Part shown: positions 1 through 64,000 of the stretch, one piece after another
How the letters are laid out: each line of letters starts with the position of its first letter
Numbering within the stretch: position 1 is the stretch's first letter
Source: Candidatus Uhrbacteria bacterium
Lineage (GTDB): Bacteria > Patescibacteriota > Patescibacteriia > UBA9934
Assembly: GCA_963822405.1 (NCBI GenBank)
Contig: CAWGHH010000001.1
Location: 151,296 to 215,295, forward strand
Direction: 5' to 3'
Length of the DNA: 64,000 bases
The notes under the pieces: model-generated
Told to the model about the DNA's origin: nothing
Databases searched by the model: none
What the model saw: only the letters and a program-made list of their open reading frames with translations
Made by a program: the position numbers and the translations under genes

Positions 1-25
1 GAGAAAGAAACCATTTGCTTCGCGT

Positions 26-769
26 TTAGTAAGCGAAGCCGTAACCCGCATGCTCGCAACCGAGCTCGCGGGTGGCCACGTGCCAGAGCGTGGTCATGGC
101 GCTACAATGGCCATCGCTGAAGCGCGACGACTCCTCGTAGACGAAGATTTTCTTCAGGGCAGCGGAGTAGCTGCCGAAGAACTTCGCCTCGCTAGGTTCA
201 CCCGTGGCGATAATCGCCAGGATGTCTTCGGCGGCTTGGTCGGGGTTAAACCCGGTGACCAGACGCTCGCGGCCGCCGTCCGTGGCCACCTTCCAGGCAA
301 GCGCGGTTCGGAGATCTGGAGCCGCCTCGTGGTGGAAACCGCCGTCGGAATCGACGAACCCGATGGCCCGTCCCTCGGTGGCGATTTCGATCGAGAACCC
401 GACCTTCTCCGGGTCGAGACCGATCTCCCGCGCGATGCCGCGATAGCGCAGCGCGCACAGCTGCGCGAGCGGGGTCGGGGACGTGGTCCCCAGGATTGCG
501 GTACCGTTGCGATCACGCAACGTGCCGACCACCATCGGGTCGGCCAGCCCGAACTGGGTCAGATTCGCCCGGATCGGGTGCGCGGTCAGGGCATCCGCCT
601 CCCAGTAGAGGCGCGACGACTCTTCCGCGAGGGCCTTGTACTCGGGGTCGTTTTGGGCCTCGGCCAGCCCAATTTTTTTCTCCTTGGAGATCCGGTCGCG
701 AGCCGTGTAGGCCCGGTCGGAGGCGGTCTTGTACGCCGCGTGCGCGACGAGATATGTATCAATGGACAT
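26..769 (-). CDS. hypothetical protein (247 aa) in GC-rich island
   Basis: Long ORF; ATG at 769 preceded by AAAGGAGAG RBS; no recognisable motif; GC visibly higher than the rest of the window. Confidence 0.5.
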   Translation of the reverse strand: MSIDTYLVAHAAYKTASDRAYTARDRISKEKKIGLAEAQNDPEYKALAEESSRLYWEADALTAHPIRANLTQFGLADPMVVGTLRDRNGTAILGTTSPTPLAQLCALRYRGIAREIGLDPEKVGFSIEIATEGRAIGFVDSDGGFHHEAAPDLRTALAWKVATDGGRERLVTGFNPDQAAEDILAIIATGEPSEAKFFGSYSAALKKIFVYEESSRFSDGHCSAMTTLWHVATRELGCEHAGYGFAY

Positions 770-823
770 TTTCTCTCCTTTCCCGCAATTGTAACCGGCG
801 GGTTCGGGTGATTTTACAGCAGC

Positions 824-878
824 ATCCTCAACGAACGTCTTAAAAAGAATGTAAGTTTTTAAGCAGTTGGTTGAGGAT
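824..878. promoter_or_regulatory. 9-bp inverted repeat (ATCCTCAAC / GTTGAGGAT) around a 37-nt spacer, upstream of the 26..769 gene
   Basis: Perfect IR seen directly at 824-832 and 870-878; sits in the promoter region of a minus-strand gene. Confidence 0.3.
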
Positions 879-929
879 CCCGGCCAGACAATGGTGCATT
901 GTCAGCCGAGATCTTGGGTGCGGTTCCTG

Positions 930-1040
930 CTACCGTTTGGTCAGCAGGAACCAGACAATCTGGGCGTAGGCGAGTGCGATCAAGCACCCGCTTCCGCCGA
1001 AACAGCAGAGGACAAAGATGTCCCCGACCTGGTGGGCCAT
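930..1040 (-). CDS. 36-aa hydrophobic peptide (MAHQVGDIFVLCCFGGSGCLIALAYAQIVWFLLTKR)
   Basis: ATG at 1040 with GGAGG 6 nt upstream; single TM-like hydrophobic stretch; the longer 930..1220 ORF is probably an over-extension. Confidence 0.3.
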   Translation of the reverse strand: MAHQVGDIFVLCCFGGSGCLIALAYAQIVWFLLTKR

Positions 1041-1129
1041 AGCGGCCTCCGTGGTTGTTGTCGAGTGAACGCTCGACGCGTGTTTTGGACTCCGTCGGTT
1101 AATTCCAGACGGCATCCAGCCCGATTTTT

Positions 1130-1495
1130 TTAGCTCTCCAGGGCGGAGAGGAAGAGCGGGAGGAATTCCTCCCACCCTTTTGGGGCGTTCGCCCGCGGTT
1201 CCCGCAGGCACTTGGCCCATGTCTCCGCCGGCGCGGGCCAGTACGGCGCGCGCCCATCACCCAGCACCTGCCGCAACCGGCGGGCGACTTCCTCGTGGAA
1301 GCGCGCCTCTCCGGCCATGTAGACGCCGTGATCCCAGCCGAATTCCGGGCTCGCGGACCAGGAAAAGGCCTCGCCTACGCGAGCGGTTTGCGCCGCCTGC
1401 TGGTGCCGGGTGGCGGCCTCGGCGACCGTCATGAGGCCGTGGTTAACCACGGCCCTCGCCACTGCGGCGGCGATTTCTTTTTCAGTGCGGGCCAT
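1130..1495 (-). CDS. hypothetical protein (121 aa)
   Basis: ATG at 1495 preceded by GGAGG (ttGGAGGccatcATG); the ORF extends to a TTG at 1507. Confidence 0.5.
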   Translation of the reverse strand: MARTEKEIAAAVARAVVNHGLMTVAEAATRHQQAAQTARVGEAFSWSASPEFGWDHGVYMAGEARFHEEVARRLRQVLGDGRAPYWPAPAETWAKCLREPRANAPKGWEEFLPLFLSALES

Positions 1496-1541
1496 GATGG
1501 CCTCCAATCAAGGAACTCGATCGCGCATGAGCTGCGCAGTG

Positions 1542-1594
1542 ATCGGTCCTCATCTGATCACTCAAGGGAGAGAGTCCTTAAGTGATCGGATGAG
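1542..1594. promoter_or_regulatory. Conserved long hairpin in 5' leader, copy A (conserved stem arms, variable apex)
   Basis: Left arm ATCGGTCCTCATCTGATCACTC pairs with AGTGATCGGATGAG (14 bp, one G.U); apex forms an AAGG/CCTT mini-stem; copy B at 2652-2703. Confidence 0.45.
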
Positions 1595-1673
1595 AATCCC
1601 TGAAGTGGTCGAGTGTCGACGAGACTTCAGGGATTTAGAGTGACGTAGTTGCGGAGCGTTAGCCCCACACCCG

Positions 1674-1964
1674 TCACCCACGTTGGTACCAACCCCCGTT
1701 GTTGGTTCGGTGTCCCTCCTTATGGATGGACATGATTTCCTTCCGGAGCTCTTTTCGAGCCACTCCTGGGGTCATGCCTGCTGGCGGAGCGAGTACGAAA
1801 AATTCGTACACCGCTCCGCGGTGGCAGTCCCCGCAGTATCCGTCATCCCAACAGCAGCACATTGTGCCGCCGTGGTTCAGACGGCGCGTTTCCGCGCCTG
1901 TCTGGACGAACCCCTGCGCGAGCAACCGCGCGAGGATAAGGTGGGATCGGGTTTTAATGGACAT
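1674..1964 (-). CDS. Cys-rich small protein (96 aa; CCCWDDGYCGDCH cluster)
   Basis: ATG at 1964 with AGGAGG RBS; dense Cys/His cluster suggests metal binding. Confidence 0.5.
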   Translation of the reverse strand: MSIKTRSHLILARLLAQGFVQTGAETRRLNHGGTMCCCWDDGYCGDCHRGAVYEFFVLAPPAGMTPGVARKELRKEIMSIHKEGHRTNNGGWYQRG

Positions 1965-2150
1965 TTTTCCTCCTTAAGAGGTTGATCGGTATGTCATACC
2001 GAAGCGTATTGATACGATCTCAACGCTCTCAAAATCCACAACCTCCATCATGAATTTTGAGAACGCGCCCTGGTACCGCTGTGTGCGTGGGTACCAGAGC
2101 GAGCGAAATTTTTTGGCAGACTATTCCTGGTCTGCCGGCAGGTACCGCCT

Positions 2151-2378
2151 TTACCAGGCGGTGTTGTTGAAGAAGGACTCCATGTCCTCCTTCGACGCTG
2201 CCCCCATGGGGCAGTCGTGGCTGTCGAGCGCTTCTTTGCGCTCGGCTAAGAGGGACATTCCGTCCCTCTGGAGATTCACCACGGCATACGTGCCGTGGAA
2301 CCCGCGCCACCCACCCGTGAGGGCGAGGAGGACGGGGACGAGCTGGGCGCTCATTCCCCCGTTCGCCACCAGGATCAT
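2151..2378 (-). CDS. hypothetical small protein (75 aa)
   Basis: ATG at 2378, 10 nt downstream of the preceding gene stop (operon-like); contains a CPMG motif. Confidence 0.4.
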   Translation of the reverse strand: MILVANGGMSAQLVPVLLALTGGWRGFHGTYAVVNLQRDGMSLLAERKEALDSHDCPMGAASKEDMESFFNNTAW

Positions 2379-2388
2379 ATGATCCTGG

Positions 2389-2577
2389 TCAGTGGTCTCG
2401 GCCCGGAGGCGCCTTGACCGCCTCGGAGACGGTGGCCGTGGCCACCCCCTCCGGCGGGGCGATGCGGTCGTCGTCCATGACGACGACCGTCGGGGTTGTT
2501 TTTGGGAATTCACGGAGGGCATCCGCGAGGATGCCCTCCACGTTCCGACCATTGAACACCAACAGCTTGGTCGACAT
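2389..2577 (-). CDS. hypothetical small protein (62 aa)
   Basis: ATG at 2577 with GGAGG 5 nt upstream; the listed ORF start at 2643 is a GTG inside the leader hairpin. Confidence 0.4.
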   Translation of the reverse strand: MSTKLLVFNGRNVEGILADALREFPKTTPTVVVMDDDRIAPPEGVATATVSEAVKAPPGRDH

Positions 2578-2651
2578 GGCGACCTCCAATTGAGTGACTC
2601 GATTTTTCCTCATGACTTCCGGCAAACATTTGCCAGCGGTCACGGAATAAC

Positions 2652-2703
2652 ATCGGTCCTCATCTGATCACTCGAACGGAGGATGTTCGAGTAGTCGGAT
2701 GAG
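2652..2703. promoter_or_regulatory. Conserved long hairpin in 5' leader, copy B
   Basis: Same 22-nt left arm as copy A; right arm GAGTAGTCGGATGAGG; apex forms a CGAAC/GTTCG mini-stem. Confidence 0.45.
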
Positions 2704-2806
2704 GAGAGGGGACCAGGCGAAGTGTTCGCTATGTCCCCTCACACGTCACTTTTCTTTTTAGGCTTGCCGGTAGGTTGTGCCAAAGGAAAAGAAAGTGAGA
2801 AAGAAC

Positions 2807-3052
2807 CTAATTGGGACTACCAGTCCCCGCACTCATTGGCGGGGACTTCGAGCCAGCGAGCGTATAGCCCGCCGAGGTTTCCTTTCGTCCCTTCTCGCCG
2901 GTATCCGGCGACGGCCACGTACCAGCGGCCGTCCTGCTGGACGACCGCCCCTGCCTCGGGGCTCTGAGCCAACCGGGCTCAGGGCCATGCCCCGAGGGTC
3001 CGTTTTCGGATCCTTCCTGGGCGGCAAGTTTCATGATTTCGGTTTTTTCCAT
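2807..3052 (-). CDS. Gly/Ser/Pro-rich small ORF (81 aa) behind the shared 67-nt leader; frame uncertain
   Basis: ATG at 3052 immediately after the AGGAGGAAAAA RBS that ends the conserved leader; low-complexity product. Confidence 0.3.
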   Translation of the reverse strand: MEKTEIMKLAAQEGSENGPSGHGPEPGWLRAPRQGRSSSRTAAGTWPSPDTGEKGRKETSAGYTLAGSKSPPMSAGTGSPN

Positions 3053-3055
3053 TTT

Positions 3056-3122
3056 TTCCTCCTTGCACTTTTAGATGCAGGTAATCGGCCCCCGTGTGAT
3101 GGGGTATGGTGTGCCGACCGTC
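3056..3122. promoter_or_regulatory. 67-nt conserved 5' leader element, copy 1 (about 5 mismatches against copy 2)
   Basis: ttcctccttgcacttttagatgcaggtaatcggcccccgtgtgatggggtatggtgtgccgaccgtc; carries the RBS and a CCTTGCA...TGCAGG stem adjacent to it. Confidence 0.5.
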
Positions 3123-3336
3123 TCTGATGAGACGGGTTTAACAAATTCGGAGCAAAGTTGCCTCCGACATAAACTCTCCATCATGAAGAATTTGTGTCGA
3201 AGGACGAGGAAGAGCGGTGCATGTGCTCAATTCCTCGCCTACGGGTGCTAATCATGTCCTTGTTGGACTTCACCGCGCAGATGGGGCACGTGTCAGTTTC
3301 TATAGGAGCTGTAGCCCCAGAAACTGACAAAGAAGG

Positions 3337-3561
3337 CTATTCCTGCGTATTGCCGCAGGAAGGGCAGACGCCGACCTTGTCGGCGTTGCCGAAGGCGCCC
3401 AGATGGGCGCCGCAACTCCAGCACGAAACGTCGTGCTGGATGGTCAAAGGGGGGGCGACTATCACCCCCCCACACTCTGGGCACAAGAGAGCCCCTGAGC
3501 CGTGCCTTATCGGCACGACTCCTGCATTGTGCGTGCAGACCGGGCACTGGATGTGATCCAT
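3337..3561 (-). CDS. double zinc-ribbon small protein (74 aa; four CxxC pairs)
   Basis: ATG at 3561 with AGGAGG RBS inside leader copy 2; CPVC, CPEC, CWSC and CPSC motifs. Confidence 0.5.
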   Translation of the reverse strand: MDHIQCPVCTHNAGVVPIRHGSGALLCPECGGVIVAPPLTIQHDVSCWSCGAHLGAFGNADKVGVCPSCGNTQE

Positions 3562-3563
3562 TG

Positions 3564-3630
3564 TTCCTCCTTGCACTTTTAGGTGCAGGTAATCGGCTCC
3601 CGTATGATGGGGTATGGTTTGCCGACCGTC
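3564..3630. promoter_or_regulatory. 67-nt conserved 5' leader element, copy 2
   Basis: Near-identical to 3056-3122; sits immediately upstream of the zinc-ribbon ORF. Confidence 0.5.
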
Positions 3631-4107
3631 CCGGAAGGGGCGGATTTAGGAAATGGTCGAGCGCATCGGTCACACCGACAGCGTAGTGTCCGCGTCGATG
3701 TCGTTGATTAGGACCTCCGTGTCCTGATCCACTACCAGGCCGAGCCTGATGGCGAGTGCAACCTGTTGACAGGTCGCCAACGTCACGAGCCGGGTGCAGC
3801 CGGCGTGGTGATCGAACGAGAATCGACGCCCGGAGGCATCGACCTGGGGCCCTGCACGGCCCCATCGAGCGCGATCGAGTTCACACAGAGGTTCTCGAAG
3901 GAGACGACCTGGCCGAACACGAAGTTGATACGCATGGTGTCCTCACTCCCGGTTTCCGCCGGGTCGGGATTGTCACGGCTTATAACCAGCTTCGAACTTC
4001 CAGGTGTTGACGATCTCTCGTCAGGGGCTGCGGCAGGTCGAGAAACTCGACTAAACCGACTAACGCCTGAACACCTTTCCGTCCAAACTGGCTACTCGCC
4101 AATCAGC

Positions 4108-4401
4108 TCAGCATTCCAGAACATCCGGTTTGCTGATAATGATTGCTCTCTCTAGAGCTTCGAAGATTTCAAGTGGAGGCTTGAAAACTTTGAAGTACCA
4201 GTGAGATTTGAGGTTAGGCTCGCCGTAGTTTCTGCATTCAGAAACCTCATCAGCAAGCCTGTACGTTTTCGTCAAAAACTTTCGTTTGTGACGCTCTCTA
4301 TGGGTACATTGCGGATGGAGGCCGGAATGTACGCATGGAGAGTTTCTCCGGAACCTCATGCTTGTGCACTTGGCCCGATAAGAATCAAGAAAAGGATCCA
4401 A
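4108..4401 (-). CDS. hypothetical Cys/His-rich basic protein (97 aa) at the GC-shift boundary
   Basis: ORF only; C...C...H...CTH pattern is loosely HNH-like but not diagnostic. Confidence 0.25.
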   Translation of the reverse strand: MDPFLDSYRAKCTSMRFRRNSPCVHSGLHPQCTHRERHKRKFLTKTYRLADEVSECRNYGEPNLKSHWYFKVFKPPLEIFEALERAIIISKPDVLEC

Positions 4402-5051
4402 GGTGTCCTACTGCTTAAGGTCGAGTGATCACAATCGGCACTGAGTGTCGTGTGAGTTCGATGATCTTAAGACCGGACAGCTAAAGATTTAGCTTTTCTT
4501 CTCTCGTTATTTAATTGTGAATGATCTTCCTCTCTCCTTGATGGTCGGCATTTGTGCTTGCAAGTCCATCTGTCTTGGTAAGGAATGCAGGAGGCTCGAC
4601 TGCTTTTTACAGCGTTCAAGCTCCCGCGCACTCATTACCACTTACATTCTGCTAGGGATGTAAGGGGGAGCCGCGTGGTAGCCACTCGTCCTAAGACAAG
4701 TGCAGGTATTCCGGATGCGGTTCCAACGTGATCAGTATCGACTGATCAATCTAGCGAACTGATCTCACTTTCGAGCAATGCCCTCTCTTGGGCACGCGTT
4801 GCTCAAACGGATATCAGTATGTGAAGGTCTTCTTCTTTCGCCCTCTCTCGGGCAATTAAAGAAAGACAGGTTTACAGTTCTTTCGTAGAGAGATCTGCAA
4901 ACCTGTCCTCAGGAGCTTCTACCCTCCATATAATGGTGGGGAACTTCTGCGTCCCATTTTTTACAGTTGGGCTTCTGCTCTCTCTGGTTGTTAAAGGTTC
5001 GGTTTGGTCTAGATCTCTGTGCTTGGTCTGTCGTCCCTTCCTCACCTGACC

Positions 5052-5080
5052 ATCGTACCATAAATTCTAACTTCTGTCAA
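5052..5080 (-). promoter_or_regulatory. Outward-facing promoter TTGACA-N17-TGGTACGAT directed into the ORF-poor region 4440-5040
   Basis: -35 at 5075-5080 and extended -10 at 5052-5060, read on the minus strand. Confidence 0.35.
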
Positions 5081-5146
5081 GCAAGTCCTGGCAATGCACA
5101 TAAAAAAAGGCCAAGGTTAGCAAAGAAAGATATCCCCATTCTGCCA

Positions 5147-5161
5147 TTGCCAATTTGGCAA
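5147..5161. promoter_or_regulatory. Perfect 15-bp palindrome TTGCCAATTTGGCAA over the putative -35 of the TrmB-family gene (candidate operator)
   Basis: Palindrome seen directly; TAAAGT -10-like hexamer downstream; 23 nt before the ATG at 5184. Confidence 0.4.
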
Positions 5162-5183
5162 AGTGTGGTAAAGTGGTCTGTAT

Positions 5184-6032
5184 ATGTACACTGAACTACT
5201 TCAGAAGCTTGGGCTTTCGGAAAACGAGGCCAAAATGTATGAGCTACTCCTTATAAAGGGGGAGTCAAAGGCCGTGGATTTGGTGCCAGAGTCCGGTTTA
5301 GGCCGGGGAAATGTGTATAACGTGTTAACAACGCTGGTTTCTAAGGGGTTAGTGACGGTTACTGCTGGGACTAAGCAGATATATAGAGCGGCGGAACCTA
5401 CAAAGCTTGTTTCTTTGGTTGAAGCCCGAAAACGCGAAGCCGATCGGCTCGATGCCGAATTCAAGGAAGAATTGCCCAAATTAAACTCGACTTTCAATTT
5501 GACCACAGGAAGACCGGCAATCCAGGTATTTGAAGGGTATGAGGGGGCAGAGGAAGTGATTATGGATTCGTTGAACGCGCCGGACGGCATTCTTACTTAC
5601 CTTGATGTTTCAGCTTTAACTGGCGAGTTTGCGGAGATTAACAAGCGCTATCTTAAGAAGCGCATTACAGCAAAAATTCCGAAGTGTATTTTGGCGGCTG
5701 ATACACCGGAGGCACATGCCTTTTTTGCCAATCAAAATACGCCCTTTACTTATATAACGTATTTGAAGGATTACCCAAGTAATTTCAAGACGGCGATGGA
5801 AGTGTACGGAAACAAAGTAACCTATCTAACTCTTTCGGACGAAAAACAGATTTCAGTCATGATCGAGGACGTAAATATCGCTAAAATGCATCGGGCGCAG
5901 TTTCATTATCTGTGGAAGGCAGCCGGGGGAGAGCCTACGCAGCTTCTTTCAGCTGTTTCGCCAACTCCACTCGTGGCTCAAAGACCAGCGTCCGCAGATT
6001 CGGATTCTTTGGATCGGCGTAATAACGCGTAA
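5184..6032 (+). CDS. TrmB-family transcriptional regulator (N-terminal wHTH plus sugar-binding-like C-terminal domain)
   Basis: N-terminal LLQKLGLSENEAKMYELLL...GRGNVYNVLTTLVSKGLV matches the TrmB HTH; C-terminal tail overlaps the convergent gene by 98 nt. Confidence 0.7.
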   Translation: MYTELLQKLGLSENEAKMYELLLIKGESKAVDLVPESGLGRGNVYNVLTTLVSKGLVTVTAGTKQIYRAAEPTKLVSLVEARKREADRLDAEFKEELPKLNSTFNLTTGRPAIQVFEGYEGAEEVIMDSLNAPDGILTYLDVSALTGEFAEINKRYLKKRITAKIPKCILAADTPEAHAFFANQNTPFTYITYLKDYPSNFKTAMEVYGNKVTYLTLSDEKQISVMIEDVNIAKMHRAQFHYLWKAAGGEPTQLLSAVSPTPLVAQRPASADSDSLDRRNNA

Positions 6033-8493
6033 CTACATTGCCGTTGTTAGTTTCCTGCTCTACGGTCGCCAGCATGTTTGCGGTCTCTTTGTTTGTATCA
6101 AAACTGAATGTTAGATCGTTCTTGTTGGGCCTTCCATACCCAACATTTTCCTTGTCGTCTCGTTTTAATGTAAAACGCTTAGCTGTTTTTCCTTGGTCGA
6201 GCATCACTTCTTCTATTCCTGTTATTACACAGCCCAAATCCTCAACATATTTTGTGCCGACCATTAGATCTGGGAATACGTCAGCATAAATAACATTGTC
6301 TTTGGCGGTGGTATCGATGGTGGCTCGCATCATCGCTTCGCCAACCGCAGATCCGCGCATGGCTGGGTCAACATTGAGCGATCCGCCATAAACAGCATTT
6401 TTTCCGAGATCTGACCTAGTATCGAACCGTACGAAGGCAATGACTCGACCATCTTTTTCCAGGATATGGAACTGGGTCGAGTTACCATTATCGTTGAGTT
6501 TAGCCAGGAATCCCTTTCGTAGACCCTCGATCAATTCTGGTTTTTGTCCTTGCCAGTTTGCCTCGAAAATTGAAAGCATTTGTTCTTTCGTCTGCTCATT
6601 AATTTCTGATGGAGCGCGAATTTCTGTTTCTACGCCCTTCATATCCTCAAAGCTCATCTCTTGTGTTCCTTTGAATGAATCCTTGAAGATAGTAGTAAAC
6701 AGCACCAGCTCGTGTCCTTGTTCGGCGAGTTTGGCAGTGGCATTTGCTTGTTCGTTTTCACTTCGGCTTTCACGTACTTTGCCGGCATCCTCTGCCGCGG
6801 TCAGCAGAGAAGTGAGTCTGCGGTTGATTTCAAATATCATTTTTCTGTAGTCGAGATCTTTTATTTTTCCGGCAGTTTTCGCCCCATCAAGCGACTGTAA
6901 AGCATCTCGTCGAGCGAGTGAGGCTTCACGCAATAGCGGTAGGACAGTTGATCGTTCCTGTGCGGGGAGTGCGAGTGCGGTGTTTACTACGCGCTCGCAG
7001 ATCTCAGCGTTGTCTAGGAGCGCGCCAATGATTTCGAGTCCATCTTTGCCCGCCAAACCAATCAGTGACGCAAATGGCTCTCGGTTTTTTTTGATTAACT
7101 CAGGCGCAGACATGAATGGTTGTCTTTGATCCTCTGACAGTTCGAACAGCGTATTGTCCGTTTCTTGGCGGAGCTTATTATCAAAATCAAGAAATGCTTT
7201 ATAGCCTTCTAAGCCTGTTTCTGGCATTCCACGGACATTCGTGAGCTTGCCACCAGCTTCAAAGAAAGAACTAGTGTTGGTTTTGCTCTCTTTAAGATTA
7301 GAATTGCCGCGTTCAAGAACGTTCATGATTGAACGGGGGGTTCCGACTCCGTTCTCGTCCAGCTCGACAATAGCTGCTTGTCCATTCCCAAGTTTATCAA
7401 TCCGGATATTGCGATTTTTAAACTGACGGCCGATGTAGTGTCGAATTGAGTCAATTTGGACGGTACCACTGGAGGACACGCGGACGGTCTCGGCCGTTTG
7501 TCGTCCTTGAGCCTCTTTGCCAAAGTCCGTTTCTGTCAGCAGTCCTTTTTTGAGAATTTCCGGTGCATATTGCGAAATGATCTCAATAGCTCTTGAATCC
7601 ATGGCGTTCGGCGTTCCTTTATGTGAGAATTTTAATCCTCCAACTTCGTTTAACCACTTGCGGGATAGTGGATGATATTCGCCGTTTGTTTTTACAAGTA
7701 ACCTGCCGTTTTTGTCCCGTTTTGCGTCGCCGTAATTTGGGTGATAGAGGAGAGCGGGAATACTGGCTTCAAGAAAACCAAGATCAGTGACGCTGGCTGG
7801 TTGACGAGTGGCTGCGGCGGTTTCTGTACCAAGCGTGCCTGCCGGAACTTCCCATAAACCAAAGTGAAACTCGGACTGTCTGATTTGTTCAATATTTAAA
7901 GCATCTTCACGATATTCAGGTAGATAAAAAAACGCTTTTGGTTTGGTACCGGGATTTTGTTCAAATTCACTTTTTAAAATCGTTTTCTTCCCGGCGAAGG
8001 TATTGCCGAGTCTTTCGAGGCGGGATTGGCCAAGATAATTTATTGCGGGTGTCACGTCTTTGCCAAGTTCACGGATGCTGGCCTGGTTGAACTCTGTGAA
8101 CAGCTTGGCGTCATCTACAATCAATACGCCATCTGTTCTTCGTTCAATAATACCGGCAGTCTCTAGGATACCGAGCACTTCTTTTTGTGCCTCAGACCTT
8201 GGCGTTTTGTGTTCAATGGGTTCAAGAAGTTCTACGGCCGTTACTGACCGGCCTTCATCAAGCGCTTTTTGCATTGAGGTAAGCATCGTTCGGAGTGCCT
8301 CTGGACCGTATTGACGAGCTACGTCTGCGCATTGTTCGGCGATAGTTGCGGGACTTGTCTCTCGTCTCTCGGGCGTAGGTCGCGAAAACTCCCTTGAGTC
8401 GCGATGTCTAAGTCCCGGCGCAAATTCATTCATACCCCCGTATTCTATCCTGCTTTCAGGTGCTCGCCAATAATTGTTACGGCGTTGTCTCAA
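5935..8493 (-). CDS. large hypothetical protein (852 aa) with GNAT acetyltransferase-like fold in the C-terminal third
   Basis: VDPAMRGSAVGEAMM resembles GNAT motif A (R/Q-x-x-G-x-G/A); the rest has no recognisable domain. Confidence 0.6.
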   Translation of the reverse strand: MRQRRNNYWRAPESRIEYGGMNEFAPGLRHRDSREFSRPTPERRETSPATIAEQCADVARQYGPEALRTMLTSMQKALDEGRSVTAVELLEPIEHKTPRSEAQKEVLGILETAGIIERRTDGVLIVDDAKLFTEFNQASIRELGKDVTPAINYLGQSRLERLGNTFAGKKTILKSEFEQNPGTKPKAFFYLPEYREDALNIEQIRQSEFHFGLWEVPAGTLGTETAAATRQPASVTDLGFLEASIPALLYHPNYGDAKRDKNGRLLVKTNGEYHPLSRKWLNEVGGLKFSHKGTPNAMDSRAIEIISQYAPEILKKGLLTETDFGKEAQGRQTAETVRVSSSGTVQIDSIRHYIGRQFKNRNIRIDKLGNGQAAIVELDENGVGTPRSIMNVLERGNSNLKESKTNTSSFFEAGGKLTNVRGMPETGLEGYKAFLDFDNKLRQETDNTLFELSEDQRQPFMSAPELIKKNREPFASLIGLAGKDGLEIIGALLDNAEICERVVNTALALPAQERSTVLPLLREASLARRDALQSLDGAKTAGKIKDLDYRKMIFEINRRLTSLLTAAEDAGKVRESRSENEQANATAKLAEQGHELVLFTTIFKDSFKGTQEMSFEDMKGVETEIRAPSEINEQTKEQMLSIFEANWQGQKPELIEGLRKGFLAKLNDNGNSTQFHILEKDGRVIAFVRFDTRSDLGKNAVYGGSLNVDPAMRGSAVGEAMMRATIDTTAKDNVIYADVFPDLMVGTKYVEDLGCVITGIEEVMLDQGKTAKRFTLKRDDKENVGYGRPNKNDLTFSFDTNKETANMLATVEQETNNGNVVTRYYADPKNPNLRTLVFEPRVELAKQLKEAA

Positions 8494-9205
8494 CCGGTGT
8501 ACCTACGCTCACAAAGTGATATACCCAATCGGCCTCGCTTACTCGCATGTTGATGCAGCCGTGGCTTACTGGTTTGCCGAAGCTGTTATGCCAGTAGGCG
8601 GTGTGAATGTAGATGTGCGGGAAGACGCGCATGTTCCATTTTACGTTGGGTAGATTGTAGTTGCGCGGATCATTCGGTCCGTAGTTCCAGGCGTAAGTCA
8701 TGACCGGATATTTGGCCATGATTGTAGTTTTGCCAACTGGCGTGTGGTAGCCGGGTTTAGCTGTTGAAACAAGAAATGTCTTAACTTGAACGCCGTTTAC
8801 ATAGGCGTAAAGGCGTTGCTCGCTGATATCAACTTTTATATATTGGTCGAGTGGATTCACCGGAACGGTATTCCTGGTACCGAGGGCGACGATGTTGCCG
8901 GTCTCAGGAATGACCGAAATAGTCGGGGCTATTTCCGGTGCATCTGGAAAGGGAACAAAGGATTTTCCGGTAGTACCGTTTGTGATTTGAATTTGTTTTG
9001 CGTATGCGCCGTTAGCCGAAATAACCGTCTTCAGATCGGTCGCTACTGACAGGCCGTAGCTTGATGAGGTTTGGTTAAGCGCTTTGGTCGAGTGTGTAAA
9101 TCCGTTCCAGGAATGGTCGAGGACTGTTAGATCGAACGCGCCGTTATTCATTGGTGCGGCCATGATTTCGTCCTCCGAGTCCTGGTCGAGGTTGCCAACG
9201 AACAC
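8477..9205 (-). CDS. L,D-transpeptidase (YkuD) catalytic domain; probably the C-terminal part of one gene split by a frameshift
   Basis: HGCINMRVSEADWVY catalytic His-Gly-Cys motif; the upstream frame continues into the FG-GAP ORF. Confidence 0.65.
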   Translation of the reverse strand: MFVGNLDQDSEDEIMAAPMNNGAFDLTVLDHSWNGFTHSTKALNQTSSSYGLSVATDLKTVISANGAYAKQIQITNGTTGKSFVPFPDAPEIAPTISVIPETGNIVALGTRNTVPVNPLDQYIKVDISEQRLYAYVNGVQVKTFLVSTAKPGYHTPVGKTTIMAKYPVMTYAWNYGPNDPRNYNLPNVKWNMRVFPHIYIHTAYWHNSFGKPVSHGCINMRVSEADWVYHFVSVGTPVETTP

Positions 9206-9849
9206 ATATACGCCAGATTTTTCTGGAATATTGGCGAGCGTTTCGGTTGCCTTAAGTGTGCCGTCAGCAGCAAAAATTTTAATATCAGCCGGGCCTCCGG
9301 GCCGGCGCCGGTAATTATTTCGGCCTTGCCGTCACCGTCTACATCGCCACAGGCAACGTTAACCCCTGTTCGAAGTTTTTCGTCATAAGCAAAAAAGTGC
9401 ACTTTGAGATATGTCCCATCGGCGGAGAACTCGCGCACTTGCGGACCACCGCCGTACATTGCGCCGGTGACGATGTCATTTGTACCGTCACCATTAAGAT
9501 CGCAAATTGCTACATTGACCCCGCTTTTCATACCGGTTGCGTACGAAGAAAATTCTTTGATAAGTGAGCCGTCGAGCCGCATAACTCGAACAAGCGGTTT
9601 GTTTCCTGAGCCAGCGCCAACGACGATTTCGCTTGTGCCATCAGCGCCAAGATCGCCTACGGCTACGCTACCGGCGGCGTCCCCGGCTTTATCAAACGGC
9701 CTGAACGAAGAGACCAGATCTCCGTTGGGTGAAAAGATTTTCAGCTCAGTGCCAGTTGGTGGAACTGGAGTTTTAGTTGTAGCCGCGAGTGAAGTTAGCG
9801 GTGAAAAGGCGGTACTTACAAGGACTGCGAGCACGATTGTGCGGTTCAT
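9148..9849 (-). CDS. FG-GAP/VCBS repeat protein with signal peptide; N-terminal part of a frameshifted FG-GAP plus L,D-transpeptidase gene
   Basis: Repeats GDLNGDGTNDIV and GDVDGDGKAEIITGAG; product turns to junk after ITGAGP at about 9290-9310, in a ccgggcctccgggccggcgccgg tract. Confidence 0.6.
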   Translation of the reverse strand: MNRTIVLAVLVSTAFSPLTSLAATTKTPVPPTGTELKIFSPNGDLVSSFRPFDKAGDAAGSVAVGDLGADGTSEIVVGAGSGNKPLVRVMRLDGSLIKEFSSYATGMKSGVNVAICDLNGDGTNDIVTGAMYGGGPQVREFSADGTYLKVHFFAYDEKLRTGVNVACGDVDGDGKAEIITGAGPEARLILKFLLLTAHLRQPKRSPIFQKNLAYMCSLATSTRTRRTKSWPHQ

Positions 9850-9919
9850 ATAGGCTGAGTATAGCCTGCGCTTGCCTTGCTGGTCGAGTTCTTGTATTCT
9901 ACTCGCGTTAACAGGTTAT

Positions 9920-9995
9920 GGGCTGATAGCTCAGTTGGTAGAGCATCTGCTTTGCAAGCAGAGGGTCCGGGGTTCGAGTCCCCGTCAGTCCACCA
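9920..9995 (+). tRNA. tRNA-Ala (anticodon TGC), CCA encoded
   Basis: Cloverleaf folded by hand: GGGCUGA acceptor, anticodon loop CUUUGCAAG, T-arm GGTTCGAGTCC. Confidence 0.9.
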
Positions 9996-10027
9996 AAAAA
10001 CCCACTAAAATCCGCCCTGGCGTTGTC

Positions 10028-10102
10028 GCCGGTCTGCGTTTCTCCTCGACGTACCACAAGTACGTCTCGTCGAAGCCTTGCCGGCTCCTAGCCAGGACGA
10101 AT
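10028..10102 (+). other. GC-rich structured element directly after tRNA-Ala (CCTGGC...GCCAGG outer stem, inner GACGTAC/GTACGTC hairpin) followed by a T-run
   Basis: Stems seen directly; followed by gaattttagagggttttttgtttgtg; could terminate the tRNA transcript or be a small RNA. Confidence 0.25.
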
Positions 10103-10225
10103 TTTAGAGGGTTTTTTGTTTGTGCGGCTTTGCCTCGATTAATCCTGAGATTGACCCTGAGAACGTTGACTTTTTGCTAAATTGGTGCTATTATTTTTGG
10201 TCTTAGCTAAACGACTGGAGGCTGT

Positions 10226-10768
10226 ATGCAAGACAAGGAAATCGCGAAACATAAGCGTGAAGAAATCGCGGAGCGCCATGAGCTGCTCGACAGCTTCCTG
10301 GCTTGGACGAAGACCGCGTCTGCTTGGTCTCTCGCTGGTCTGGGTACGATCGCGGTGGTGTTTGGAGCGGTGCAGGACGTATTGGCTCCGCTTTTGGCTT
10401 GGCTAGACGCGATCATGGGACCGCTCGACGAAATCCTCGTCGGAGCTACGCCCGAGATCATCATCCTTGAGTTTGTGCGTCGGTATACCGGCCACAACTT
10501 GATCGAACAGCTTCGGCTGAAGATCTCGGGGGCGCCTACATGGGTCTTGGCCGCTGTGGCGACCGGTACTGTGGGCGTAATGACTGGCACTGATCTGTCG
10601 GTCTACGTTCCAGTTATCGGGCTCGTTTCCATCCCGTTCCAGTTCATCGATCAGTACATCGTCGGTCTGCCAACGATCCTGATCGGGTTTGAACTTTACG
10701 AACGATGGAAGGCGAACCCCACCGAAATCAAACGTCTCGAAGACTCTACTTCCCGTTCGGGGGAGTAG
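10226..10768 (+). CDS. hypothetical membrane protein (180 aa), GC-rich relative to its flanks
   Basis: TTGACT-N17-TATTAT promoter at about 10172-10200; GGAGG RBS; several hydrophobic helices. Confidence 0.5.
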   Translation: MQDKEIAKHKREEIAERHELLDSFLAWTKTASAWSLAGLGTIAVVFGAVQDVLAPLLAWLDAIMGPLDEILVGATPEIIILEFVRRYTGHNLIEQLRLKISGAPTWVLAAVATGTVGVMTGTDLSVYVPVIGLVSIPFQFIDQYIVGLPTILIGFELYERWKANPTEIKRLEDSTSRSGE

Positions 10769-10786
10769 GGTCGTTGTTTTTATGTA

Positions 10787-10808
10787 GGGCCGACATCGAA
10801 GTCGGCCC
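10787..10808. repeat. REP palindrome copy 1 (GGGCCGAC-ATCGAA-GTCGGCCC); a half-copy at 10833-10848
   Basis: Perfect 8-bp stem with a 6-nt loop, TTACTA tail. Confidence 0.7.
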
Positions 10809-10844
10809 TTACTATGGGGATCGAAGAGTAGCAGTCGGCCCTTA

Positions 10845-11651
10845 CTACGAAAGCTGCGCGGGCGTGTACTTGGTTTCTGAGAAGTTTTTGTAGAGGTCTT
10901 CCTCGGCTATGATATTGCCAGTGCGTTTGTCGATTGTTTGCCGGCAAATAGTATTTTTTCGGAAATACTTACCGGTTTTTTCGTCTTGAATAAAGGCGTG
11001 GTCTTTTTCGAAAACGTGATAAGTCACTTTTGGTTCATGTTTAGATCGAATCTCGCCGTGCAGATATTTGCTGTCGAGCCACAAGCGCACTTCGAAAGTT
11101 TCAGCCGTGTCATTTTTGAGAGCGAAGTCGAGATAGTTGTAAAAAAGCGTCGCGCCGGTACCAAAGGGGACGACTCTGTTAGAGTCCGGGAATGCATCGA
11201 AGCTGTGATGATGTCGCTCGTGCACAGTGAGCGGCGAGTGAAGCGCTAACCAGTGAAGCATGTTGGCCACGGCGCAAAGGCCGCCACCAACTCCGCGCAT
11301 TACTTCACCATCAGATAGCATCAATCCCTCAAGGTAGCCCTTTCGCGTGGTGGGTTTCCCAACAAGTCGCCAAAACGAGTAGATCTCTCCGGGCTTAATC
11401 AGGATTTTGTCAGCCTTTTTTAGGGCGAGTGCCAGGTTTGTCACTTTGTTGTATTGCAAGGTCATGTCGACCCCCTCGAGTTTTCGCAAGAGCGTCGATT
11501 CATGGGCGTAGACCTTGTGCGGTAACGGTTTCGCCGCTTTTTTTGTGGCGAATTTTTGGGAACCGAAGTACCAAGACCATTGTCGTTTGAGTCTGAGACC
11601 GGTTACTGCGAGGGGATAGAGGAGGGGGTGAGATTTTCGAGAGATGGGCAT
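10845..11651 (-). CDS. VanW-family protein
   Basis: GVGGGLCAVANMLHW resembles the VanW GGGxCQ motif; start placed at M19 (11651) because the upstream part is REP-derived. Confidence 0.5.
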   Translation of the reverse strand: MPISRKSHPLLYPLAVTGLRLKRQWSWYFGSQKFATKKAAKPLPHKVYAHESTLLRKLEGVDMTLQYNKVTNLALALKKADKILIKPGEIYSFWRLVGKPTTRKGYLEGLMLSDGEVMRGVGGGLCAVANMLHWLALHSPLTVHERHHHSFDAFPDSNRVVPFGTGATLFYNYLDFALKNDTAETFEVRLWLDSKYLHGEIRSKHEPKVTYHVFEKDHAFIQDEKTGKYFRKNTICRQTIDKRTGNIIAEEDLYKNFSETKYTPAQLS

Positions 11652-11659
11652 AGGGGAGA

Positions 11660-11680
11660 GGGCCGACATAGAAGTCGGCG
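11660..11680. repeat. REP copy 2 (degenerate right arm)
   Basis: gggccgacatagaagtcggcg. Confidence 0.6.
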
Positions 11681-11695
11681 AGCAAAGATCTGAAG

Positions 11696-11717
11696 GGGCC
11701 GACATAGAAGTCGGCCC
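11696..11717. repeat. REP copy 3
   Basis: gggccgacatagaagtcggccc plus TTACTAC tail. Confidence 0.7.
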
Positions 11718-11723
11718 TTACTA

Positions 11724-12311
11724 CTAGGTGTCAGTATATATCACTGGGTGGCCGTCGTTCCACCATGTATTTGGGTTGTTGACGATATATTGCCGAATCC
11801 GATCGAGATCACCGTTTGCGCGGGTTATGTGTTCGTAATAATTCGTTTGCCATAATCGCCGATCGTAGTATTTGTGATTGATTTTATGCCATCGAATATA
11901 TTCATTGGTCGAAACCGATTTGAACCATTGCATCACCCGCGGTAAATCCGTCGGCGCCGGCAAATTGTTCGTCGTAGGGGCCGACTTCGATGTCGGCCCT
12001 TTCTCATCAAACATTTCCACAATCCCGTGAAAATGATCCGGCATCACCACGTATTCGTGTAAACGTACATTTGAAAATTTGTTTGGTATGGTTGCCCACC
12101 ATTCGGTGATCATTGAACCGAATGCGGTTAAACGGATGTTGACCAGAGGGCCGACATTGAAGTCGGCCCCTACGCCGCGATTGACGATTACGTCGCCGAA
12201 AATACCGTCGCGGTTGTTTGCGTTTAATGTCACGTAATACAATCCGGGTGTCGAATAATCAAATCCTGGCAATCGTGGATTCTTACGTCCAATTTCTTTC
12301 CATGAAAACAT
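11724..12311 (-). CDS. REP-associated tyrosine transposase (RAYT / TnpA_REP, IS200-like HuH Y1), carrying two in-frame REP insertions
   Basis: HuH motif MPDHFHGIV; Tyr motif RRLWQTNYYEHITRANGDLDRIRQYIVNNP, YafM-like; REP copies 4 and 5 lie inside the ORF without breaking the frame. Confidence 0.8.
   Translation of the reverse strand: MFSWKEIGRKNPRLPGFDYSTPGLYYVTLNANNRDGIFGDVIVNRGVGADFNVGPLVNIRLTAFGSMITEWWATIPNKFSNVRLHEYVVMPDHFHGIVEMFDEKGPTSKSAPTTNNLPAPTDLPRVMQWFKSVSTNEYIRWHKINHKYYDRRLWQTNYYEHITRANGDLDRIRQYIVNNPNTWWNDGHPVIYTDT
11978..11999. repeat. REP copy 4 (inverted orientation, loop TTCGAT) inside the RAYT CDS
   Basis: gggccgacttcgatgtcggccc; translates in-frame as KGPTSKSAPTT. Confidence 0.7.
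12148..12169. repeat. REP copy 5 inside the RAYT CDS
   Basis: gggccgacattgaagtcggccc; translates in-frame as RGVGADFNVGPLV. Confidence 0.7.
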
Positions 12312-12419
12312 AAAACCCCATTCGTGAGATCGATTATGCGTCGATCATTTACGCCTGGGGAGTTATGTATATTGCACCATGTTATTTGGGCGGTTCTGGG
12401 TGGTCTGTGCATAACCGCC

Positions 12420-12441
12420 GGGTCGACATAGAAGTCGACCC
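12420..12441. repeat. REP copy 6 (variant GGGTCGAC arms) abutting the stop codon of the dehydrogenase gene
   Basis: gggtcgacatagaagtcgaccc; gene stop at 12442-12444. Confidence 0.65.
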
Positions 12442-13428
12442 TTACTTCACCGCATTCGGTGGTGTCTTTCCGTCCAGGAACGCCAGAATGTTCTCGGCGG
12501 CGGCGCGGCTCATGGCCTGGCGAGCTTCGATGGATGCGCTGGCCGTGTGAGGCGTGAGGACGACGTTTGGGAGTTTGCGGAGATCGTAGGTATCTGTCGG
12601 ATCGCAGTCGATGAGTGGCTCGCACTCGTAAACGTCCAGGCCTGCGCCGGCGATGTCGCCATGGGCGAGAGCGACGACCAGCGCCTTCTCGTCGATAATT
12701 GGTCCGCGCGACGTGTTGATGATGTACGCCGTCTTTTTCATGAGCTTCAGTTCACGCTCGCCAATGAGATGGCGAGTAGACGGCAGTAGGGGAACATGCA
12801 AAGACACGAAGTCAGCATGTTTCAGGAGCTCGTCTTTTTCCATGAAGGTCGCCCCAAATGCTTGTTCGAATTTTTCGTTTGGTTTGATGTCGTTGTAGAT
12901 GATCTTGATCCCGAAACCGTCATGCATTCGTTTGGCTAATGCCTCGCCAATAGCACCTCCGCCAATAATGCCGAGTGTCTTGCCGATTACGTCGACGCCG
13001 AGGAACATCTTTGGACCCCAGCCCCTATACTTGCCGGCGCGCGTGAAATCATCAGTCTCGACTATTCTATGGGCGAGCGCAAAGATAAGCGCGATGGTGT
13101 GCTCAGCGACGGTTTCCGAAACCTCAGGAGCGCGAGCGTTTGTCACCATGATCCCGCGCTTTTTAGCAGCCTCGAGGTCAATGTTGTCGAACCCTACCGC
13201 GTAGTTCGCGATCATTTTCAATTGTTTTCCGGCTGCACGCATGATCGAATCGTCGATCTTGTCGGTCAGAAGCGAAAGGATGATGTCGACCCCTTTTACA
13301 TTCGATTTTAGAACGCCAACTGGAATATTTTTGTTTTCCTCGTACACTTTTACCTCAATATCTGGTCGAGCCCGGAGCATTTTCAATCCTTCATCTGGAA
13401 TATCACGAGTCACGAAAATCTTTATCAT
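12442..13428 (-). CDS. D-isomer-specific 2-hydroxyacid dehydrogenase (glycerate / hydroxypyruvate reductase-like)
   Basis: NAD-binding GIIGGGAIG; catalytic region ...HVPLLPSTRHLI...; C-terminal TPHTASAS motif. Confidence 0.85.
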   Translation of the reverse strand: MIKIFVTRDIPDEGLKMLRARPDIEVKVYEENKNIPVGVLKSNVKGVDIILSLLTDKIDDSIMRAAGKQLKMIANYAVGFDNIDLEAAKKRGIMVTNARAPEVSETVAEHTIALIFALAHRIVETDDFTRAGKYRGWGPKMFLGVDVIGKTLGIIGGGAIGEALAKRMHDGFGIKIIYNDIKPNEKFEQAFGATFMEKDELLKHADFVSLHVPLLPSTRHLIGERELKLMKKTAYIINTSRGPIIDEKALVVALAHGDIAGAGLDVYECEPLIDCDPTDTYDLRKLPNVVLTPHTASASIEARQAMSRAAAENILAFLDGKTPPNAVK

Positions 13429-13430
13429 AA

Positions 13431-14144
13431 TTACTCAATTTTTGAGAAGTCGAGAGACGCGCGAATAATTTTCCAACCATCTTCCACACCGGCTGGCGCA
13501 CCTTTCCAAAGATCAAATTCTACCTGGGTTACGTTTTTATCAGTCGCGTACCAGATAACTTCATTGATTTGATAATCTATAGCGCCGGAAAAAGCGCCTT
13601 TTGCTATGACTACACTCTTCCCATTGATAACTTCATCTGTGAGGGTCACTTTTTCGTCTGGTGGGTAGGCGGCTGTTACTAGATCTTTAAGTGTTTTGAC
13701 GCCCAGCTGCGGAAATTCGCTTTTTGGACGAGTGTCCATGTTGACTGCAAAAATTGGTCCACCACAGTCAACACACGAATGATCCATGAAACCCGGGCTT
13801 ACTACTACTGAATATGTTTGGATTGAATCTAGTGGAGTTAGTTTTTCTTCTCTCAGCTCGCCAACTGCAGACCAGCCGGCAGGATAGGAAAAACCAGGCC
13901 GACGAGTATTTGCTGAGACGACGATTGTCTTAGTTTTCGCGGCTTCTTCACAGGCTTTAGTAACTTTTTCTGATTCTATCTTGATTGCAGCACCGACCTC
14001 AGCCTTACAAGCCGCGGCAATTGCCACCGAGTCTGGCCTGTTAGCATTAAAGAGAACTATGAGAGCAATGGCGCCAACTGACAAGCAAAGAATTGCGCCA
14101 ATAAGCGAGAAAATTAGAAAGGGAGCTTTTGAGGAGGACGGCAT
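13431..14144 (-). CDS. membrane-anchored hypothetical protein (237 aa)
   Basis: N-terminal TM helix; no recognisable motif. Confidence 0.45.
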   Translation of the reverse strand: MPSSSKAPFLIFSLIGAILCLSVGAIALIVLFNANRPDSVAIAAACKAEVGAAIKIESEKVTKACEEAAKTKTIVVSANTRRPGFSYPAGWSAVGELREEKLTPLDSIQTYSVVVSPGFMDHSCVDCGGPIFAVNMDTRPKSEFPQLGVKTLKDLVTAAYPPDEKVTLTDEVINGKSVVIAKGAFSGAIDYQINEVIWYATDKNVTQVEFDLWKGAPAGVEDGWKIIRASLDFSKIE

Positions 14145-14333
14145 ATTATTTTATTGCAGCTACGGCTGCCTCGGCGCAGGCTTTTGCAATGGTGTTAGCG
14201 TCGACTCTTGTTTGATAAAGCTGAACTAATAATACGAGTACCGCAATAAGCAGACCAAGGTTCCATAAGAGGAACATGATGGCCCAGCCTTTGCGTTTGT
14301 TTGGTTGTTCGGGCATATGCCCCTAAGTATACG

Positions 14334-15359
14334 CTAGCGAGAGGTAAATATCCGAATCTCATCCATTAACTTCTTGTTCGGCCACTTAGTGAGGAGTCCG
14401 GCTTTTGCCCCAACGTGTTGAATAACGCTTTCGGAGTTGAGCGTGCCGATCTGCAAAGCCTCGTCTACAGTTAATCCTTTCGCTAGAGCTGAGACTACGC
14501 CGGAACCAAATGCGTCACCAGCGCCAGTGGTTGAAATTGGGTGAATGTTTCTGGTTCTGGCCGAGTATTTGATTTTTCCCATCGAGGCATACGCCCCGCG
14601 AGGTCCGTCGGTCACCACGTCGAGTGTAGCGGTCGACTTCGATGTCGACCCTTGCAAGGCCACAGCCAGTTCCTTCCCATCTTTGGTTGACAGTCCCGTC
14701 AGTGTCTGTGCTTCTTCGAGGTTCACAAACAACACGTCGACATCTTTCAGGAGTGGTCGAAGTTCAGATGCCTTTGCAAGCTCGCCTCCACCTGGGTTTA
14801 CGGAAATTTTTGCGCCGGTTTTTTTGGCGTGCGCGATAATTTTTGAAAGTAAGGCAATGTTCCCGGATAGGGAAGACACGTAATACCATTTCGCCGAAAG
14901 GGTTTTGAGTGGCACGTCGGCGAGTGAAAACTCGGCGGAGACACCGCGGTGAACAAGCGCGGTTCGTTCGCCAGTCGGTGCTGTTAGTAGCGTGCTGTAG
15001 GCGGTTTGCCCACCTTTAATGCGCTTGACCATGGTCGCGTCGATCTTGTAGCGAGCGAGATCGCGCAGAACGTCGTCTCCCGGTTCGTCATCACCAACTC
15101 GCGATACGATGCCGGTGACGAAACCGAGATTCGCAAACGTCGCGGCGGCATTCGTTGCTCCACCGCCCGTCGACAGAACCACTTGTTCGACGTCAATCTT
15201 TGTTCCGAGGGCGACACACTCGCCAACGCCAGTAGAAAATTTGTCGGATTTGAGGAGTTGGAATTCTTTCGAAAGTAAAAAGACGTCCCGAACAGCGGAA
15301 CCGATGGTGATGATGTCGTACATATGCCCCCATTCTACACCGCGGCATTTCTTTTCCAA
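14334..15359 (-). CDS. PfkB-family carbohydrate kinase (ribokinase-like) with an in-frame REP insertion
   Basis: TTGAGDAFGSGVVSALAKG signature; REP copy 7 encodes GSTSKSTAT in a loop. Confidence 0.8.
   Translation of the reverse strand: MEKKCRGVEWGHMYDIITIGSAVRDVFLLSKEFQLLKSDKFSTGVGECVALGTKIDVEQVVLSTGGGATNAAATFANLGFVTGIVSRVGDDEPGDDVLRDLARYKIDATMVKRIKGGQTAYSTLLTAPTGERTALVHRGVSAEFSLADVPLKTLSAKWYYVSSLSGNIALLSKIIAHAKKTGAKISVNPGGGELAKASELRPLLKDVDVLFVNLEEAQTLTGLSTKDGKELAVALQGSTSKSTATLDVVTDGPRGAYASMGKIKYSARTRNIHPISTTGAGDAFGSGVVSALAKGLTVDEALQIGTLNSESVIQHVGAKAGLLTKWPNKKLMDEIRIFTSR
14630..14651. repeat. REP copy 7 (GGTCGAC variant, inverted) inside the PfkB CDS
   Basis: cggtcgacttcgatgtcgaccc. Confidence 0.65.
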
Positions 15360-15483
15360 ACATCTATGAAATGAAGGTAGTTTTTGGCGATTTCTTTGAC
15401 GGCTGCTTCGCGGGAAATTTCTTCGTTGTGATATTTCTTGAGAGCGTCAAGGAAAATGGTTCGGCCAATAGCAAACCCGCTGA

Positions 15484-16164
15484 CTACGCCACTTTGCGCG
15501 GCGGCCTGGCCCAAGATTCGACGGCGCTGGCCGATTCACCTCGACCAAGCATGACAACGGGAATGCTCGTCGCTTCTGCTAATTTATGCCAGGACTCGAC
15601 GGACGAGAATCCCTCCAGTTTCCAAATAGCTGGCACAATTTTATGGCCGAGCAACTCTTTGACTGCTTCGATGACCGGTTCAGGATCAGTCGGTGTTGCT
15701 TTTGTCAGCACTTCGAGCATGAGTGGAATGTTATTTTCTATACAGAAGTCGGCCAGTCGCTTCATCTTCTCGCGTTGCGGAGCATTCACTTCTTCTTCAC
15801 CAACGTTATAGTGTACGAGAACTTTGGCATATGTCGGTTTCACTTCGAGCAATGCTTCGCCGAACTTGTCGCCATGAATAAACTCAAGGGCAGCACCGCT
15901 ATTTTCCGTCGAAACAATGTGAACGACGTTCTTAGTTTTTGCCTCGGCGATAATTTGCGATCCGAATTCTTCGTCGACTAAAATGCCTGGCGTTCCAGCC
16001 TCGCTCGCCTCGTCAAAAGCTAGCTGAACGGCTTCCCAAATAATCATTTTCAAAGCCTTAGCCTCGACAATATCCTTGCCCTTCAATGGATATGTTTTGC
16101 CGAATATTGCTTTTGCAAATCCAGAACGGTGATCAAAGGGAAGAATGAAAAGGGGATAATGCAT
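15484..16164 (-). CDS. aldolase-like protein (DUF2090 / IolC C-terminal-domain-like); C-terminus possibly frameshifted
   Basis: N-terminal MHYPLFILPFDHRSGF resembles the DUF2090 aldolase-like fold; the last ~15 residues are low-complexity and 120 nt before the next gene are uncovered. Confidence 0.4.
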   Translation of the reverse strand: MHYPLFILPFDHRSGFAKAIFGKTYPLKGKDIVEAKALKMIIWEAVQLAFDEASEAGTPGILVDEEFGSQIIAEAKTKNVVHIVSTENSGAALEFIHGDKFGEALLEVKPTYAKVLVHYNVGEEEVNAPQREKMKRLADFCIENNIPLMLEVLTKATPTDPEPVIEAVKELLGHKIVPAIWKLEGFSSVESWHKLAEATSIPVVMLGRGESASAVESWARPPRKVA

Positions 16165-16167
16165 AAT

Positions 16168-17139
16168 TTATAACTCTTTCGTTTGGTAACTAGGATGTGC
16201 TTTCAGCAATTTATTGATTTCTGTATGTGAAAGCAAGCCACGTGTAGGACCAACCTGCTCAATGACAGACGCAGAATTAACTGAGCCCCATCGAAGAGCC
16301 TCGTTATGCGTCTTGCCTTTCATTAATGCCCCAAGGAAGCCGGCAGCGAAGGCATCACCAGCACCAGTTGCCTCAACCATTGTGGCTGGGAAAGCTGGAA
16401 CGACGTCTAGTTGCTTGCCGTCATACGCGTAAGCACCCCGAGGGCCATCAGTGACAACCACATATTTAGGTCCCATGGCTTTTAGTCTGGCCATAATGCC
16501 ATGGATGGCATCGTTATTCTCTTTGCCAACTAGTTGTCTGGCCTCGACCATGTTTACAAAGAGTACTTCGCAGACAGCGATGAGTTCTTTGAGTTCTGTC
16601 TTGTCTTCTTTGATCTGAATAGAACCTGGGTTGAGGCTAATTTTTGTACCCCTTGCGGCATGTTTGAGAGCATCCGTGTAAAGATGCTCGTAACCGTCGC
16701 CAAGTTCGCAAATGTGAATGAAATTTGTGGTTGGGAGTTTAACTGGGAGGTGATATTCCTGCGGGACAAAGTCTACGAGTTGGGTCGATTCGCCCTTAAA
16801 GTTAAGAACAACGGCGGCGCTTGAACGAATCCCTTTTTTGGTTTTTATTAATGAGGAGTCGACTCGATGTTTCGAGAGAAAACTCAACGCTTGGGCATAT
16901 ACGTCATCCTCGCCCATGTGGCTCATGACGCTGGTCGATAAACCCATTTTTGCTAGGCCAATAGCGACATTTGGCGCGCTGCCCGCAATCTGGGTGACAA
17001 AGGCTTCGACCGAAATCTTTTCGCCGTAAGCCAAACACAGTTTGCAATCCGGCATCTTGAGCTCACATTTCACGCTAGCGTCATGGATAACAATGAACGT
17101 ATCAAGCTTTACGTCACCAACCGAGATTAGGTCGAGCAT
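16168..17139 (-). CDS. PfkB-family carbohydrate kinase
   Basis: ATGAGDAFAAGFLGALMKG signature. Confidence 0.8.
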   Translation of the reverse strand: MLDLISVGDVKLDTFIVIHDASVKCELKMPDCKLCLAYGEKISVEAFVTQIAGSAPNVAIGLAKMGLSTSVMSHMGEDDVYAQALSFLSKHRVDSSLIKTKKGIRSSAAVVLNFKGESTQLVDFVPQEYHLPVKLPTTNFIHICELGDGYEHLYTDALKHAARGTKISLNPGSIQIKEDKTELKELIAVCEVLFVNMVEARQLVGKENNDAIHGIMARLKAMGPKYVVVTDGPRGAYAYDGKQLDVVPAFPATMVEATGAGDAFAAGFLGALMKGKTHNEALRWGSVNSASVIEQVGPTRGLLSHTEINKLLKAHPSYQTKEL

Positions 17140-17146
17140 ATTGCTC

Positions 17147-17683
17147 TCATTCTACATGACGCAAAGACTTCCCGGTATAGATAAATATGGATAACAGTTT
17201 TTCTTCTTTCAGCGTTTCAATGGGCGAAGTATTCGGGAGCGGCCAGGCTTCGACTATGACTTTCGCCTCATCTTTGAGATCACGTTTTAGTAGCTCGACC
17301 AGCTTGGGATAGCTTTTTGGCAGCAAAAATATGAAAACTAGATTTGCGTCAGCAACTGACTGCTTAAAGAGATTGCCGAAGCGAATATGCACCTTTTTAT
17401 ACTTGTTGAAGTATAGAATTTTTCTTGCCCAGCCAAAAAAGAGGGGGAGAAGTGAAATATCATAGCCAACGCATTCAACACCCGGGAATTTTCGAGCGAC
17501 TGCAAAGAGCATTGAACCGTCCCCGCAGCCGAGATCAACTACTTTTTGACCAGGTTCGAGCTTGAGCTTATCAAGCAAATGACGCCTGTCGCTTGGTTTT
17601 GTAGGTAGCCATGGAGCCGCAGACGCGCCAGCAATAGCCGCTGAGATAATTACGAGCAATCCAAACGCCTCCAGTAACCACAT
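17147..17683 (-). CDS. class I SAM-dependent methyltransferase
   Basis: Motif I VVDLGCGDGSM. Confidence 0.6.
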   Translation of the reverse strand: MWLLEAFGLLVIISAAIAGASAAPWLPTKPSDRRHLLDKLKLEPGQKVVDLGCGDGSMLFAVARKFPGVECVGYDISLLPLFFGWARKILYFNKYKKVHIRFGNLFKQSVADANLVFIFLLPKSYPKLVELLKRDLKDEAKVIVEAWPLPNTSPIETLKEEKLLSIFIYTGKSLRHVE

Positions 17684-17684
17684 A

Positions 17685-18434
17685 TTAGACTTTATCTTTA
17701 CCTATTTCCTCCAAGCTTTTCCAAAGAATTGTTTCTTCGTCTTTTGTTAAATGTCTCCATTCTCCTGGCTGAAGGTCACCAAGCTTGATGTGCATGATGC
17801 GGACGCGGGTGAGCCCAATGACCTGGTAGCCAAGCGCTTCACACATGCGGCGGATTTGGCGATTTCTGCCCTCCACGATGGTGATGGCGAAGGTCGTCTC
17901 AGAACGTTCATCTAGCTGCGCGGGCAAAGTCCGACCATCCTCAAGAAGAACGCCTTTTTTCATTTTTTGGATGAAATCGGGGGTGATTTCTTTGTCTACG
18001 GTGACAATATATTCTTTTTCGTGTTCACCCTCGGCGCGAAGAATTTTGTTGACGATTGAGCCGTCGTTAGTGAGCAGAATCAAGCCGGAGGAAGCAACGT
18101 CGAGTCGGCCAATATGAAAAATTCGCTCTGGATAGTGAACCGCCTCGACAATGTTATCTTGTGCCTTTGGGTCAGCAGTACAGATAATTCCGACTGGTTT
18201 GTTATAGGCCAAGTACACCTTTTCTTTGGGCGATGTATCAACTTTCTTGCCGTTTACAACTATTTCTTCGGTTCCCTCAACTTTTTCGCCCATGATGGCA
18301 TTACGGCCATTAACCGTAATTTTCTTGGCCTCGATTAGTCTGTCGGCTTCGCGTCTTGAGCAGACGCCTTGTTCAACCAGGAACTTGTTTAGTCTTACAG
18401 GCATATTGTCTCGATAGTAGCATGCGGCGGTCAA
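17685..18434 (-). CDS. rRNA pseudouridine synthase (RsuA/RluB/RluF family), S4 domain plus catalytic domain
   Basis: S4-like N-terminus; HIGRLDVASSGLILLTNDG catalytic motif. Confidence 0.8.
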   Translation of the reverse strand: MTAACYYRDNMPVRLNKFLVEQGVCSRREADRLIEAKKITVNGRNAIMGEKVEGTEEIVVNGKKVDTSPKEKVYLAYNKPVGIICTADPKAQDNIVEAVHYPERIFHIGRLDVASSGLILLTNDGSIVNKILRAEGEHEKEYIVTVDKEITPDFIQKMKKGVLLEDGRTLPAQLDERSETTFAITIVEGRNRQIRRMCEALGYQVIGLTRVRIMHIKLGDLQPGEWRHLTKDEETILWKSLEEIGKDKV

Positions 18435-18467
18435 AGGTCAAAATAGCTAAATGTAGCTTGTGATACC

Positions 18468-18950
18468 ATGATGGCACATATGAAAAAATTACTTATTGGT
18501 TTGTGCGCGGTGACGCTTCTTGGGGCTGGGTGCGCTAGCTCTGATTTAAGCGACGCTACGCATAATAGTGACGGCTCACCATTTGTTCCGGTAGCCCAAG
18601 AACCGGCTAAGCTTGGTCCTCAACCTGGATATCCAGGGGATAATCCAGATGTGACCGTGCAGGGCGAGTGGGCAGGTTTTGTGCTGGCTGTAGCTGACAA
18701 CAAGTCTTGTGACGAAGCTAAACTGTACTTAACCGCGGCTGTCCAACCGGCATTTACGGCTGAGGCATGTAAACAGATGAACGATTACATCATGACCGTG
18801 CCAAGTGTTGATTGGTCGAAAACTGTCACCGCGGCCGATAATAAGAAAGTTACGCTCTACAGCTATAAGGGCGAGTTATTTGCTGAGTACTTACTCGGTG
18901 TAGACGGAGCTTGGTATTTGAACACTCCGGTTTGGGTAGCGAAGTTGTAG
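18468..18950 (+). CDS. putative lipoprotein (160 aa)
   Basis: Signal peptide with lipobox LLGAGCASS. Confidence 0.5.
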   Translation: MMAHMKKLLIGLCAVTLLGAGCASSDLSDATHNSDGSPFVPVAQEPAKLGPQPGYPGDNPDVTVQGEWAGFVLAVADNKSCDEAKLYLTAAVQPAFTAEACKQMNDYIMTVPSVDWSKTVTAADNKKVTLYSYKGELFAEYLLGVDGAWYLNTPVWVAKL

Positions 18951-19031
18951 AAAATAAAAACAGACTAGTCGTCGAAATTTGAGTCGGATTACCTCCTAAA
19001 AATTTCTCTCAACTAGTCTGTTTTTATTTTC
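18950..19031. repeat. Nested-hairpin element copy 1: perfect 20-bp inverted repeat around a 42-nt core, spanning exactly stop to stop of convergent genes
   Basis: Arms gaaaataaaaacagactagt / actagtctgtttttattttc; core contains GAAATTT-gagtcggattacctcctaa-AAATTTC; a 37-nt stretch of this core recurs identically at the second copy (61525-61611). Confidence 0.7.
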
Positions 19032-20038
19032 TACTTTTTGGCGACTGCGTGCTTTTTTAGTTTCATCACTTGACGAACAGCCTTCACGATCCAAGGTGCG
19101 GTTAGCTTGTAGTGTTCTAGTAGCTCGCGCGGTTCGCCGGATTGGCCAAAGGTGTCTTCCATGCCAACGCGTTCGACTGGCACTGGATACGTCTTCGCGA
19201 GGAGCTCGCATACAGCACCGCCAAGTCCACCGGCGGCTTGGGCTTCTTCGACGGTAACAATTGCGCCACACTCTTGAGCTGCGGCAATGACGGTGGCCTC
19301 GTCCATTGGCTTGATACTGACCATGTTGATAACGCGCGCTTCGATTCCTTTCGTTTCGAGCTCTTTAGCCGCGAGCATCGCCTCGTACAATAGGGGGCCA
19401 CAGGCGAGTATGGCAACGTCTGTGCCGGTTTTGTAAACTTCAGCTTTGCCAATGGCGAACGGCGTTTTTTCGGTTGTGAAAACCGGCGTTTTCTCGCGTG
19501 CGAACCGAATGTAGACTGGGCCTTCATGTTTGGCGGCGGCCACAATGGCTTTGCGTGTTTCAATTGCGTCGCACGGTACGAGCACGGTCATGTTAGGCAG
19601 CACGCGCATGATAGCAATGTCTTCTACCATTTGGTGCGTCGCCCCGTCTGGACCAACGGATACACCGGCGTGCGCTCCGGCAATTTTCATGTTTGTATTT
19701 TGAAGACAGGCGGTTGTTCTAATCTGTTCCCAGTTTCTACCGGGGGAGAAGCAGGCATAGCTGACAATAAACGGAACTTTTCCCTGTAGAGCCATGCCAG
19801 CGGCGATAGCGGCGAGTGATTGTTCTGATACGCCCATCTGGACGAACCTTTCTGGGAAAGCGAGTTTGAAAGACTCTACTCTAGTTGACTCAGTTAAGTC
19901 TGCGCACAGAACCATGACATTTGGATCAGCCTGCCCGGCCAGCACTAAGCCCTGCCCAAACCCATCACGGGTTGGAGCCTGGGCAATATCAGCATCAAAG
20001 AGTTTTTTTGTTAGGGCTGCCGAGCGGGGAATAGACAT
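19031..20038 (-). CDS. tkt: transketolase, C-terminal (pyrimidine-binding) subunit
   Basis: Recognisable transketolase C-terminal-half sequence across the whole ORF. Confidence 0.85.
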   Translation of the reverse strand: MSIPRSAALTKKLFDADIAQAPTRDGFGQGLVLAGQADPNVMVLCADLTESTRVESFKLAFPERFVQMGVSEQSLAAIAAGMALQGKVPFIVSYACFSPGRNWEQIRTTACLQNTNMKIAGAHAGVSVGPDGATHQMVEDIAIMRVLPNMTVLVPCDAIETRKAIVAAAKHEGPVYIRFAREKTPVFTTEKTPFAIGKAEVYKTGTDVAILACGPLLYEAMLAAKELETKGIEARVINMVSIKPMDEATVIAAAQECGAIVTVEEAQAAGGLGGAVCELLAKTYPVPVERVGMEDTFGQSGEPRELLEHYKLTAPWIVKAVRQVMKLKKHAVAKK

Positions 20039-20043
20039 AAGAA

Positions 20044-21033
20044 CTACACCTTTAACATTTTCTTCACTAACTTATAGATCAAGAAGATAATAATCGCTGC
20101 TGGGATGGCAATTGCTCCGCCAATGATAATGAACCAGACGGCAAAGGTGATGAAGGCTTGAGCTAGGAGAATTACTGCTTGTCCGGCTTGCTTCATATCT
20201 CGCATCAGATCAAACTTTCCAGCTGGTAGGTTCAGGTTTGCTTGTTCAGTCAGTACTACAGAGATGGTCGAGTATGTAGTCTGGTTGCTGAGTGACTTGA
20301 TCTGTCCCTGGTATGACTCGATTTCATAACGAACCTGGGAGAGATACTGTTGAACTGCAAGAATGTCAGTTACTGTGTTGGCTTTCTTCAGGATGTCGAG
20401 GTATTGAGCTTCTTGCGCTTGGGCATTTGTTAGGCGAGCCTGGAGGTCAGTGTATTGCTCGGTTACATCTTGGCCGTTTACGCTTTCTGAGGAAACTCTA
20501 AGGGCGAGTCCGCGCAGTGAGGCGAGGGTAGCCTCGAACTTTGTTTCTGGTACGCGAATAGTGGCGTAGGCGGATACTGTTCCGTCATTGTTTTCAACAA
20601 CGTTTGAAGACTCGACAAAGCCTCCTTGCGCAACGGCAATGTCTGAAACTTTCTGGGCACTTTCACGGGAGGACTTTACTTCGAGCGTCAGCGAACCAGT
20701 TTTAATGATTCGAGGAGTTGCCGTAGCCGCAGTATCGCCACCCATCATTGGAGGAATGGGGGAGGGAACCGGGTAGGCCGAACCATCAGCGTAGGTCTTT
20801 GTATAGTAGGCATCCATCATTGGAGCGCTAGCGGAGACTGATCCGCCGGCTGATCCTGTTTCAAAACTACCCATCATAGTTCGTACTGTGCCACCGTCGC
20901 TACCAAGATCATCAAACGACATCATTCGTCCTCCAGTTTGGAACAAGGTAAACGAACCAACCAAGAGAATGAAGAGTCCGCTGCCAATTAGTATCGCCCA
21001 GAATCCAGTAGACGATGCATTTTTTGTGGCCAT
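20044..21033 (-). CDS. DUF4349-like membrane-anchored protein
   Basis: N-terminal TM, coiled-coil-like middle, C-terminal TM; wedged between the transketolase subunits. Confidence 0.45.
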   Translation of the reverse strand: MATKNASSTGFWAILIGSGLFILLVGSFTLFQTGGRMMSFDDLGSDGGTVRTMMGSFETGSAGGSVSASAPMMDAYYTKTYADGSAYPVPSPIPPMMGGDTAATATPRIIKTGSLTLEVKSSRESAQKVSDIAVAQGGFVESSNVVENNDGTVSAYATIRVPETKFEATLASLRGLALRVSSESVNGQDVTEQYTDLQARLTNAQAQEAQYLDILKKANTVTDILAVQQYLSQVRYEIESYQGQIKSLSNQTTYSTISVVLTEQANLNLPAGKFDLMRDMKQAGQAVILLAQAFITFAVWFIIIGGAIAIPAAIIIFLIYKLVKKMLKV

Positions 21034-21040
21034 AATATAT

Positions 21041-21559
21041 TTATTCCATTTCTGACTTAATAGTACCGTTTAATGTGCGAAGTTCTTTCAGGGCAGACTT
21101 TAGTTCGTCGCCAGCTTTTGGCGGTTTGCCGTGCCAGGAAGGCTCAAACTCCATGAAGCTAACGCCTTTTCCTGGGATAGTGTGAGCAATGATCACCGTC
21201 GGCGTCTCCCAGGTAGCCTTTGCTCGGTCGGTTGCTTCGACAAATTCACGAATGTTGTGACCGTCGATCTCGAGCACTGTGAAGTTAAAGGCTTCAAACT
21301 TATCACGGAGCGATTCAAGAGGCATGATGTCTTCCGTGTAGCCGTCGATCTGAATGTTGTTGCGGTCAATGATCCAAGTCAGGTTATGCAGTTTATTTTT
21401 TCCCGCGAATAATGCGGCTTCCCAAGTAATTCCGGCTGCCAGCTCGCCATCACTCATGATGCAGTAGGTGTGCCAGGGAAGTTTTTCGAGCTTGGCCACA
21501 TAAGCCGCGCCAGCTGACTGCGGAGACCCGTCACCGAGAAAGGCCGGAAGTATTCTCAA
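21041..21559 (-). CDS. tkt: transketolase N-terminal (TPP-binding) subunit, 3' part of a frameshifted gene
   Basis: Overlaps the upstream fragment by 29 nt in another frame. Confidence 0.65.
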   Translation of the reverse strand: MRILPAFLGDGSPQSAGAAYVAKLEKLPWHTYCIMSDGELAAGITWEAALFAGKNKLHNLTWIIDRNNIQIDGYTEDIMPLESLRDKFEAFNFTVLEIDGHNIREFVEATDRAKATWETPTVIIAHTIPGKGVSFMEFEPSWHGKPPKAGDELKSALKELRTLNGTIKSEME

Positions 21560-21935
21560 GCCCCGGGAGGAACCGGTGTTCCGGGTGTCCCTGGAGACGT
21601 GAACCGAATTTTCTAAGTGTTGCTAGTTCGGCTTTTGGAAAATATCCCGCGTGGGCCATGCTGGCATATCTAATCGGAACAATGTGTCCGTTGCTCAGAA
21701 AGAGTCGGTCGCGATCTTCCCAGTTGGGCAGCTTGGGGTTGTGATGAAGAACATGAAAATATAGCGCGGTAAAAATATCCGCCATGCCAAGCGGTCCAGC
21801 TGAGTGTCCGCTACCAGCAGTTGTTAGCATTTTCAAGACGTCTTCGCGAATAGAATTCGCTTGAAGCTCAAGTTCGCGAAGCTTGTTATCTGTTAACGGC
21901 GCGGCAGTTTGGCGGACAATCGGCATAGTTGTCAC
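21531..21935 (-). CDS. tkt: transketolase N-terminal (TPP-binding) subunit, 5' part of a frameshifted gene
   Basis: TPP-site motif GHSAGPLGMADIF...GHP; the frame ends 21531-21559, where the other fragment begins. Confidence 0.65.
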   Translation of the reverse strand: MTTMPIVRQTAAPLTDNKLRELELQANSIREDVLKMLTTAGSGHSAGPLGMADIFTALYFHVLHHNPKLPNWEDRDRLFLSNGHIVPIRYASMAHAGYFPKAELATLRKFGSRLQGHPEHRFLPGLENTSGLSR

Positions 21936-21994
21936 CAGTATATAACAAAAGACCGAAGCCTTCGCTCCGATCTCTTGTAGTTCACGTATTAACT

Positions 21995-22792
21995 TTATTG
22001 TACGTACACGGCTCCAGTAATCTGGCTGTTATAGCTATCAAAGAAAGTGAATGTTCCGGCTTTCTTGAAAGTTTGGATGAAGCTGTCGCCAACGTTCAGC
22101 GTACCAGTACCCCAGGTGAGGTCATCACCAGTAGCGGTGTGCTTTGTGCCACCCGTGTTAGTGAAACGTACTCCCTGGCCAACAGTGACGTGAACATCAA
22201 GTGGGGAAGCGCCGGCGTCCGTCAGGTTGATAGTCGAAGGAGCTTTGAGGTTCTTATCAAGGTTGATGTTAGTAGCAGCTGTAGTTACTGCGCTTGGGAT
22301 GAAGTCAGCAGCGCCAGTGATCTCTGCGCCCTTTTTGTAGTTTCCAAAGAAACCATCTGGGATATCATCAATCTGCTTGTTCCAAGTTCCGCCGTAGAGA
22401 GCTGAGGCAACGGATTCGCCACCTACGTGTCGGAGGGTTCCGCCAGCGTCAACTGCGTAAACGTTTGGATCAGAGTCAATCTTGATCATGCGAACACCTG
22501 GGCGGTACGTAACGTTTCCACCAATCTGGATCTTGGCGAGTTCTGCATCTGAAATGAACTTAACGGTGTCAAAGTTTGCGTACCATGTGCCGTAAGTTTT
22601 CTGGTTCGGGAAAACGTAGCGGAAGCCGTCTGTGCCCATGTAATATACGGCCGAGAAGGATGTGCCACGGATTAAATCACCGGAAGAAACAGTAGCGGCA
22701 AACGCGTGTTGGCGTGAAAGGCCAAATGAAGTTACGCCCAGGGAAGCAATGACTGCTGCTGCGAAGAGTGAGCGAGTTAATTTCATACCCAA
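21995..22792 (-). CDS. secreted hypothetical protein (signal peptide; cupredoxin-like C-terminal region without the copper ligands)
   Basis: Signal peptide MGMKLTRSLFAAAVIASLGVTSFG. Confidence 0.45.
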   Translation of the reverse strand: MGMKLTRSLFAAAVIASLGVTSFGLSRQHAFAATVSSGDLIRGTSFSAVYYMGTDGFRYVFPNQKTYGTWYANFDTVKFISDAELAKIQIGGNVTYRPGVRMIKIDSDPNVYAVDAGGTLRHVGGESVASALYGGTWNKQIDDIPDGFFGNYKKGAEITGAADFIPSAVTTAATNINLDKNLKAPSTINLTDAGASPLDVHVTVGQGVRFTNTGGTKHTATGDDLTWGTGTLNVGDSFIQTFKKAGTFTFFDSYNSQITGAVYVQ

Positions 22793-22809
22793 AAATAAAT
22801 TGAAAAGGG

Positions 22810-23463
22810 TTATGGACTAATAGTAGCACAGTTGAGAAGCTCTTCAAATGCTTCCTCTGGAGAAGGGGATGACCAGAGTGCTGAAGACGCAATAATCCTT
22901 GTAGCGCCGGCCTCCACAATGCCATGAATACTCTTAGTGTTCACTCCGCCATCAACGGCAATTCTAATTTCTGGGAACATTGCTCGCGCCCGACGAATCT
23001 TGGCAAGTGTTAATTCTTTCATTAATTCTTGCCCTGAAGCGCCCGGGTGGACGCCCATGATGAGTAACTCGCTCGGGCAGGCGGGGATATCATGCCAAGC
23101 TTCAATTGGCGTCTCTGGATTCACGGCGAGCGTTACGCCAACTTTCATGAGCTCGAGCTGGATACAGATATTTGGATTCCTAATAGCCTCAGTATGAATG
23201 ATGACATTCGCGAGTGTCGGCACTTTGGTCGACCACTCGACAATGTGACGCATTGGGTCAGTCGTCATGAGATGAATTTCGATCTCCGGTAAATCCGCCC
23301 ATTTGCCAATAACATTAGGATCAGCCCAACAGCTTTTGGGCACTAAAGTATCGTTGAGCACGTCTATATGAAAACGTTTAGCGATTTTGCGTAACCCAGG
23401 ATGAAATAGTTTAGCCTTCATGTCAGCTTCGTCATGGGCGAGTATTGCGGGAGTGATTTCCAT
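22810..23463 (-). CDS. rpe: ribulose-phosphate 3-epimerase
   Basis: Rpe motifs (HLMTTDP, DGGV); start overlaps the rpiB stop; the longer ORF to 23613 is an extension. Confidence 0.8.
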   Translation of the reverse strand: MEITPAILAHDEADMKAKLFHPGLRKIAKRFHIDVLNDTLVPKSCWADPNVIGKWADLPEIEIHLMTTDPMRHIVEWSTKVPTLANVIIHTEAIRNPNICIQLELMKVGVTLAVNPETPIEAWHDIPACPSELLIMGVHPGASGQELMKELTLAKIRRARAMFPEIRIAVDGGVNTKSIHGIVEAGATRIIASSALWSSPSPEEAFEELLNCATISP

Positions 23464-23464
23464 A

Positions 23465-32447: not shown

Positions 32448-32490
32448 AGTATAGCAAAAAAACGCCCTTTTGTCAATGTTTTGGGGCTAA
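32448..32490 (-). promoter_or_regulatory. Near-consensus promoter of cassette 2 (TTGACA-N17-TGCTATACT plus conserved upstream TTAGCCCCAAAACA)
   Basis: Minus strand reads TTAGCCCCAAAACATTGACAAAAGGGCGTTTTTTTGCTATACT. Confidence 0.6.
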
Positions 32491-32573
32491 GATTAGTAAA
32501 AAAGTTTCCGGCATAGCCGGACCCGGCTCTGCCGGGAAAAAAGGCTGAAAAAGCTGTAAAGTTGAAAAAGTAA

Positions 32574-33026
32574 TTAGCGCATCTCTTTCTGCGCCCAGTG
32601 TTTTGGCAGTTTGGTGGTTTTCAGGAGCTGTGCGGTTCGTTCGATATCAGCGAGGGGTACATTGTGGATATTGCGAGAGGCGCCGACGTTATTATCACAG
32701 GCGAAGTTCAGGATTTCTACGGTATACCCAAAGTTTCGACCAAGCATGATATACGGCGCAATTTCCCAAGCTTGGGCGTTCATGTTGTCGATGATGATTG
32801 TCGAGTCGCCGTTATGAAGTGCGTCATGGCATTTTTTGAAGCAGGCATCATGGGCGAGCTGGATTTTGGACTTGTCGTAGACGTATGTTCCGTCAGTTTG
32901 TAAGAAAAAATCATCTGCGGAGCAGATAACAGCGTCAGTTTGGGATTTCGCGTAAGTAGATTTGCCTGAGCCAGGAATACCGCGGAGAATTTGGAGAGAT
33001 TTCATATGGGGTAGGGGTCGACCCAT
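32574..33026 (-). CDS. P-loop kinase-like small protein (AAA_33 / zeta-toxin-like NTPase fold)
   Basis: Walker A GIPGSGKST; about 150 aa; start is 33026 or 33005. Confidence 0.55.
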   Translation of the reverse strand: MGRPLPHMKSLQILRGIPGSGKSTYAKSQTDAVICSADDFFLQTDGTYVYDKSKIQLAHDACFKKCHDALHNGDSTIIIDNMNAQAWEIAPYIMLGRNFGYTVEILNFACDNNVGASRNIHNVPLADIERTAQLLKTTKLPKHWAQKEMR

Positions 33027-33066
33027 GCGTCGACCCTTTCCGGAATTTTATGTAAGATGTGTTTGT

Positions 33067-33909
33067 ATGATAATCGATCTCGCAAAAGTCGTCCTTCTCT
33101 GCCCAAAGAACGACGAAGAATCCGTGCTCATTTTGAAAATCGCCATAGCCGCGGGTATCCCAACCGTTATTTCGCCTCAGGCGCACGGTTCGCGACTTGA
33201 ACTCGAGGAAAAACTCGAAGAACGGTTGAAAACTGCGAATCCGAATGCCTCGACTATCGTTATTGTCGAAACTCCCGGTTCTGCGCGTGAAGCCGAACTC
33301 GAAAAAGCGGGGTACGAAGTGATCATCATCGACCATCACCGTTACGAGGGACTGAATCGCATGAAGCAGGAGAGTTCACTCGACCAGTTTTTGGCTTTGT
33401 TCGAACTCGACGATAAGAAATTAATCGAACTCGGCTTTGATCCGTTCCTCGTAAAGGGCGTTGCGATGCTTGATAGAGGTTGGGTGTGGGAATTATCGCG
33501 CGAGGGGATTGAGAAAGAAGACCGAAAGCGGATCGTGGAATATTATTTGTCTTTTGCCGATGAACTAGGCGGCTCTCGAAAGGATGGGATGGCTGAAGCG
33601 CGAAAAGTGTGGGAAATTAGAGAAGAACGTGACGGAGTAATTATTGTTCGAACACCGACTGAAACTAGAATTCGCGAAGCATTATCGATAATCCTTGCGG
33701 AGAACTATGATGAGCCGCCAGTTACGTTGATCGTCGAGGGCGCTCATCGAATTACCGTTCAAGACACTGACAAGGCAACAAAATTACACGAAACTTTTGG
33801 TGGTTATGTCTTTGGCAAAGATCGTTGCTGGGGCTATCCGAGTACTCCTGAGAAGAAGGGGCCGAGTGAAGATGAGATAATGGAGGTGCTATGTTCTCAA
33901 AACCTCTAA
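33067..33909 (+). CDS. hypothetical protein with DHH-like motif (IIIDHH)
   Basis: Start set at the ATG at 33067 because upstream ORF sequence overlaps the convergent gene; no RBS seen, so the start is uncertain. Confidence 0.4.
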   Translation: MIIDLAKVVLLCPKNDEESVLILKIAIAAGIPTVISPQAHGSRLELEEKLEERLKTANPNASTIVIVETPGSAREAELEKAGYEVIIIDHHRYEGLNRMKQESSLDQFLALFELDDKKLIELGFDPFLVKGVAMLDRGWVWELSREGIEKEDRKRIVEYYLSFADELGGSRKDGMAEARKVWEIREERDGVIIVRTPTETRIREALSIILAENYDEPPVTLIVEGAHRITVQDTDKATKLHETFGGYVFGKDRCWGYPSTPEKKGPSEDEIMEVLCSQNL

Positions 33910-34967
33910 CAACTCCTCCCGACCGCAAATTTCTCCTCGACTGGATCGAGCAGGATGTTTTGTTATCGAAAGCGGGAGTGCGGGCGAGAAATGTGGTTGC
34001 GGAACTTGTCGGAAAGATTCCTGAGGTGAAGAAGCTGGTCGAAACCCCCCAAACTTCGCCCCATCACGCCGAGGGTCCAACCGTTGAGGCGCATTTGGTA
34101 CGAATTCTTTCGGTTCTTTTTGCTGTTACAGGGTCAATTACTCCCTGGTCCCCGAGCGTAGGCGAGGGGCCTAGAGGCTCGCCCGTAGGGGCTACGCCCG
34201 AGGGTGGGTTATTGGATATTGAGGAATTTGTTCGAGAGAAAATTCTTTTTGCCGAATGGAAATCGCTTTTCTCAACTATTACTCAGAATGAGAAATTTCT
34301 CTCTGCCTACGCTTTCGCTCATGACCTCGGTAAGGCTGAGTGTGTGAAGATCGACGACGCGGGTCGCGTGCACTATCTTGGTCATGACCGCGCGGGTGCG
34401 TCGTCCTCGTATGCGTACGCACGCGAAGCAATTCTCAAGTACTTTGGCCTGCCGTCGTCGAGCGCGAAACTATTGACTGAGTTGATTCGGTTGCACATGG
34501 ATATAATTACGACATTCCAGAGTTCCGCGAACATAGCTGAGTTTAGGGCATTTGTCGCACTAGCCGGTCGCGCTGGACTGAACAAAGAATTATTCCTCGA
34601 TCTTGCGCCGGCTTGTCTGTTCTTGGACGCGGTAGCTGGAAGTTTGGAGGAGGTGGACGGTCGACGGTTCCACGACATGACGCCTTTGATAAACTGGCAT
34701 CGAGCGGAACGTGAGGCTATGCCAGAGAGGCACGAGGCCAGAGAAGCGGGGGAGAAAAAAGCGTCAAAGATGGCTGTTAAAAAAGCGTATGCTGACGCTA
34801 ACTTATCGCCAGAAGAAGTGTTCGAGTTGCTCGGCACGCCAATCGGTCCAGTTCGGGGTGAGGTCATGAAGAAGATTGATGAGCTTGTGAAAAATCATGA
34901 AGCAAAGATTGATTTCGGCGAGCAGACGGAGGAGATTCGAAAGAGAGCGAAGAATGTAAAACTATGA
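33891..34967 (+). CDS. HD-domain phosphohydrolase-like protein carrying a GC-rich palindromic in-frame insertion
   Basis: H...HD...H...D pattern (SPHHAEG, AHDLGK, YLGHDRAG); insertion at 34142-34209. Confidence 0.55.
   Translation: MFSKPLTTPPDRKFLLDWIEQDVLLSKAGVRARNVVAELVGKIPEVKKLVETPQTSPHHAEGPTVEAHLVRILSVLFAVTGSITPWSPSVGEGPRGSPVGATPEGGLLDIEEFVREKILFAEWKSLFSTITQNEKFLSAYAFAHDLGKAECVKIDDAGRVHYLGHDRAGASSSYAYAREAILKYFGLPSSSAKLLTELIRLHMDIITTFQSSANIAEFRAFVALAGRAGLNKELFLDLAPACLFLDAVAGSLEEVDGRRFHDMTPLINWHRAEREAMPERHEAREAGEKKASKMAVKKAYADANLSPEEVFELLGTPIGPVRGEVMKKIDELVKNHEAKIDFGEQTEEIRKRAKNVKL
34142..34209. repeat. GC-rich palindromic segment (GCGTAGGCGAGGGG ... CCCGTAGGGGCTACGC) inserted in-frame in the HD-domain CDS
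   Basis: Local GC far above the flanking gene; dyad symmetry; encodes SPSVGEGPRGSPVGATPEGG. Confidence 0.5.
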
Positions 34968-35512
34968 TCGCATTTATTGAAGGAATTTTGGCCGAACATG
35001 AGTCTGATGCTGTCGTTGTTAACGTCTGCGGCGTTGGGTATCGGATCATGGTTACTCGAACAAAGAGTGAAGTAGGGGACAAGGTAAAATTCTATGTGGC
35101 CGAGGTCATTCGCGAAGATAAGCATGATTTGTACGGGTTTGAGACCAAGGATGAGCGCGAGCTTTTCTATATTTTTACAGACGTTCAAGGAGTCGGACCA
35201 AAGATGGGACAGAAGATTCTTTCGGCTGCACCCGCCGACGCACTTCGTAAGCATATTCAGCAAGATGACGTATCATTTTTCACCTCTATTTCTGGCGTCG
35301 GCAAGAAAACTGCACAAAAAATTATCCTCGACCTCAAGGGCGTGCTTGTCGACACGGACGCAACCGGTAAGACCGCACAATCGGACGACGTGACCGAGGC
35401 ACTTGAGAGTTTAGGCTATTCAATGGACGACATTCGTAAGATTGCTAAGTACATCACTGGAGAGACGGTCGAAAGTAAGGTAAAATCAGCACTGAAACTT
35501 CTGAGCAGATAA
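34964..35512 (+). CDS. ruvA: Holliday junction DNA helicase RuvA
   Basis: RuvA domain I/II sequence with tandem HhH motifs (GVGPKMGQKIL, GVGKKTAQKII). Confidence 0.85.
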   Translation: MIAFIEGILAEHESDAVVVNVCGVGYRIMVTRTKSEVGDKVKFYVAEVIREDKHDLYGFETKDERELFYIFTDVQGVGPKMGQKILSAAPADALRKHIQQDDVSFFTSISGVGKKTAQKIILDLKGVLVDTDATGKTAQSDDVTEALESLGYSMDDIRKIAKYITGETVESKVKSALKLLSR

Positions 35513-35606
35513 GAGAGTCACTAGTCGGCAGTCGTTAGTCTCTAGTCTGGGAACCATGCATTGGAGCATTAGACTAATGAATAGTGACTAAAGACTAACG
35601 ACTCTC
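35513..35606. repeat. Long imperfect inverted repeat (GAGAGTC...GTCGTTAGTCT / AGACTAACGACTCTC) filling the ruvA-femAB intergenic region
   Basis: Arms seen directly; ends 5 nt before the femAB ATG. Confidence 0.35.
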
Positions 35607-35610
35607 AGAT

Positions 35611-36561
35611 ATGACTGCTTCTCAAGATTGGAATAGTAAAGTCAGAGCCCATCTCCCGCCTTTTGGCGGATTTTTGCAGTCGTATGAGTGGGGGGAGTTT
35701 CAGGAGTCGATCGGCTTCAAGGTAAAGCGGATTTTTGAGCAAACAAAAAAAGGCGTAGTCATTGCCCAGGCAGTCGAGCAGCCCTTAAAATTCGGCAAAA
35801 AGTATTATTTGATCCCAAAAGGTCCGCTTGGTGATGCATCGCCAAAGACCATGGTCGACATACTTAAAAATGAACTCGGCGACGGGGCATTCTTGAAGAT
35901 CGAGCCAGTGAAGAAGTTGAACGGGTCAACGCTTGTTCATGAGCGACACCCATTTACGACCGCGATTATTCCGCTCGGTGGTTCGGCAGAGAAAATTCTC
36001 GACCGGATGAAACAGAAGACTCGTTACAACATCAAACTTGCGGAAAAGAAGGGCGTGACTATCCGGATTGCTCGGGAGGAGGCGTTCGACGAGTTCATGG
36101 AGATCATGAAAGATACGGCTAAGCGTGACGGCTTTCATCTGCACCAGCCAGATAGATATTTGAACATGCTAAAGGTTTTGAAGGGCGGGGAGTGTAAGGC
36201 CTATCTTGCGTTTGCAGATTTTGAGGGCAAAGCCCTGGCCGTAAACTTAATGATTGATAGTTTTGGCCAGCGAACATATTTGCACGGCGCGTCCTCCAGC
36301 GAAAATCGCAACATCATGGCACCGTATGCTTTGCATTGGTTCCTGATCAAGGATGCGATCGAAAAGGGTATGTCGATGTACGACTTCTGGGGTATTGCTC
36401 CTGTTGGTGCCGGCGACGAACATCCTTGGGCGGGAATTACTCGTTTCAAACTCGGCTTCGGGGCTGAGATTGTCGAAATGCCAGGCACGTTCGACGTGCC
36501 TGTTTCAAAACTTTGGTACGGCTTTTATAAATTCGCGAGAAAAATAAGCGGTTTGAAATAA
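35611..36561 (+). CDS. FemAB-family peptidoglycan interpeptide-bridge aminoacyltransferase
   Basis: FemAB/MurM family similarity over the full length. Confidence 0.7.
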   Translation: MTASQDWNSKVRAHLPPFGGFLQSYEWGEFQESIGFKVKRIFEQTKKGVVIAQAVEQPLKFGKKYYLIPKGPLGDASPKTMVDILKNELGDGAFLKIEPVKKLNGSTLVHERHPFTTAIIPLGGSAEKILDRMKQKTRYNIKLAEKKGVTIRIAREEAFDEFMEIMKDTAKRDGFHLHQPDRYLNMLKVLKGGECKAYLAFADFEGKALAVNLMIDSFGQRTYLHGASSSENRNIMAPYALHWFLIKDAIEKGMSMYDFWGIAPVGAGDEHPWAGITRFKLGFGAEIVEMPGTFDVPVSKLWYGFYKFARKISGLK

Positions 36562-36980
36562 AAAAAACACCCCGCTGTTGAGATGTTCGCCGGTATAAGG
36601 CGTCTTTCTCTAACTTGCGGGGTGGACACGGTTACGGTCGGTCGCGAATTCGATTGGTCATCGAGGACTCCTTATAGGGTGAAGTCGACAGATGCGCGCG
36701 TTGGCCAACATGCCGGACGCCGCGGGTGGTGCATGGCACCGTGGGGGAGCCTATTAGGCGCGTCGCGAATGCAGTTCGTCATCGTGAACTCCGGTGGAAA
36801 GGATGTGGCACATCCGCGGGAGTATTCCCACGAATGCACCGGCTGGTGTCGCCGTCGTCGAGCCGATCAGACGTTGAAACGATTGGTGGAAGAGTCGGAA
36901 CTTCGCATCTAACCTCCTTTTTTTTCGTTCTGAGCGTTTCGGCTTCGAGGTCTTCGAGTGCCGGACGCTATCAATTGACG
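36561..36980 (-). ncRNA. Orphan GC-rich transcription unit (about 420 nt): strong promoter, intrinsic terminator, no ORF >=60 aa; candidate ncRNA and/or tandem small ORFs
   Basis: Promoter TTGACA-N17-TGCTATACT at 36987-37015; terminator CACCCCGC...GCGGGGTG (36568-36624) with a U8 run; sORFs of 13, 36 and 9 aa with good RBS; direct repeats 36641-36667 and 36762-36787. Confidence 0.35.
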
Positions 36981-36986
36981 AGAATT

Positions 36987-37015
36987 AGTATAGCAAAAAA
37001 TCTGACTTCTGTCAA
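36987..37015 (-). promoter_or_regulatory. Near-consensus promoter for the orphan transcript
   Basis: Minus strand reads TTGACAGAAGTCAGATTTTTTGCTATACT. Confidence 0.55.
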
Positions 37016-37109
37016 GTGCGAATAGCTGAAACAAAGCGAATATTAGCTAAAAAAGAAGCACCCCCCGGACTACGGTCCGAGGGGCGTTTTGTTCCGCATG
37101 CGAGCGGGG

Positions 37110-37343
37110 CTAGGGGATCTTTTTGCAGGACTTCTTCCAGGCTGATAGCACCTTTTCCTGCACCTCAATCTCAGTTGTTTGTTCAGTGACCATCTGCCGT
37201 AGTCCGTTGATTGTCTGTTGTTGTGAATAACAGACCGTCCCAATAAAACAGGTGGAGAGAACAAATAATCCGAGCACGAGTATATTGAGATGTGAACCGT
37301 GATGCTCAGGAGGAGGCTCTACGTACGTATTGTTGTCAGTCAT
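37110..37343 (-). CDS. small membrane protein (77 aa)
   Basis: ATG at 37343 with GGAGATAAA RBS; hydrophobic helix; bidirectional hairpin terminator at 37060-37100. Confidence 0.4.
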   Translation of the reverse strand: MTDNNTYVEPPPEHHGSHLNILVLGLFVLSTCFIGTVCYSQQQTINGLRQMVTEQTTEIEVQEKVLSAWKKSCKKIP

Positions 37344-37558
37344 TTTATCTCCAAAACAGAAAATTATATTAGCGTTGTTCCGCATCTTGGTCAATGTTCA
37401 CAACCCTTGAGATAGCTGTAAAGTTGAAAAAGCCAAGAAAGTTAAAAAAGTAAAATACAATAACCGGATCTCGGAATGGACGTTACAGCTTTTTCAGCTT
37501 TTTTAACCTTTTCAACTGGTGAACACATTTTGTGTACAGGGGGTGATATAATTCACGC

Positions 37559-38695
37559 ATGCGAATAGGAATTGACGCACGATTTTTCGGTTCACGTATC
37601 GGGGGCGGCGGGATAGGCCGTTATGTTTCGGAATTGGTGAATCATTTGCAGGAGATTGATCATACAAATGAGTACGTTATTTTCTTGAAGCGGGAGAACT
37701 TCCATGAGTTCGTAGTTACCCGCGGAAATTTCTCGAAAAAGATGGTTGATGTGCCGTGGTATTCAGTGGCTGAGCAGATAGTTATGCCTCGGGAGATTGC
37801 CCAGTCGAGAGTCGATTTCATGCACTATCCGCACTGGAATGTTCCAATATTTTCAAGGGTTCCGTTCATTGTGACCATCCACGATTTAATCTTGCTTGAA
37901 GATCCGTCGAGTGCTAGGGCAACTACTCGCGGTCCGCTTGTCCATGCGGCAAAAACTATTGGATACAGGGCAGTGCTTGAGCGCGCTGTTCACGGTTCGC
38001 GTCACATCATCACGGTATCAGAGGCCAGCCGTCGATCAATTCTTCAACATTTCAAGATTCGACCAGCTAAAGTTACGGTTGTTCATAATGGAGTTAACAC
38101 GCCAGTAGAGGGAAAGAATGTTTCGCTTAGAGATTTGGGTGTGGTCGAGCCGTTCATTCTCTACGTTGGCAACATGTACCCGCATAAGAACCTAGATGTG
38201 TTGCTCGATGCGTTCGCTGGCGCGCAGGCTCAACATCCAGGAATTCAGTTGGTGATCGCTGGGAAGTTCGACGAGTTTGGCCGGCGCCTTCAAGAGCATG
38301 CCATCGAGCTTGGATTCGGGAACGGGGAAGTGCGCTTTCTAAACTTGCCAACGGACGAAGAACTCGGCGCGCTTTATCACCACGCCGCTTTGCTCGCCTA
38401 TCCCTCGAGGATTGAAGGGTTCGGCATCCCGCCAGTTGAGGCTTTGCTTGCCGGCACGAAGGTTATGGCTAGTAACGCGTCGAGCATGCCAGAAATTCTG
38501 GGCGAGTATGTGAGGTACGTTGATCCTGACGATAGCGATGACATGGCGAAGGTGATGTTGGATGCAGTCGAACGCCCAGAAAAATGGGCGGGGATGAAAG
38601 AGAAGGGCGCAGATTTCGCTAAAAGATATAGCTGGGCGAAGGCCGCTAAACAAACGCTCGAAACTTATCTCATGTACGGTCCAAAAAGAATATAA
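37559..38695 (+). CDS. glycosyltransferase family 4
   Basis: GT4 C-terminal E-x7-E region and overall GT-B layout. Confidence 0.8.
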   Translation: MRIGIDARFFGSRIGGGGIGRYVSELVNHLQEIDHTNEYVIFLKRENFHEFVVTRGNFSKKMVDVPWYSVAEQIVMPREIAQSRVDFMHYPHWNVPIFSRVPFIVTIHDLILLEDPSSARATTRGPLVHAAKTIGYRAVLERAVHGSRHIITVSEASRRSILQHFKIRPAKVTVVHNGVNTPVEGKNVSLRDLGVVEPFILYVGNMYPHKNLDVLLDAFAGAQAQHPGIQLVIAGKFDEFGRRLQEHAIELGFGNGEVRFLNLPTDEELGALYHHAALLAYPSRIEGFGIPPVEALLAGTKVMASNASSMPEILGEYVRYVDPDDSDDMAKVMLDAVERPEKWAGMKEKGADFAKRYSWAKAAKQTLETYLMYGPKRI

Positions 38696-38698
38696 AAT

Positions 38699-40003
38699 GT
38701 GATTAACCAGGACGGAAAGAAAATAATCAGAATAACAAAAGGAGGCTATTCTAAAGCTTCGCCTTTTATTGTTCGTCTTTCCCGTCCCGGCGAGCCAGTA
38801 GCTCAGATTGTTGACCCGCTTGCCGATCTTCGCGAGAGCTTGGTGATCGATGGTGACGATGAAGGTGATGAGGCGCCGTTAGTTGAGGCCTATGATGGGG
38901 GAGTAGCCATTGCTATTTCTTTTGACGAATTCCGCGACCAGTTAATGGAAGACGTGGAGGCAGTTGAGAAAATAGACAATCGTCCGCCCATAGTCATTGG
39001 TCCAATTGTCCGTATTATCTCGACATCGAACATCAGACAACAGACATCGAACATCCCCTCAGATCCAATCACAACAGAGGATATAGAGGTCGCTGAAGTC
39101 TTTGCGTCAGATGCTCCGCTGGCTGATTTTACGGCGCGTATTGCTCAGGTCTTTTCTTCAAAACGTGCCGTTGCGTCATTTATTTTACTCGCTCTTCTTG
39201 TTTCAGCTCCGCTACACGCCGCGCAGGTTTTTGCCAATGTAAAATCAACTACTGATTCCGTGAAGGCAAATGGTTCTACGGCACTTAGCTCATTTTTACG
39301 TGGGGCTACTAGTTTGTCTGGAAAAGATTTTGATTCTGCGGGTAAAGATTTTTCTAAAGCAGCTGAAGATTTTGCAAATGCTGAGGATTCATTGAATAGC
39401 ATGCACGCCGTAGTGACCGCGGCTGCCAGCATGATTCCGCAGACTGAGCGGACTATGAGTTCGGTTCGCCATCTAGCCGTTGCCGGGGAAGAGTTGGCGA
39501 ATACCGCCGAGATCCTTGCGCTGGCTGGTCAGGATATTGCCGGCAAGAAGTCTTTAACGGTAGTAGATAAGATTGATTTGCTTTCAACTTATGTTGGCAG
39601 TGCTGGCCCTCACGTGGATGCGGCCGCTGAAGCCATGCAGAAGATTGACGAGAATTCATTACCAGCTGAATACGCAAGCAAGATTCATGAACTAAAGACG
39701 GCGGTTCCGGCTCTCGCTAGTACGCTCAAGGAGTTCACTGAATTTACTCACGCTTTGACCATTATTCTAGGCGGTGAGGGCGAGGTTAAATATCTAGCAG
39801 CTTTCCAAAATAATACAGAGATCCGCGCTACTGGTGGCTTCGTAGGCAGTTTTGCCGAATTGAATGTTAAGAATGGCGCCATTGAGAGTCTTTCTGTCCC
39901 TGGCGGAGGTTCATACTCTTCTCAAGGTCAGTTGACTGAGTATGTGGCAGCTTCCAGGCCCTGTTCAGTTGTTGCGTTCACGTTGGGAGTTCCAGGACGC
40001 TAA
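38699..40003 (+). CDS. DUF4012-domain protein, N-terminal part (frameshifted relative to the next ORF)
   Basis: ATGGFVGSFAEL DUF4012 motif; the frame ends where the 39942 ORF takes over in another frame. Confidence 0.6.
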   Translation: MINQDGKKIIRITKGGYSKASPFIVRLSRPGEPVAQIVDPLADLRESLVIDGDDEGDEAPLVEAYDGGVAIAISFDEFRDQLMEDVEAVEKIDNRPPIVIGPIVRIISTSNIRQQTSNIPSDPITTEDIEVAEVFASDAPLADFTARIAQVFSSKRAVASFILLALLVSAPLHAAQVFANVKSTTDSVKANGSTALSSFLRGATSLSGKDFDSAGKDFSKAAEDFANAEDSLNSMHAVVTAAASMIPQTERTMSSVRHLAVAGEELANTAEILALAGQDIAGKKSLTVVDKIDLLSTYVGSAGPHVDAAAEAMQKIDENSLPAEYASKIHELKTAVPALASTLKEFTEFTHALTIILGGEGEVKYLAAFQNNTEIRATGGFVGSFAELNVKNGAIESLSVPGGGSYSSQGQLTEYVAASRPCSVVAFTLGVPGR

Positions 40004-41105
40004 TTGGTTTCCGGATTTCCCAACCTCGGCTAAAAAAATGCTGTGGTTCCAGGAGCATTCCGGCGGTCCAACTATGGACGGGGTGATTGCGGTTAACGCA
40101 ACGTTTATTGTCGATCTCTTGAAGGTTCTTGGTCCGGTCGATATGCCAGCATATGGCAGAACTATCACTGCTGATAACTTTTTAATTGAAACTCAGAAGA
40201 TAGTCGAGCTTGAATATGACAAGACCGCAAACAAACCAAAGGCGTTTATTGGTGACCTTGCGCCTTTGCTTTTGAAGCGGGTGACTGATGCAGATTTCCC
40301 AACTTTGACTAAAATATTGAGTTTGGTTGGCAAGGGTCTTCAAGAAAAGAATATCCAAGTGTATTTTTCGCAGAACGATCTTGAAGCGCAGATGGAGAAA
40401 CTTGGATTCACTGGAAGTCTCAAGCAGACAGCCGGAGATTCGCTCATGATTGTTGATACTAACCTTGGCGGGGGAAAGACGGACGGTGTGATTGACGAGC
40501 AAGTAAACACTGACGTTGAAATTGCTGAAGATGGTTCGGTTACAAACACAGTGACTGTTACTCGAACACACCGTGGAATGAAGAGCGAGCTATTCCGTGG
40601 GGTAAATAACGTAGATTACATGCGCCTTTACGTTCCCGAGGGGAGCAAACTCATGAACGCTTCCGGTTTTACGCCTCCAGCTGACACGCTCTTTAAGAAG
40701 AGTGACGTTCCACTTAGTGTAGATGAAGATTTGGCGCTTAACATGCAGGACATTACTAAGGACGAGGGTACGGACACGGACGTTTGGATTGAAAACGGTA
40801 AAACGGTTTTTGGTAATTGGGTGCAGACTGTGCCAGGCACGAGTTCGGTCGCTACTTTTACTTACCGTCTGCCGTTTAAAGTGTCATTGGCTAAGACGGG
40901 CAATTTCTTCTCTTCTTCTAATCCAGTTCCTTACTCCCTGTTTATCCAGAAGCAGTCTGGCGTAGAGAACAGGCGGACGGATGTTAGAGTTTCCTTGCCA
41001 CACGCGGTAGAGGTTATCTGGACGAGCTCCGATGCTAATCCGAACGTTACCGGTGTATCGACAAACGAACGGGATGCTTTCTTTGGTTGGCTATTCCAGC
41101 CATAG
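39942..41105 (+). CDS. DUF4012-domain protein, C-terminal part
   Basis: Continues DUF4012-like sequence (FQDANWFPDFP, LGGGKTDGV). Confidence 0.6.
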   Translation: MWQLPGPVQLLRSRWEFQDANWFPDFPTSAKKMLWFQEHSGGPTMDGVIAVNATFIVDLLKVLGPVDMPAYGRTITADNFLIETQKIVELEYDKTANKPKAFIGDLAPLLLKRVTDADFPTLTKILSLVGKGLQEKNIQVYFSQNDLEAQMEKLGFTGSLKQTAGDSLMIVDTNLGGGKTDGVIDEQVNTDVEIAEDGSVTNTVTVTRTHRGMKSELFRGVNNVDYMRLYVPEGSKLMNASGFTPPADTLFKKSDVPLSVDEDLALNMQDITKDEGTDTDVWIENGKTVFGNWVQTVPGTSSVATFTYRLPFKVSLAKTGNFFSSSNPVPYSLFIQKQSGVENRRTDVRVSLPHAVEVIWTSSDANPNVTGVSTNERDAFFGWLFQP

Positions 41106-41108
41106 AAT

Positions 41109-42617
41109 ATGGTAAAAAAACTAAAACGCATCCATCCCATAGAAAAAACTACCCCAGAACCGGAGGTGGAGCGTGTTCGAACCAAAAAAGAAAAAGAAAC
41201 AGAGATGGATGAGGGGTTGCGGGCGATTTACGGCGATACCCCGGAGGATCTGTCGATTGTTAATCAAAGTGGCTCAAGACTGACTTTTTGGTTATCTAGA
41301 ATAGTAGGTTTTTTGGCTTTTGCGGCCATTATAATTTTTGCCGTTAGTCTTTTGGCCTCCAGGGGGTGGTTCATGAATCAAAACTTCTCACCTTTGACGT
41401 TAGCCGTAGAAGCACCAACTGAAGTGAAGAGTGGGGAAGCGGTGACGATTAAGATTCCGTATGAGAATCCAGAGAAGGTTCCGCTGGCCTCGCTTTTGAT
41501 TGACGTAAATCTCCCACCATCGTTTTTGATTACTAAGATGAGTCCTCTCCCAACTGACGCCGATCGATTGATCTTTACTGTGGGTAGTGTCGGCTCACAC
41601 GCAAAGGGCTCGATTATTATCGAGGGAACATGGATTGTGACTACGCCGTCTACTAACACTATCCAGGCCATTGCTAACTATAAACCGGCTAATTTTAGTT
41701 CGGATTTTTCTCAAATTGCTACCGCCTCAGTTAGTACAAAGGCGAGTGTTCTGGCTTTGGCCATTACTGGCCCTGACAAAGCAACTCCAGGTGCGGATGT
41801 TGCTTACACGTTAAAAGTAACAAACACGGGTACTTTGCCGGTTAGAGGAGCTGTAGTTTCTCTTACACCTCCTACCGGTTTCAGCCTTTCAAAAAGCGTT
41901 CCTGCTTCTACCCCTGGCGAGCGACCAAAGTGGAAATTCGATAATATAGATGCTGGAAAAGACGTGACCATTAAAGTAAACGGTTCTTTTGCTTCTGACG
42001 TTACGGATGTCCAGCAGATGTCCGCCGACGTTTCATTCCCATCGGGATCAGGTATAGACGCAAAGACGCTTGTTCAAGCTACGGGTATAGTTCCAACGGA
42101 TGTAACCGGCGGAGCTCTGCGGTTGACGCTTGTTGGCAACGGACTTTCTGGCGATACCTCAGTTGCGCCAGGGGAAGCGCTTAGTCTTGGCTACCGGCTT
42201 GAAAATACCGGCAAAACGCCTCTGACTGATACGGTTGTTACCTTAGATTTTCAACCAGCTACAGGCATTCCGCTTACTTGGTCTAAAGCAAATCTTGACG
42301 GAGGAGTGATGACAAAAGATGGCGTAGTTTTCGACGCGAAAAAAATTGGGATCATTAACCCCGCGGAGAAAAAGAGTTTCAACTTGTCGTTCCCAGTCAA
42401 GGCCGAGTTAGCCGTAACAGACGTTGATTCATTTATTGTGACAGCTCGAGCAGTTGTGGGTGGCTCGACTATTCAATCATCGCCACTGACAGTTCATGTG
42501 AACGCTTTAGTGGCTTTTGCCGCCTCGGCTCACTACTTCTCAACCGACGGCGCGCCAATTGGTGAAGGCCCACTACCGCCAGTAGTTGGCACTAGCACCA
42601 CGTTTGAAGTGATGTGA
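41109..42617 (+). CDS. secreted surface protein with DUF11/CARDB-like repeats, interrupted by an in-frame TGA at 42615
   Basis: N-terminal TM/signal; repeats such as LKVTNTGTLPV and LENTGKTPLTD; the same frame resumes at 42669. Confidence 0.55.
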   Translation: MVKKLKRIHPIEKTTPEPEVERVRTKKEKETEMDEGLRAIYGDTPEDLSIVNQSGSRLTFWLSRIVGFLAFAAIIIFAVSLLASRGWFMNQNFSPLTLAVEAPTEVKSGEAVTIKIPYENPEKVPLASLLIDVNLPPSFLITKMSPLPTDADRLIFTVGSVGSHAKGSIIIEGTWIVTTPSTNTIQAIANYKPANFSSDFSQIATASVSTKASVLALAITGPDKATPGADVAYTLKVTNTGTLPVRGAVVSLTPPTGFSLSKSVPASTPGERPKWKFDNIDAGKDVTIKVNGSFASDVTDVQQMSADVSFPSGSGIDAKTLVQATGIVPTDVTGGALRLTLVGNGLSGDTSVAPGEALSLGYRLENTGKTPLTDTVVTLDFQPATGIPLTWSKANLDGGVMTKDGVVFDAKKIGIINPAEKKSFNLSFPVKAELAVTDVDSFIVTARAVVGGSTIQSSPLTVHVNALVAFAASAHYFSTDGAPIGEGPLPPVVGTSTTFEVM

Positions 42618-42668
42618 ACCATTAAGCACGCCCTTCATCCGCTTGAGGATTTAGTCGTTACCGCCACG

Positions 42669-42983
42669 TTGCCACCGGGCGTTACGTTTGCGGACGGGGG
42701 AGCCTCAGACCTTGGTAAAGTGACCTATGACGCTAGCGCGAACATAGTTAGATTTGACGCTACTGGCATTACTAAAGATGCCACCACTATTCACGCCAAG
42801 TTTTACGTTAAAGCCACGCCGTCATCAGCTGATGTAGGCAAAGCTATGAAGTTGCTCTCAGGCAGCGCGCTTCGAGTGACGGATTCGACCACCACAAACC
42901 GTATAGAAAAAGAAGCAGACATTATTACCACCGCACTTCCGGATGATACTTACGCCTTAGGAAAAGGGATCGTGACGCAATAA
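42669..42983 (+). CDS. C-terminal continuation of the DUF11-like surface protein after the in-frame stop
   Basis: Same frame as 41109..42617. Confidence 0.45.
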   Translation: MPPGVTFADGGASDLGKVTYDASANIVRFDATGITKDATTIHAKFYVKATPSSADVGKAMKLLSGSALRVTDSTTTNRIEKEADIITTALPDDTYALGKGIVTQ

Positions 42984-44116
42984 AGAGCTTCGAGTGTTTT
43001 CTTTGCAGTTTTTTCCCAGGTAAACATTTTGGCGCGTTCTATTCCTTGTTTTCGCATTGTTTCGCGAATGGTTTGTCCGTCTATTTTGTCGAAAAGTATT
43101 TGAAGTGCGCGGGCTAGGTCTTCGACGTTAAAAGGATCGACGTAAATAGCGGCCTCACCGGCGATTTCCGGGAGGGAGCTCGTAAATGATGTTACGACGG
43201 GCACGCCCGAAGCCATGGCCTCGAGTACTGGTAAGCCGAAACCTTCGTAGAACGACGGGAATAGAAAAGCTGAGGCACCGCGGAAAAGTGCTGGCTTATG
43301 TTTTTCGGGCACGAAGCCGAGAAACCGAATGTCATCTGCAAACATGGCCGTCTTTGCGGTTTTTTTGACGCGGTCATAACCAAATCCAGGTTTGCCCATG
43401 ATGACGAGCGGGAGTGCTTCGCCACCACGTGACCGAAATAGATCGTAGGCCTCTATAGCTGTTTCAAAGTTTTTGCGTGATTCAATCGTGGCCGCGGCTA
43501 GAATATACGGCCGATTAAGATCGTAGGCGGCGCGGAAGGTGCGGTCAGACGGCTGTTCTCGTGGGGCGAATTTATCGTGGTCTATGCCAAGTGGAGTAAC
43601 CGCTATTTGATCAGTCGCAATCTTGAAGGCCGACTCCACGTCATTTGCCGTAGCGCTTGATGGAGAGAGAATTCGTTCGGCGTTACTAGCAAGCGATGGA
43701 ATATTCTGCAGCCGACGAACCATTTTATCTTTTAGAGAGAAAAACTTTGGGAGATGCAAAAAGCTAAGGTCGTGGATTGTAAAAATGTAGGGCCGACGAG
43801 TTAAAATTGCGTTATGGTTCGGAAAAAACCAAGCATCTATATGCTCAGGTAGAAACATGTCGAGCGAAATTGGTGTTAAGGGGAGGATGAGGAGTAGCGA
43901 GAGAAGCCTGTTTGGAAGTTTTGCCTCAAATATTTTAATATTATTTGCTTTGAAAATTGGCGCTCGATTTCTGGCGTTTAACGAGCCACTCAAGAATACT
44001 AAAAATTCATCTTGCGGTGAGGCTTCCGCTAGGGCATTAATTAATTGAAGTGTGTAAATGCCAACTCCAGTGAGCCGTTCATCCGTTAAGGATCGGCCAT
44101 CAATGGCGATCTTCAT
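42950..44116 (-). CDS. glycosyltransferase family 4
   Basis: GT4 signature sequence. Confidence 0.8.
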   Translation of the reverse strand: MKIAIDGRSLTDERLTGVGIYTLQLINALAEASPQDEFLVFLSGSLNARNRAPIFKANNIKIFEAKLPNRLLSLLLILPLTPISLDMFLPEHIDAWFFPNHNAILTRRPYIFTIHDLSFLHLPKFFSLKDKMVRRLQNIPSLASNAERILSPSSATANDVESAFKIATDQIAVTPLGIDHDKFAPREQPSDRTFRAAYDLNRPYILAAATIESRKNFETAIEAYDLFRSRGGEALPLVIMGKPGFGYDRVKKTAKTAMFADDIRFLGFVPEKHKPALFRGASAFLFPSFYEGFGLPVLEAMASGVPVVTSFTSSLPEIAGEAAIYVDPFNVEDLARALQILFDKIDGQTIRETMRKQGIERAKMFTWEKTAKKTLEALYCVTIPFPKA

Positions 44117-45206
44117 ATGACTTCCGGTGCGCGTTTTCTACAAAGGCGAGCAATTGCTTGCGGAAGCGTTCGGTGGAAAAAGTTTCGGCGTGAGCGCGGA
44201 TTTTTGCTGGCTCAAACTTATTGGCGTCGAAGTTGTTAATGGTTTCGACCAGTGCGTCGACGGTTTGCTCGACAATGAACGTTCCCGTTACGCCCTCGAC
44301 TACCGTTTCTGTTGCTCCACCTTTCTTATAGGCAATAACCGGCCGACCTGCCGCCATAGCTTCTACAACTGTTAGGCCAAAATCTTCCTCTTGGGGGTTT
44401 ATGAAGGCAATTGCGTCGGCGAAAAGGCGCGCACGCTCGTCATCGGATACTCGACCAAGAAATTCAACGGTTGGTCCGGCCATTTGCCTCAAGGTTTCTT
44501 CTGCTGGACCAGAGCCAAACACTTTAAGCGGAAGACCAAGCTTGGTGAACGCCTCGACGACCAAATCAAATCGTTTATATGACACTAACCGACCACCGGC
44601 CAAGAAGTATGTTTTTGGGTTGATCGAAATATTAAACTTAGCAACATCAACTGGCGGATGGATAACCTCGCTTTCTCGTCTATAATACTTTTTGATGCGG
44701 TTCTGCACCGTTTTCGAGTTGGCAATGAACAAGTCCGTTCTGTCGGCCGCAGCTTTGTCCCACAACCGGAGAAGCGAAAGAACCGGCGGTAGAACCCACT
44801 TAACAATTTTTGGTGCGCGAAGTTCCTCGACATAGCTTTGAGCATCGCTCCAGAGGTAGCGGGTTGGCGTATGGCAGTATGAAATGTGTACGCAGTCAGT
44901 TGGGGTGACTATACCTTTTGCAAACGCACTAGCCGAAGATATGACTACGTCGAATTCTGACAAATCGTAGCTTTCAGTCGCCGATGGCATGAGGGGGAGT
45001 AAGTATCGGAAAAACCGTTTACCCATTGGTACATGCTGTAAAAATGATGGGCGAATGTCCTTATGCCCAAAATCAGCCTTCATCGCTTCTTTGTCATAGT
45101 AAAGCGTGTAGGTTGGGGCTTCAGGGAATATTGCCTGAAGAGCTGAAAGAACTCTCTCAGCGCCTCCGTGCTGGATTAGATGGTCATGTACAAGAGCAAC
45201 ACGCAT
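44100..45206 (-). CDS. glycosyltransferase family 4
   Basis: GT4 signature sequence. Confidence 0.8.
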   Translation of the reverse strand: MRVALVHDHLIQHGGAERVLSALQAIFPEAPTYTLYYDKEAMKADFGHKDIRPSFLQHVPMGKRFFRYLLPLMPSATESYDLSEFDVVISSASAFAKGIVTPTDCVHISYCHTPTRYLWSDAQSYVEELRAPKIVKWVLPPVLSLLRLWDKAAADRTDLFIANSKTVQNRIKKYYRRESEVIHPPVDVAKFNISINPKTYFLAGGRLVSYKRFDLVVEAFTKLGLPLKVFGSGPAEETLRQMAGPTVEFLGRVSDDERARLFADAIAFINPQEEDFGLTVVEAMAAGRPVIAYKKGGATETVVEGVTGTFIVEQTVDALVETINNFDANKFEPAKIRAHAETFSTERFRKQLLAFVENAHRKSYEDRH

Positions 45207-45215
45207 AAGTTTTTC

Positions 45216-46616
45216 CTAATATGCCCCTTTTCTGAAAATAACGGCCACTGGTGTTTTTATGAGGATAATGAGATCCAGGAACGGACTCCAGTTCTCAATA
45301 TAGTACATATCTAGGCGGACTTCGTCTTCAAAGTCAAGGTTTGCCCGGCCGCTAATTTGGGATAAGCCTGTAATTCCTGGTTTAATTGTTAATACGCGTC
45401 GTTCATTTGGTTGATACCTAGCTACTTCTTCTGGCAAATGTGGGCGAGGACCGACTAGACTCATTGAACCGGCGAGTACTGCATAAAACTGTGGTATCTC
45501 GTCAAGGCTCCACTTTCTGATGAATCGACCAACCCGAGTCACTCGAGGGTCGTCGGCGAGCTTGAAAAGCGGTGTTCCTTCACGTTCATTGCCGTACTTT
45601 TTAATGAAGGCTGGATCGAACCGTAGTTTGTGTGCCTCCTTAACCATCGAGCGGAACTTCATGAAGGGGAACGGCTGGCCTCGCATGCCGACCCGTTTGA
45701 TGGTGAAGAAAATCGGCCCTGGGTTTTCTATGAAGATAGCGAGTGCAATCAGGAATTGAAGGGGGAGCGAGACGATGATGAGAACTAGGGATATGATGAT
45801 ATCAAACGAACGTTTGTAGATTGCGCCCCAGCCATCAAGTGGAGTTTTCGGCACTTCGATCACCGGTTTTCCGCCAAAAGTAAAAACTATAGGACGCAGT
45901 GTGCTACCGGGAAATAAGTCGGCCGTGTACAGAAAAGACGCATGTTCAACATCTGAAAAAGTTTTAATAGCAGTGATCTCTGATCGTTCGGCGTCAGTAT
46001 TTGCCAGAAGAATAAGATCCAGTCTGTTTTCGTTTTTTAACCGCTTTAGTCTTTCTGCTGTTTCTCCACTGAAGTGCGCGGTGTGATAGCTAGTAACGTA
46101 GCCAAGGGTTGGATTTTCTTTGAAGTAGGCCACCAGTTCATGGGCATCTTTTGTCTTTCCAATAACGGCCACGTACTGAACTCCAAAGCCAAACTTTCTC
46201 AAGGTGCGTTGAATAATTCGAACGGCCAAGCGCTCGATTAGCAGGAAAACCACGGAGAATAACCAGCCAGCCAGCACAATAAAACGAGAGTCGAACAGTT
46301 CGCGCGAGAAGAAGGCGATAGCGAGGACTACGGCAATGCTAGCGGAAGACGCGACCACTACACGAACCGACTCGCTCGGTATGCTTCGCGGGCGAATGGC
46401 GTAAAGACCAGAGAGTGAGAAGACGATCACGTAAATGGCGGCGATAGGCAGGACGAGCGCCAGGAACTCGCTAAAAGTCAGCTCAAAGGTTACTGGTCTG
46501 AACGCCGTAAATACAGCCGCGAAACGTAAAGAATACGCCGCTATTCCTGCCAGGAGCAGAGTTAGATAGTCAAGCGGAACAAACAAGGCCGCGAACGCAA
46601 GATCAGCGCGTTTCAT
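45216..46616 (-). CDS. undecaprenyl-phosphate sugar phosphotransferase (WbaP/CpsE-type bacterial sugar transferase)
   Basis: Multiple N-terminal TM helices; C-terminal PGITGLSQISGRANLDFEDEVRLDMYYIENWS. Confidence 0.85.
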   Translation of the reverse strand: MKRADLAFAALFVPLDYLTLLLAGIAAYSLRFAAVFTAFRPVTFELTFSEFLALVLPIAAIYVIVFSLSGLYAIRPRSIPSESVRVVVASSASIAVVLAIAFFSRELFDSRFIVLAGWLFSVVFLLIERLAVRIIQRTLRKFGFGVQYVAVIGKTKDAHELVAYFKENPTLGYVTSYHTAHFSGETAERLKRLKNENRLDLILLANTDAERSEITAIKTFSDVEHASFLYTADLFPGSTLRPIVFTFGGKPVIEVPKTPLDGWGAIYKRSFDIIISLVLIIVSLPLQFLIALAIFIENPGPIFFTIKRVGMRGQPFPFMKFRSMVKEAHKLRFDPAFIKKYGNEREGTPLFKLADDPRVTRVGRFIRKWSLDEIPQFYAVLAGSMSLVGPRPHLPEEVARYQPNERRVLTIKPGITGLSQISGRANLDFEDEVRLDMYYIENWSPFLDLIILIKTPVAVIFRKGAY

Positions 46617-46663
46617 AGTTGAGCTTATTTTAACATGAAAAACCGCCCTTGCGGACGGTTTTT

Positions 46664-47178
46664 CTGCTTGGAGAACTAGTAAGCCGAATTCTGTCGAGCC
46701 TCTACGTGCTTTCGGACGTAAAGATTCGTGACGATCATCTCTCTAGTTCTGACATTGCTGTCAGACTCATGCGAGCTACCTAATTTGCTCTTGCACCACG
46801 ATGGGTTTGCCGCACCCGTGCGTTACCGCGCGGGTGAGAGGAGTGGGCTCCTCACTTTTCACTGTACTTCACCATAGCTTGCGCCGCAGGTGAGTATCAT
46901 AGTCTCTGTTGCGTCTTTCTTGTGGTTTCCCACAAGTCTTGACCTTTGAGATTCTTGCGTTTCCCAAAGACTTTCCCTGGGCTTCCTGAGGCCTGTGGGG
47001 GACAGCGCGAAGCCGCCATCCAGTCCCTCACCGGCATCACTTTTTCCCGGTTGCTGTTAGCAACACCGTTTCTCATTCATGCATTGCTACATGAAGGGTG
47101 TTCGGACTTTCCTCCCCCTAACGTAGCTCCGAGCGTTAGCAAGGGGCGAAGTGGGGGCGATCATCTTGTTTTCCAAGC
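46664..47178 (-). ncRNA. rnpB: RNase P RNA, bacterial type
   Basis: P4 5' strand GGAGGAAAGUCCGAAC (rc of 47101-47123); P4 3' strand GACAGAAUUCGGCUUA (rc of 46679-46696), pairing with the bulged U; P1 GCUUGGA/UCCAAGC; GGUAACGC and GGGUGCGG blocks; terminator 46638-46663. Confidence 0.7.
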
Positions 47179-47184
47179 GAGGCA

Positions 47185-47213
47185 AGTATAGCAAAAATAG
47201 GCGAATATGTAAA
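47185..47213 (-). promoter_or_regulatory. rnpB promoter, TTTACA-N17-TGCTATACT
   Basis: Minus strand reads TTTACATATTCGCCTATTTTTGCTATACT; predicted start coincides with the P1 5' end. Confidence 0.55.
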
Positions 47214-47293
47214 GAAAAAGAAAGCTCCGCGTCATCTTACCCAGAGGGGGAAAATGCCGCGGAGCGGAAGGGGGGGACGGGGCTCTCTGCCCT

Positions 47294-47726
47294 CTAATCC
47301 CGCACGATCGGGCGCGAGAAAGAGGACGGGATGCTCCGCACGTTGTGTAACGGATTGGTCGACGGCTTGGGGGTCGGATCGTCGTCGATCTTGATGTTGC
47401 AGAGCTTGTCATCGAGGTCGTGAACGAACTTCGGCACCGCCATGGCGTACTGCTTCATGTTGTCGATCTCGGGTTTGTCAGTGCCCTCGATACGATCGAG
47501 GATGCTGCGGTACGTCGCGACGTTGTGGGGCTTGCCGTCGCAGTACGCACGGACGATGCCTTTGTGCATGACCGCGATCGACTTCCGCTCCCAATTGCCG
47601 GTGTCATCGAGCCGTTCGATGGTGTCCTCGATGTCCGCGAGCAGATGGTAGAATTCGGAGTCGCCGGTTGACGGTGGTGCAATGTCTGATTTGGCGGGAG
47701 TAGCCGTGATGATCTTTTTGGTCACG
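47294..47726 (-). CDS. hypothetical protein (GC-rich island), GTG start
   Basis: GGAAGG RBS before the GTG at 47726. Confidence 0.4.
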
Positions 47727-47981
47727 GGACCTTCCTGTGGTGGGGTTCTAACCGTTGTTGGGAACAAATTCCTTCCGGGGAGGAAGAAACGCTCGTAAAC
47801 GGTATACAAAAAATGGCTAACCGTCAACGTCCAGATAGGGTCACAGGACTGACTGCGGTTACGGGTAAGGGCGGGGCTTGCCCTGCGCCTATATATGAAA
47901 GCACCCGCCCGCCTGATGAGGAGTCAGGCGGACGGGCACAGAGTACGTCGTACGCGGACGACGTGTCATGGACAAGCGGTA

Positions 47982-48520
47982 CTAGGCCGTGATGAGCGTG
48001 CTGAGCGTCTCGGTGATGGCTTCAGCGGACGTCAGGCGATAGAGCACGGCGACGTTCTTCTCGGAGCGGATCTGGCGTGCCAGCGCCTCGATCTGCTCGA
48101 TCTTGCTGTACAGATCCTTCAGCTTCATGGTGAACGGCGCACAGTGCCGAACAAAGCCGGTGGTCAGCGTAAGAATGCGCGGGATCATCTCCCGCCGGGC
48201 ATCATCAGACATCTTCTGATCAAGGAAGCTGAGGCAATCATTGATCTTGATCTTCTCGCCTTCCTTGCGCCGTTCGCGCATCTGGGCAACGATCAGCATG
48301 TCCGTTTCGAGCTCAGCGCTGGTCGCGAGCCCATGGAACTGCCGATCCTTCTGCGCCTGAATGCGCATGTTCAGGAGCGCCAGGGTGACCTTTTCCTCGA
48401 CCGTCTTGGCGAACGAGGCATCGGCCGCGATTTCCGCGGTCAACTCGTTTTGCGCTTGCCGTTTGGGGTGGCGCGCAGGCGGACGGGGAACGGAGTCAGT
48501 GGTGTCGTCATCGGACGACA
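47982..48520 (-). CDS. hypothetical alpha-helical protein (GC-rich island)
   Basis: ATG at 48520; imperfect hairpin at 47911-47945 downstream of the stop. Confidence 0.4.
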
Positions 48521-48710
48521 TAGCGGGGTGATCCAAGGCAGTACTCCGGTGGGAATCCCTTCCGTGGGACGGTTGGGAATTGTTGGTTGCGCTCAGAAAG
48601 AGCCCCCAAATACTATAACTCGCACCGGCTAATGTCAATAATTTGGCTAATAATAGAAAAACGCCCGACCCCCGAAGGAGACGAGCGTAGAGCCAAGCCC
48701 ATTTAGCGAA

Positions 48711-48977
48711 TCAGTCCTTCTTGAGGACGTACTTCGCTCGTGGTTCCTGGGCGAGCAGCATTACGCCACTCATGAGCAGAAGCCCCGTAATTAGGGCAAG
48801 TCGCCCTGGCGTTTCCACCTGCATTCCCGTGCCGGTCATATTCCAGCTGACGAGAAACGAGTAGATCGCTCCCGAAGTGACCGAGAAGACCAATCCGGAG
48901 ACGATCATGATCACGAGCCAGCTCATGGCCGACCGCACGATTAGCTGCCAGTCTTTCTGGTTCACGAAGACCTCCAA
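48711..48977 (-). CDS. small membrane protein (88 aa)
   Basis: Two hydrophobic helices. Confidence 0.4.
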   Translation of the reverse strand: MEVFVNQKDWQLIVRSAMSWLVIMIVSGLVFSVTSGAIYSFLVSWNMTGTGMQVETPGRLALITGLLLMSGVMLLAQEPRAKYVLKKD

Positions 48978-48980
48978 GGT

Positions 48981-49157
48981 TTAGATGTCGAGTTTTACTC
49001 GGATAGCTTCGCAGGTCGGAACAATCGGCATTGCGAGTGCAAGACAGATCGTCTGACCGTCAATCTCGACGCCCCACAAGGAGTGGAGTCCGAAGAGACC
49101 GAGGAGACCGGAGATACCGGCCAATGCGAGTACACCGAGAATCTGGAAAATGGACAT
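48981..49157 (-). CDS. small membrane protein (58 aa)
   Basis: ATG at 49157 with GAGGG RBS. Confidence 0.35.
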   Translation of the reverse strand: MSIFQILGVLALAGISGLLGLFGLHSLWGVEIDGQTICLALAMPIVPTCEAIRVKLDI

Positions 49158-49303
49158 TTTTCCCTCAAGAAGAGGTTTGATTTGGAAGGGCAGGCGTAAT
49201 GCCTGCAGGGCAGAAAGAGGACTGTATCTCACGTAGGCACAATAACAATAATAGCACTTTTTGACCCTTTTGTCAAGGGAAAAAGTGCTATTTGTGGCTA
49301 GAG

Positions 49304-50287
49304 TTAGACTAATTTTAGGCCCAGTTTTTCTTTTACTTTTTCAATGTTTACGCCTGCAATCATGCTCGCTCGAGCACTGCCTTCTTTGATCACTTTTTCT
49401 AGCTCGTCGCGATGCTTCAGGTATCCTGCGATCTCGGCCTGAAGAGGGGTCAAGTGAAGAACTAGAGCCTCAGCGACGTCATCTTTTAGATCCTTCATGC
49501 CTTTATTTATGTATTCGTCAGCAACCGCGAAAACAGTCCGTTTCTCGACTAGCGACAAAATCGACAATAGGTTCGCGACTCCTGGTCGAGCTTCGTCATA
49601 TCTGACTGTCGGTTCAGAATCAGTGACAGCTGAGCGAACCTTTTTGCGAATTACATCTGCGTCATCCATAAGCGAGATATAGCTCTTTGGAGCGGGGGAG
49701 CTCTTGCTCATTTTCTTCTCTGGGTTGTCGAGCGCCAGAATCTTCGCGCCATGTTCGGCAATTATCGGTTTTGGGATTACGAACGTCTCGCCAAAGTCGC
49801 GGTTGAATCGTTCGGCCAAGTCTCGAGCTAGTTCGATATGTTGCTTCTGATCAACACCAACCGGTACGGCGTCAGTGTTGTACAGGAGAATGTCGGCCGC
49901 CATTAAAACTGGATAAGTGAAAAGACCAACAGATACATTCTGTCCTTTGCCGGTCGCTTTGTCTTTGAACTGGGTCATTCTTTCTAGTTCGCCCATTCTC
50001 GCCACACATTGCAACAACCAGCCAAGCTCGGCATGAGCTGGAATTCTTGACTGTTGAACAATGGTCGCCTTCTTCTGGTCTATTCCAGCTGCGAGATACG
50101 CCGCTGTCGCAAATGCGATGTTGTTGCTCAGTTCGACGGGATTCTGCGGAACTGTGATTGCATGTAGATCAACAATCAGCATGGTCAGGTCATGTTCTTT
50201 CTGGAGTTCGACCGCCGGTTTCAGCGCGCCAAAGTAATTGCCGATGTGTAATATATTCGTTGGTTGAATTCCAGAAAGAATACGCAT
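49304..50287 (-). CDS. trpS: tryptophanyl-tRNA synthetase
   Basis: HIGH motif HIGNYFGAL and KMSKS. Confidence 0.9.
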   Translation of the reverse strand: MRILSGIQPTNILHIGNYFGALKPAVELQKEHDLTMLIVDLHAITVPQNPVELSNNIAFATAAYLAAGIDQKKATIVQQSRIPAHAELGWLLQCVARMGELERMTQFKDKATGKGQNVSVGLFTYPVLMAADILLYNTDAVPVGVDQKQHIELARDLAERFNRDFGETFVIPKPIIAEHGAKILALDNPEKKMSKSSPAPKSYISLMDDADVIRKKVRSAVTDSEPTVRYDEARPGVANLLSILSLVEKRTVFAVADEYINKGMKDLKDDVAEALVLHLTPLQAEIAGYLKHRDELEKVIKEGSARASMIAGVNIEKVKEKLGLKLV

Positions 50288-50368
50288 AGATATAGTCTAG
50301 TTCTCACGCAGTTTATCTCATTTACGGTATCTAAAGCAAAAGAGCCCTGTGTGGGCTCTTTTAACTTT

Positions 50369-52192
50369 TTATACTTCGACAATAACTGGCAGGATCATTG
50401 GACGACGTTCTGTTTTGGTAAACAGGAACTTGCCAAGCTCTTCACGGATGAATTCTTTGACTTCATCTGTATCAAGCGGGGCGCCGTGCTTATGAGCGCG
50501 GAGCATATCTTCAAGACTCTTTTTAGTCATGTCGATAAACTCTTTGTTGTCCTTCATGTGGAGGAAGCCACGGCTGACCATATCCGGTGTTTGCATGAGT
50601 ACACCGGCCTTTTTGTCGTACTGAGCAATGACCACTAGCATGCCGTCTTCGGCCAGGGCTTGGCGGTCACGCAACACTACCTGAGAAACATCACCCACGC
50701 CGAGACCGTCTACGAAGACGTAATCAGAGGGAACTTTCTCTGGAGTTAGCTGAGCAACATTTACGCCATCGGGCATTTTGTTCAACTGAACTATTTGACC
50801 ATTGTCGGCCACGAAGACGTTCTCTTCTTTCCAGCCCATGGAGTAGGCAACTTCCGCGTTCTCGCGAAGGAGGAAATGGTTACCTTCAATTGGCATGTAG
50901 TATTTTGGCTTGAAGAGGGAAAGCATGAGCTTAATATCCTCTTTCATAGCGTGTCCACCAGCGTGAACGTCCATCAGATCCTTGTGAATAACCCGAGCGC
51001 GCTTTCTGTAAAAAGTGTCCTTCAAGCGCTGGACTGACGCTTCGTTACCAGGAATTACAGAGCTAGAGAAGATAACGGTGTCATCTCTGTCAACTTTAAT
51101 AAAGCGATGTTCATCGTTTGCAATACGTGAGAGCGCAGCTCGTTTTTCACCTTGTGCGCCAGTACAAATGATGGTTACTTTTTCTGGCGGGAGGTTGTTT
51201 GCTTCCTCAATAGGAATAATGGACTTTTCGCTGACTTGGATGTAGCCAAGCTCTTTAGCAATTTCCACGTTAGTTTTCATTGAATATCCATCAAGTGCGA
51301 TCTTGCGACCAAGCTTTTCAGAGATTTCCATGAGTTGCTTAACGCGGGAAAGCAGGGAAGCAAAGGTACCGACAATGACGCGGCCTTTAGCTTTTTCAAG
51401 GATGCTATAGAGTTCTTCGCCAATAACTTTTTCGGACTTTTGGTGTCCAGCGCGGTCAGCGTTCGTTGAATCTCCCATGAGTAGGGTGACGCCAGCCTCG
51501 CCCAAACGAGCCATTTTATGGAAGTCAGCCGGAGGCGCGCCAACTGGGTGGAAGTCATACTTCCAGTCACCAGTGTGACAAATAACACCCGCTGGAGTTT
51601 CAATGACAATACCGGCAGAATCCGGGATATTGTGGTTGATGTGGAAGAAGTGAACTTTGAAAACACCAAGCTGTAGCTCAGTTGTGATCGCAATTGTCTT
51701 CACGTTAACCGTAGCAGTTGGGAAGTCTGTTTGGCGCTTCTTGATGATGCCAGCGGCCACAGGAAGAGCGTAGACCGTTGGATTGCCAATGTTCTGCACA
51801 ACGTGCGGAATGGCTCCAATATGGTCATAGTGACCGTGAGTGATGATGACACCACGAACATTTTTTTCCTTACCCTTAAGGTAAGTCATGTTCGGGATGA
51901 TGTAGTCAACACCGGGCATATCTTCATCAGGGAACTGAAGTCCAAGGTCAACAATGATGATGTCATCCTTGTATTCAATGAGCGTACAGTTACGTCCCAC
52001 CTCTTCAAGTCCGCCAAGTACAATAACGCGAACCTCATCTCCCGTTGGGGAGGTGAGAGTCATGGTTTTTTCCGGCTGCGTAACTACCGGGCGGGAGGTA
52101 GAGGCAGTTGGCGGAAACGGTTTTCTGGCACGTGGTGGACCGCTTTTTGCAGGCGGAGCAGCACGAAATGTGTTGGGTTTAAAATTTCCCAT
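50369..52192 (-). CDS. rnj: ribonuclease J (beta-CASP metallo-beta-lactamase) with a low-complexity N-terminal extension
   Basis: HGHYDHIGA zinc motif; beta-CASP and C-terminal domains present. Confidence 0.85.
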   Translation of the reverse strand: MGNFKPNTFRAAPPAKSGPPRARKPFPPTASTSRPVVTQPEKTMTLTSPTGDEVRVIVLGGLEEVGRNCTLIEYKDDIIIVDLGLQFPDEDMPGVDYIIPNMTYLKGKEKNVRGVIITHGHYDHIGAIPHVVQNIGNPTVYALPVAAGIIKKRQTDFPTATVNVKTIAITTELQLGVFKVHFFHINHNIPDSAGIVIETPAGVICHTGDWKYDFHPVGAPPADFHKMARLGEAGVTLLMGDSTNADRAGHQKSEKVIGEELYSILEKAKGRVIVGTFASLLSRVKQLMEISEKLGRKIALDGYSMKTNVEIAKELGYIQVSEKSIIPIEEANNLPPEKVTIICTGAQGEKRAALSRIANDEHRFIKVDRDDTVIFSSSVIPGNEASVQRLKDTFYRKRARVIHKDLMDVHAGGHAMKEDIKLMLSLFKPKYYMPIEGNHFLLRENAEVAYSMGWKEENVFVADNGQIVQLNKMPDGVNVAQLTPEKVPSDYVFVDGLGVGDVSQVVLRDRQALAEDGMLVVIAQYDKKAGVLMQTPDMVSRGFLHMKDNKEFIDMTKKSLEDMLRAHKHGAPLDTDEVKEFIREELGKFLFTKTERRPMILPVIVEV

Positions 52193-52324
52193 AAATCAAA
52201 CTGTCGAATGAAAAATAAAGAATAAATGCTTCACTCCTGACAGTCGGCTATCGTCGAGCATATCTCGACAATAATCGACTAGCAGTAATTGTCCCTAACC
52301 TGAAACCTGCAACCTAATTTTCTC

Positions 52325-52411
52325 ATGGTGCGGGCGGAGAGACTCGAACTCTCAAGCCATTGCTGGCACAGGCTTCTGAGACCTGCGCGTATACCAATTC
52401 CGCCACGCCCG
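52325..52411 (-). tRNA. tRNA-Leu (anticodon CAG), type II with long variable arm, CCA encoded
   Basis: Hand-folded: acceptor GCGGGCG/CGCCCGC, anticodon loop CUCAGAA, variable arm UGCCAGCAAUGGCUU, T-arm GAGAG-UUCGAGU-CUCUC. Confidence 0.85.
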
Positions 52412-52468
52412 CAGACCCAAACTAGAGAGAGAACTTTACCACTTTTACCTCTTCAAGTCAATATTTAC

Positions 52469-54319
52469 TTACTTTTTGAAGACTCGTTTTGTCTTGATAT
52501 ACCACTCGTTTACATCAGCGAACCGGTCTGCTGGCAAGTTTACCACAGGTAAGCTTATGCCTTTAATGTCACTGCTCGTGATGTAGACGTAGGTTGGCTC
52601 GTAGAGGAACGCGGCTACATGCTGATCGCCTAGTATTTTGACTAGAGCGGAGTAGTTTTCAGCTCGCTTAGCTTCATCAGGGGATGACCTGATGATTCCC
52701 ATGGAGTCATCAGCAGCGCGATTAACTAACTGAGTGATATTTAGTCCCGGGTAGGCCGCTTGAGAGGAATGCCAGTATGGGTATGGGTCACGGAATGTTC
52801 CGTAAATTTCCCCGGCTAGCAGAATATCAAAGTTTCTATTCCGCAAGATGTCAGTCTGTAGTTCGTCCGTACTTTTTGGTTGGAGATTGATACTTAAACC
52901 AAGCGGCTCCCACTGTTTTTTGAGTTCATTCGCAACGGCATTAAGTTCTGCGGTGTCAGCGAAGGTGACTGATAGGACGATTGCTGCTCCGGCTTTGGCT
53001 CTTGCGCCGCCGCCTTCCGGTACTTTATAGCCAGCCGCATCAAGAGCTGCTAATGCTCCTGTAACATCCGGTTTAGGCACTGCATCCGCTGAGAGTGCGC
53101 CGGGCATCTTCATGACCAGTGGGGAAGTAAGCGGCAGTCCGTTTCCACCAAGAGAGCTTGTGATGAGCCCGTTTCTATCAAGTGCAATATCAAGTGCTTT
53201 ACGTACGTTTGCATCCCCAATCGGTCCGGTGGACTTGAGATTAAAGAAGGCTGCGGTGTATTGAGGAATATATGGACGAAGAACTGACAGGGCGCGATCG
53301 TCCGTAAATTTTGGTGCCTCAGTGAAGGGAACCGTTACCGCGCCTTCAATGTTTTTATTACGTAACAAATTAGGCAGTTCTTCTGCGGAGTTTGCAAATT
53401 TAAATTGGAGAGAGTCAATAAACGGAACACCTCTATAGAAATCCTTATTTTTTGTCAGCGTAAGACTTCTCAGCGTCCCCTTACTGTCCATGGTCAGTTT
53501 TTCGAATTTATACGGACCAGAACCAATTGGCTCAAGGTTCAGCATGGCCAAGTGAGCGTTGCTCGGGGGAATGTCTGACCACACGCCTGAGGGCAATATT
53601 CCCACCGTTAAATTACTAATGAAGGCCGCTGATGGTTCAGGCAGTGTAAAAGTGATTGTTCGACTATCTGGCGTATCAATCGTGATACCTGAGAAGGATG
53701 GGGCGAGGGGGCTCTGATAATCAGGATTTTGAATGGCTCGAAAGGTAAAGGCAACGTCATCGCTAGTTAATGGATCTCCGTTGTGAAAACGAACCCCGTC
53801 TCGGAGAATAAAAGTATAGGCTTTACCGTCAGGAGAGGTGCTGAATGAGGTGGCTAGGTCGGGGACCACTCCATCCTGCGGATCAAAACGCATTAGGCCA
53901 GAAAAGGTGAGGTGCACTAAATCATTATCAACGTCACTAGCCGTAGCATAGAGCGGATTAATACGTGATGGCATGCCAATCAGTCCTTCTGTGTAGCTTC
54001 CACCCATGGCTGGGATAGAAGTTTGATGATTTGATAAAAAACGAAGTCCAAGAGCCGTTCCAGCAAAGAGTGCTAGTACAAGCGCGCTTACGGCTACGCG
54101 TTTTTCAGTAACTGATAGAAATTTTGGTAAATGTTTCCACTGGCTGATGGTAGGTAGTCTACGAGATTTCTTCATCAGCAAAACTTCTTTTCTGGCTAGG
54201 GCTTCCGTGTTTGGACTTTCAAATGATTTGGCAGATGCCCGGGATTTGACATCCCGGTTTTTCTTGGAAAATAAATTTGAAAAGGCGATTTTTGGAATAT
54301 GAACAGATCCAAAACTCAC
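52469..54319 (-). CDS. ABC transporter substrate-binding protein, family 5 (oligopeptide/nickel type) with N-terminal membrane anchor
   Basis: Size and overall SBP_bac_5-like sequence; N-terminal TM. Confidence 0.6.
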   Translation of the reverse strand: MSFGSVHIPKIAFSNLFSKKNRDVKSRASAKSFESPNTEALARKEVLLMKKSRRLPTISQWKHLPKFLSVTEKRVAVSALVLALFAGTALGLRFLSNHQTSIPAMGGSYTEGLIGMPSRINPLYATASDVDNDLVHLTFSGLMRFDPQDGVVPDLATSFSTSPDGKAYTFILRDGVRFHNGDPLTSDDVAFTFRAIQNPDYQSPLAPSFSGITIDTPDSRTITFTLPEPSAAFISNLTVGILPSGVWSDIPPSNAHLAMLNLEPIGSGPYKFEKLTMDSKGTLRSLTLTKNKDFYRGVPFIDSLQFKFANSAEELPNLLRNKNIEGAVTVPFTEAPKFTDDRALSVLRPYIPQYTAAFFNLKSTGPIGDANVRKALDIALDRNGLITSSLGGNGLPLTSPLVMKMPGALSADAVPKPDVTGALAALDAAGYKVPEGGGARAKAGAAIVLSVTFADTAELNAVANELKKQWEPLGLSINLQPKSTDELQTDILRNRNFDILLAGEIYGTFRDPYPYWHSSQAAYPGLNITQLVNRAADDSMGIIRSSPDEAKRAENYSALVKILGDQHVAAFLYEPTYVYITSSDIKGISLPVVNLPADRFADVNEWYIKTKRVFKK

Positions 54320-54325
54320 TATATT

Positions 54326-54541
54326 TTAGAAGGTGAACAAAACGTTAGCTAGAGCTACACCAAGAAAGAGTACAACAATGATAACAGTAGCGGCGTGCAA
54401 TTTCTTTTCAACGCCACGGCGGGTGCGGTAAACGTTACCATCTCCACCAAAGGCGATACCAGCGCCACTTCCGCGTGCTTGAAGCAAAATAGCGGTTGTG
54501 AGGAGGAGAGCTAGAACTAATTGGCAGATGTTGAGAATCAT
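54326..54541 (-). CDS. secG: preprotein translocase subunit SecG
   Basis: Two TM helices plus a Gly-rich loop (GSGAGIAFGGDG). Confidence 0.7.
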   Translation of the reverse strand: MILNICQLVLALLLTTAILLQARGSGAGIAFGGDGNVYRTRRGVEKKLHAATVIIVVLFLGVALANVLFTF

Positions 54542-54582
54542 ATTACTGCCTATATTATCAAATAGAGATAAATTCGTAAAGC

Positions 54583-55332
54583 GTGGTCATGCTATCCTAT
54601 GGGGGTATGGAAGAACGGGAGAGCCGTACCGGGAGCATTATTGCGAGTCTTGGGGTGGGGATAATTCTTATCCTACTTTTTGTCTTTTCTTGGCGAGTTT
54701 TTACGTTTTATCAGCAGATTAAGCACGGAACGGTTGATCTGACTGGACTTCGCTATTCGTCTACGGCGGCCAGAACAGAGAGTTTAAAGGCCTTGGCTTC
54801 AAAGGCTCCGGGCAGTGGTGAGCTAGCCACTAAAGACGATCCAGCGCTTGGTTCTTTAAAAGCAAAGGTTACGGTGGTCGAGTTTGCCGACTTTGGTTGC
54901 CCGTTTTCGGGAGAGGAGAGCTATGTGGTTCGCGCTTTAGCTCGCGAGTTTCCAGATACTGTTAGATTTATCTTTCGAGACTTCCCACTCGACGACTTGC
55001 ATCCAGGCGCTACCTTAGCTGCCGAGGCTGGTAATTGCGCCGCTGATCAGGGTAAATTTTGGGAGTTTCATGATTCCGTCTTTGCTCATCAGGGGGAGTT
55101 CACGGTCGAGAAGCTCGTCGGTCTGGCCGAGGGCGTAGACATGAATGCGGATACATTTAAGACATGCTTAGAGAGTGGGAAGTATACTAATGAAGTTCAA
55201 GCTGACCTTGCGGATGGTGTTGCTGCCGGTGTAGTCGGCACCCCGACTTTTTTTGTAAACGGCTCTCTAATAGAAGGCGCAGCCCCTTATGCAATTTTTA
55301 AAGAAGTTATCCAGGCATTTTTACAAAATTAG
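54583..55332 (+). CDS. DsbA-like thioredoxin-fold oxidoreductase (CPFS active-site variant), membrane-anchored
   Basis: N-terminal TM; FGCPFS in a thioredoxin-fold context. Confidence 0.6.
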   Translation: MVMLSYGGMEERESRTGSIIASLGVGIILILLFVFSWRVFTFYQQIKHGTVDLTGLRYSSTAARTESLKALASKAPGSGELATKDDPALGSLKAKVTVVEFADFGCPFSGEESYVVRALAREFPDTVRFIFRDFPLDDLHPGATLAAEAGNCAADQGKFWEFHDSVFAHQGEFTVEKLVGLAEGVDMNADTFKTCLESGKYTNEVQADLADGVAAGVVGTPTFFVNGSLIEGAAPYAIFKEVIQAFLQN

Positions 55333-56713
55333 TCTTCTCGTGGCACTTTGTGTGCCCTCGTCTATTCTTGTTGTCGAGCCTGTCTTGGCGGCTGACGCAA
55401 CGTGTTCTTGTTATTGCGGCGATACTCAAAACGGAGCGGTTCAGCAGTCCGCGCCTCAGCCGAGCATGGTCGAGTGTACAGCTCTATGCAATGACAAGGG
55501 CTTAACTCCGATTGGTTGTTTTGTGGGCAATCTGGCCCTCCCGGAAAATGACGGCAAATGTTGGACAAAGGATGAGTGTGCAAAATATGCCACTGATCGT
55601 GATCAAAATCCTACTCCAGGAGTTTGGGGCGGACAGAGTGACCATTGTGTAGAAACGAAAAGTGGTCTGGCGACTGGCTATTGTTACTCGCCCTCTATTG
55701 GCGTGAATCTGAATATTCCAGTGCTCGGTCATACTACCGTCATGGGTTTTCATGAGTACTTGGCGCTCGCCTACAGGTTTCTTCTTCCAGCCATGTCGCT
55801 GATAGCCGTAGTCATGATTATGGTCGGCGGACTTGAATATGTAGTGGCTGGTGGAAGCTCGAAAAGAATTGATAAAGCAAAAACTAGAATTACCAATGCG
55901 CTTATAGGATTAGTCCTCCTCATGTCAGCGTACACAATCGTGTCGCTACTTGACCCCAGACTAGTGAATCTTTCCGTTCTAAAAATGCCACTGATGAAGA
56001 AAGCTGTGATGCTGGATCCTGGCACTTCTTGTGAGCAATTAAGCGACTATAAGTTTGATATAGATCCTCCTAAGGGGACTTGCGGTGCAACGAAAGGAAA
56101 GATTACCGGTATTGAAAATGTGGTTTCGGAGGCTCGGAACTCAAACTTTAAAGTTGGTGATCCTTGTGATTTTATAACGTGCGATAAAGCTGGTACTGCC
56201 TGTGTGACTCCTTTTCCTGGAGCAACTCCTAGATGTTACTCGTGCTCGCAAATTTCCACCTCAAAGTCAAATATAGCTGCTTCTCCAACTCTTTGCGAAC
56301 AAGTTGCCGCACGGGCAGATATCGGAGATAGGAACGAGATGAATAAATACGCTTGCGTCTTTGATGATTATGTAATCACAGCAAATGAATGTATCCAGTT
56401 TTCGAGTGGATTACTAAGTGAGGCCATAGATTGTAATAATCTAAATGATTACATAGACACGATGTCCACACTTGTTCACACAAGTGGTGACCCATGTGAT
56501 GGTTATGAGGACCTAATGATGAGTTTCGCTGCAAATCTAGACCCGACAGGGTTAATTCCGACTGCTCCTTCTGCGATGAGCATCACTACTTTTACCAGAC
56601 AAGCTCAGAAGGTATGTGAATCAGATCCCTGCGGCCTCGCACAAAAGAAGGGATATTCCGGTTGCCGATTCACTTCAAAACTTCTTAGAAGTACCTGCAC
56701 CGGGATAAAATAA
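55289..56713 (+). CDS. Cys-rich secreted protein with central VirB2/TrbC-like two-helix membrane hairpin
   Basis: Signal peptide; 35 Cys by hand count; central hydrophobic hairpin LIAVVMIMVGGLEYVVAGG...ALIGLVLLMSAYTIVSLL; overlaps the DsbA-like gene by 44 nt. Confidence 0.55.
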   Translation: MQFLKKLSRHFYKISLLVALCVPSSILVVEPVLAADATCSCYCGDTQNGAVQQSAPQPSMVECTALCNDKGLTPIGCFVGNLALPENDGKCWTKDECAKYATDRDQNPTPGVWGGQSDHCVETKSGLATGYCYSPSIGVNLNIPVLGHTTVMGFHEYLALAYRFLLPAMSLIAVVMIMVGGLEYVVAGGSSKRIDKAKTRITNALIGLVLLMSAYTIVSLLDPRLVNLSVLKMPLMKKAVMLDPGTSCEQLSDYKFDIDPPKGTCGATKGKITGIENVVSEARNSNFKVGDPCDFITCDKAGTACVTPFPGATPRCYSCSQISTSKSNIAASPTLCEQVAARADIGDRNEMNKYACVFDDYVITANECIQFSSGLLSEAIDCNNLNDYIDTMSTLVHTSGDPCDGYEDLMMSFAANLDPTGLIPTAPSAMSITTFTRQAQKVCESDPCGLAQKKGYSGCRFTSKLLRSTCTGIK

Positions 56714-56757
56714 TATACAAAACAAAAATCCCTCGAATTTACTCGAGGGATTTTTTG

Positions 56758-57105
56758 TTACTTGGCTTTTGCCGTTGCTTTAACGGTCTTCTTTGCTTCT
56801 TTGAACTTACGGCCAAAGTCTTTAACGAACTGGAGCTTGGCTCGGCGAACCTTATAGACTTTGAGCGAATCAACCTTGACGATGTTTGGGGAGGAGACCG
56901 GGAAGATCTTCTCTACTCCGAAACCGTCTGTTTCCTTGCGGATGGTAAAGGTCTTTGAAGATCCGCTTCCGCGTACTCCAAGAACCAGACCCTCAAAAAT
57001 CTGAACGCGTTCGCGTTTTTCGCCCTTTCCGTTAACGTCTTCGATCTTTTCATGGATCTTGAGGACGGCTCCGGGAACAATCATGGACATTTCTGCTTCG
57101 GTCAT
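56758..57105 (-). CDS. rplS: 50S ribosomal protein L19
   Basis: L19 signature sequence (...RVQIFEGLVLGVRG...VRRAKL...). Confidence 0.85.
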   Translation of the reverse strand: MTEAEMSMIVPGAVLKIHEKIEDVNGKGEKRERVQIFEGLVLGVRGSGSSKTFTIRKETDGFGVEKIFPVSSPNIVKVDSLKVYKVRRAKLQFVKDFGRKFKEAKKTVKATAKAK

Positions 57106-57117
57106 ACGGGCGGGAGT

Positions 57118-57672
57118 TTATCGGAGATTCTTAACCGCGTCAAGGACTTTTCCCAGTGTTTCTTTGGTTCCAATTTGGCTAGTATCTATTACTAGGTCGT
57201 ATTTGGATCGGTTCAGGAAGTCGATTCCGTACCATTTCTGGTAGCGGGCTTGGTCGCTGGCTAGCCTGGTGGCTATGGTGTTTTTTACTTCTTCGACACT
57301 TTGATACTCCGGTTCATCTGATCTATTTGGGTTTGCCTTTCGGTCGGTCAGGATTCGTTCGGCAGCGACTAGAGGATCGACATCCAGGAAGACCTTGAAG
57401 CTTTTTGGGATGAAGTACCAGGATAGTCTCCCGTCAATCACAAAGTCTTCTTCAGTCTCTCCAAGCTTTCTTTGATACTCGTCAACGTCTTTATCGGTAA
57501 ACGCTTCAGTTTCGCCAAGTTTATTCAATTCGTCTATAGTCATCCCTCTGTCCTCCGCCATTTTTCCTCTCAAGTCACCCATCGAATATTTCTTCAAGCC
57601 AAGACGTTCGGCCAGAAGATTCTTGAGGGTCGATTTTCCGGCACCAGGAAGACCAGACAGAGTGATGATCAT
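57118..57672 (-). CDS. cmk: cytidylate kinase, archaeal-type (CMP kinase 2)
   Basis: MIITLSGLPGAGKST P-loop and overall similarity to archaeal-type Cmk. Confidence 0.7.
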   Translation of the reverse strand: MIITLSGLPGAGKSTLKNLLAERLGLKKYSMGDLRGKMAEDRGMTIDELNKLGETEAFTDKDVDEYQRKLGETEEDFVIDGRLSWYFIPKSFKVFLDVDPLVAAERILTDRKANPNRSDEPEYQSVEEVKNTIATRLASDQARYQKWYGIDFLNRSKYDLVIDTSQIGTKETLGKVLDAVKNLR

Positions 57673-57680
57673 ATCTTGCT

Positions 57681-58583
57681 CTACGCCTTCTTTAGGTTAG
57701 CGAGTGATTCTTCGAGTTCTTTTGGCAGGGGAGCCTCAAAAGTTTTTCTCTCACCATCCGGGAGATCAACGGTTAACGTGCGAGCGTGCAGGAATAGTCT
57801 AGGAAGAGCAATCGGCTTGATATCCTTTCTGCGATACAGCGTATCTCCAGCAACTGGATGACCAATAGCGAACATGTGGGCGCGAATCTGGTGCGTACGA
57901 CCAGTTTCAATTTTGACATCCAGTAGTGTGCCCACCGTGTAGCGACCAACTACCGTGTAGTGAGTGATTGCTTCCTTACCTTCTTGGCTTAATGGTCGGG
58001 CGGCCATTCGGGCGCGGGTGGTTGAGCGGGCAATAGGGAAGTTGATCGTTCCTAGCTCGTCTCGCACTTTGCCCATAACAAACACTGTGTAGTGTTTTTC
58101 GGTTAGTCTTTCTTTGAATTGTTTTTTGAGGAAGGCAAAGGCCTTTGGAGTTTTGGCAGCAATCAAGACGCCGGAAGCTTCTTTATCTAGACGATGAACA
58201 ATGCCTGAGCGCTTTTCTTCGGCGCCGGCTTTCTTCATTTTAGGCGCGTGCTTAAGGAGGGAATCAAGGAGAGCTGCGCCATCCTGGCCTTCGGCTCTAT
58301 GCACAAGAACTCCAGACGGCTTATTAACAACGATAACATCGTCATCTTCAAAGATGATGTCTAGTTTTGCGGCTGCTTTCTTTCTTGGTTTGGCTGGTGC
58401 TGCCTCTACTTCGATATGGCTGTTTTCCGATACTTCCAAATGAGGGCTAGCTTTTTTCCCGGTAACAGAAACTCTGCCCGATTGGACAAGTTTTTGGGCT
58501 TGGGAACGGCTAATACCGAGGGATTCGGCTAATGCAACATCCAGTCTGCCGGGAGTTGTTATCTCTACTACTGTTGATTTCAT
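57681..58583 (-). CDS. RluA/RluD-family pseudouridine synthase with S4 domain
   Basis: S4 domain; HRLDKEASGVLIAAKT catalytic motif. Confidence 0.8.
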   Translation of the reverse strand: MKSTVVEITTPGRLDVALAESLGISRSQAQKLVQSGRVSVTGKKASPHLEVSENSHIEVEAAPAKPRKKAAAKLDIIFEDDDVIVVNKPSGVLVHRAEGQDGAALLDSLLKHAPKMKKAGAEEKRSGIVHRLDKEASGVLIAAKTPKAFAFLKKQFKERLTEKHYTVFVMGKVRDELGTINFPIARSTTRARMAARPLSQEGKEAITHYTVVGRYTVGTLLDVKIETGRTHQIRAHMFAIGHPVAGDTLYRRKDIKPIALPRLFLHARTLTVDLPDGERKTFEAPLPKELEESLANLKKA

Positions 58584-58656
58584 GGGAAAATGCTACCATG
58601 CTATTGGGTTCCTTGCCAGGAAAGGCAAAATGAAGTAAGGTTAGCCCAATAAACGT

Positions 58657-58733
58657 GGATCCGTAGCTCAGTTGGTTAGAGCGCCGAGCTTATACCTCGG
58701 TGGTCCCTGGTTCAAGTCCAGGCGGATCCACCA
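58657..58733 (+). tRNA. tRNA-Ile (anticodon TAT), CCA encoded
   Basis: Canonical cloverleaf: GGATCCG acceptor, D-stem GCTC/GAGC, anticodon stem CCGAG/CTCGG, loop CTTATAC with U33 and A37, T-arm CCTGG-TTCAAGT-CCAGG. Confidence 0.85.
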
Positions 58734-58910
58734 AAAAACCTTCTTAATATGATATTCATTCCTTTTCTTCTGTTATTCCTGTCGGTCTTCATGGCTATTG
58801 TTGGTTCTCAGCGTAATGTACCGCTCTTCAAGACTTTAGCTATCGTGTTCGCTATAGCGGCTATTGGTTCTTGCATTGTAGTTTATCTAGCTCTCGGCGT
58901 TGTTTAATGT

Positions 58911-59315
58911 ATGCCAAATGAACCGATCGGTTTTTTATTAATCCTCGCCCTGCTCTGGTTTGTATTGTTTTGGACTGTTGGGGGAGTGGTTTTTGCAGTT
59001 ATCGGTTTAATGCGGTTTCTTCGTTTAAACAAGAATCGTTTTAGCTGTTTTTTTACTATCCTTTCTGCCGGTACAGCCCTTGGTGCCGCTTGGATGGGGT
59101 TGCTCGCTGCTCATACGGACGCCCCAAGTGCTTGTTTGGCTCAGACAAAAACTTCTACTATCACTAGTTTTATCCCGAGTTTATTCACTTGTGCATCAGA
59201 AGAGGTTTTATCTGCTGCCGCCCTCTGGTTTCTCTTCTTACTCGGAGCTGGCATTATTCTTCTTTTTCTTTCTCGTGCTCCTGAACGCCCCAGAGACATT
59301 CATGGGAATGATTAA
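58911..59315 (+). CDS. hypothetical multi-pass membrane protein (134 aa)
   Basis: Four hydrophobic helices. Confidence 0.45.
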   Translation: MPNEPIGFLLILALLWFVLFWTVGGVVFAVIGLMRFLRLNKNRFSCFFTILSAGTALGAAWMGLLAAHTDAPSACLAQTKTSTITSFIPSLFTCASEEVLSAAALWFLFLLGAGIILLFLSRAPERPRDIHGND

Positions 59316-59352
59316 TTGAACCTTATTCGAACCAGGCTGGCATGTAGTATAC

Positions 59353-60042
59353 TTGCAAGTATCTATGGTTCAAATATTGAAACGAGATACTGCTCGAAAA
59401 CTTAGGCAACAAGGAAAGACATATCCCGAAATATCGAAACAGCTAGATGTATCAAAATCAACGCTGAATTATTGGTTTCGGGACCTTGTTTTACCGCCAA
59501 CGGCCCGTGAGCGACTTCTCGATAAAAAAAGGAATGCGCTAGTTGGATTGCGAGTTAAGGCGGCCGCAGGAAAACACAAAGTGCGTATTGAGAATGAGTT
59601 AACGGCAGATAGCGAAACGAGGAGGCTCTTGGGCTCGCTCGATTCACAGCCTTTGCAAGCGGCCATTCTCGGAGCCTTATATCTTGGCGAGGGTTTCAAG
59701 AAGAAATCATTCATTGGTCTCGGAAATTCGAATTCTGAGATACTCAAATTGTTTGTCGGGCTATTGAGGACTCTATTCCATCCAGAAGAACAGCGATTTC
59801 GTTGTATTTTATATCTTCGATACGACCAGTCGGAAGAAGCAGAGAAGGGTTATTGGTCAGAGAAGTTGTTAATTTCTCAAGATCAGTTTAGAAAAACACA
59901 GTTTGATAAGCGCACTCTTGGCAAAAAGACATATCCCGACTACCATGGGGTCTGCGCCGTTTACTGCTACGATGCTTCTATAGAGAAGAGAGTTAGTGCT
60001 CTACAGAAGATTATCTTACAGATCACGAAGACGGGTGTATAG
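59353..60042 (+). CDS. HTH-domain protein with degenerate LAGLIDADG-like motif (possible homing-endonuclease-like protein)
   Basis: N-terminal HTH GKTYPEISKQLDVSKSTLNYWF; ILGALYLGEGF resembles LAGLIDADG with Glu replacing Asp; stop overlaps tRNA-Val by 10 nt. Confidence 0.4.
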   Translation: MQVSMVQILKRDTARKLRQQGKTYPEISKQLDVSKSTLNYWFRDLVLPPTARERLLDKKRNALVGLRVKAAAGKHKVRIENELTADSETRRLLGSLDSQPLQAAILGALYLGEGFKKKSFIGLGNSNSEILKLFVGLLRTLFHPEEQRFRCILYLRYDQSEEAEKGYWSEKLLISQDQFRKTQFDKRTLGKKTYPDYHGVCAVYCYDASIEKRVSALQKIILQITKTGV

Positions 60043-60109
60043 CGCAGTTGGTTAGCGCGTCTCCATGACATGGAGAAGGTCGGAGGTTCGAGCCCTCCTA
60101 CACCCACCA
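60033..60109 (+). tRNA. tRNA-Val (anticodon GAC), CCA encoded
   Basis: Acceptor GGGTGTA/TACACCC; anticodon stem TCTCC/GGAGA; loop ATGACAT; T-arm GGAGG-TTCGAGC-CCTCC. Confidence 0.85.
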
Positions 60110-60176
60110 AAGAGTCCCATCTAAACGGTGGGGTTTTTTGTTTTGTAAGAAACCGTATTTTCTGGTGTAGTATTAG

Positions 60177-64000: not shown

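Follow-up and report, generated by a model that had tools for sequence, protein, structure and literature searches.

Within the window, by which we mean the whole 64-kb stretch of DNA that was analysed, the first ~4 kb differ in composition from the remainder. GC content is 59-61% in positions 1 to ~4000 versus ~48% elsewhere; in 400-nt windows it is 0.55-0.68 over 1-4000 and 0.44-0.49 from 4200 on, and outside this island all 2-kb windows are at or below 0.57. In tetranucleotide usage, 1-4000 has an L1 distance of 0.436 from the remainder of the window, compared to 0.137-0.229 for all other 4-kb windows, and GC3 is 0.80 for the island genes and 0.48 for 23 host genes. Every credible island gene lies on the minus strand, and GGAG or GAGG is present 4-19 nt upstream of the start in 8 of 8 island genes versus 3 of 48 host genes. 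An initial annotation had described a GC-rich island with an abrupt change in composition and minus-strand genes with strong GGAGG RBSs, and these measurements agree with that description. The compositional switch is located between ~3950 and ~4290, within a junction zone (3936-4290) where GC drops from ~0.60 to 0.48 and homology to a related contig, L016, ends. The left end of the island is outside the window, and the island appears to continue leftward.

A chimera or contamination, in which a CPR contig had been joined to the DNA of some GC-rich organism, would be compatible with the abruptness of the switch, with the short length of the island's Logan contigs (926-1595 nt), and with two indel disagreements between assemblies inside the island. 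However, Logan contig L014 (5886 nt), an independent short-read assembly, covers window positions 3368-9252 and so crosses the junction, and L016 and L021, which derive from other metagenomes, show this backbone linked to the same gene families, all of them Patescibacteria-specific. Window positions 4294-5537 are ~75% identical to L016 1779-391, and the genes that come next in L016 are GC-rich and include homologues of two window genes (g96 and g121) as well as a full-length, 329-aa version of a gene that is a remnant in the window; L021 has the same arrangement. The assembly chimera that the initial annotation had raised as a caveat is thus largely refuted by these three contigs, and we find it hardly credible.

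The island's genes and modules described below, and the non-coding region upstream of them, are on the minus strand. The gene g247 (26-769) encodes an intact 247-aa protein without a recognised fold, whose family is restricted to Patescibacteria and has relatives in Paceibacterota and Uhrbacteria MAGs. The hydrophobic 36-aa ORF at 930-1040, which is preceded by a GGAGG site and was also called on Logan contig L001, is of uncertain gene status, and a search for its homologues found none. The 121-aa protein of g121 (1130-1495) has P0037 in L016 as its sole relative, with a dN/dS of 0.71 and a dS of 0.49. An intact 96-aa Cys-rich protein with the motif CCCWDDGYCGDCH is encoded by g96 (1674-1964); it is 66.7% identical to a 98-aa ORF at L016 8796-9092 in which CCCWDDGYCGDCH is kept, its dN/dS is 0.10, and profile searches returned no family match for it. 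The 74-aa double zinc ribbon of g74 (3337-3561) has four CxxC motifs and matches Pfam DZR, Zn_ribbon_3, and NCBIfam zinc-binding models, every one under cutoff. The earlier characterisation of the island as one of small Cys-rich and zinc-ribbon genes therefore fits two of its nine genes and not the other seven. The 96-, 74-, 36-, and 247-aa ORFs that had been listed are present; the 121-aa gene, an ~80-aa pseudogene, an 88-aa remnant, and the repeated intergenic modules had been omitted.

Two further listed ORFs, of 62 and 75 aa, had been taken for partners in an operon. Homologues of 136-162 aa cover both, so the two are instead the parts of a single ~137-aa gene (2151-2577) that a frameshift has divided. 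The predicted structure of the repaired product is a single Rossmann-like domain with a ~100-aa core, and its top structural matches are CARF domains, so that the modelled protein is a stand-alone CARF fold. Profile searches of its sequence gave no match to a CARF family of Pfam, NCBIfam, PADLOC, or PDB, BFVD held no structural match, and neither type III CRISPR-Cas nor a cyclase was found near the gene in any of six contexts. The sequence LVANGGT follows a beta-strand and resembles the CARF ligand-site motif. The protein is likely a candidate cyclic-oligonucleotide binder or ring nuclease, judging from its modelled fold, and in either role it would act in conflict with mobile elements. By fold and motif its closest known counterparts are stand-alone CARF proteins and CRISPR ring nucleases such as Crn1, Csx15, Csx16, and Csx20, and it differs from them in having no profile match, no CRISPR or cyclase nearby, and a frameshifted copy in the window.

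Two other genes are broken. A pseudogene at 2817-3052 belongs to an ~80-aa family (EGSENGPLG...WYVAVAG...GGLYARW) whose homologues P0033-35 cover both of its reading frames, with an identity of 57-59% by phmmer and 62-65% in a MAFFT alignment. Its lesions are a 1-nt deletion in a run of C and an in-frame TGA where the homologues have S, R, or K; the same domain is also found C-terminally in proteins of 324-350 aa. At 3670-3935 lies a truncated remnant, frameshifted in the window assembly, that comprises the N-terminal 88 codons of a Patescibacteria family with at least 193 members of about 300 aa, and that is 76-80% identical to residues 1-88 of the 329-aa protein in L016. L014 has an extra C at ~3849, which restores the frame of the remnant and not its length. 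Since two assemblies disagree at two sites, the island frameshifts may in part be assembly errors. Given that three of nine genes (CARF, ~80-aa, and ~300-aa) are broken, we consider the island to be decaying and not to be operating as a unit. The suggestion of a small-protein-based system is unsupported: the small proteins include several pieces of larger, broken genes, and elsewhere the cargo does not co-occur as a set. The cargo, which comprises g247, the CARF-fold protein, the Cys-rich 96-aa protein, the zinc ribbon, and others, is not one system.

Between the genes are modules that are 90-95% conserved across genomes yet joined to different genes. Their repertoire consists of an AT-rich hairpin (D6), hairpin A, hairpin B with a conserved 1x1 mismatch, and the SD-bearing leaders D1 and L3. 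Copies of hairpin B were scored with a covariance model of this type, R1. One module (1496-1673; 86.8 bits) combines hairpin A (~1596-1638), hairpin B (1539-1599), and leader L3 with its SD; it is 89.5% identical over 105 nt to L016 8697-8801, which is upstream of another gene, and 91% identical to L016 10407-10492. The second strong copy of hairpin B (2649-2708; 73 bits) is upstream of the CARF gene and shares a 22-nt exact repeat with 1542-1563. A diverged copy upstream of g247 (817-880; 24.5 bits, E 3e-4 to 7e-4), equivalent to inverted repeat I1, folds into a base helix, a 1x1 mismatch, and an upper helix. D6 is found downstream of the ~80-aa pseudogene (2735-2813) and resembles window positions 1-17; the D6 copy after g247 is 94.5% identical to L016 9108-9161. 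Two copies of D1 (3053-3146 and 3561-3654) are 86% identical and have a consensus fold. The first, with two hairpins and a further hairpin at the SD, is ~91% identical to L016 10043-10096, which is upstream of the g121 homologue.

In the hairpin B alignment, 97.9% of cells are paired, five pairs show compensatory change, and the covariation score was reached by none of 500 shuffles. R1 detects 13 sense-strand copies across four islands; the remaining 60 kb of the window and 12 further loci gave none. Its scores on the sense strand are about twice those on the antisense strand. The copies are 61-92 nt long, with a conserved base, the 1x1 mismatch, and a variable top. At most one type-B hairpin is present per intergenic gap, and some gaps have none; a single orientation is used throughout and is kept on both sides of reversed toxin-antitoxin (TA) modules in L016 and L017. 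A hairpin's downstream leader and SD segregate with it and not with the next gene.

Upstream of the island, a structured non-coding region (~4290-5045) and a promoter, together spanning 4290-5080 and reading toward the island, are 75-95% identical to L016. The non-coding region, of ~750 nt, has an MFE z-score of -7.4 and compensatory change in 30 of 211 predicted pairs, and it has no match in Rfam. A promoter scan identified a host-type promoter (TTGACA-17-TACGAT, 5080 to 5052), which, as a sequence-based prediction, would probably transcribe the array. A trmB-like gene adjoins the locus, and next to trmB in L016, one of whose proteins carries the name 'Patescibacteria group bacterium', the same site has GC-rich genes of this kind. 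Cargo at the shared locus differs between the two genomes. The plus-strand island genes of L016 have GC3 values of 0.76-0.87 and mostly an SD, and the reversed PIN TA genes interspersed among them have GC3 values of 0.38-0.49 and no SD. Synonymous divergence is unequal among cassettes (dS of 0.49, 1.1, and 2.5) and saturated in the backbone.

Horizontal acquisition, as originally proposed, is supported by the contrasts in GC3 and SD usage, the different cargo of L016, and the unequal synonymous divergence. We think it probable that the locus is the visible part of a strain-variable, cassette-style accessory island in a Patescibacteria (CPR) chromosome, and that the island was imported from GC-richer Patescibacteria and is now decaying. 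The cargo would have been drawn from a gene pool exchanged among Patescibacteria, with GC-richer members as the source, and recombination between conserved intergenic modules would lead to gain, loss, and reshuffling of cassettes. Detectable cargo homologues are on Patescibacteria-type contigs only, some at 54-58% GC, and those with names are called 'Patescibacteria group bacterium' or similar. According to published work, Patescibacteria often carry genomic islands, and transfers take place mostly inside the phylum (PMC12455944). Those islands share with this one a deviant block at a fixed site, variable and mostly hypothetical cargo, TA modules in relatives, and donors apparently within the phylum; they differ in that here the visible sequence has neither an integrase nor a tRNA or direct repeats, hairpin and leader modules are regular, and starts are SD-dependent in a host that appears largely leaderless or non-SD.

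If the genes were native and vertically inherited, with a high GC3 kept by selection or by GC-biased gene conversion at a recombination hotspot, this would explain a locus shared by two genomes with ~25% backbone divergence, a partly kept order (300-aa ... g96 ... g121), and a GC3 of ~0.8 in both, and the repeated modules could promote the recombination. Such an origin leaves unaccounted the all-or-none SD split, the differing cargo, and the dS values of some cassettes, which are far under the saturated backbone, and g247-family genes are GC-rich outliers at unrelated genomic positions too; we regard it as very unlikely. A separate consideration against import is that, if the array were ancestral to both genomes, its GC3 of 0.8 should have drifted toward the host value.

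The initial annotation had also suggested a plasmid or phage remnant. Such a remnant could be an anti-defence island, from an early or leading region, that once acted against host immunity. Small one-directional genes with strong RBSs, structured leaders, and foreign composition would suit such an element, as would the TA modules and DEAH helicase that neighbour the relatives, and the modelled CARF fold could serve as a cyclic-oligoadenylate sponge or ring nuclease. However, phage GC above that of the host is unusual. Searches by blastn and tblastn of 50,697 phage and 72,556 plasmid records found no match to the island families, IMG/VR held no relatives, and PHROG gave no meaningful match. The absence of an integrase and of phage structural genes within the window was correctly noted at the outset, and there are no hallmark genes. 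In the contexts examined, homologues of g247, the CARF-fold protein, and the ~300-aa protein are each single amid Patescibacteria housekeeping genes. Ring nucleases encoded by viruses and plasmids are mentioned in PMC13148439; a phage or plasmid origin for this island is nevertheless quite unlikely.

TA cassettes and variable cargo at one locus are typical of chromosomal integrons, and the island could be an integron-like capture platform with attC-like hairpins, promoterless cassettes read from the strong upstream promoter, and a recombinase out of view. Like integron arrays and CALINs, it has small one-directional cassettes of unknown function, interspersed TA cassettes, and imperfect hairpins in many gaps; the limit of one type-B hairpin per gap, its constant orientation, and its architecture also fit. 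Diverged copies (CCTCAAC...GTTGAGG and CCTTAAC...GTTAAGG) are near the attC R''/R' consensus (RYYYAAC/GTTRRRY). In contrast, no IntI or other integrase or tyrosine recombinase was found in the 64-kb window, L016, L017, or L027, and the island itself shows no sign of a recombinase, transposase, tRNA, or flanking direct repeat. The hairpin base is only near R''/R', and the best-conserved hairpins carry GAT and not the GTT cleavage triplet. Every cassette has a long SD-bearing leader, and the movement of leader and SD with the hairpin contradicts crossover at the hairpin 3' end; the additional modules D1, D6, and hairpin A also set the island apart. We know of no report of integrons in Patescibacteria, and a literature search combining integron, attC, and Patescibacteria returned incidental mentions only. 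We consider this explanation unlikely.

Under the favoured reading of an imported, decaying cassette island, the modelled hairpins would probably act in sense RNA as signals for processing, stabilisation, or termination, and their strand asymmetry in G-U pairs favours sense RNA; they could instead act as DNA. The RNase III processing hairpins in the early and late transcripts of phage T7 are likewise long and imperfect, contain an internal mismatch, and separate genes of one orientation ahead of starts that have an SD, although the sequences are unrelated and the likeness is purely one of analogy. REP/BIME palindromes share with the island modules short units, a mosaic order, a position in gaps between cistrons, and better conservation than the genes, and a comparable role in mRNA stability or termination is probable. 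Unlike REP/BIME elements, the island modules are confined to the island and do not occur in the remaining 60 kb of the window. The host has a REP-like family of its own, unrelated to the island modules, beside a Y1 transposase at 10.8-14.7 kb.

The first ~4000 nt of the window form an island in which all credible genes lie on the minus strand and in which the composition departs from that of the host sequence. Measured in 400-nt windows, the GC content is 0.55-0.68 up to ~4000 compared with 0.44-0.49 past 4200. The island has a GC content of 0.59-0.61 compared with ~0.48 elsewhere, and no other 2-kb window of the 64-kb stretch exceeds 0.57. The tetranucleotide distance to the remainder is 0.436 for positions 1-4000, compared with 0.137-0.229 for all other 4-kb windows, and GC at third codon positions (GC3) is 0.80 for island genes compared with 0.48 for 23 host genes. 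The two groups also differ in how translation appears to start, with a GGAG or GAGG Shine-Dalgarno (SD) motif found 4-19 nt upstream of the start for 8 of 8 island genes and for 3 of 48 host genes. Host starts are preceded by AT-rich sequence, often TATAAT-like, directly before the ATG, which suggests that host initiation is leaderless or otherwise independent of an SD. Thus, the GC-rich minus-strand block and the sharp compositional switch described in the initial annotation are real and statistically extreme.

We then considered whether the junction might be an assembly chimera, joining host genes to sequence from elsewhere. Three Logan short-read contigs from ERR12037365 match the island (L001, 1-1547; L015, 1565-2492; L014, 3368-9252), and L014 spans the compositional boundary and extends 5 kb into host genes. 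Likewise, the backbone of a JGI metagenome contig of 196,749 bp, L016, has ~75% nucleotide identity to window positions 4294-5537 and shares with the window a trmB-like gene, an 856-aa gene and a conserved non-coding block. At the same site after this backbone, L016 carries GC-rich genes (GC3 0.76-0.87), most with an SD, among which are homologues of three island genes at the equivalent locus. This arrangement recurs in L021, a contig from another metagenome. Since L014 crosses the boundary and L016 and L021 join the same backbone to GC-rich genes, a chimeric junction is very unlikely, to the point of being nearly negligible. The NCBI name on an L016 protein, "Patescibacteria group bacterium," places the host in the CPR. 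In the window itself, the trmB-like gene (5184-6032, plus strand) converges with an 852-aa GNAT-domain gene (5935-8493, minus strand), and the two ORFs overlap by 98 nt (5935-6032); TrmB may have been mis-extended in its low-complexity tail.

Among the island genes, named here by product length in amino acids, g247 (26-769, minus strand) is intact. It has 22 homologues, every one in CPR-type contigs, and matches no Pfam family. Its fold is predicted with very high confidence (pLDDT 96.3), and no convincing structural neighbour of the predicted fold was found in the PDB. Elsewhere, genes of the g247 family occur alone or as a tandem pair amid housekeeping genes, and in other genomes they are GC-richer than their flanks. 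A hydrophobic 36-aa ORF (930-1040, minus strand) has a GGAGG site and no homologue was found for it, and g121 (1130-1495, minus strand) has a single relative, in L016. The product of g96 (1674-1964, minus strand) contains the Cys-rich motif CCCWDDGYCGDCH, which is kept in an L016 homologue of 66.7% identity, and its dN/dS of 0.10 indicates that g96 is a real, constrained gene. A double zinc ribbon of generic type is encoded by g74 (3337-3561, minus strand). When every island protein and the L016 and L017 neighbours were scanned against Pfam, PHROGs, NCBIfam and PADLOC, the only matches were to generic zinc ribbons and helicases.

The 62-aa and 75-aa products that the initial annotation took for operon partners belong to one gene (2151-2577, minus strand), since both ORFs are spanned by homologues of 136-162 aa. 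The repaired product is predicted to be a single domain (pLDDT 91.6), and the model has a CARF-type Rossmann-like fold. No match to CARF families was found for it in Pfam, NCBIfam, PADLOC or a PDB profile search, and a search of BFVD gave no structural match. Six genomic contexts of this gene were inspected, and no type III CRISPR-Cas system or cyclic-oligonucleotide synthase lies near it in the window, L017, L022, L025/L026 or L027/L028. Stand-alone CARF ring nucleases and ring nucleases from viruses and plasmids are among the proteins treated in two reports (PMC12409355, PMC13148439), and analogy with them suggests that the family may bind or cleave a cyclic-oligonucleotide signal. The predicted CARF fold is the sole functional hint among the cargo, and the window copy is broken. 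A fusion linking this family to g96 through the CCC...YCxxC tail of protein P0062 was rejected because the BLASTP match was not significant, leaving no more than a resemblance of motifs.

Two more genes are damaged. A pseudogene of an ~80-aa family (2817-3052, minus strand) has lost 1 nt from a C-run and is interrupted by an in-frame TGA, the latter at a position where homologues carry S, R or K; the ~80-aa domain is also the C-terminus of proteins of 324-350 aa. Recoding of TGA (genetic code 25) was ruled out because g96 and its L016 homologue both end in TGA, and the codon is thus a genuine stop in the island. A remnant at 3670-3935 (minus strand) retains the 88 N-terminal codons of a ~300-aa family with at least 193 members, and full-length versions of the gene are found in L016 and L027 (329 aa and 303 aa, respectively). 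With lesions in the CARF gene, the ~80-aa pseudogene and the ~300-aa remnant, three of nine genes are inactivated. Indels separate the two assemblies at precisely two of the lesion sites (~2408, 2 nt; ~3849, 1 nt), and the Logan allele restores the reading frame at the latter. Therefore, the lesions are partly polymorphic or partly assembly error. Regardless of this, the truncation of the ~300-aa gene persists, and the CARF gene is split in both assemblies. Part of the apparent small-protein content is gene debris, so the notion of a small-protein system is not borne out, and the case cautions that GC-rich "small-protein operons" can be frameshifted larger genes.

A full-length gene of the ~300-aa family is followed directly by a CARF-fold homologue in L027 (962-2511), and also in L028; in the window, two cassettes led by the D1 leader lie between the corresponding genes. 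The two may form a functional pair. Assignment of the ~300-aa family to the DHH phosphoesterases from its FDHH, DxDxDT and GGG motifs was downgraded to speculation when a PDB profile search gave no match. The idea that proteins P0060 and P0061 join the ~80-aa domain to the ~300-aa family by fusion was rejected (hhalign probability at most 1.4%).

Long gaps (95-290 nt), assembled from a few reusable modules, separate the island genes. The D1 leader (94 nt including the SD) lies upstream of g74 and of the ~80-aa pseudogene in copies that are 86% identical, and a copy of ~91% identity lies upstream of the g121 homologue in L016. An AT-rich hairpin, D6, lies downstream of g247 and of the ~80-aa pseudogene in the window and after the g96 homologue in L016 (94.5% identity); the copy downstream of g247 indicates that the array extends left of the window. 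Hairpins A and B, followed by a second SD-bearing leader, L3, are found upstream of g121. In L016, hairpin B and L3 precede the g96 homologue (89.5% identity, 105 nt to the start codon). Conservation of the modules far exceeds that of synonymous sites in the backbone.

Hairpin B consists of a base of 8 bp, a 1x1 mismatch that is conserved, and an upper helix whose length varies. Over five copies, 97.9% of cells are paired and five pairs show compensatory change, and the covariation score was reached by 0 of 500 shuffles. A covariance model of these five detected eight more, which brings the sense-strand total to 13 across the window, L016, L017 and L027; it detected none in window positions 4100-64000 or in 12 other loci. 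Each copy has a gap to itself and always lies on the gene strand, and some gaps have no copy. G-U pairs favour the sense strand, on which scores are about twice those of the antisense strand. Copies are confined to the islands and do not show the genome-wide dispersal of REP or BIME elements. Rfam 15 returned just sub-threshold microRNA-type noise for the hairpins, the leaders and the region 4290-5045, and a hammerhead or other ribozyme in the CUGAUGA-containing leader was rejected as having no Rfam support. In IMG/VR, a hairpin 16-mer gave two chance matches, neither with a hairpin, and the D1 pattern gave none. A search of JGI metagenomes with the two-arm hairpin pattern found L021 alone, from the same organism as L016.

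The related islands in L016 (1825-10900) and L017 (1-5331) encode a 671-aa DEAH/HA2 helicase, proteins of 507 and 595 aa that match no family, and PIN and HepT/MNT toxin-antitoxin modules in reversed orientation, on both sides of which some of the hairpin B copies lie. These modules have a low, host-like GC3 (0.38-0.49 in L016) and no SD, indicating that the related islands are compositional mosaics.

This architecture would fit an integron-like capture platform. Diverged hairpin copies read CCTCAAC/GTTGAGG, close in form to the attC R''/R' pattern RYYYAAC...GTTRRRY, and the imperfect-hairpin architecture is similar. However, the best copies read CTCATC/GATGAG, the main copies contain no GTT, and no IntI or other tyrosine recombinase was found in the 64-kb window or the related loci. 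Nor does the hairpin's 3' end mark a cassette boundary; leaders segregate with hairpins and not with the next gene, as hairpin B together with L3 and the SD of that leader stands before g121 in the window and before the g96 homologue in L016. We therefore regard an integron-like platform as unlikely.

The island is separated from trmB by a ~750-nt block (4290-5045, minus strand) that contains no credible ORF and is oriented toward the island, with a host-type promoter (TTGACA-17-TACGAT, 5080->5052) upstream of it. The block is 75-95% identical to L016 870-1790, and the indels between the two have lengths not divisible by three. Its predicted folding is much more stable than that of shuffled sequence (z = -7.4), and compensatory change is seen at 30 of the 211 predicted pairs. 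It is a candidate for a large structured RNA or a long leader.

The island was also said to be horizontally acquired, and we agree, based on its deviant GC3 and tetranucleotides, the SD dichotomy and the different cargo in L016. If the genes were native and biased gene conversion maintained their high GC, that dichotomy and the variable cargo would be left unexplained, which makes this account distinctly improbable. The suggestion of a phage or plasmid remnant fared less well. Searches of INPHARED and PLSDB with the island (blastn and tblastn) gave no match, IMG/VR held no relatives of three families, PHROGs gave nothing meaningful beyond weak zinc-ribbon matches, and no replication or conjugation Pfam domains were found in the island. 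It thus shows neither the hallmark genes and viral similarity of a prophage remnant nor the plasmid-record similarity and replication or conjugation genes of a plasmid, and with no database support an anti-defence remnant of either kind is quite unlikely. As first noted, no integrase or phage structural genes are visible; neither was found in the window, and no integrase or tyrosine recombinase was found in L016, L017 or L027, the far end of the array being beyond view. No tRNA gene lies within 5 kb of the island, whose left border is outside the window (the sequence covered beyond position 1 amounts to 47 nt), and the visible side is not marked by an integrase, a tRNA or direct repeats.

Homologues of the cargo sit in Patescibacteria-type contigs, several with 54-58% overall GC. 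An analysis of 125 Patescibacteria genomes reported hundreds of genomic islands, with transfers mostly within the phylum (PMC12455944). Relative to L016, dS rises from 0.49 in g121 through 1.1 in the remnant to 2.5 in g96, and the backbone trmB is saturated. These unequal values fit cassettes of different ages, some of which may have been exchanged after the two hosts diverged. If the array predated the host split, its GC3 (~0.8) and SD dependence would be expected to have drifted toward host values, and they have not.

With its deviant composition and codon usage, and with cargo and gene order that vary at the same locus in L016, the feature is probably a strain-variable, cassette-style accessory island that is decaying here, which is a genomic island and thus a known kind of feature. 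Its new details are a regular, hairpin-punctuated architecture, a minimal family with a predicted CARF fold, and an adjacent putative structured RNA. The cargo does not constitute a single system. The island would be filled from a GC-rich, SD-using gene pool circulating among Patescibacteria, and recombination between the conserved intergenic modules would reshuffle the cassettes. The upstream promoter would transcribe the array, and the hairpins may act in RNA processing, stability or termination. A bolder proposal, to which we assign a low likelihood, is that the island, promoter and ~750-nt structured RNA constitute an undescribed platform for gene capture and expression in Patescibacteria. 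Cassettes of a phylum-wide GC-rich, SD-using pool would be inserted and exchanged at the hairpin modules, which would function as attC sites do in integrons, via an unrecognised recombinase or an RNA-assisted mechanism, and the array would be expressed as a single processed transcript. If true, this would explain the foreign composition and translation-start type of the cargo.

Patescibacteria genomes are tiny and streamlined, and how they acquire and express genes is poorly understood. Here, two regimes that differ in composition and in translation start adjoin within one chromosome, and the cassette-and-hairpin architecture is regular and common to related genomes. The locus also yields dark families that are predicted to fold well (g247, which has no recognised fold, and a CRISPR-free minimal CARF-fold protein) as well as the widespread ~300-aa family. 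If the hairpins are recombination or processing sites, the locus would offer a simple model of accessory-gene turnover in the CPR; otherwise, it is a well-documented case of gene import within the phylum followed by decay.

Other parts of the window also stand out. Following a tRNA-Ala, the segment 9920-10768 contains a 180-aa ORF (10226-10768) with hydrophobic stretches, a GGAGG site and a GC3 of 0.67, unlike its neighbours, which may be a further imported gene beside a tRNA. Two patches of raised GC (0.53-0.57) at 29850-31140 and 47290-48980 contain ORFs with a GC3 of 0.69-0.76, no Pfam matches and no SD; these may be imported or fast-evolving genes of another kind than those of the island. 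At 10787-14657, seven REP-like palindromes, GGGCCGACATCGAAGTCGGCCC(TTACTA), surround an IS200-type Y1 transposase-like ORF (11724-12311), a cluster that resembles a REP/RAYT arrangement. Two genes for tRNA-Ile with anticodon TAT, unusual for bacteria, lie at 31338-31411 and 58657-58733, the former scoring merely 40.5 bits with the Rfam tRNA model. A promoter-like repeat of ~30 nt, which reads TTGACAAAATGGCGTTTTTTTGCTATA on the minus strand, occurs in at least four copies (31116-31147, 32445-32476, 36984-37015 and 47182-47213). Finally, a perfect inverted repeat of 37 nt is found at 18972-19008 and 61550-61586, 42.5 kb apart, with each copy inside a larger palindrome (18936-19045 and 61525-61611).

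Follow-up and report, generated by a model that had tools for sequence, protein, structure and literature searches.

Abutting hairpins conserved between the genes of a Patescibacteria island form a candidate cis-acting RNA motif

The left part of the window (the whole 64,000-nt stretch of DNA that was analyzed) holds a GC-rich island of small ORFan genes that runs past the window's left edge. Its proteins include a 74-aa zinc ribbon, a 96-aa Cys-rich protein and one of 247 aa. All of the island genes lie on the minus strand, as indicated by the list of open reading frames, by the GGAGG located 6–8 nt ahead of the ATGs, by protein homologues, and by the third-codon-position bias of the Cys-rich gene (21/22/54). 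A σ70-like promoter, TTGACA-17-(TG)TACGAT (5052–5080, minus strand), is directed into the island and is conserved in a related Patescibacteria MAG, at 2145–2173 of the syntenic island (locus L020). Between the promoter and the island genes lies a conserved, structured, non-coding leader (4294–5045, minus strand) that is rich in GAGAGA and bears GAGAGA and AAGAGA hexaloops, and the sole convincing intrinsic terminator (L020 12194–12212) is located at the island end. The initial annotation had read the locus on the plus strand and assigned it to two operons; as its strand and gene assignments were wrong, the two operons fall with them, and the genes form instead one co-directional minus-strand array with a single conserved promoter and leader.

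Three copies (W1, W2 and W3) of a module consisting of two long hairpins are present in the array, with the sequence-variable hairpin B, which carries a CAC apex, on the 5′ side of hairpin A. In W1, hairpin A (1548–1595, minus strand) has a 7-bp base and, above a C·A mismatch, a 12-bp upper stem closed by the loop ACUCUCUC; it is joined with no spacer by hairpin B (1595–1636, minus strand), in which an internal loop separates a 12-bp stem from a 5-bp stem capped by a CAC triloop. The module is followed by leader 1 (1496–1547, minus strand), comprising the tail ACCGAU, hairpin C (1518–1545) and the Shine–Dalgarno (SD) sequence GGAGG (1501–1505), which extends to the ATG at 1495 of a 121-aa ORF and is found also downstream of two of the copies in the relative (La and Lb, see below). 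In W2, hairpin A (2658–2704, minus strand) has an identical 3′ arm, the apex CGAAC/GUUCG and the loop AUCCUCC, and is accompanied by hairpin B (2706–2740, minus strand), where the internal loop lies between an 8-bp stem and a 5-bp stem that again ends in a CAC triloop. W3 is diverged: its hairpin A (826–876, minus strand), located 56 nt upstream of the ATG at 769 of a 247-aa gene, has the base CCUCAAC/GUUGAGG, several compensatory pairs and the loop ACUUACAUUCU, and adjoins a hairpin B (876–913, minus strand) whose 16 pairs, interrupted by a single bulge, lead up to a CAC triloop. W3 was found by a covariance model (R1) with a score of 24.1 bits (E about 7e-4); the model detects three copies in window positions 1–4100 and none in positions 4101–64000 or in 108 kb of other Patescibacteria loci.

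The 22-mer ATCGGTCCTCATCTGATCACTC, which the initial annotation had described as the identical left arm of a repeated hairpin, does occur exactly at 1542–1563 and 2652–2673 (n = 2, against 0 expected from 100 shuffles), and no third site was found in the window when up to three mismatches were tolerated. Because the island genes lie on the minus strand, this left arm is, in the mRNA sense, the 3′ arm of hairpin A plus a 6-nt tail, and in W1 these two elements are together its reverse complement. The partner arms (AGTGATCGGATGAG at 1581–1594 and GAGTAGTCGGATGAGG at 2688–2703) and the apical mini-stems, AAGG/CCTT in one copy and CGAAC/GTTCG in the other, match the earlier description: both copies of the 22-mer form 19-bp hairpins with apices that are unlike yet paired. 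Folding bears this out, with free energies of −27.8 and −22.5 kcal/mol for the isolated W1 and W2 hairpins (z = −5.75 and −3.9, respectively) and z values of −5.9 to −6.9 for 111-nt contexts on either strand. The hairpin described is thus real, although it is only half of the repeat unit, as a second long hairpin adjoins each copy (1595–1636 and 2706–2740). The distances to start codons had also been taken on the plus strand, as 70–110 nt; the actual values are 52 nt before the ATG at 1495 and 80 nt before the ATG at 2577.

Three further copies (La, Lb and Lc) are present in the syntenic island of the related MAG. Collection scans with the 18-mer returned 11 metagenome and six genome loci, of which only those from this one MAG carry the hairpin; the remaining loci lack the complementary arm and were set aside as chance matches. 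All six copies in the two genomes have a uniform orientation relative to the genes and are adjoined by a hairpin B. Hairpin A consists of 19 pairs and a single C·A (or C·C) mismatch, with no bulged bases and with a loop of 7–11 nt (18 nt in Lb); the loop is pyrimidine, usually ACUCUCUC. Hairpin B has 14–17 pairs. The module is intercistronic, lying 52–89 nt before the next start codon, and its tandem stem-loops lie 16–76 nt past stop codons. The C·A mismatch and the basal CCUCA/UGAGGA are conserved in six of six copies.

The initial annotation had named a lack of further copies and of covariation as the outcome that would speak against its reading. Further copies and compensatory changes both exist, and that outcome is thus not what was found. 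Among four copies, 97.4% of cells pair, with double changes at three pairs; among all six, 94.7% of cells pair, with double compensatory changes at 9 of 19 pairs. The six-copy pairing, double-change count and covariation score were each reached in 0 of 2000 shuffles. The six-copy pair counts rest on an alignment that was made by hand and anchored on structure, because MAFFT did not keep Lb in register with the structure. The copies do not count as independent samples, being paralogues, and come from two lineages, or three when relatives that share only the loop are included. Between the two genomes, the module is 85–91% identical, above the 66–77% of the flanking ORFs. Four copies from two diverged genomes agree in all 22 nt of the 3′ arm (100%), an identity that recent recombination or gene conversion could explain equally well as selection.

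W1, La, Lb and Lc share an identical loop, ACUCUCUC, which recurs in a further lineage (loci L025 and L031) on unrelated 21-bp stems. There, the hairpins follow homologues of the window's 247-aa gene, in the 3′ UTR, with an intrinsic terminator 15 nt further downstream, and fold about 6–10 kcal/mol better in the gene sense (−30.8 and −26.3 kcal/mol, versus −20.7 kcal/mol for the antisense). The 20-kb L020 locus lacks the 247-aa gene, which rules out a strict co-occurrence of the hairpin with this gene. Within the family formed by the window and L020 copies, the G·U versus A·C counts are strand-symmetrical and the summed energies (−277.5 sense and −282.0 antisense) are equal in effect, so that the sense strand is not proven within that family.

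Searches of the databases returned no known family for the module. Against 4227 Rfam families, the window and loci L020, L025, L027 and L030 gave only tRNAs at the gathering score, and with E up to 5, window positions 1–5300 gave only chance matches resembling miRNA precursors, none of them on the hairpins. In IMG/VR, neither the exact 22-mer, the D2 core (from a second type of leader in the island, see below) and two leader segments nor relatives of the 247-aa protein family were found; BLASTN searches of phage and plasmid collections with the island and leader gave nothing, nor did an nhmmer search for the leader in other Patescibacteria loci and elsewhere in the window. Pfam, PHROGs and PADLOC gave nothing for the island proteins beyond a zinc-ribbon match, plus a DEAH/HA2 helicase in the relative. 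Several specific candidates were also rejected: a hammerhead core, as the sequence reads CAGAUGAG or CUGAUCA and not CUGAUGA, and sigma-54 or ECF promoters in the D2 and leader-1 modules, as the hexamers are unfit. TIGR-Tas systems are characterized by tandem stem-loops, with loops containing two 8–12-nt spacers, box C/D flanks and a Nop-domain Tas beside them (PMC12045711). A TIGR array was rejected here, with loops of 7–11 nt (18 nt in Lb), no tandem periodicity and no Pfam match in the island proteins.

The module is most likely a docking site on mRNA, and we consider it about an even chance (probability roughly 0.5) that it is a loop-specific recognition hairpin in a polycistronic mRNA, controlling processing, stability or translation. 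The transcript would start at the conserved promoter near 5050 and run through a structured leader of roughly 0.87 kb into the small ORFan genes. On its gene-sense (minus) strand, the two abutting stem-loops would probably be stacked coaxially, and a trans-acting factor, most likely a protein, may recognize them post-transcriptionally, reading the loop and the basal stem and mismatch as displayed on a rigid helix of ~20 bp. Binding of the factor would set the processing, stability or translation of the adjacent cistrons, from a position between cistrons here and in the 3′ UTR in the second lineage. The data establish the repeat, its structure and covariation, its position and orientation, and a conservation that exceeds that of the ORFs; that the array yields a single mRNA, that the module acts as RNA, and that a binding factor exists, and of what kind, we infer. 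The suggestion of a structured cis-regulatory RNA or protein-binding hairpin in the initial annotation stands insofar as the hairpins form a conserved family, constrained in structure, that lies in leaders of co-directional island genes and has protein binding as its most likely role; its proposals of an attenuator or an operator do not (see below). In every predicted leader fold, the hairpin forms an independent domain and the SD sequence is not sequestered by it: the unpaired probability of the SD is 0.05–0.42, with no involvement of hairpin A.

Loop-specific hairpins that act from a 5′ or a 3′ position are familiar from the IRE and the MS2 operator. Like these, and like the PP7 operator and lambda boxB, the module combines a conserved loop and a helix irregularity with a covarying stem, and is portable between 5′ leaders and 3′ UTRs. 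Unlike them, its stem is longer (19–21 bp), it has a second hairpin and it shares no sequence with them, so the analogy is one of logic and not of membership. A different likeness is to the put RNA of HK022, with two stem-loops 0–1 nt apart, more than one copy, a location in early or leader regions and (putatively, for the module) action in cis as RNA. The differences are that no downstream terminators were found here, that there are three copies per island, within the operon and not just after promoters, and that the sequences are unrelated. To our knowledge, almost nothing is known of post-transcriptional regulation in the uncultured Patescibacteria. The module is a new candidate cis-acting RNA motif, outside Rfam and of a narrow distribution (two to three lineages) that, together with its putative function, limits the present weight of the finding. 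Its structure is nevertheless well defined, as two stacked hairpins with a fixed pyrimidine loop and mismatch that are better conserved than the ORFans they separate. If a specific factor exists, the module would provide a handle on operon punctuation and help to explain a GC-rich, hypervariable array behind a large non-coding leader.

An unlikely but credible alternative is that the hairpins are passive double-stranded RNA: helices of 19–21 bp that serve as RNase III-type signals, cutting the mRNA into stable monocistronic pieces with no specific factor, and that share sequence by common descent. Bacterial RNase III cleaves helices of ~20 bp, and the stems span about two helical turns (19 pairs and a mismatch in A, 14–17 in B). 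They are also intercistronic in a co-directional array that has no internal terminators or promoters, and long hairpins crowd every intergenic region of the island. In phage T7, the RNase III signals R0.3–R1.3 lie between cistrons of the early genes, and the ~20-bp intercistronic stem in polycistronic RNA that typifies them is present here, if the array is indeed transcribed as a single RNA. The T7 signals resemble the module in that related stem-loops recur, each about two turns long and internally irregular, in intercistronic positions and with a sequence of common origin. They differ in that the module has two abutting hairpins, occurs also in a 3′ UTR near a terminator, and conserves its loop and apex despite replacement of the stem, which RNase III does not require; cleavage of the module is moreover putative. 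Passive processing leaves unexplained the identical 8-nt loop on unrelated stems elsewhere, the C·A mismatch and basal CCUCA/UGAGGA in six copies, and the recurring CAC apex of hairpin B, and would be needless for the L025/L031 hairpin, just 15 nt before a terminator.

Somewhat longer odds attach to action on DNA, with the palindromes as recombination sites or a selfish palindromic repeat (attC-like, REP-like or recognized by an HUH/Y1 enzyme) that marks and shuffles cassettes in a hypervariable island; if so, they would mark an unrecognized cassette-shuffling system. The modules have a mosaic make-up: W1 and Lc share 91% identity across B and A and diverge 2–7 nt past the stem; three different ORFs are each preceded by leader 1; and one ORF follows leader 1 in one genome but the D2 leader in the other, D2 taking the place of hairpin A ahead of several cassettes. 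Mosaic breakpoints lie also at ATGs, where there is no hairpin. Gene content differs at the same locus, with PIN toxin–antitoxin pairs reversed as in sedentary integrons, and the 22-mer is identical across diverged genomes. The strand-symmetric pairing fits a DNA element, but the L025/L031 hairpins are strongly strand-asymmetric, as RNA predicts, and a cruciform needs no conservation of its loop.

Integron attC/CALIN arrays are indeed similar in their imperfect palindromes of ~50–60 nt, between promoterless co-directional ORFan cassettes of variable content behind one promoter and with reversed toxin–antitoxin pairs. The CCTCAAC...GTTGAGG of W3 is near attC core sites, but it is the only copy to fit RYYYAAC/GTTRRRY: in W1, W2, La and Lc, GATGAGG is combined with a 5′ site of the CCTCATC or CCTCACC type, and Lb has TCTCATC/GACGAGG, so that five of the six copies carry ATC/GAT-type rather than AAC/GTT ends. 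The unpaired central spacer and extrahelical bases of attC are absent, the module having a single mismatch and symmetrical pairing, and, unlike in integrons, not every gene has an element and joints occur also at start codons. The record for the 20-kb L020 locus lists neither an integrase nor a transposase, no Phage_integrase match is on record in the 20-kb L020 and L021 loci, and the window's island proteins, from an island that runs off the left edge, have no family match. Ends of the IS200/IS605 type were rejected, as there is no Y1 transposase and there are three to six copies, not two ends. REP/BIME elements share the intergenic imperfect palindromes, often in tandem and transcribed in operons, and REPs can stabilize upstream mRNA. 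REPs are, however, spread genome-wide in tens to hundreds, whereas the present element has three copies in 4 kb and none in the remaining 59 kb of the window, beyond the island, with one orientation and a conserved loop, and in the metagenome and genome scans its exact 18-mer occurs only in this lineage.

There is a slim chance that the hairpins are terminators or partial terminators that lower expression stepwise along the array. The tandem stem-loops are very stable and close after stop codons, and terminator-like hairpins of this host may lack long U-runs, as in the D1 family (GGGCCGAC..GUCGGCCC followed by UUACUA). Lc, alone among the six copies, is followed by a promoter-like site (TTGCAA-17-TATCAT, scoring 9 of 12) and so may lie upstream of a transcription start; no σ70-like promoter was found from hairpin A to the next ATG for W1, W2, W3, La or Lb, leaving five of the six downstream genes with no promoter-like site in the 52–80 nt before the ATG. 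Hairpin A is followed by GACCGAUCAC, which is no U-tract, there is no competing antiterminator structure, and a terminator scan was silent at 1542–1640, 2650–2745 and 818–915, where the 3′ flanks are GACCGAUCAC, GACCGAUGUU or GAUGCUGCUG. The attenuator proposed in the initial annotation is not supported: there is no U-tract or terminator, the SD is not consistently sequestered, and the 3′ arm has only weak alternative partners that differ between copies, the best duplex with the next 48 nt reaching −6.7 to −12.9 kcal/mol versus −16 to −30 kcal/mol for the hairpin. An attenuator built from the direct repeat CCGAUCACU was likewise rejected, being limited to leader 1 and weakly paired.

Slightly less probable again is that the hairpins are docking partners of the ~0.87-kb leader, in which CUCUCUC loops would form kissing contacts with its invariant GAGAGA and AAGAGA hexaloops (predicted energies of −10.2 and −7.7 kcal/mol, respectively) in an RNA–RNA network that might fold, scaffold or co-regulate the transcript. 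The leader shows an enrichment of GAGAGA of about 20-fold, both genomes conserve the complementary motifs, and an island hairpin (L020 6033–6050) pairs the two motifs in cis. If this were true, candidate-phyla-radiation bacteria would possess a large non-coding RNA, the leader, whose partners in cis are dispersed.

Most improbable, and already largely refuted by the covariation pattern, is the initial annotation's palindromic DNA operator for a repressor common to the island genes: four copies located upstream of genes share the same 13-nt inverted half-sites, CTCATC(C/T)GATCAC, but these half-sites lie 20–24 bp apart around a "spacer" that pairs and carries the conserved loop, no promoter overlaps them, Lb and W3 alter them while keeping the pairing, the centre covaries (AAGG/CCTT, CGAAC/GTTCG and TCAAC/GTTGG), and L025/L031 of the third lineage keep the 8-nt loop at the centre with both arms replaced by unrelated ones, the opposite of what an operator predicts. 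A clustering of GATC in the island (26 sites versus 14.7 expected) was also considered as a signal and rejected as weak, the excess arising from the palindromic stems.

The window contains the exact 22-mer ATCGGTCCTCATCTGATCACTC at two positions, 1542 and 2652, with no further match at up to three mismatches and none expected by chance. The partner arms and the two unlike apical mini-stems match the description in the initial annotation, and both hairpins are much more stable than shuffled sequence on RNA folding (z = −5.75 and −3.9 alone, −5.9 to −6.9 in 111-nt contexts); the observation of a repeated hairpin thus stands. The placement of both copies 70–110 nt upstream of start codons does not, as those plus-strand starts belong to spurious ORFs and the credible genes in window 1–4100 are all on the minus strand. 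The true spacings from hairpin to start are 52 nt (ATG at 1495) and 80 nt (ATG at 2577) and, because the genes run on the minus strand, what had been described as the identical left arm is, in mRNA sense, the 3′ arm with a 6-nt tail.

A homologue of the 121-aa protein encoded at 1130–1495 (minus) led us to a Patescibacteria MAG (JBAZWW010000002.1, identical with Ga0376277_0000537; loci L002, L020, L021, L013 and L019), in which a syntenic locus (L020) shares its flanks, a TrmB regulator and an 852/856-aa gene, with the window; between them lies a GC-rich island whose gene content differs. The MAG island carries three copies of the hairpin, here termed hairpin A: La, ahead of a homologue of the Cys-rich gene, Lb, which also carries the repeated leader type named leader 1, and Lc, after the 121-aa homologue. 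When the conserved 18-mer was run against metagenome and genome collections, the hairpin turned up in this MAG's organism only; the other 14 matching loci had no complementary arm. With four copies as its input, a covariance model picked up Lb (31 bits) as well as a third window copy at 826–876 (24 bits, E about 7e-4), which precedes the 247-aa gene by 56 nt; the other 59 kb of the window and 108 kb from further Patescibacteria loci gave no matches. The element is narrowly distributed, being seen in two genomes and, as the loop alone, in relatives from a third lineage.

In gene sense, hairpin A comprises a 7-bp basal stem (CCUCAUC/GAUGAGG), a C·A mismatch, then a 12-bp upper stem in which the 4–5 apical pairs vary from copy to copy, and a pyrimidine loop, ACUCUCUC or AUCCUCC. 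It is adjoined on its 5′ side by a second long stem-loop, hairpin B, which varies in sequence among copies within a common design (an 8–12 bp outer stem, an internal loop and a 5–7 bp inner stem) and ends in a CAC triloop, as it does beside the hairpin A copy at 826–876, or in an apex containing GCAC. In the copy whose hairpin A is at 1548–1595, this B-A module runs on into leader 1, which adds a short third hairpin, resembling a truncated copy of A, and then a Shine-Dalgarno (SD) sequence. Long hairpins fill all eight intergenic regions of the island, so that hairpin A is the best-conserved instance of a wider pattern. The second repeated leader family, D2 (3053–3146 and 3561–3654), has the same design, with three hairpins and an SD sequence; its two window copies are 86% identical to each other and 85–91% identical to the relative (L020, about 11245–11335), and one hairpin is compensatory (CCGUCUC-AUCA-GAGACGG vs CCGCCCC-UUCC-GGGACGG). 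The 121-aa homologue in the relative has a D2 leader upstream, whereas the window gene has leader 1. A separate hairpin of about 20 bp (2023–2072, minus) lies upstream of the Cys-rich gene and has four G·U pairs on the gene-sense strand; it is 83% conserved with L020 11171–11222 and its compensations are one-sided, a clear case of RNA-level structure.

The search for further copies and for covariation that the initial annotation had proposed yielded four more copies and double compensatory changes in 9 of 19 pairs. In the alignment of four similar copies, 97.4% of cells are paired and three pairs show double changes, with pairing falling to 29–45% in slid controls; in the six-copy alignment, 94.7% of cells are paired, and 2000 column shuffles never equalled the alignment in pairing, in number of double changes or in covariation score. 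These figures are supportive, not probabilistic, because the copies are paralogous rather than independent and the six-copy alignment was made by hand, anchored on structure. Within this family alone the strand is undecided, since G·U pairs and A·C mismatches are balanced across strands and the summed folding energies are equal (−277.5 vs −282.0 kcal/mol). The question was settled by looking for CUCUC loops enclosed by long stems. In two other Patescibacteria loci, reached via homologues of the 247-aa protein (L025, GCA_021844065.1, and L031), the loop ACUCUCUC recurs without change on top of a 21-bp stem that is unrelated in sequence, and the hairpin is sited in the 3′ UTR of 259-aa homologues with a canonical intrinsic terminator 15 nt further on. 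Their folding energies are −30.8 and −26.3 kcal/mol in gene sense vs −20.7 kcal/mol on the opposite strand. A loop that is kept while the stems are free, with strand-asymmetric pairing, is the signature expected of an RNA hairpin that would be read at its loop.

A sigma-70-like promoter, TTGACA-17-(TG)TACGAT, is predicted on the minus strand at 5080–5052 and is kept in the relative; it appears related to a putative family of near-consensus host promoters whose spacers are conserved, seen as a repeated minus-strand block TTGACAA-N17-TATACT at 31119, 32448, 36987 and 47185 (and 5056–5081). It is followed by a conserved non-coding region of about 0.87–0.95 kb between the TrmB gene and the island (window 4294–5179, minus sense; L020 2046–2984), 75% identical between the genomes with long blocks above 95%, in which we found no codon periodicity (81/74/74), ORF or Rfam match. 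Its alifold energy is −213 kcal/mol vs −130 ± 7 in column shuffles, and it has 31 compensatory pairs vs 8.7 ± 3.3: strong comparative evidence for a conserved secondary structure, making the region a candidate large structured leader or ncRNA. In five of the six copies, no promoter-like site separates hairpin A from the start codon that follows; the hairpins themselves overlap no terminator-like site, and the single convincing intrinsic terminator is found where the island ends (L020 12194–12212). The simplest reading would be one long transcript with intercistronic B-A modules.

We rate the element as a candidate cis-acting mRNA stem-loop motif in no described family: it has no Rfam match, and comparison with terminators, attenuators, attC sites, REP elements, operators and TIGR arrays placed it in none of them. 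At a probability of about 0.5, we propose that it is a loop-specific recognition hairpin in mRNA. A putative factor, most likely a protein, would dock on the loop and thereby set the processing, stability or translation of the adjacent cistrons, with the module working from a 5′ or 3′ position alike, possibly in a mode similar to that of the phage T7 intercistronic RNase III signals or of loop-specific operator hairpins such as the IRE and the MS2 operator. We commit to this reading because its rivals are weaker and because the modules are better conserved between the two genomes (85–91% identity) than the ORFs they flank (66–77%).

A passive RNase III site would fit the helix length and position but accounts for neither the loop nor the mismatch nor the conserved apex. 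An integron-like role at the DNA level is unlikely: the cassette-like mosaicism is reminiscent of integrons, as are two reverse-oriented PIN-domain toxin–antitoxin pairs within the relative's GC-rich island (L020 5464–5930 and 10536–11121; host-like in G+C, one interrupting the ORF after copy Lb), but five of six copies depart from the attC core sites by having ATC/GAT there, extrahelical bases and a central spacer are absent, and no integrase is in view. A network of kissing loops linking the leader to the intercistronic hairpins would be more improbable still; on GCCC/GGGC stems the leader RNA bears invariant hexaloops, GAGAGA and AAGAGA (GAGAGA being ~20-fold enriched there), that match the ACUCUCUC loops by complementarity, the duplexes being predicted at −10.2 and −7.7 kcal/mol, and in one island hairpin both motifs are paired in cis. 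Of the structured cis-regulatory RNA put forward initially, the structure is upheld by the extra copies and compensatory changes; a classical attenuator is unlikely, as there is no U-tract, hairpin A does not sequester the SD sequence, and alternative pairings of the 3′ arm lack conservation and reach just −6.7 to −12.9 kcal/mol. The palindromic operator also suggested is contradicted by the covariation pattern, and a loop conserved on free stems is the opposite of what would be expected of a DNA operator.

The island has a G+C content of ~60% (window 1–4100) vs ~47% elsewhere in the window, with a GGAGG-type SD sequence ahead of each gene, and protein homologues were found for two of its genes. 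The 247-aa gene (26–769, minus) encodes a member of an uncharacterized family of ~100 clusters in Patescibacteria-like contexts, often tandemly duplicated and GC-rich relative to the hosts, one member being a fusion with a cold-shock domain. Its AlphaFold model is very confident (pLDDT 96.3), with no PDB match by Foldseek and no Pfam or PHROG family; the family occurs with the hairpin motif in two lineages and is absent from L020. A 36-aa hydrophobic peptide, MAHQVGDIFVLCCFGGSGCLIALAYAQIVWFLLTKR (930–1040, minus; GGAGG SD), which also has a gene call on an independent Logan contig, is similar to the small membrane toxins of type I toxin–antitoxin systems. Further minus-strand genes encode a 96-aa Cys-rich protein (1674–1964; third-position bias of 21/22/54 against its homologue) and a 74-aa zinc ribbon (3337–3561). 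Two apparently frameshifted ORFs (2151–2577 and 2807–3052) and a truncated remnant (3686–3935), the N-terminal part of a 329-aa gene intact in the relative, also lie on the minus strand and suggest island decay in this genome, or sequencing errors.

A (CU)n/(GA)n theme recurs in the gene neighborhood. CUCUC lies at or near the apex of other leader or UTR hairpins (locus L027, 9810–9865; L031, about 9730–9790; L020, 6033–6050 and 12138–12151); those in L027 and L031 have U-runs after them and resemble attenuators, and those in L020 comprise UCUCUC-GAG-GAGAGA and a short GGG-ACUCUCUC-CCC remnant right before the island terminator. Elsewhere in the window, a REP-like hairpin, GGGCCGAC-AUCGAA-GUCGGCCC followed by UUACUA, occurs seven times between host genes (10787–14657); they are likely to be terminators or repeats of the host with no relation to the island hairpins.

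Follow-up and report, generated by a model that had tools for sequence, protein, structure and literature searches.

A RAYT locus with its own small GTAG-hairpin family in a Patescibacteria genome, a probable new example of TnpA_REP subclass 2.4

The 64-kb stretch of DNA analysed here (the window) very probably carries a REPtron, that is, a domesticated Y1/HUH transposase, single-copy and vertically inherited, that belongs to TnpA_REP subclass 2.4 (RAYT Group 4) and has its own small family of GTAG hairpins (Table 1). Three of the hairpins (REPs) lie within coding sequence without breaking the reading frame, at sites that form permissive surface loops; the RAYT contains two of them and a PfkB-family kinase the third. 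This arrangement has already been described for the RAYT subfamily, and the locus is therefore a new example rather than a new kind of system.

Table 1. Features of the RAYT locus, with positions in the window
Feature	Position	Strand	Details
tRNA-Ala(UGC)	9920-9995	+	1.7 kb from RAYT
REP between convergent 180-aa ORF and VanW	10787..10815	-	ATAGTAA + GGGCCGAC-TTCGAT-GTCGGCCC
Broken REP	10816..10848	-	GTAGTAA foot and adjoining stem arm kept; opposite arm gone
VanW-domain gene	10845..11651	-	Pfam VanW 129 bits; downstream of RAYT, same strand
Second RAYT-VanW intergenic REP	11660..11681	-	No GTAG foot; two outer stem pairs broken
REP directly 3' of RAYT	11696..11724	-	GTAGTAA + GGGCCGAC-TTCTAT-GTCGGCCC
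RAYT / TnpA_REP gene	11724..12311	-	195 aa; Y1/HUH transposase
In-frame REP 2 inside RAYT	11974..11999	+	GTAG foot on non-coding strand
In-frame REP 1 inside RAYT	12148..12173	-	Coding strand GTAG + GGGCCGAC-TTCAAT-GTCGGCCC
Conserved RAYT leader	12312..12380	-	About 70 nt long; upstream of RAYT
REP 3' of 2-hydroxyacid dehydrogenase gene	12420..12448	-	GAAGTAA + GGGTCGAC-TTCTAT-GTCGACCC
PfkB-family kinase gene	14334-15359	-	Hosts in-frame REP
In-frame REP inside PfkB-family kinase gene	14626..14651	+	GTAG-C-GGTCGAC-TTCGAT-GTCGACC
Solitary second-type REP	33011..33036	+	GTAG + GGGTCGAC-CCATGC-GTCGACCC; divergent intergenic region

Identity and family placement of the transposase

An earlier note on this DNA had read the RAYT ORF as a REP-associated tyrosine transposase and had named the lack of a Y1/HuH profile match, beforehand, as a possible refutation. 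Pfam Y1_Tnp matched the ORF at 37.5 bits (cut-off 23); the NCBIfam equivalog model REP_Tyr_transpos scored 54.5 bits, under its cut-off of 80, and transpos_IS200 matched weakly (25 bits, under its cut-off of 55). The HuH motif proposed in the note was present as H93-F-H95, and the catalytic Y175 lies with N179 in YIVNNP. The stretch WQTNYYEH, taken in the note for the tyrosine motif, aligned instead with the segment of E. coli TnpA_REP that recognises GTAG, and W154-Q155...E160-H161...R164 is the predicted equivalent in the window RAYT. H93, H95, W154, Q155, R164, Y175, N179 and P180 were invariant in 20/20 homologues. Using a profile of the 20 homologues, the best PDB sequence was 4ER8, with WQ..EH..R and YIxNP aligned. 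Furthermore, the best 30 PDB matches of the AF2 model (pLDDT 80.6) in Foldseek were all Y1 HUH transposases, including 4ER8 and led by E-value by IS608 and ISDra2 TnpA, and fold matches at E ≤ 1e-3 were Y1 transposases only. The dN/dS against orthologues was 0.14-0.31. The Pfam match, the fold, the flanking GTAG hairpins and homologues labelled 'REP element-mobilizing transposase RayT' by JGI thus support the predicted identity of the protein as a REP-associated tyrosine transposase with cognate REPs.

TnpA_REP subclass 2.4, as described by Quentin, Siguier, Chandler & Fichant (2018; PMC6006769), corresponds to RAYT Group 4 of Bertels et al. (2017; PMC5581495). The window RAYT resembled the subclass in length (195 aa; the subclass median in Table 1 of PMC6006769 is 194 aa), in its WQ and YIxNNP motifs, in the variable loop with an in-frame REP between HuH and Y, and in GTAG-footed hairpins whose stem opens with three G-C pairs. 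It also shares with the subclass a gene number of one or a few per genome, a low count of REPs and a scattered distribution over phyla. Quentin et al. present REPs inserted in frame in tnpA_REP itself as the hallmark of the subclass. Consistently, a GTAG hairpin was found inside the RAYT ORF at 67/83 family loci, with a density of 2.8 per kb compared with 0.15 per kb in distant flanks. The earlier description of the dense local REP cluster as unusual was overstated, since a small local set with in-frame copies is the signature published for subclass 2.4.

Several features differed from the subclass. Patescibacteria (CPR) are absent among the phyla named for it in the available text of PMC6006769, and a literature search found no paper discussing RAYTs in CPR. 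The closest relative was a Patescibacteria MAG, so the CPR-like context suggested earlier holds. The residue before HuH is D (DHFH) in the window RAYT, unlike the consensus NH[IFV]H given there; two related metagenomic loci, L096 and L097, have NH. In addition, the insertions described in PMC6006769 generally lie between HuH and Y, at the position of REP 2, whereas REP 1 lies upstream of HuH. The RAYT clade of the window also has a clade-specific, near-invariant leader, and its REP family hardly extends beyond the REPtron.

In comparison, E. coli TnpA_REP (YafM; PDB 4ER8; subclass 2.2 / RAYT Group 2) shares the Y1 HUH fold, a WQ..EH..R segment reading the GTAG foot, the catalytic Y with N-P four residues on, and REPs flanking the gene. 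However, similarity to the window RAYT is very low (15% identity in structural alignment), the E. coli motifs are DHLH, WE and YIHYNP without loop insertions, and the E. coli REPs are longer, bulged and arranged as BIMEs. Copies are also far more numerous there: the commonest flanking 16-mer occurs replicon-wide about 57 times for Group 2 versus 14 for Group 4, according to PMC5581495. The intragenic GTAG/CGTC REPs of Di Nocera et al. (2013; PMC3733652) are likewise short palindromes in frame in functional genes whose GTAG feet supply TAG stop codons for flanking ORFs, and Rickettsia palindromic elements (Ogata et al., 2000, as cited in PMC3733652) also insert in frame in functional genes. In those genomes the insertions affect tens of genes, including many for DNA repair, whereas only the RAYT and one sugar kinase are hit in the 64 kb studied here, and the kinase site is common to two species with different REP types.

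The hairpin family and its positions

The REP census was performed over the whole window with the query GGGCCGACATAGAAGTCGGCCC, allowing ≤3 mismatches, and 100 shuffles served as the null. Matches occurred only at 10787, 11660, 11696, 11978, 12148 and 12420 (shuffle expectation 0.00). A looser search added the variant-stem copy noted earlier, with GGTCGAC at 14630-14651, and a repeat search returned the same 7-copy family plus a half-site at 10829-10848. The count claimed in the earlier note, at least seven copies and a half-site, was thus recovered as seven 22-nt copies and one broken copy, all within 10787-14651 (3.9 kb). No REP of the GGGCCGACATAGAAGTCGGCCC kind was found in the remaining ~60 kb, where the only REP was the solitary second-type copy, which resembles the REPs of the relative's paralogous RAYT (P0005 type); no second RAYT was found within the window. 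The whole MAG of the relative held one exact REP match. With this one match, and a single distant copy across 60 kb of the window, the family is tiny and local, and genome-wide spread is not evident.

The typical REP has an 8-bp stem and 6-nt loop with a 5' GTAG foot. The asymmetric loop and the foot confirmed that copies lie in both orientations, as had been proposed. The TTACTAC tail reported earlier was indeed present after the 11696 copy and the half-site (TTACTAT after 10787, TTACTTC after 12420); it is not a separate tail but the opposite-strand reading of the GTAG foot that defines GTAG-type REPs. The hairpins are predicted to be stable as single-stranded DNA (-10 kcal/mol, z -5.2, for the copy directly 3' of RAYT). 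Among 15 distinct REP versions, 95% of stem cells pair and 11 cells carry double changes, a result reached by 0/500 shuffles. The hairpin is maintained; stem changes among copies and among species are compensatory, indicating selection for pairing. Moreover, stem sequence follows RAYT type across genomes: GGGCCGAC occurs with P0001-3, GGGCCGAT with P0004 and GGGTCGAT with P0005/6.

Extragenic copies lie where the 2-hydroxyacid dehydrogenase (2-Hacid_dh), RAYT and VanW genes, all in the same orientation, end or adjoin one another, and supply the stop codons of these genes. The 2-Hacid_dh stop is the TAA in the foot of its 3' REP, whose orthologue at the related locus L011 has stem pair 4 in C-G form, a compensatory difference. 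The first base of the GTAG 3' of RAYT is the G of the RAYT stop TAG, giving a tandem TAG-TAG-TAA. The VanW stop TAG (10845-10847) falls within the GTAG of the broken REP, whose surviving stem arm is GGGCCGACT (10833-10841, minus strand), and the second intergenic REP stops 8 nt ahead of the VanW start codon. The start and stop of VanW thus each abut a REP; the gene is a neighbour, not a component of the system. REPs occupied orthologous sites in L011, L096 and L097, although no counterpart of the second intergenic REP, and none of the REP at 10787..10815, was found at L011.

REP 1 codes for G-V-G-A-D-F-N-V-G-P, is an insertion relative to 14/20 homologues, and in the AF2 model forms a beta-turn between strands 39-44 and 56-61; it occupies the same place in L011, L096, L097 and the paralogue L014. 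REP 2 codes for K-G-P-T-S-K-S-A-P-T in the loop after HuH (residues 105-116), which is modelled as disordered because its pLDDT is below 50. With REP 1 in a beta-hairpin turn upstream of HuH, the two form an inverted repeat whose 31-nt arms are 94% complementary and lie 146 nt apart, with the HuH codons between them. The kinase REP codes for G-S-T-S-K-S-T-A-T and makes the protein 4-6 residues longer at this site than the paralogous kinases; compared with solved ribokinases, the gain is 1-4 residues. The L011 orthologue has an other-type REP, GGGTCGAT-ACATGG-ATCGACC-CCTAC, at the matching codon. These three in-frame copies, two of them bracketing the HuH motif, had been missed by the earlier note.

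The RAYT leader and a proposed activity

The leader consists of TGGTGCAAT, which resembles an extended -10 element, followed by CTCCCCA, a GATCGA/TCGATC hairpin and TGGGG, and then the ATG. Four orthologues, including one with 55% protein identity, share 65-70/78 nt, and the last 68 nt are about 96% identical even in that case. The predicted RNA fold reaches -21.2 kcal/mol (z -3.6). The paralogue leader keeps the outer CCCCA/TGGGG with a REP-like 8-bp hairpin mid-way, RAYT loci elsewhere in the wider family lack the leader, and an Rfam search returned no match. From this layout and the modelled fold, we infer that the leader may comprise a promoter and a 5'-UTR structure covering the ribosome-binding site and start codon, which probably holds RAYT translation low by occluding that site.

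By the biochemistry of the family, RAYT would bind single-stranded DNA at the hairpin (8-bp stem, 6-nt loop) and at the GTAG foot on its 5' side, Y175 would cut with a metal held by H93/H95, and the strand would then be rejoined. Such cutting and rejoining could seed or replace REP copies nearby. In transcripts, the hairpins between genes probably serve as 3' stabilisers or as attenuators, by analogy with E. coli REPs.

History of the locus and alternative explanations

The order 2-Hacid_dh, RAYT, VanW was kept at L011, L096 and L097, where RAYT identity to the window was about 82%, 79% and 55% (range 53-82%). The window and L011 share the longer order 2-Hacid_dh, RAYT, VanW, small membrane ORF, tRNA-Ala, FG-GAP/YkuD, and synteny with the closest relative extends ~17 kb on either side. 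Gene order, with REPs at orthologous sites, shows that an ancestor of several related Patescibacteria already had the RAYT locus.

RAYT synonymous divergence was 3-5 times below that of every neighbour (dS 0.67, while six neighbours are saturated at 2 or more), and third-position identity was 69.7% compared with 36-48% for five neighbours. The paralogous RAYT locus showed the same pattern (dS 0.195 versus 0.69-1.26). Strict vertical descent does not predict so low a RAYT value.

Exchange of RAYT, leader and REPs as a cassette at the same locus among co-occurring related Patescibacteria, via recombination or REP-targeted integration, would explain both a RAYT that looks younger than its neighbours and REP types switching at fixed sites; we regard it as possible but unlikely. 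The low divergence at both loci favours it, as do the kinase site (type A in the window, type B in L011), the origin of L011 and L096 in one and the same sample, and incongruent distances: by VanW the window falls with L096 (82% vs 60%) whereas RAYT is about equidistant, and by 2-Hacid_dh L097 is about as distant as the others (91%) whereas RAYT identity there falls to 55%. However, the near-invariance of the leader at 55% protein identity means that part of the cassette is certainly under nucleotide-level selection, which could reach into the coding sequence. Moreover, no sharp identity boundary was seen at the upstream REP when window and relative were compared, two other family pairs lacked excess RAYT conservation, and four loci are too few for a tree test.

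A recently acquired island, as the earlier note proposed, with RAYT, REPs and the GC-rich 180-aa ORF (10226..10768) inserted beside tRNA-Ala by horizontal transfer, is very improbable. In its favour, the tRNA-Ala lies close to RAYT and is inverted relative to the synteny with L011, so the spot has been rearranged, and the 180-aa ORF evolves fast, resembling the ORF at the corresponding place in L011 only weakly. That ORF is GC-rich as stated (56%), but the RAYT (46%) falls below the window mean (49%), leaving the composition incoherent as a sign of an island; no integrase, tRNA 3'-end direct repeats or other island hallmarks were seen in the window. The conserved gene order and flanking synteny already largely refute this reading.

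It is also highly unlikely that the hairpins serve host regulation, as terminators or mRNA stabilisers kept by selection on neighbouring genes, with RAYT proximity incidental. Their exact placement at gene ends, with stop codons supplied, and the selected pairing would fit, but they lack T-tracts and were not picked by a terminator scan, none occurs at other gene ends in 60 kb, three are intragenic, a GTAG-type foot is part of or adjacent to every copy, and stem sequence follows RAYT type.

An active IS200/IS605-type insertion sequence with the palindromes as subterminal end hairpins is scarcely credible: the fold, ssDNA hairpin recognition and HUH + Y1 nuclease chemistry are shared with IS608 and ISDra2 TnpA, the leading Foldseek matches, and the weak transpos_IS200 score would fit, but the RAYT is single-copy in the window and syntenic at the orthologous position in four genomes, has no tnpB and no left/right ends, carries WQ and YIxNNP rather than W[TS] and Y[IV]ENQ, and is accompanied by identical GTAG REPs spread over 4 kb and inside other genes.

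The RAYT protein and its probable place in TnpA_REP subclass 2.4

The locus combines an intact Y1 HUH enzyme carrying GTAG-reading residues with GTAG hairpins at and inside the enzyme's own gene; hairpin pairing is maintained and the locus is conserved. The earlier note had called the encoded protein (P0001) a REP-associated tyrosine transposase, and this was borne out by its Y1_Tnp match, its Y1 HUH fold, the GTAG-reading residues and the cognate hairpins. The protein matched PF01797 (Y1_Tnp) at 37.5 bits against a cut-off of 23 (E = 3e-9). NF047646 (REP_Tyr_transpos), at 54.5 bits, fell below its cut-off of 80 and was still the best NCBIfam match, a shortfall to be expected if that model is centred on other subclasses; transpos_IS200 reached 25 bits. 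At E ≤ 1e-3 every PDB match of an AlphaFold model (pLDDT 80.6) was a Y1 HUH transposase, as were all of the top 30 fold matches, and of these 4ER8 had the highest query TM-score (0.51).

A single-sequence PDB search gave dodecin as its sole match, which is spurious, so a profile was needed. With a profile of 20 homologues, in which H93-F-H95 and Y175 are invariant, the best solved relative was E. coli TnpA_REP (4ER8). W154, Q155, E160, H161 and R164 aligned with E. coli W94, Q95, E100, H101 and R104, which the available text of PMC6006769 gives as the residues recognizing the GTAG foot, and Y175-I-V-N-N179-P aligned with the catalytic tyrosine motif. On this alignment the segment WQTNYYEH, previously read as the tyrosine motif, would correspond to foot recognition, with Y175 as the predicted nucleophile. 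An IS200/IS605 insertion sequence was also considered and rejected: the 64-kb window holds one RAYT copy rather than several near-identical ones, with neither distinct left and right subterminal hairpins nor tnpB.

Subclass 2.4 of TnpA_REP was defined by Quentin, Siguier, Chandler and Fichant (2018; PMC6006769) and equals Group 4 of Bertels et al. (2017). According to the available portion of the former, its members have a median length of 194 aa, the motifs NH[IFV]H, WQ and YIxNNP and a variable insertion between beta3 (HuH) and alphaC, and show 'a remarkable and unique feature', REPs within tnpA_REP genes with the frame kept. Group 4 has low repeat counts, the commonest flanking 16-mer occurring ~14 times (Bertels et al., 2017, available text). 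REPs of the GTAG type inside genes, and stop codons provided by GTAG, had been catalogued earlier (Di Nocera et al., 2013; PMC3733652). The window RAYT resembles subclass 2.4 in its length, WQ, YIVNNP and a REP-bearing loop (low-confidence residues 101-122). In contrast to NH[IFV]H, it carries DHFH, as does the orthologue (P0002) of the closest relative, a Patescibacteria MAG (L011), whereas NHFH or NHIH occurs in P0003-P0006. RAYT homologues came from Chloroflexi, Nitrospirota, Bacteroidota, Cyanobacteria and Deinococcota, in agreement with the scattered distribution of the subclass. The window RAYT is most likely a new Patescibacteria member of a described subclass, and the suggestion that its REP cluster is unusual found no support, since what is oddest about the subclass, the presence of REPs within the RAYT gene itself, had been published before (PMC6006769).

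REP hairpins at and inside the gene

The proposed family of 22-nt palindromes at the RAYT was confirmed. Searching for GGGCCGAC-ATMGAA-GTCGGCCC with ≤3 mismatches returned six matches, where dinucleotide-preserving shuffles predict none; a degenerate search added a seventh copy, and repeat finding recovered the same seven-member family plus a broken copy (Table). All were confined to 3.9 kb; elsewhere in the window (~60 kb) this hairpin (type A) did not occur. The only REP there is a lone hairpin of a second type (type B), GTAG-GGGTCGAC-CCATGC-GTCGACCC, between divergently transcribed genes; the window holds no second RAYT to account for it. A P0005-like RAYT, found in the relative at L014, is its likely cognate. 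A scan of genome contigs with GGGCCGACNTNGAAGTCGGCCC gave 10 loci, only one of them from a relative (L003) and the others single chance-level matches in unrelated phyla; the whole relative MAG held one exact REP match.

Table. Coordinates of the RAYT, its REP hairpins and other features
Feature	Locus	Position	Strand	Remark
RAYT gene	window	11724-12311	-	195 aa; stop TAG-TAG-TAA
Palindrome matches (starts)	window	10787, 11660, 11696, 11978, 12148, 12420		
Seventh palindrome	window	14630-14651		GGTCGAC variant
Broken REP	window	10829-10848		TAG within its GTAG is the VanW stop
2-Hacid_dh (2-hydroxyacid dehydrogenase)	window			stop is TAA of REP foot
In-frame REP, RAYT	window	12148-12173		coding strand GTAG + hairpin; GVGADFNVGP
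In-frame REP, RAYT	window	11974-11999		foot on other strand; KGPTSKSAPT
In-frame REP, PfkB-family kinase	window	14626-14651		GSTSKSTAT
PfkB kinase gene	window	14334-15359	-	
Type-B REP	window	33011-33036		
P0005-like RAYT	L014	10001-10618		
Small membrane ORF	window	10226-10768		180 aa
Small membrane ORF	L011	11476-11820		114 aa
tRNA-Ala(UGC)	window	9920-9995		
tRNA-Ala(UGC)	L011	11922-11997		
Extended hairpin	window	9994-10118		~125 nt
GC-rich stretch	window	800-4100		GC 0.57-0.61
GC-rich kilobases	window	30001-31000		GC 0.59
GC-rich kilobases	window	47001-49000		GC 0.57
tRNA-Ile, anticodon TAT (UAU)	window	31338-31411		40.5 bits
tRNA-Ile, anticodon TAT (UAU)	window	58657-58733		
REP array	L020	131-634		eight hairpins
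Adjacent RAYT copies	L077	5396-6543		
Adjacent RAYT copies	L081	2524-3838		

As single-stranded DNA the REPs fold at -6.6 to -10.1 kcal/mol, and they gave no match in Rfam. A role as intrinsic terminators was rejected, as they have no T-runs and were not called by a consensus terminator scan. The TTACTAC tail reported on some copies is real and is the reverse complement of GTAGTAA, that is, the foot of a GTAG-type REP; because foot and loop are asymmetric, every copy has an orientation. The RAYT is flanked by GTAGTAA plus hairpin directly 3' and by GAAGTAA plus hairpin 109 nt 5', placing a GT[AG]G foot within ~1 kb. The extragenic REPs sit at the junctions of the co-oriented 2-Hacid_dh, RAYT and VanW genes, where they supply stop codons.

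Three copies lie inside genes and in frame. That in the PfkB kinase adds 4-6 residues relative to paralogous kinases. In the predicted structure of the RAYT, GVGADFNVGP forms a beta-hairpin turn and KGPTSKSAPT falls in a putatively disordered loop at residues 101-122. The two RAYT-internal REPs form an inverted pair with 31-nt arms, 94% complementary and 146 nt apart, with the HuH codons between them. A REPIN inserted into the RAYT was rejected as their origin because these 146 nt encode conserved core residues including HuH. The published hallmark was reproduced across the family: of 83 RAYT loci, 67 carried at least one GTAG-hairpin within the ORF and 50 at least two, at a density of 2.8 per kb vs. 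0.15 per kb in distant flanks. The metagenome scan for close relatives had yielded one close locus (L016, same genome as L014) and ~79 distant family members, the latter used for this family-wide count and not for synteny. One distant member (L020) has eight GTAG-GGGCGAAC hairpins at 68-69-nt spacing just upstream of its RAYT, a clustered REP block rather than a dispersed family. Two others (L077, L081) apparently have two adjacent RAYT copies, each with an inverted pair of internal REPs, as judged solely from tblastn match ranges and REP positions.

Four stem forms (GGGCCGAC, GGGTCGAC, GGGCCGAT and GGGTCGAT) occurred among the window, three orthologous loci and the P0005/P0006 paralogue at L014 and L098, and in every form the partner arm changes to match. 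Over 15 distinct REP versions, 95% of stem cells pair, with double changes at three positions (11 cells); this pairing was reached by none of 500 shuffles, and slid registers fell to 14-46%. Stem type tracks the RAYT: P0001-P0003 go with GGGCCGAC and loop TTCNAT, P0004 with GGGCCGAT and loop CCATGT, and P0005/P0006 with GGGTCGAT and the same loop CCATGT. At pair 4, the C-G and T-A forms are swapped between upstream and downstream REPs in the window vs. L011, and the REP found at one and the same PfkB codon is type-A-like in the window but type B in L011. Two explanations fit: selection acts on the hairpin, or the enzyme homogenises it. The material comprises four orthologues and a paralogue, covers three REP types, shows stem changes that are compensatory and has REPs in frame at fixed sites; as a compact natural series it could be used to study enzyme-hairpin co-evolution.

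REPs at cistron ends in E. coli affect mRNA decay and downstream translation, and by analogy the transcribed hairpins at cistron ends would modulate both here. From the available descriptions of E. coli TnpA_REP and IS608 (PMC8266576, PMC6006769), the enzyme would bind the REP hairpin and foot on single-stranded DNA, probably at the replication fork, and would cut and rejoin it, so that nearby copies are generated or replaced. In-frame copies would by the same analogy survive only in tolerant loops.

Conservation of the locus, its leader and its synonymous sites

The RAYT had been proposed to belong to an island acquired at tRNA-Ala. This was not supported, given a conserved gene order, ~17 kb of synteny and no coherent GC signal; the 180-aa neighbouring ORF is indeed GC-rich (0.56), but the signal does not extend to the RAYT (0.46; window 0.49). 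P0002, the closest homologue (~82% identical), lies in L011 in the same order as in the window: PfkB, DUF2090, PfkB, two small genes, 2-Hacid_dh, RAYT, VanW, small membrane ORF, tRNA-Ala and FG-GAP/YkuD. The two are colinear over ~17 kb at 69-78% identity (blastn), with one local rearrangement, an inversion of tRNA-Ala(UGC). Furthermore, L096 (P0003, ~79% identical) keeps RAYT-VanW, and L097 (P0004, ~55% identical) keeps 2-Hacid_dh-RAYT-VanW. The RAYT, single-copy within the 64 kb, occupies an orthologous position in all three loci, as vertical inheritance predicts, and in all of them REPs stand at the same sites: after 2-Hacid_dh, at two RAYT-internal positions, after the RAYT and in PfkB. 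The RAYT locus is ancestral, and the label 'transposase' should not be taken to indicate a mobile island. Among domesticated bacterial transposases the RAYTs are the best studied, and one kept at a single locus across species of Patescibacteria, with few REPs elsewhere in the 64-kb window, suggests that a RAYT needs no large REPIN population in order to persist.

Two further properties of the locus are modest new leads, and no earlier description of either was found in the portion of the RAYT/REP literature available. One is a conserved leader of ~70 nt upstream of the RAYT start, TGGTGCAAT...CTCCCCA...GATCGA-loop-TCGATC...TGGGG-N4-ATG. It is identical at 65-70 of 78 nt among the four orthologues, and its last 68 nt are ~96% identical between the window and L097 despite 55% protein identity. 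The predicted RNA fold (-21.2 kcal/mol, z -3.6) pairs CCCCA with a Shine-Dalgarno-like GGGG and also pairs the first AUG bases. The paralogue's leader keeps the outer elements around an 8-bp REP-like hairpin; MAFFT misaligned this longer hairpin and weakened the covariation test, and single-sequence folding and conservation were used instead. The leader was not found in the rest of the RAYT family and had no Rfam match. We infer that it is a promoter with a translation-limiting 5' UTR, and it is possibly an autoregulatory site.

The second is an excess of synonymous conservation. Between the window and L011, dS is 0.67 for the RAYT and at least 2.0 or saturated for six neighbours, and third-position identity is 69.7%, spread evenly along the gene, vs. 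36-48% in five neighbours. The paralogous RAYT locus (L014/L098) likewise has a dS of 0.195 vs. 0.69-1.26 in flanking genes, and pairwise distances of the RAYT and its neighbours are incongruent. Such an excess was absent from both usable pairs elsewhere in the family (L081/L087 and L082/L086), and so does not appear as a family trait. This points either to exchange of the cassette among related lineages or to selection on its nucleotides; with dS this low, exchange may have occurred beside vertical inheritance, and either cause would bear on whether RAYTs are truly immobile. A more specific version, which we consider unlikely, is that RAYT, leader and REPs form a self-homogenising cassette that passes between co-occurring Patescibacteria by exchange or conversion, always at the same place in the chromosome. 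It would explain a synonymous divergence 3-5x below that of every neighbour, seen at each of two independent loci, the REP stems changing in concert within each genome and the REP-type switch at the same PfkB codon. If it were true, the enzyme's selected substrate would be its own locus and a few gene junctions rather than a genome-wide REPIN population, and the leader hairpin, REP-like in the paralogue, would be an autoregulatory site.

Neighbouring features of the window

Between VanW and tRNA-Ala, the small membrane ORF has kept its position but hardly its sequence (BLASTP E = 0.03); this and its differing lengths in the window and L011 indicate that it evolves very fast. Directly after tRNA-Ala, between an A-run and a T-run, lies a near-perfect extended hairpin (RNA fold -61.3 kcal/mol, z -8.2). 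It occurs nowhere else in the window and may represent a terminator acting in both directions or else a small element inserted there; L011 has a short terminator instead.

The GC-rich stretch near the window start stands out from ~0.48 elsewhere. It has no ORF of at least 150 aa between 811 and 3293, its translations look non-coding, and it had no Rfam match even at E ≤ 1, chance miRNA-type matches aside. As a candidate for foreign or non-coding DNA it ranks above the RAYT region. Further GC-rich kilobases are listed in the Table. In addition, ARAGORN called two tRNA-Ile genes with a UAU anticodon, the first scoring only as listed against the Rfam tRNA model; most bacteria instead decode AUA with a lysidine-modified CAU tRNA.

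Follow-up and report, generated by a model that had tools for sequence, protein, structure and literature searches.

In-frame REP palindromes within a RAYT gene and a nearby PfkB kinase gene of a Patescibacteria genome

RAYT genes that carry copies of their own REPs, and REPs inserted into ordinary genes, have both been published, so the arrangement considered here is known in kind. [quoted passage not shown] Subclass 2.4 is RAYT group 4 of Bertels, with a median length of 194 aa and the motifs NH[IFV]H, WQ and YIxNNP (Table 1 of PMC6006769), and Haemophilus is given as the example genus for group 4 by Bertels et al. (2017; PMC5581495). As to ordinary genes, the passages of Di Nocera et al. 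(2013; PMC3733652) that deal with such insertions catalogue in-frame GTAG/CGTC REPs and relate them to the Rickettsia RPEs. An earlier note on the present DNA had regarded a transposase interrupted by its own element as notable; in fact, this was published in 2018 as a hallmark of subclass 2.4.

The locus described here lies in a stretch of 64 kb, the whole of which was analysed and is referred to below as the window (Table 1). The RAYT ORF matches Pfam Y1_Tnp PF01797 with an E value of 3e-9. It shares with subclass 2.4 the HuH/Y1 core, WQ and YIxNNP, a variable insertion between the HuH and the following helix, and its length: the earlier note had set its 195 aa against about 160 aa as typical, a comparison that does not hold against the subclass median of 194 aa. 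The REPs agree as well, since they form a small, low-copy family, the flanking copies have GT[AG]G feet and three G-C pairs at the base of the stem, one of them is a double-foot copy (REP1), and a REP lies in frame in the variable region from the HUH strand to the next helix. Several features are unlike the published description. The host belongs to the Patescibacteria; the HuH motif is DHFH rather than NH[IFV]H, in that both histidines and the hydrophobic residue agree and the preceding N is D; a second REP stands before the HUH, at the tip of a beta-hairpin; and, in contrast to inserts considered probably neutral, the in-gene REPs are conserved at the nucleotide level. Because REP5 lies upstream of the HUH and is inverted relative to REP4, the two copies bracket the catalytic codons as an inverted pair. 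Judged by motifs, length and REP traits, the locus is very probably a REPtron, consisting of an HUH/Y1 RAYT of TnpAY1 subclass 2.4 and its cognate GT[AG]G-footed REPs, in a Patescibacteria genome. The closest relatives of the protein also come from Patescibacteria metagenomes, with identities of 81% (P0002), 72% (P0003), 53% (P0004) and 43% (P0005 and P0006); DHFH is shared by the window protein and P0002, and the other clade members, P0003-P0006, have NH[FI]H.

Hundreds of dispersed REPs are present in E. coli. The AF2 model of the window RAYT, calculated on alignment A2 (mean pLDDT 81.9, pTM 0.78), found as its best PDB match 4ER8, the E. coli TnpAREP with a REP hairpin (E 1.5e-5), followed by the TnpA proteins of IS608 and ISDra2. 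The likeness to the E. coli TnpAREP and its REP/BIME elements comprises the HUH/Y1 fold and GTAG-footed REP hairpins that flank the gene. The differences are a sequence identity of about 16% and the E. coli protein's length of 165 aa and assignment to subclass 2.2, which is not among the subclasses listed with REPs inside the gene (PMC6006769).

Table 1 Features of the RAYT and REP locus in window coordinates
Feature	Position	Strand	Description
RAYT / TnpAREP gene	11724-12311	minus	195 aa; Pfam Y1_Tnp PF01797
RAYT HUH motif (HFH)	12027-12035		HUH codons
RAYT WQ motif			residues 154-155 (LWQ 153-155)
RAYT YIVNNP motif	Tyr175 at 11787-11789		residues 175-180
REP1	10784-10812		double-foot copy GTAG-GGCCGAC-ATCGAA-GTCGGCC-CTTAC; intergenic, ~30 nt downstream of the VanW stop
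REP2	11660-11680		degenerate: 3' arm mismatched, foot missing; in the gap from the RAYT stop to the probable VanW start (~11651)
REP3	11696-11721	minus	GGGCCGAC-ATAGAA-GTCGGCCC-TTAC; foot GTAA (minus strand); lies downstream of the RAYT, 2 nt from its stop codon
REP4 (in-gene site 2)	11974-11999	plus	GTAG-GGGCCGAC-TTCGAT-GTCGGCCC; encodes GPTSKSAPT, residues 105-113, coil after the HUH strand
REP4 stem-loop-stem	11978-11999	plus
REP4 GTAG foot	11974-11977	plus
REP5 (in-gene site 1)	12148-12173	minus	GGGCCGAC-ATTGAA-GTCGGCCC-CTAC on plus strand; encodes VGADFNVGP within coil residues 45-55
REP5 stem-loop-stem	12148-12169
REP5 CTAC	12170-12173
REP6	12420-12445	minus	GGGTCGAC-ATAGAA-GTCGACCC-TTAC; GTAA foot holds the 2-hydroxyacid dehydrogenase TAA stop (12442-12444)
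2-hydroxyacid dehydrogenase gene	12442-13428	minus
REP7	14626-14651	plus	GTAGC-GGTCGAC-TTCGAT-GTCGACC-C; in frame in PfkB, encodes QGSTSKSTA, residues 224-232
PfkB-family carbohydrate kinase gene, host of REP7	14334-15323	minus	329 aa from MYDII; Pfam PfkB E 1e-38

The RAYT ORF might be a decaying pseudogene whose frame has stayed open by chance, and the Pfam match, which covers the C-terminal half alone, could be taken in this sense. The match is partial, however, because the inserts interrupt the N-terminal half of the RAYT. The HUH and the WQ and Y..NP columns (W154, Q155, Y175, I176 and P180) are invariant in alignment A2, the fold is predicted with confidence, and dN/dS is 0.14-0.17 over a dS of 0.67-0.77, which indicates purifying selection. 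The pseudogene reading is refuted by this selection analysis and has next to no probability left; purifying selection argues for a working protein.

The REP family was delimited with the pattern GGCCGACWTHGAWGTCGGCC, allowing at most 3 mismatches, on both strands of the whole window. Seven loci were matched, at 10788, 11661, 11697, 11979, 12149, 12421 and 14631, against an expectation of 0.01 in dinucleotide-preserving shuffles. Aligned in one orientation, the copies give the consensus GT[AG]G-GGGYCGAC-N6-GTCGRCCC, with three G-C pairs at the base of the stem and a foot of the classic GTAG type; six of the seven have a GTAG or GTAA foot, REP2 being the exception. Thus, the repeat has the traits by which REPs are recognised: it is short, rich in GC and imperfectly palindromic, and it has a conserved foot and several copies. 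The cluster spans window positions 10784-14651, so that all seven copies lie at most 3.9 kb from the RAYT gene, with REP2, REP3 and REP6 at most 200 nt and REP1 at most 1 kb away from it, and the other ~60 kb of the window gave no match in the same search. In the DNA covered, dissemination of this REP therefore appears to be very limited: the family is tiny in the window, and its 7 copies in 64 kb are all local. A metagenome-wide scan with the pattern, which is uninformative on copy number, gave 23 stretches and met with the family in one related genome alone, in L107, the only stretch with a RAYT and of the same genome as L081; the eight matches that were inspected were loci without a RAYT match, mostly of high GC content, and at least two of them were flanked in a terminator-like manner. 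In the Rfam scan of the window, tRNAs were the only hits, and no match fell on the REPs.

The position of the flanking copies relative to genes could be specified. VanW orthologues are 268-271 aa long, which places the start of the window VanW at ~11651; the mechanical ORF start at 11705 falls inside REP3, and REP2 and REP3 are therefore extragenic. The loop of REP2 contains an ATG. As had been noticed earlier, REP6 abuts a stop codon, and this TAA (12442-12444) belongs to the GTAA foot itself.

The next question is whether the palindromes within genes are true insertions. On the coding strand of the RAYT gene, REP4 and REP5 read ...DEKGPTSKSAPTTNN... and ...VNRGVGADFNVGPLVN..., respectively, and both are in frame, encoding GPTSKSAPT and VGADFNVGP, which confirms the observation of the earlier note. 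By inspection, five of the six reading frames of the repeat are open, the sole closed frame running through the TAG of the GTAG foot; a REP without stops in frame therefore carries little weight alone. In A2, the REP5 segment (site 1) occurs in the 6 close-clade proteins only and is missing from all 22 more distant ones, which agrees with the earlier claim that the insertion points sit between conserved RAYT blocks, and the REP4 segment (site 2) falls in a length-variable region after the HUH. In the model, site 1 (residues 45-55) is the coil that caps a beta-hairpin of strands 39-44 and 56-61, and site 2 lies inside a coil (101-122) that leads from the HUH strand to the following long helix, with local dips of confidence at both. 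For REP7 (LQGSTSKSTATL), which as claimed is in frame in the PfkB gene, five orthologues 75-84% identical and 324-328 aa long (P0123-P0127) are without the segment, and the kinase model (pLDDT 85.8) places the insert at a helix end and in the coil before strand TLDVV, again with a local pLDDT dip. All three segments are thus predicted to lie in loops, and the alignments and models together identify them as true insertions, situated in surface loops and missing from relatives.

RPE-1 elements greatly exceed REPs in length. In being a short palindrome that stands in frame in an ordinary gene and adds loop residues, REP7 resembles the intragenic REPs and RPEs in the catalogue of Di Nocera et al. 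(PMC3733652); the hosts named in its passages on such insertions are genes such as uvrA and uvrB, with no mention there of a RAYT gene as host.

The PfkB site also shows how variable the inserted sequence may be. The insertion is common to the window and L086, the genome with the 89% identical PfkB (P0122), which has the REP-encoded GSTHGSTPT at this loop, and a third protein (P0128, 73%) has GSIHGSTPT there. Three genomes carry three REP variants in the same loop, with hairpin loops ATCGAA, GCACGG and ACATGG and with stem GGGTCGAC vs GGGGTCGAT. On the L081 contig, the two RAYTs, P0002 and P0005, differ in REP type (second locus, L087 10124-10347), and the L081 copy in the PfkB loop (L081 7496-7519) matches the type of the distant second RAYT and not that of the neighbouring one. 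These variants, together with the TCGAC or TCGAG, half of a REP arm, that is already present in the empty PfkB sites, could point to palindromes formed in situ through hairpin-templated or template-switch mutation at half-sites, or overwritten by gene conversion, with no insertion by a transposase. Such an origin leaves the GT[AG]G foot and the clustering around the RAYT unexplained, and a syntenic stretch that has neither a RAYT nor a REP (L085) has an empty PfkB site within 8 kb; we consider it improbable. A comparison of empty and filled PfkB sites for a clean junction or target site was ambiguous, as 9-11 codons stand in place of 4 and the divergence between the sequences is too great. The mechanism of REP insertion therefore stays inferred.

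The age of the RAYT insertions can be assessed from the orthologue series. The 81% identical orthologue (L081/L082) stands in the same gene order, 2-hydroxyacid dehydrogenase - RAYT - VanW. Compared at the codon level, each of the five clade genes (window, L081, L088, L089 and L087) has a REP at both sites, with the GTAG feet facing outward on the coding strand in all five. Four pairs among the window, L081, L088 and L089 gave dS values of 0.67-1.4, and since both sites are filled in every clade gene, the insertions predate these divergences. By this comparison of sequences, the RAYT insertions are ancient and vertically inherited. The recent activity envisaged by the earlier note is not supported, as both insertions are common to five orthologues that are 43-81% identical.

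What has been conserved over this time, the peptide or the palindrome? The stems are GGGCCGAC/GTCGGCCC in the window, L081 and L088, GGGCCGAT/ATCGGCCC in L089 and GGGGTCGAT/ATCGACCCC in L087, and the changes of type in the last two are compensatory and in step at both sites, 170 nt apart. Meanwhile, the site 1 peptide passes from GADFNVGP to GADPCIGP and GVDPCIDP and that of site 2 from GPTSKSAP to GPIHGSAP and GSIHGSTP. As the peptides vary and the palindrome is kept, the constraint acts on DNA or RNA and not on the peptide, and the proposed co-option of REPs as loop-encoding modules is not supported. Selection for peptides such as GPTSKSAPT and GADFNVGP, of which the palindrome would be a by-product, could draw on VGADLCVRP-like peptides that recur in distant RAYTs. 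The changes between orthologues, however, are non-synonymous and yet compensatory in the stem, synonymous sites are frozen, and the same DNA occurs at intergenic positions. Selection for the peptides is largely refuted and very improbable. Every orthologue with the peptide also has REP DNA, so that the case named in the earlier note as decisive against insertion, the same peptide in the absence of REP-like DNA, was not found.

Synonymous sites provide a further measure. The REP codons show no synonymous difference at ~15 synonymous sites, either between the window and L081 or between the window and L088, and the rest of the gene has a pS of 0.50 and 0.55 in these comparisons; the naive probabilities of such an absence of change are ~2e-5 and ~5e-6, to be read with the small number of sites and with the branch that the two comparisons share, so that they are not independent. 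A pair from a second clade, L087 and L113, pointed the same way, with 0/14.7 synonymous changes in the REP codons vs 0.19 and with two indels in the surrounding linker. Some decay is seen as well, in that site 1 of L088 has lost 3 nt of an arm and site 2 of L081 has a G>A change in an arm. Overall, the substitution pattern indicates that the in-gene REPs are held at the nucleotide level and agree both with one another and with the REP type found locally.

Hairpins within the gene are a family-wide feature in a much broader set of relatives. Of 80 loci of RAYT relatives from many phyla, 29-42% identical to the window protein, 78 had recognisable HUH and WQ motifs. Between these motifs, 53 of the 78 have one or more perfect GC-rich hairpins with a stem of at least 8 bp (two in 17), many of them double-foot forms, GTAGGGGC...GCCCCTAC, and 25 have no such perfect linker hairpin. 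Inside the gene, hairpins number 1.76 per kb, as against 0.152 per kb in flanking DNA; in the 78 loci, the part upstream of HUH has four of them and the part behind WQ has none. A hairpin with the same arm was also present outside the gene at 27 of 55 loci, and 17 of 19 two-hairpin genes have an inverted pair. The encoded peptides differ widely over the 78 loci and the hairpins stay perfect, which again speaks against selected peptides. One of the relatives is from Histophilus somni (L025), a Pasteurellaceae species. Pre-HUH GC-rich hairpins were seen in a few distant RAYTs of other phyla (L003 4827-4848, L049 582-659 and L057 369-387, at about query residues 43-63), and the tip of the pre-HUH beta-hairpin may be another point at which insertions recur in this subclass.

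The inverted in-gene copies can also pair with each other. In the minimum free energy fold of 11960-12190, REP5 and REP4 form a single long stem that encloses the HUH-coding segment (-58.6 kcal/mol, z -7.6 as DNA; -99.6 kcal/mol, z -7.2 as RNA). In their inverted orientation and their ability to form one long hairpin, REP5 and REP4 are like the REPINs of Bertels and Rainey; unlike in REPINs, the ~150 nt between them are conserved RAYT coding sequence. Insertion of the whole interval as a REPIN unit was rejected, since relatives without site 1 also have this conserved stretch of RAYT core. Within the interval lies a third perfect hairpin of 8 bp, CATTCGGT...ACCGAATG at 12100-12124; its counterpart in L081, the orthologue with 81% identity, is an imperfect palindrome, and the hairpin is probably due to chance.

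These data allow a reading in which the in-gene pair is functional, i.e., a conserved REPIN-like inverted pair around the HUH segment that would serve, for example, in autoregulation through binding of the RAYT to its own gene or mRNA, or in the joint inheritance or transfer of REP and RAYT. That five orthologues retain both REPs, inverted alike and switched in type together, would agree with such a function, as would the unchanged synonymous sites, the pairing in the fold and the 17 of 19 inverted pairs in distant genes. On the other hand, the copies in L088 and L081 named above are decaying, 25 of 78 relatives are without a perfect linker hairpin, and concerted evolution by gene conversion with other REPs could mimic constraint. 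A functional pair is rather unlikely on balance. The more specific proposal, that the in-gene REPs are a selected inverted pair matched to the cognate type, either as a built-in seed with which REP and RAYT travel together or as a cis element that senses or limits its own gene, is doubtful.

The reading that we prefer, a subclass 2.4 REPtron, would explain the distribution of the copies as follows. By analogy with the biochemistry of E. coli TnpAREP and of IS200/IS605 elements, the RAYT would recognise the hairpin and the foot on single-stranded DNA and would cut and rejoin it, and this reaction might seed new REP copies, preferentially near the RAYT's own gene. Copies in coding DNA would then pass through a filter of survivorship, in which any copy would be lost that adds a number of bases not divisible by three, uses the closed frame or lies outside a surface loop. 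Such a filter would explain why two copies are found in loops of the RAYT and another, 2.3 kb away, in a loop of PfkB. The upkeep of the hairpins could come from RAYT/REP recognition or from conversion, by which the in-gene copies would be kept at a 'master' sequence, or from a role that the hairpins have in their own right.

The locus is mainly a further example, from Patescibacteria, of a known arrangement. It goes modestly beyond the published description in the conserved pre-HUH site, with an inverted pair around the catalytic codons, and in the apparent maintenance of in-gene REPs as nucleic-acid hairpins. The orthologue series (window, L081, L088, L089 and L087/L113) allows in-gene REPs to be followed over time. 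If hairpin maintenance holds in larger data, it would bear on why domesticated RAYTs and REPs persist together, and if the pair is indeed selected, neutral self-insertion in subclass 2.4 would become a functional part of the system.

Several additional observations concern the neighbourhood of the locus. In L086 (11238-11819), a RAYT of only 37% identity occupies the slot between the dehydrogenase and VanW and has in-gene hairpins of its own, GTAA-GGGAGGGTC-TTA-GACCCTCCC-CTAC, twice; the flanking REPs there are of the window's GGGTCGAC type. This disagreement between PfkB and RAYT similarity among genomes suggests replacement of the RAYT or recombination at a fixed locus. In L083, a gap of 100 N lies between the 2-hydroxyacid dehydrogenase and VanW (3745-3844), exactly at the RAYT slot of the scaffold; L083 was therefore rejected as an empty genome without a RAYT, and L085 was used instead. 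The repeats may break assemblies, which makes the absence of a RAYT in draft MAGs untrustworthy. Directly after the dehydrogenase stop, L085, the relative without REPs, has a hairpin with a T-run like that of an intrinsic terminator (10914-10975), at a place occupied by a REP in the window (12420-12445), L081 and L086, and REPs may stand in for terminators after this gene.

A separate GC-rich segment was observed at the beginning of the window. Positions 1-4000 have a GC content of 0.59-0.61 vs ~0.48 elsewhere and contain densely spaced perfect hairpins of 7-13 bp whose sequences are unrelated (~1435-3864); the part at ~800-4200 contains short ORFs only, none above 190 aa, and no Rfam match. 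The equivalent end of the syntenic locus in L081 (17200-20250) has the same GC-rich, hairpin-packed character.

What the first reader, a model, noticed from the sequence alone, without database searches (positions are those of the whole stretch)
18950..19031. A conserved 37-nt core nested inside two different perfect long inverted repeats, each filling a convergent intergenic gap exactly
Copy 1 at 18950-19031 has 20-bp arms. Copy 2 at 61525-61611 has 23-bp arms. The two sets of arms are unrelated in sequence. Both contain the identical 37 nt GAGAAATTTTTAGGAGGTAATCCGACTCAAATTTCGA, in opposite orientation. The core forms an inner hairpin, GAAATTT...AAATTTC. Both copies lie exactly between the stop codons of convergent genes, with the outer arms touching the stops. 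A plain bidirectional terminator does not need a conserved loop. A MITE conserves its terminal repeats and varies the interior, which is the opposite of what is seen here. So either a small mobile unit targets terminator hairpin loops, or this is a conserved functional RNA or protein-binding module presented on a terminator stem.
Basis: seen in the sequence. Interest (0 to 1): 0.8.

Follow-up and report, generated by a model that had tools for sequence, protein, structure and literature searches.

The report
Conserved-tip hairpin repeat at gene ends
Two long hairpins between convergent genes of this Patescibacteria (candidate phyla radiation) genome share an identical tip, and relatives carry the same hairpins at the same places with matched base-pair changes, so this is a real and apparently undescribed family of small structured repeat elements, most likely terminator hairpins with a conserved docking module.

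Summary
An identical 37-mer sits in opposite orientation inside two perfect 23-bp inverted repeats with unrelated arms, in two convergent gene gaps.

It is not a two-copy oddity. I found 13 sequences at 8 genomic sites in at least 5 related Patescibacteria genomes or populations. All share a near-invariant 19-nt cap, UUAGGAGGUAAUCCGACUC. The inner and outer stems covary: 18 of 22 pairs change on both sides and 91% of cells are paired.

Both window copies have positional orthologues in relatives whose flanking proteins are 83-89% identical. At site 2 the interior is flipped relative to a close relative. One copy is a whole 67-nt hairpin inserted in frame in riboflavin synthase.

The unit is therefore the whole hairpin, inherited vertically and occasionally duplicated. 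It is not a 37-nt core that jumps into terminator loops. G·U wobbles and conserved tandem G·A pairs point to the GGAGG strand as the folded strand.

The best reading is a SPRITE/REP/RPE-like structured element. It would serve as a bidirectional terminator or 3'-end hairpin, with a conserved cap that probably docks a factor. That function is inferred.

There is no match in Rfam, phages, plasmids, viral contigs or the literature. I rate it a new variant of a known kind, with moderate interest.

The parts
18947..19034 (-). Copy 1, whole hairpin. The GGAGG ('sense') strand is the - strand, which is the strand of the transketolase C-terminal gene.
   Evidence: RNA fold gives -44.6 kcal/mol on the - strand (z = -11.1) and -39.4 on the + strand. 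Model R1 scores it 70.1 bits.
18947..18969 (.). Copy 1 left outer arm, 23 bp perfect. It contains the TAG stop of the + gene at 18948-18950.
19012..19034 (.). Copy 1 right outer arm, 23 bp perfect. It contains the stop of the - gene at 19031-19033.
18972..19008 (-). Copy 1 shared 37-mer. It comprises a tandem G·A junction (GA...GA), the inner helix GAAATTT/AAATTTC and the 19-nt cap.
18981..18999 (-). Copy 1 19-nt cap, TTAGGAGGTAATCCGACTC. Predicted pairs are A3-U18, G4-C17, G5·A16, A6·G15, G7-C14 and G8-C13, closing a UAAU tetraloop.
61525..61611 (+). Copy 2, whole hairpin. The GGAGG strand is the + strand, which is the strand of the membrane-protein gene 60748-61512.
   Evidence: RNA fold gives -55.4 kcal/mol on the + strand (z = -10.6) and -45.1 on the - strand. 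Model R1 scores it 78.3 bits.
61525..61547 (.). Copy 2 left outer arm, 23 bp. It begins 12 nt after the stop codon at 61510-61512.
61589..61611 (.). Copy 2 right outer arm, 23 bp. It abuts the stop of the - gene at 61612-61614.
61550..61586 (+). Copy 2 shared 37-mer. G61550·A61586 and A61551·G61585 form the tandem G·A junction. The inner helix is 61552-61558 paired with 61578-61584.
61559..61577 (+). Copy 2 19-nt cap.
18468..18950 (+). Flanking gene of copy 1: a 160-aa protein with a signal-peptide or lipoprotein-like N-terminus and no Pfam hit.
   Evidence: A gene of similar size lies convergent to tktC in L014-L016.
19031..20038 (-). Flanking gene of copy 1: the transketolase C-terminal subunit.
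   Evidence: Pfam PF02779, PF02780.
60748..61512 (+). Flanking gene of copy 2: a 254-aa membrane protein directly after an ECF-type sigma factor gene. No Pfam hit.
   Evidence: The same sigma-factor and membrane-protein pair is seen in L020 and L023.
61612..62940 (-). Flanking gene of copy 2: tRNA nucleotidyltransferase (CCA-adding enzyme family).
   Evidence: PF01743.
56724..56755 (.). Comparison object, not a family member. This is an ordinary bidirectional terminator in another convergent gap, AAAAATCCCTCGA-ATTTAC-TCGAGGGATTTTT. It shows what arms of this type look like with a small loop.
   Evidence: Model R1 gives only a weak hit, 15.7 bits.

Best explanation
The two sites belong to a small family of hairpin elements, 70-90 nt long, restricted to one clade of Patescibacteria (Uhrbacteria-like).

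Shown here:
- The unit is the whole hairpin. It has a fast-evolving outer stem whose two sides change together. At convergent gene ends this stem has the A-tract, GC core and T-tract of a bidirectional intrinsic terminator.
- Next comes a purine junction, usually tandem G·A/A·G.
- Then a 5-8-bp, mostly A/U, inner helix that covaries.
- Then a UU/C internal loop.
- Then a near-invariant cap: A-U (or G-C), G-C, tandem G·A/A·G, G-C, G-C and a UAAU-type tetraloop.
- Copies are inherited vertically at the same gene junctions in genomes whose flanking proteins are 83-89% identical.
- Copies are occasionally duplicated or inserted as whole hairpins, once in frame in ribE.
- The asymmetric interior can be inverted between the two arms.

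Inferred:
- The element works as single-stranded nucleic acid, most likely as RNA on the GGAGG strand.
- It forms a long rod hairpin at the 3' ends of convergent transcripts, where it terminates transcription and/or blocks 3' exonucleases.
- The invariant cap is kept because it docks a trans-acting factor. This could be a protein, or the 16S 3' tail through GGAGGU.
- Like REP and SPRITE elements, it may be both mobile and useful to the host.
For: Family and structure:
- A genome scan for the 19-nt cap found 6 hairpins in MAG GCA_964348985.1 and one chance hit in a coding sequence.
- Orthologue look-ups added L012, L015, L016, L020 and L023.
- On the ungapped 11-sequence alignment A3, 91.3% of cells pair. 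The slid controls give 34-52%. 18 of 22 pairs change on both sides, and 0 of 500 shuffles reach any measure.
The other cap changes fall in the tetraloop or at the unpaired position 19.
- The tandem G·A in the cap is present in 13 of 13 sequences.

Strand:
- The in-register copies show 7 G·U and 0 A·C cells.
- The GGAGG strand folds 5.5-9.5 kcal/mol better in the 8 of the 11 copies folded that carry the exact cap.

Vertical descent:
- At site 1, the hairpins and flanking gene ends align between the window and L015/L016 (A4). The tktC proteins are 88-89% identical.
- At site 2, the arms align between the window, L023 and L020 (A5). The CCA enzymes are 83% identical.

Terminator-like context:
- Five of the 8 sites are convergent gaps.
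- The arms match the form of an ordinary bidirectional terminator at 56724-56755.

Mobility of the whole hairpin:
- The ribE copy adds 21-22 codons, roughly the 67-nt hairpin. It is absent from the homologues P0003 and P0004.
- L006 and L008 are about 90% identical over 77 nt.
Against: - No expression or 3'-end data exist for these organisms.
- One copy (L008, between adk and map) has the GGAGG strand antisense to the operon.
- The site-2 interior is flipped in the window relative to L023 and L020. Orientation relative to a particular gene is therefore not constrained.
- The ribE copies cannot be terminators.
- The relative closest by tktC (L014, 92%) has an unrelated spacer at site 1, so the element is dispensable there.
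- For L012, L015 and L016 the antisense strand folds slightly better within the 99-nt windows used.
- Matched changes on both arms of a DNA palindrome can also arise from templated correction of quasi-palindromes, without any selection on RNA (general knowledge).
- The simple terminator scan does not call either copy, because the interior exceeds its 3-8-nt loop limit.
- The copy number seen is low: 2 in 64 kb, and no extra copies in about 325 kb of related loci.
Confidence: 0.5

Rival explanations
1. The family is a selfish, non-autonomous DNA palindrome of the REP/REPIN or MITE type. The hairpin would form in single-stranded DNA and be recognised, through its invariant cap, by a transposase or nuclease encoded elsewhere in the genome. 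Copies would persist at gene ends because insertion there is harmless. The stems would stay perfect through templated correction of the palindrome, not through selection on RNA.
For: - A whole hairpin is inserted in frame in ribE and is absent from close homologues.
- Paralogous copies share their arms (L006, L008 and L009).
- The interior is flipped at site 2.
- One copy is antisense to an operon (L008).
- The element is lost or replaced at site 1 in L014.
- The same window holds other small hairpin-repeat families.
- G·T and G·A pairs are also tolerated in DNA hairpins (general knowledge).
Against: - No transposase was looked for or found. Only 64 kb of this genome is available.
- No target-site duplication is visible at the ribE insertion.
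- Both window copies are old positional orthologues, not recent insertions.
- Known REPs and MITEs conserve their stems or terminal repeats and vary the interior. The pattern here is the reverse.
- The copy number is low.
Confidence: 0.27
2. A 37-45-nt module, consisting of the cap, the inner helix and the G·A junction, moves or is copied by gene conversion into the loops of pre-existing terminator hairpins. The arms are then local and the core is shared.
For: - w1 and w2 are identical over 37 nt but unrelated outside that stretch.
- L003 and L005 share a 45-nt core, with one compensated pair, on unrelated arms.
- The core of L020 at site 2 differs from L003 by a single compensated pair (2 nt). 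It is visibly less like its positional orthologues w2 and L023 (read directly from the sequences).
- The arms look like ordinary bidirectional terminators.
- One genome (GCA_041659765.1) carries both cap variants, in L015 and L020.
Against: - The ribE insertion carries its own arms inside a coding sequence, where no terminator hairpin pre-existed.
- L006, L008 and L009 share arm sequence.
- At site 1 the core and the arms have diverged to a similar extent between orthologues, as expected for descent of the whole hairpin.
- No empty hairpin was found at an orthologous site. The sites without the element have unrelated spacers or a different gene order.
Confidence: 0.12
3. The shared 37-mer is a chance duplication or an assembly artefact.
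For: None beyond the low copy number in the window.
Against: - 0.00 matches are expected by chance.
- Independent assemblies from several samples contain the hairpins.
- Covariation extends across 13 sequences.
Confidence: 0.01

Closest known systems
[quoted passage not shown]
   Same: SPRITE is a dispersed repeat of about 100 nt. [quoted passage not shown]
   Different: There is no sequence relationship, and the host phylum is different. Here the tip of the hairpin is conserved while the stems vary and covary, and the copy number seen is low.
REP / BIME / REPIN elements of Proteobacteria
   Same: These are short extragenic palindromes, often found between convergent genes. They affect mRNA stability and bind host proteins, and they are probably mobilised in trans (PMC3184786).
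   Different: REPs are 20-40 nt long and conserve the stem sequence (for example the 5' GTAG). They occur in hundreds of copies and are linked to RAYT genes. Here the stem sequence is not conserved, and no RAYT link was tested.
Rickettsia palindromic elements (RPE)
   Same: RPEs are palindromic repeats that can sit in frame inside protein-coding genes without destroying them (PMC10969869). The 67-nt hairpin in ribE of L009 and L012 behaves in the same way.
   Different: RPEs are 100-150 bp long and mostly intragenic, and they are confined to Rickettsia. Here only 1 of the 8 sites is intragenic.
Ordinary bidirectional intrinsic terminator
   Same: The outer arms consist of an A-tract, a GC-rich core and a T-tract between convergent stops, as at 56724-56755 in this window.
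   Different: The hairpin interior is a conserved 41-42-nt structured extension instead of a 3-8-nt loop. Family members also occur where termination would be harmful, inside ribE and within the adk-map operon.
Structured ncRNA motifs with conserved terminal loops (for example TwoAYGGAY, Rfam RF01731)
   Same: Both are multi-copy hairpins in which the loop sequence is conserved and the stems covary.
   Different: No Rfam model matches. Unlike those motifs, these hairpins overlap stop codons and occur in both orientations.

Membership tests
REP/REPIN | A conserved stem sequence shared by all copies (for example a 5' GTAG and a conserved palindrome). | tested here: not met
   The outer and inner stems differ between copies and covary. 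Only the cap is conserved.
REP/REPIN | Association with a RAYT (Y1 transposase) gene flanked by the repeats. | not tested
   Only 64 kb of the genome is available, and no systematic protein-family scan of the window was made.
REP/REPIN | High copy number, from tens to hundreds per genome. | tested here: inconclusive
   There are 2 copies in 64 kb. MAG GCA_964348985.1 has 6 copies with the exact cap. No extra copies were found in about 325 kb of loci. The genomes could not be scanned in full.
MITE | Conserved terminal inverted repeats, flanking target-site duplications and a related full-length IS. | tested here: not met
   The termini are not conserved between copies. No direct repeat is visible at the ribE insertion boundaries. 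No larger element carrying the same ends was seen.
Rickettsia palindromic elements | In-frame insertion of a palindromic repeat into protein-coding genes. | tested here: met
   ribE of L009 and L012 carries the hairpin in frame. The homologues P0003 and P0004 lack it. This is a behavioural resemblance only, seen at one site.
Rickettsia palindromic elements | Sequence membership in one of the RPE families, with a Rickettsia host. | tested here: not met
   The host is Patescibacteria according to the source names of the best protein hits. The element is 70-90 nt long, compared with 100-150 bp for RPEs.
SPRITE-like terminator repeat | [quoted passage not shown] | tested here: met
   Five of the 8 sites are convergent gaps, and the arms carry A and T tracts. 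The sample is small, and no genome-wide statistic was possible.
Intrinsic terminator | A GC-rich stem with a short loop followed by a U-tract, and actual termination in vivo. | tested here: inconclusive
   The arms have the right form, but the simple scan, which allows loops of 3-8 nt, calls neither copy. It does call the control at 56724-56755. Termination itself cannot be tested with these tools.
Any Rfam 15 family | A score at or above the family's gathering threshold. | tested here: not met
   At gathering thresholds only tRNAs are found. E-value scans give generic long-hairpin (miRNA precursor) matches of 11-36 bits, against gathering scores of 47-245.
Kink-turn | A three-nucleotide bulge followed directly by tandem sheared G·A pairs. 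| tested here: not met
   Both tandem G·A motifs are symmetric internal loops with no 3-nt bulge.
Conserved structured RNA (generic) | Compensatory base-pair changes across independent sequences that exceed the controls. | tested here: met
   18 of 22 pairs change on both sides, the covariation score is 0.743 against 0.227 in shuffles, and the slid controls give at most 0.173. Caveats: DNA palindromes can mimic this signal, and the sequences include paralogues and orthologues.

The most novel reading that the evidence does not exclude
The invariant cap would be an exchangeable module with a trans-acting partner. In this reading, a 37-45-nt unit is copied between otherwise unrelated terminator hairpins by homing or gene conversion into hairpin tips, with no terminal repeats or target duplications. 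Its GGAGGU-containing cap matches 12 of 14 positions of the complement of the canonical bacterial 16S 3' tail. It would dock the small ribosomal subunit, or a dedicated protein, at mRNA 3' ends in a genome whose genes show no Shine-Dalgarno motifs.
Probability: 0.12. Interest if true: 0.8.

Novelty: new variant of a known kind. Interest (0 to 1): 0.55.

Why it matters
Patescibacteria have tiny genomes with very little non-coding DNA. A structured element kept at the same gene junctions across species is therefore unlikely to be neutral filler.

The family has an unusual conservation pattern, with an invariant tip, covarying stems and two conserved tandem G·A motifs. That pattern gives a concrete, testable RNA or DNA recognition module in an uncultured phylum where almost no regulatory RNAs or terminator features are known.

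The family also shows three things:
- RPE-like in-frame insertion of palindromes occurs outside Rickettsia.
- The interior of a gene-end palindrome can flip, which matters when reading orientation in such elements.
- Short-read assemblies break at these hairpins.

If the cap does dock the ribosome or a protein, it would point to a 3'-end mechanism specific to this clade.

Tried and rejected
Searches that found nothing relevant:
- Rfam at gathering threshold on the window and on 12 loci gave only tRNAs.
- Rfam E-value scans of both sites gave only generic miRNA-hairpin noise.
- The metagenome scan for the exact 19-mer gave two chance hits in coding sequence with no hairpin. This scan would miss cap variants such as those in L012, L015 and L016.
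- The viral contig scan with a degenerate cap found nothing.
- BLAST against phages and plasmids found nothing.
- Full-text search for the cap sequence returned no papers.
- CPR and hairpin literature searches found nothing relevant.
- Model R1 run over about 325 kb of related loci found no diverged extra copies.

Readings considered and rejected:
- Ribosome-binding site for a downstream ORF. There is no start codon at a suitable distance after AGGAGG, and the genes here show no Shine-Dalgarno motifs. AGGAGGT is neither enriched nor depleted in the window.
- DNA uptake sequence. The density is far too low.
- Kink-turn. There is no 3-nt bulge.
- Hammerhead ribozyme in the CTGATGAG-containing repeat at 3053-3654. 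Rfam finds no match.

I tried to find a 16S gene in the fetched loci, to test complementarity with the cap, and found none. The more distant relative L024/L025 (CCA enzyme 58% identical) has another gene in place of the convergent gap and no element.

Full report
**Observation.** The 37-mer GAGAAATTTTTAGGAGGTAATCCGACTCAAATTTCGA occurs exactly twice in the window, at 18972-19008 on the - strand and at 61550-61586 on the + strand. No further match appears with up to 3 mismatches, and none is expected by chance.

Each copy lies inside a perfect inverted repeat. Copy 1 has 23-bp arms at 18947-18969 and 19012-19034. These arms contain the stop codons of both convergent genes. Copy 2 has 23-bp arms at 61525-61547 and 61589-61611. 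Its right arm abuts the stop of the CCA-enzyme gene, and its left arm starts 12 nt after the stop of the upstream + gene.

The whole hairpins fold far better than shuffled sequence (z = -8 to -11). The 41-42-nt core alone does not (z about -1).

An independent Logan assembly of run ERR12037365 contains both gene ends with the arm-core junctions. Its contigs stop inside the repeated core, as expected for a repeat longer than the assembler's k-mer (inference). The structure is therefore real.

**The organism.** The window's own transketolase and CCA-enzyme proteins lie on a 366-kb contig. The named best homologues are Patescibacteria and Candidatus Uhrbacteria. None of the 42 long ORFs I inspected has a Shine-Dalgarno motif upstream.

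**More copies.**
- A scan of species-representative genomes for the 19-nt centre TTAGGAGGTAATCCGACTC found six hairpins in one MAG, plus one chance match inside a coding sequence.
- That MAG is GCA_964348985.1 (CAYGEQ01). It is labelled Gammaproteobacteria, but its transketolase is 86% identical to the window's and the gene order is the same.
- In those six hairpins the 19-mer is constant by ascertainment, but the helix next to it differs and stays complementary: GGAAATG/CATTTCC, GGCTG/CAGCC, AAAATTTG/CAAATTTT and GAAATT/AATTTC. The outer arms also differ.
- The same exact-19-mer scan of metagenome contigs gave only two chance hits in coding sequence.
- A degenerate scan of viral contigs gave nothing.

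**Orthologues of copy 1.** I looked up the contigs that encode the closest transketolase homologues.
- Two relatives, L015 (GCA_041659765.1, 88% identity) and L016 (89%), carry a homologous hairpin in the same convergent gap. The flanking gene ends align (A4).
- Their cap differs at three positions. A3 to G and U18 to C form a compensating pair in the helix that RNAfold predicts inside the 'loop'. U12 to C lies in the tetraloop.
- The relative closest by transketolase (L014, 92%) has an unrelated 102-nt spacer instead.
- The CAYGEQ01 lineage lacks both the convergent gene and the hairpin.

**Orthologues of copy 2.**
- L020 (GCA_041659765.1) and L023 (a JGI contig from the same metagenome as L014) carry the hairpin between the CCA-enzyme gene and the convergent membrane-protein gene. 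Their CCA enzymes are 83% identical to the window's.
- L023 has nearly the same arms as the window, with compensated changes. Its interior is identical except for one base, but the window's interior is the exact reverse complement with respect to the flanking genes (A5).
- The interior has therefore been inverted between the arms since these lineages split. The opposite orientation of the two window copies carries no special meaning.
- A more distant relative (CCA enzyme 58% identical) has another gene in that position and no element.

**A copy inside a gene.**
- In CAYGEQ01 one hairpin lies in frame inside riboflavin synthase.
- The protein alignment A1 shows about 21 extra residues, QNVHENLLGGNPTPNFQEHS and neighbours, that are absent from homologues with 66-67% identity (P0003, P0004).
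- The extra residues are present at the same place in P0002 (L012). There the cap differs by one tetraloop base and the outer stem is different but still complementary.
- Codon by codon, the gain of 21-22 codons roughly matches the 67-nt hairpin including its 13-bp arms. The inserted unit is therefore the whole hairpin.
- Only three of the six reading frames through the cap are open (read directly from the sequence).

**Structure.**
- On the ungapped alignment of 11 copies (A3) I tested this structure: outer stem, 2-nt junction, 7-bp inner helix, UU/C internal loop, two pairs, G·A/A·G, two pairs, tetraloop.
- It gives 91.3% paired cells, against 34-52% when the partner columns are slid.
- 18 of 22 pairs change on both sides. 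The covariation score is 0.743 against 0.227 in shuffles, and 0 of 500 shuffles reach any measure.
- With L020 and L023 added, the cap's tandem G·A/A·G is present in 13 of 13 sequences.
- The basal junction is G·A/A·G in 8 of 13.
- In the 11 copies that are in register there are 7 G·U cells and no A·C cell.
- The strand carrying GGAGG folds 5.5-9.5 kcal/mol better than its complement in the 8 of the 11 copies folded that have the exact cap. The complement is slightly better for L012, L015 and L016.
- Together these results point to a structure formed by one particular strand of single-stranded nucleic acid. They cannot separate RNA from single-stranded DNA.

**Context.**
- The 13 sequences occupy 8 genomic sites.
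- Five sites are convergent gaps: tktC/lipoprotein-like gene, CCA enzyme/membrane protein, L27/CTP synthase, AAA ATPase/upstream ORF, and L003.
- Two sites lie between co-directional genes. At MurA/M50 peptidase the GGAGG strand is in the mRNA. At adk/map the GGAGG strand is antisense.
- One site is intragenic.
- The outer arms at the convergent sites have an A-tract, a GC core and a T-tract. An ordinary bidirectional terminator with a 6-nt loop in another convergent gap of the window, 56724-56755, has the same form and is called by the simple scan on both strands.
- The two copies themselves are not called, because their interior exceeds the scan's loop limit.

**What the unit is.** Three observations show that whole hairpins are copied and inherited:
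- L006 and L008 are about 90% identical over 77 nt, arms included, and share arm sequence with the ribE copy L009.
- The ribE insertion brought its own arms.
- At site 1 the core and the arms have diverged to a similar degree between orthologues.

Against this, w1/w2 and L003/L005 have near-identical cores on unrelated arms. The site-2 core of L020 also resembles L003 and L005 more than its positional orthologues. Some exchange or conversion of the core between copies remains possible.

**Comparison with known systems.**
- No Rfam family reaches threshold. E-value scans give only generic long-hairpin matches far below the gathering scores.
- There is no similarity to phage or plasmid records.
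- No paper in the searchable library contains the cap sequence.
- The nearest known kinds are the pneumococcal SPRITE repeat (terminator-like, biased to convergent 3' ends), REP/BIME elements, and Rickettsia palindromic elements (in-frame insertion), as described in PMC3184786 and PMC10969869.
- The family fails the defining sequence features of REPs and MITEs, which are conserved stems or terminal repeats and target duplications. It differs from all of them in conserving the tip and varying the stems.

**Mechanism.** I commit to the following, and mark it as inference. [quoted passage not shown] The invariant cap is retained as a docking site for a trans-acting partner.

The cap contains GGAGGU and matches 12 of 14 positions of the complement of the canonical bacterial 16S 3' tail. 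This rests on my own knowledge of that tail. The clade's own 16S could not be retrieved.

The main rival is a selfish DNA palindrome mobilised in trans. The two readings are not exclusive, as REP and SPRITE elements illustrate.

**Verdict.**
- The 'mobile unit targeting terminator loops' alternative is mostly not supported.
- The family is a new variant of a known kind of element, of moderate interest.

Noticed in passing
window 10787-10808, 11660-11681, 11696-11717, 11978-11999, 12148-12169, 12420-12441, 14630-14651 (and a weaker match at 33015-33036): This is a second, REP-like hairpin family, GGGYCGAC-N6-GTCGRCCC, often followed by TTACTA. Seven copies lie within 4 kb. The stem covaries (C-G versus T-A), and the 6-nt loop occurs in both orientations (ATCGAA and TTCGAT). 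Some copies fall inside long ORFs that may not be genes.
   Followed up: partly
window 29999-30045 and 32011-32058: A third repeated hairpin, GAAGAACCGCACCG..GAGGAGC...GCTCTTCGGGGTGCGGT, occupies two different convergent gaps 2 kb apart.
   Followed up: partly
window 9994-10118: A long inverted repeat begins directly after a tRNA gene (9920-9992). Its arms are 28 nt long and 89% complementary, with 69 nt between them.
   Followed up: no
window 3053-3146 and 3561-3654: A 94-nt direct repeat, 86% identical, contains a small hairpin with CTGATGAG. No hammerhead or any other Rfam match is found at E <= 0.1.
   Followed up: partly
window 31119-31147, 32448-32476, 36987-37015, 47185-47213: A repeated 29-mer reads, on the opposite strand, TTGACAAAAGGGCGTTTTTTTGCTATACT. 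That is a near-consensus -35/-10 promoter with a 17-nt spacer, reused upstream of several genes.
   Followed up: no
window, 25 nt upstream of 42 long ORFs: There are no Shine-Dalgarno-like motifs upstream of the start codons. The upstream regions are A/T-rich. AGGAGGT occurs 6 times in the window, as expected by chance, and two of those are the hairpin caps.
   Followed up: partly
proteins P0005, P0006, P0007, P0009, P0010, P0012 (alignment A1): Riboflavin synthases of other Patescibacteria carry different insertions of 4-25 residues, at the same loop and at a second site around alignment columns 57-85. These may be other in-frame palindromic insertions. Their DNA was not examined.
   Followed up: no
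L003-L006, L008, L009, L018 (GCA_964348985.1, CAYGEQ01): This MAG is titled 'uncultured Gammaproteobacteria', but the closest source-named homologue of its riboflavin synthase is from a Patescibacteria bacterium, its transketolase is 86% identical to the window's, and the gene order around tktC matches the window's clade.
   Followed up: partly
L014 9780-9881: At the position of copy 1, the relative closest by tktC has an unrelated 102-nt spacer. It carries repeated GCAGATT/AATCTGC motifs and its own terminator-like hairpin, GAAAATCGC...GCGATTTTC.
   Followed up: partly
L001 end (4060), L002 end (4379), L021 end (4427): Logan unitig assemblies end inside the hairpin core at both window sites and at the L020 site. 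These elements fragment short-read assemblies of this clade.
   Followed up: yes
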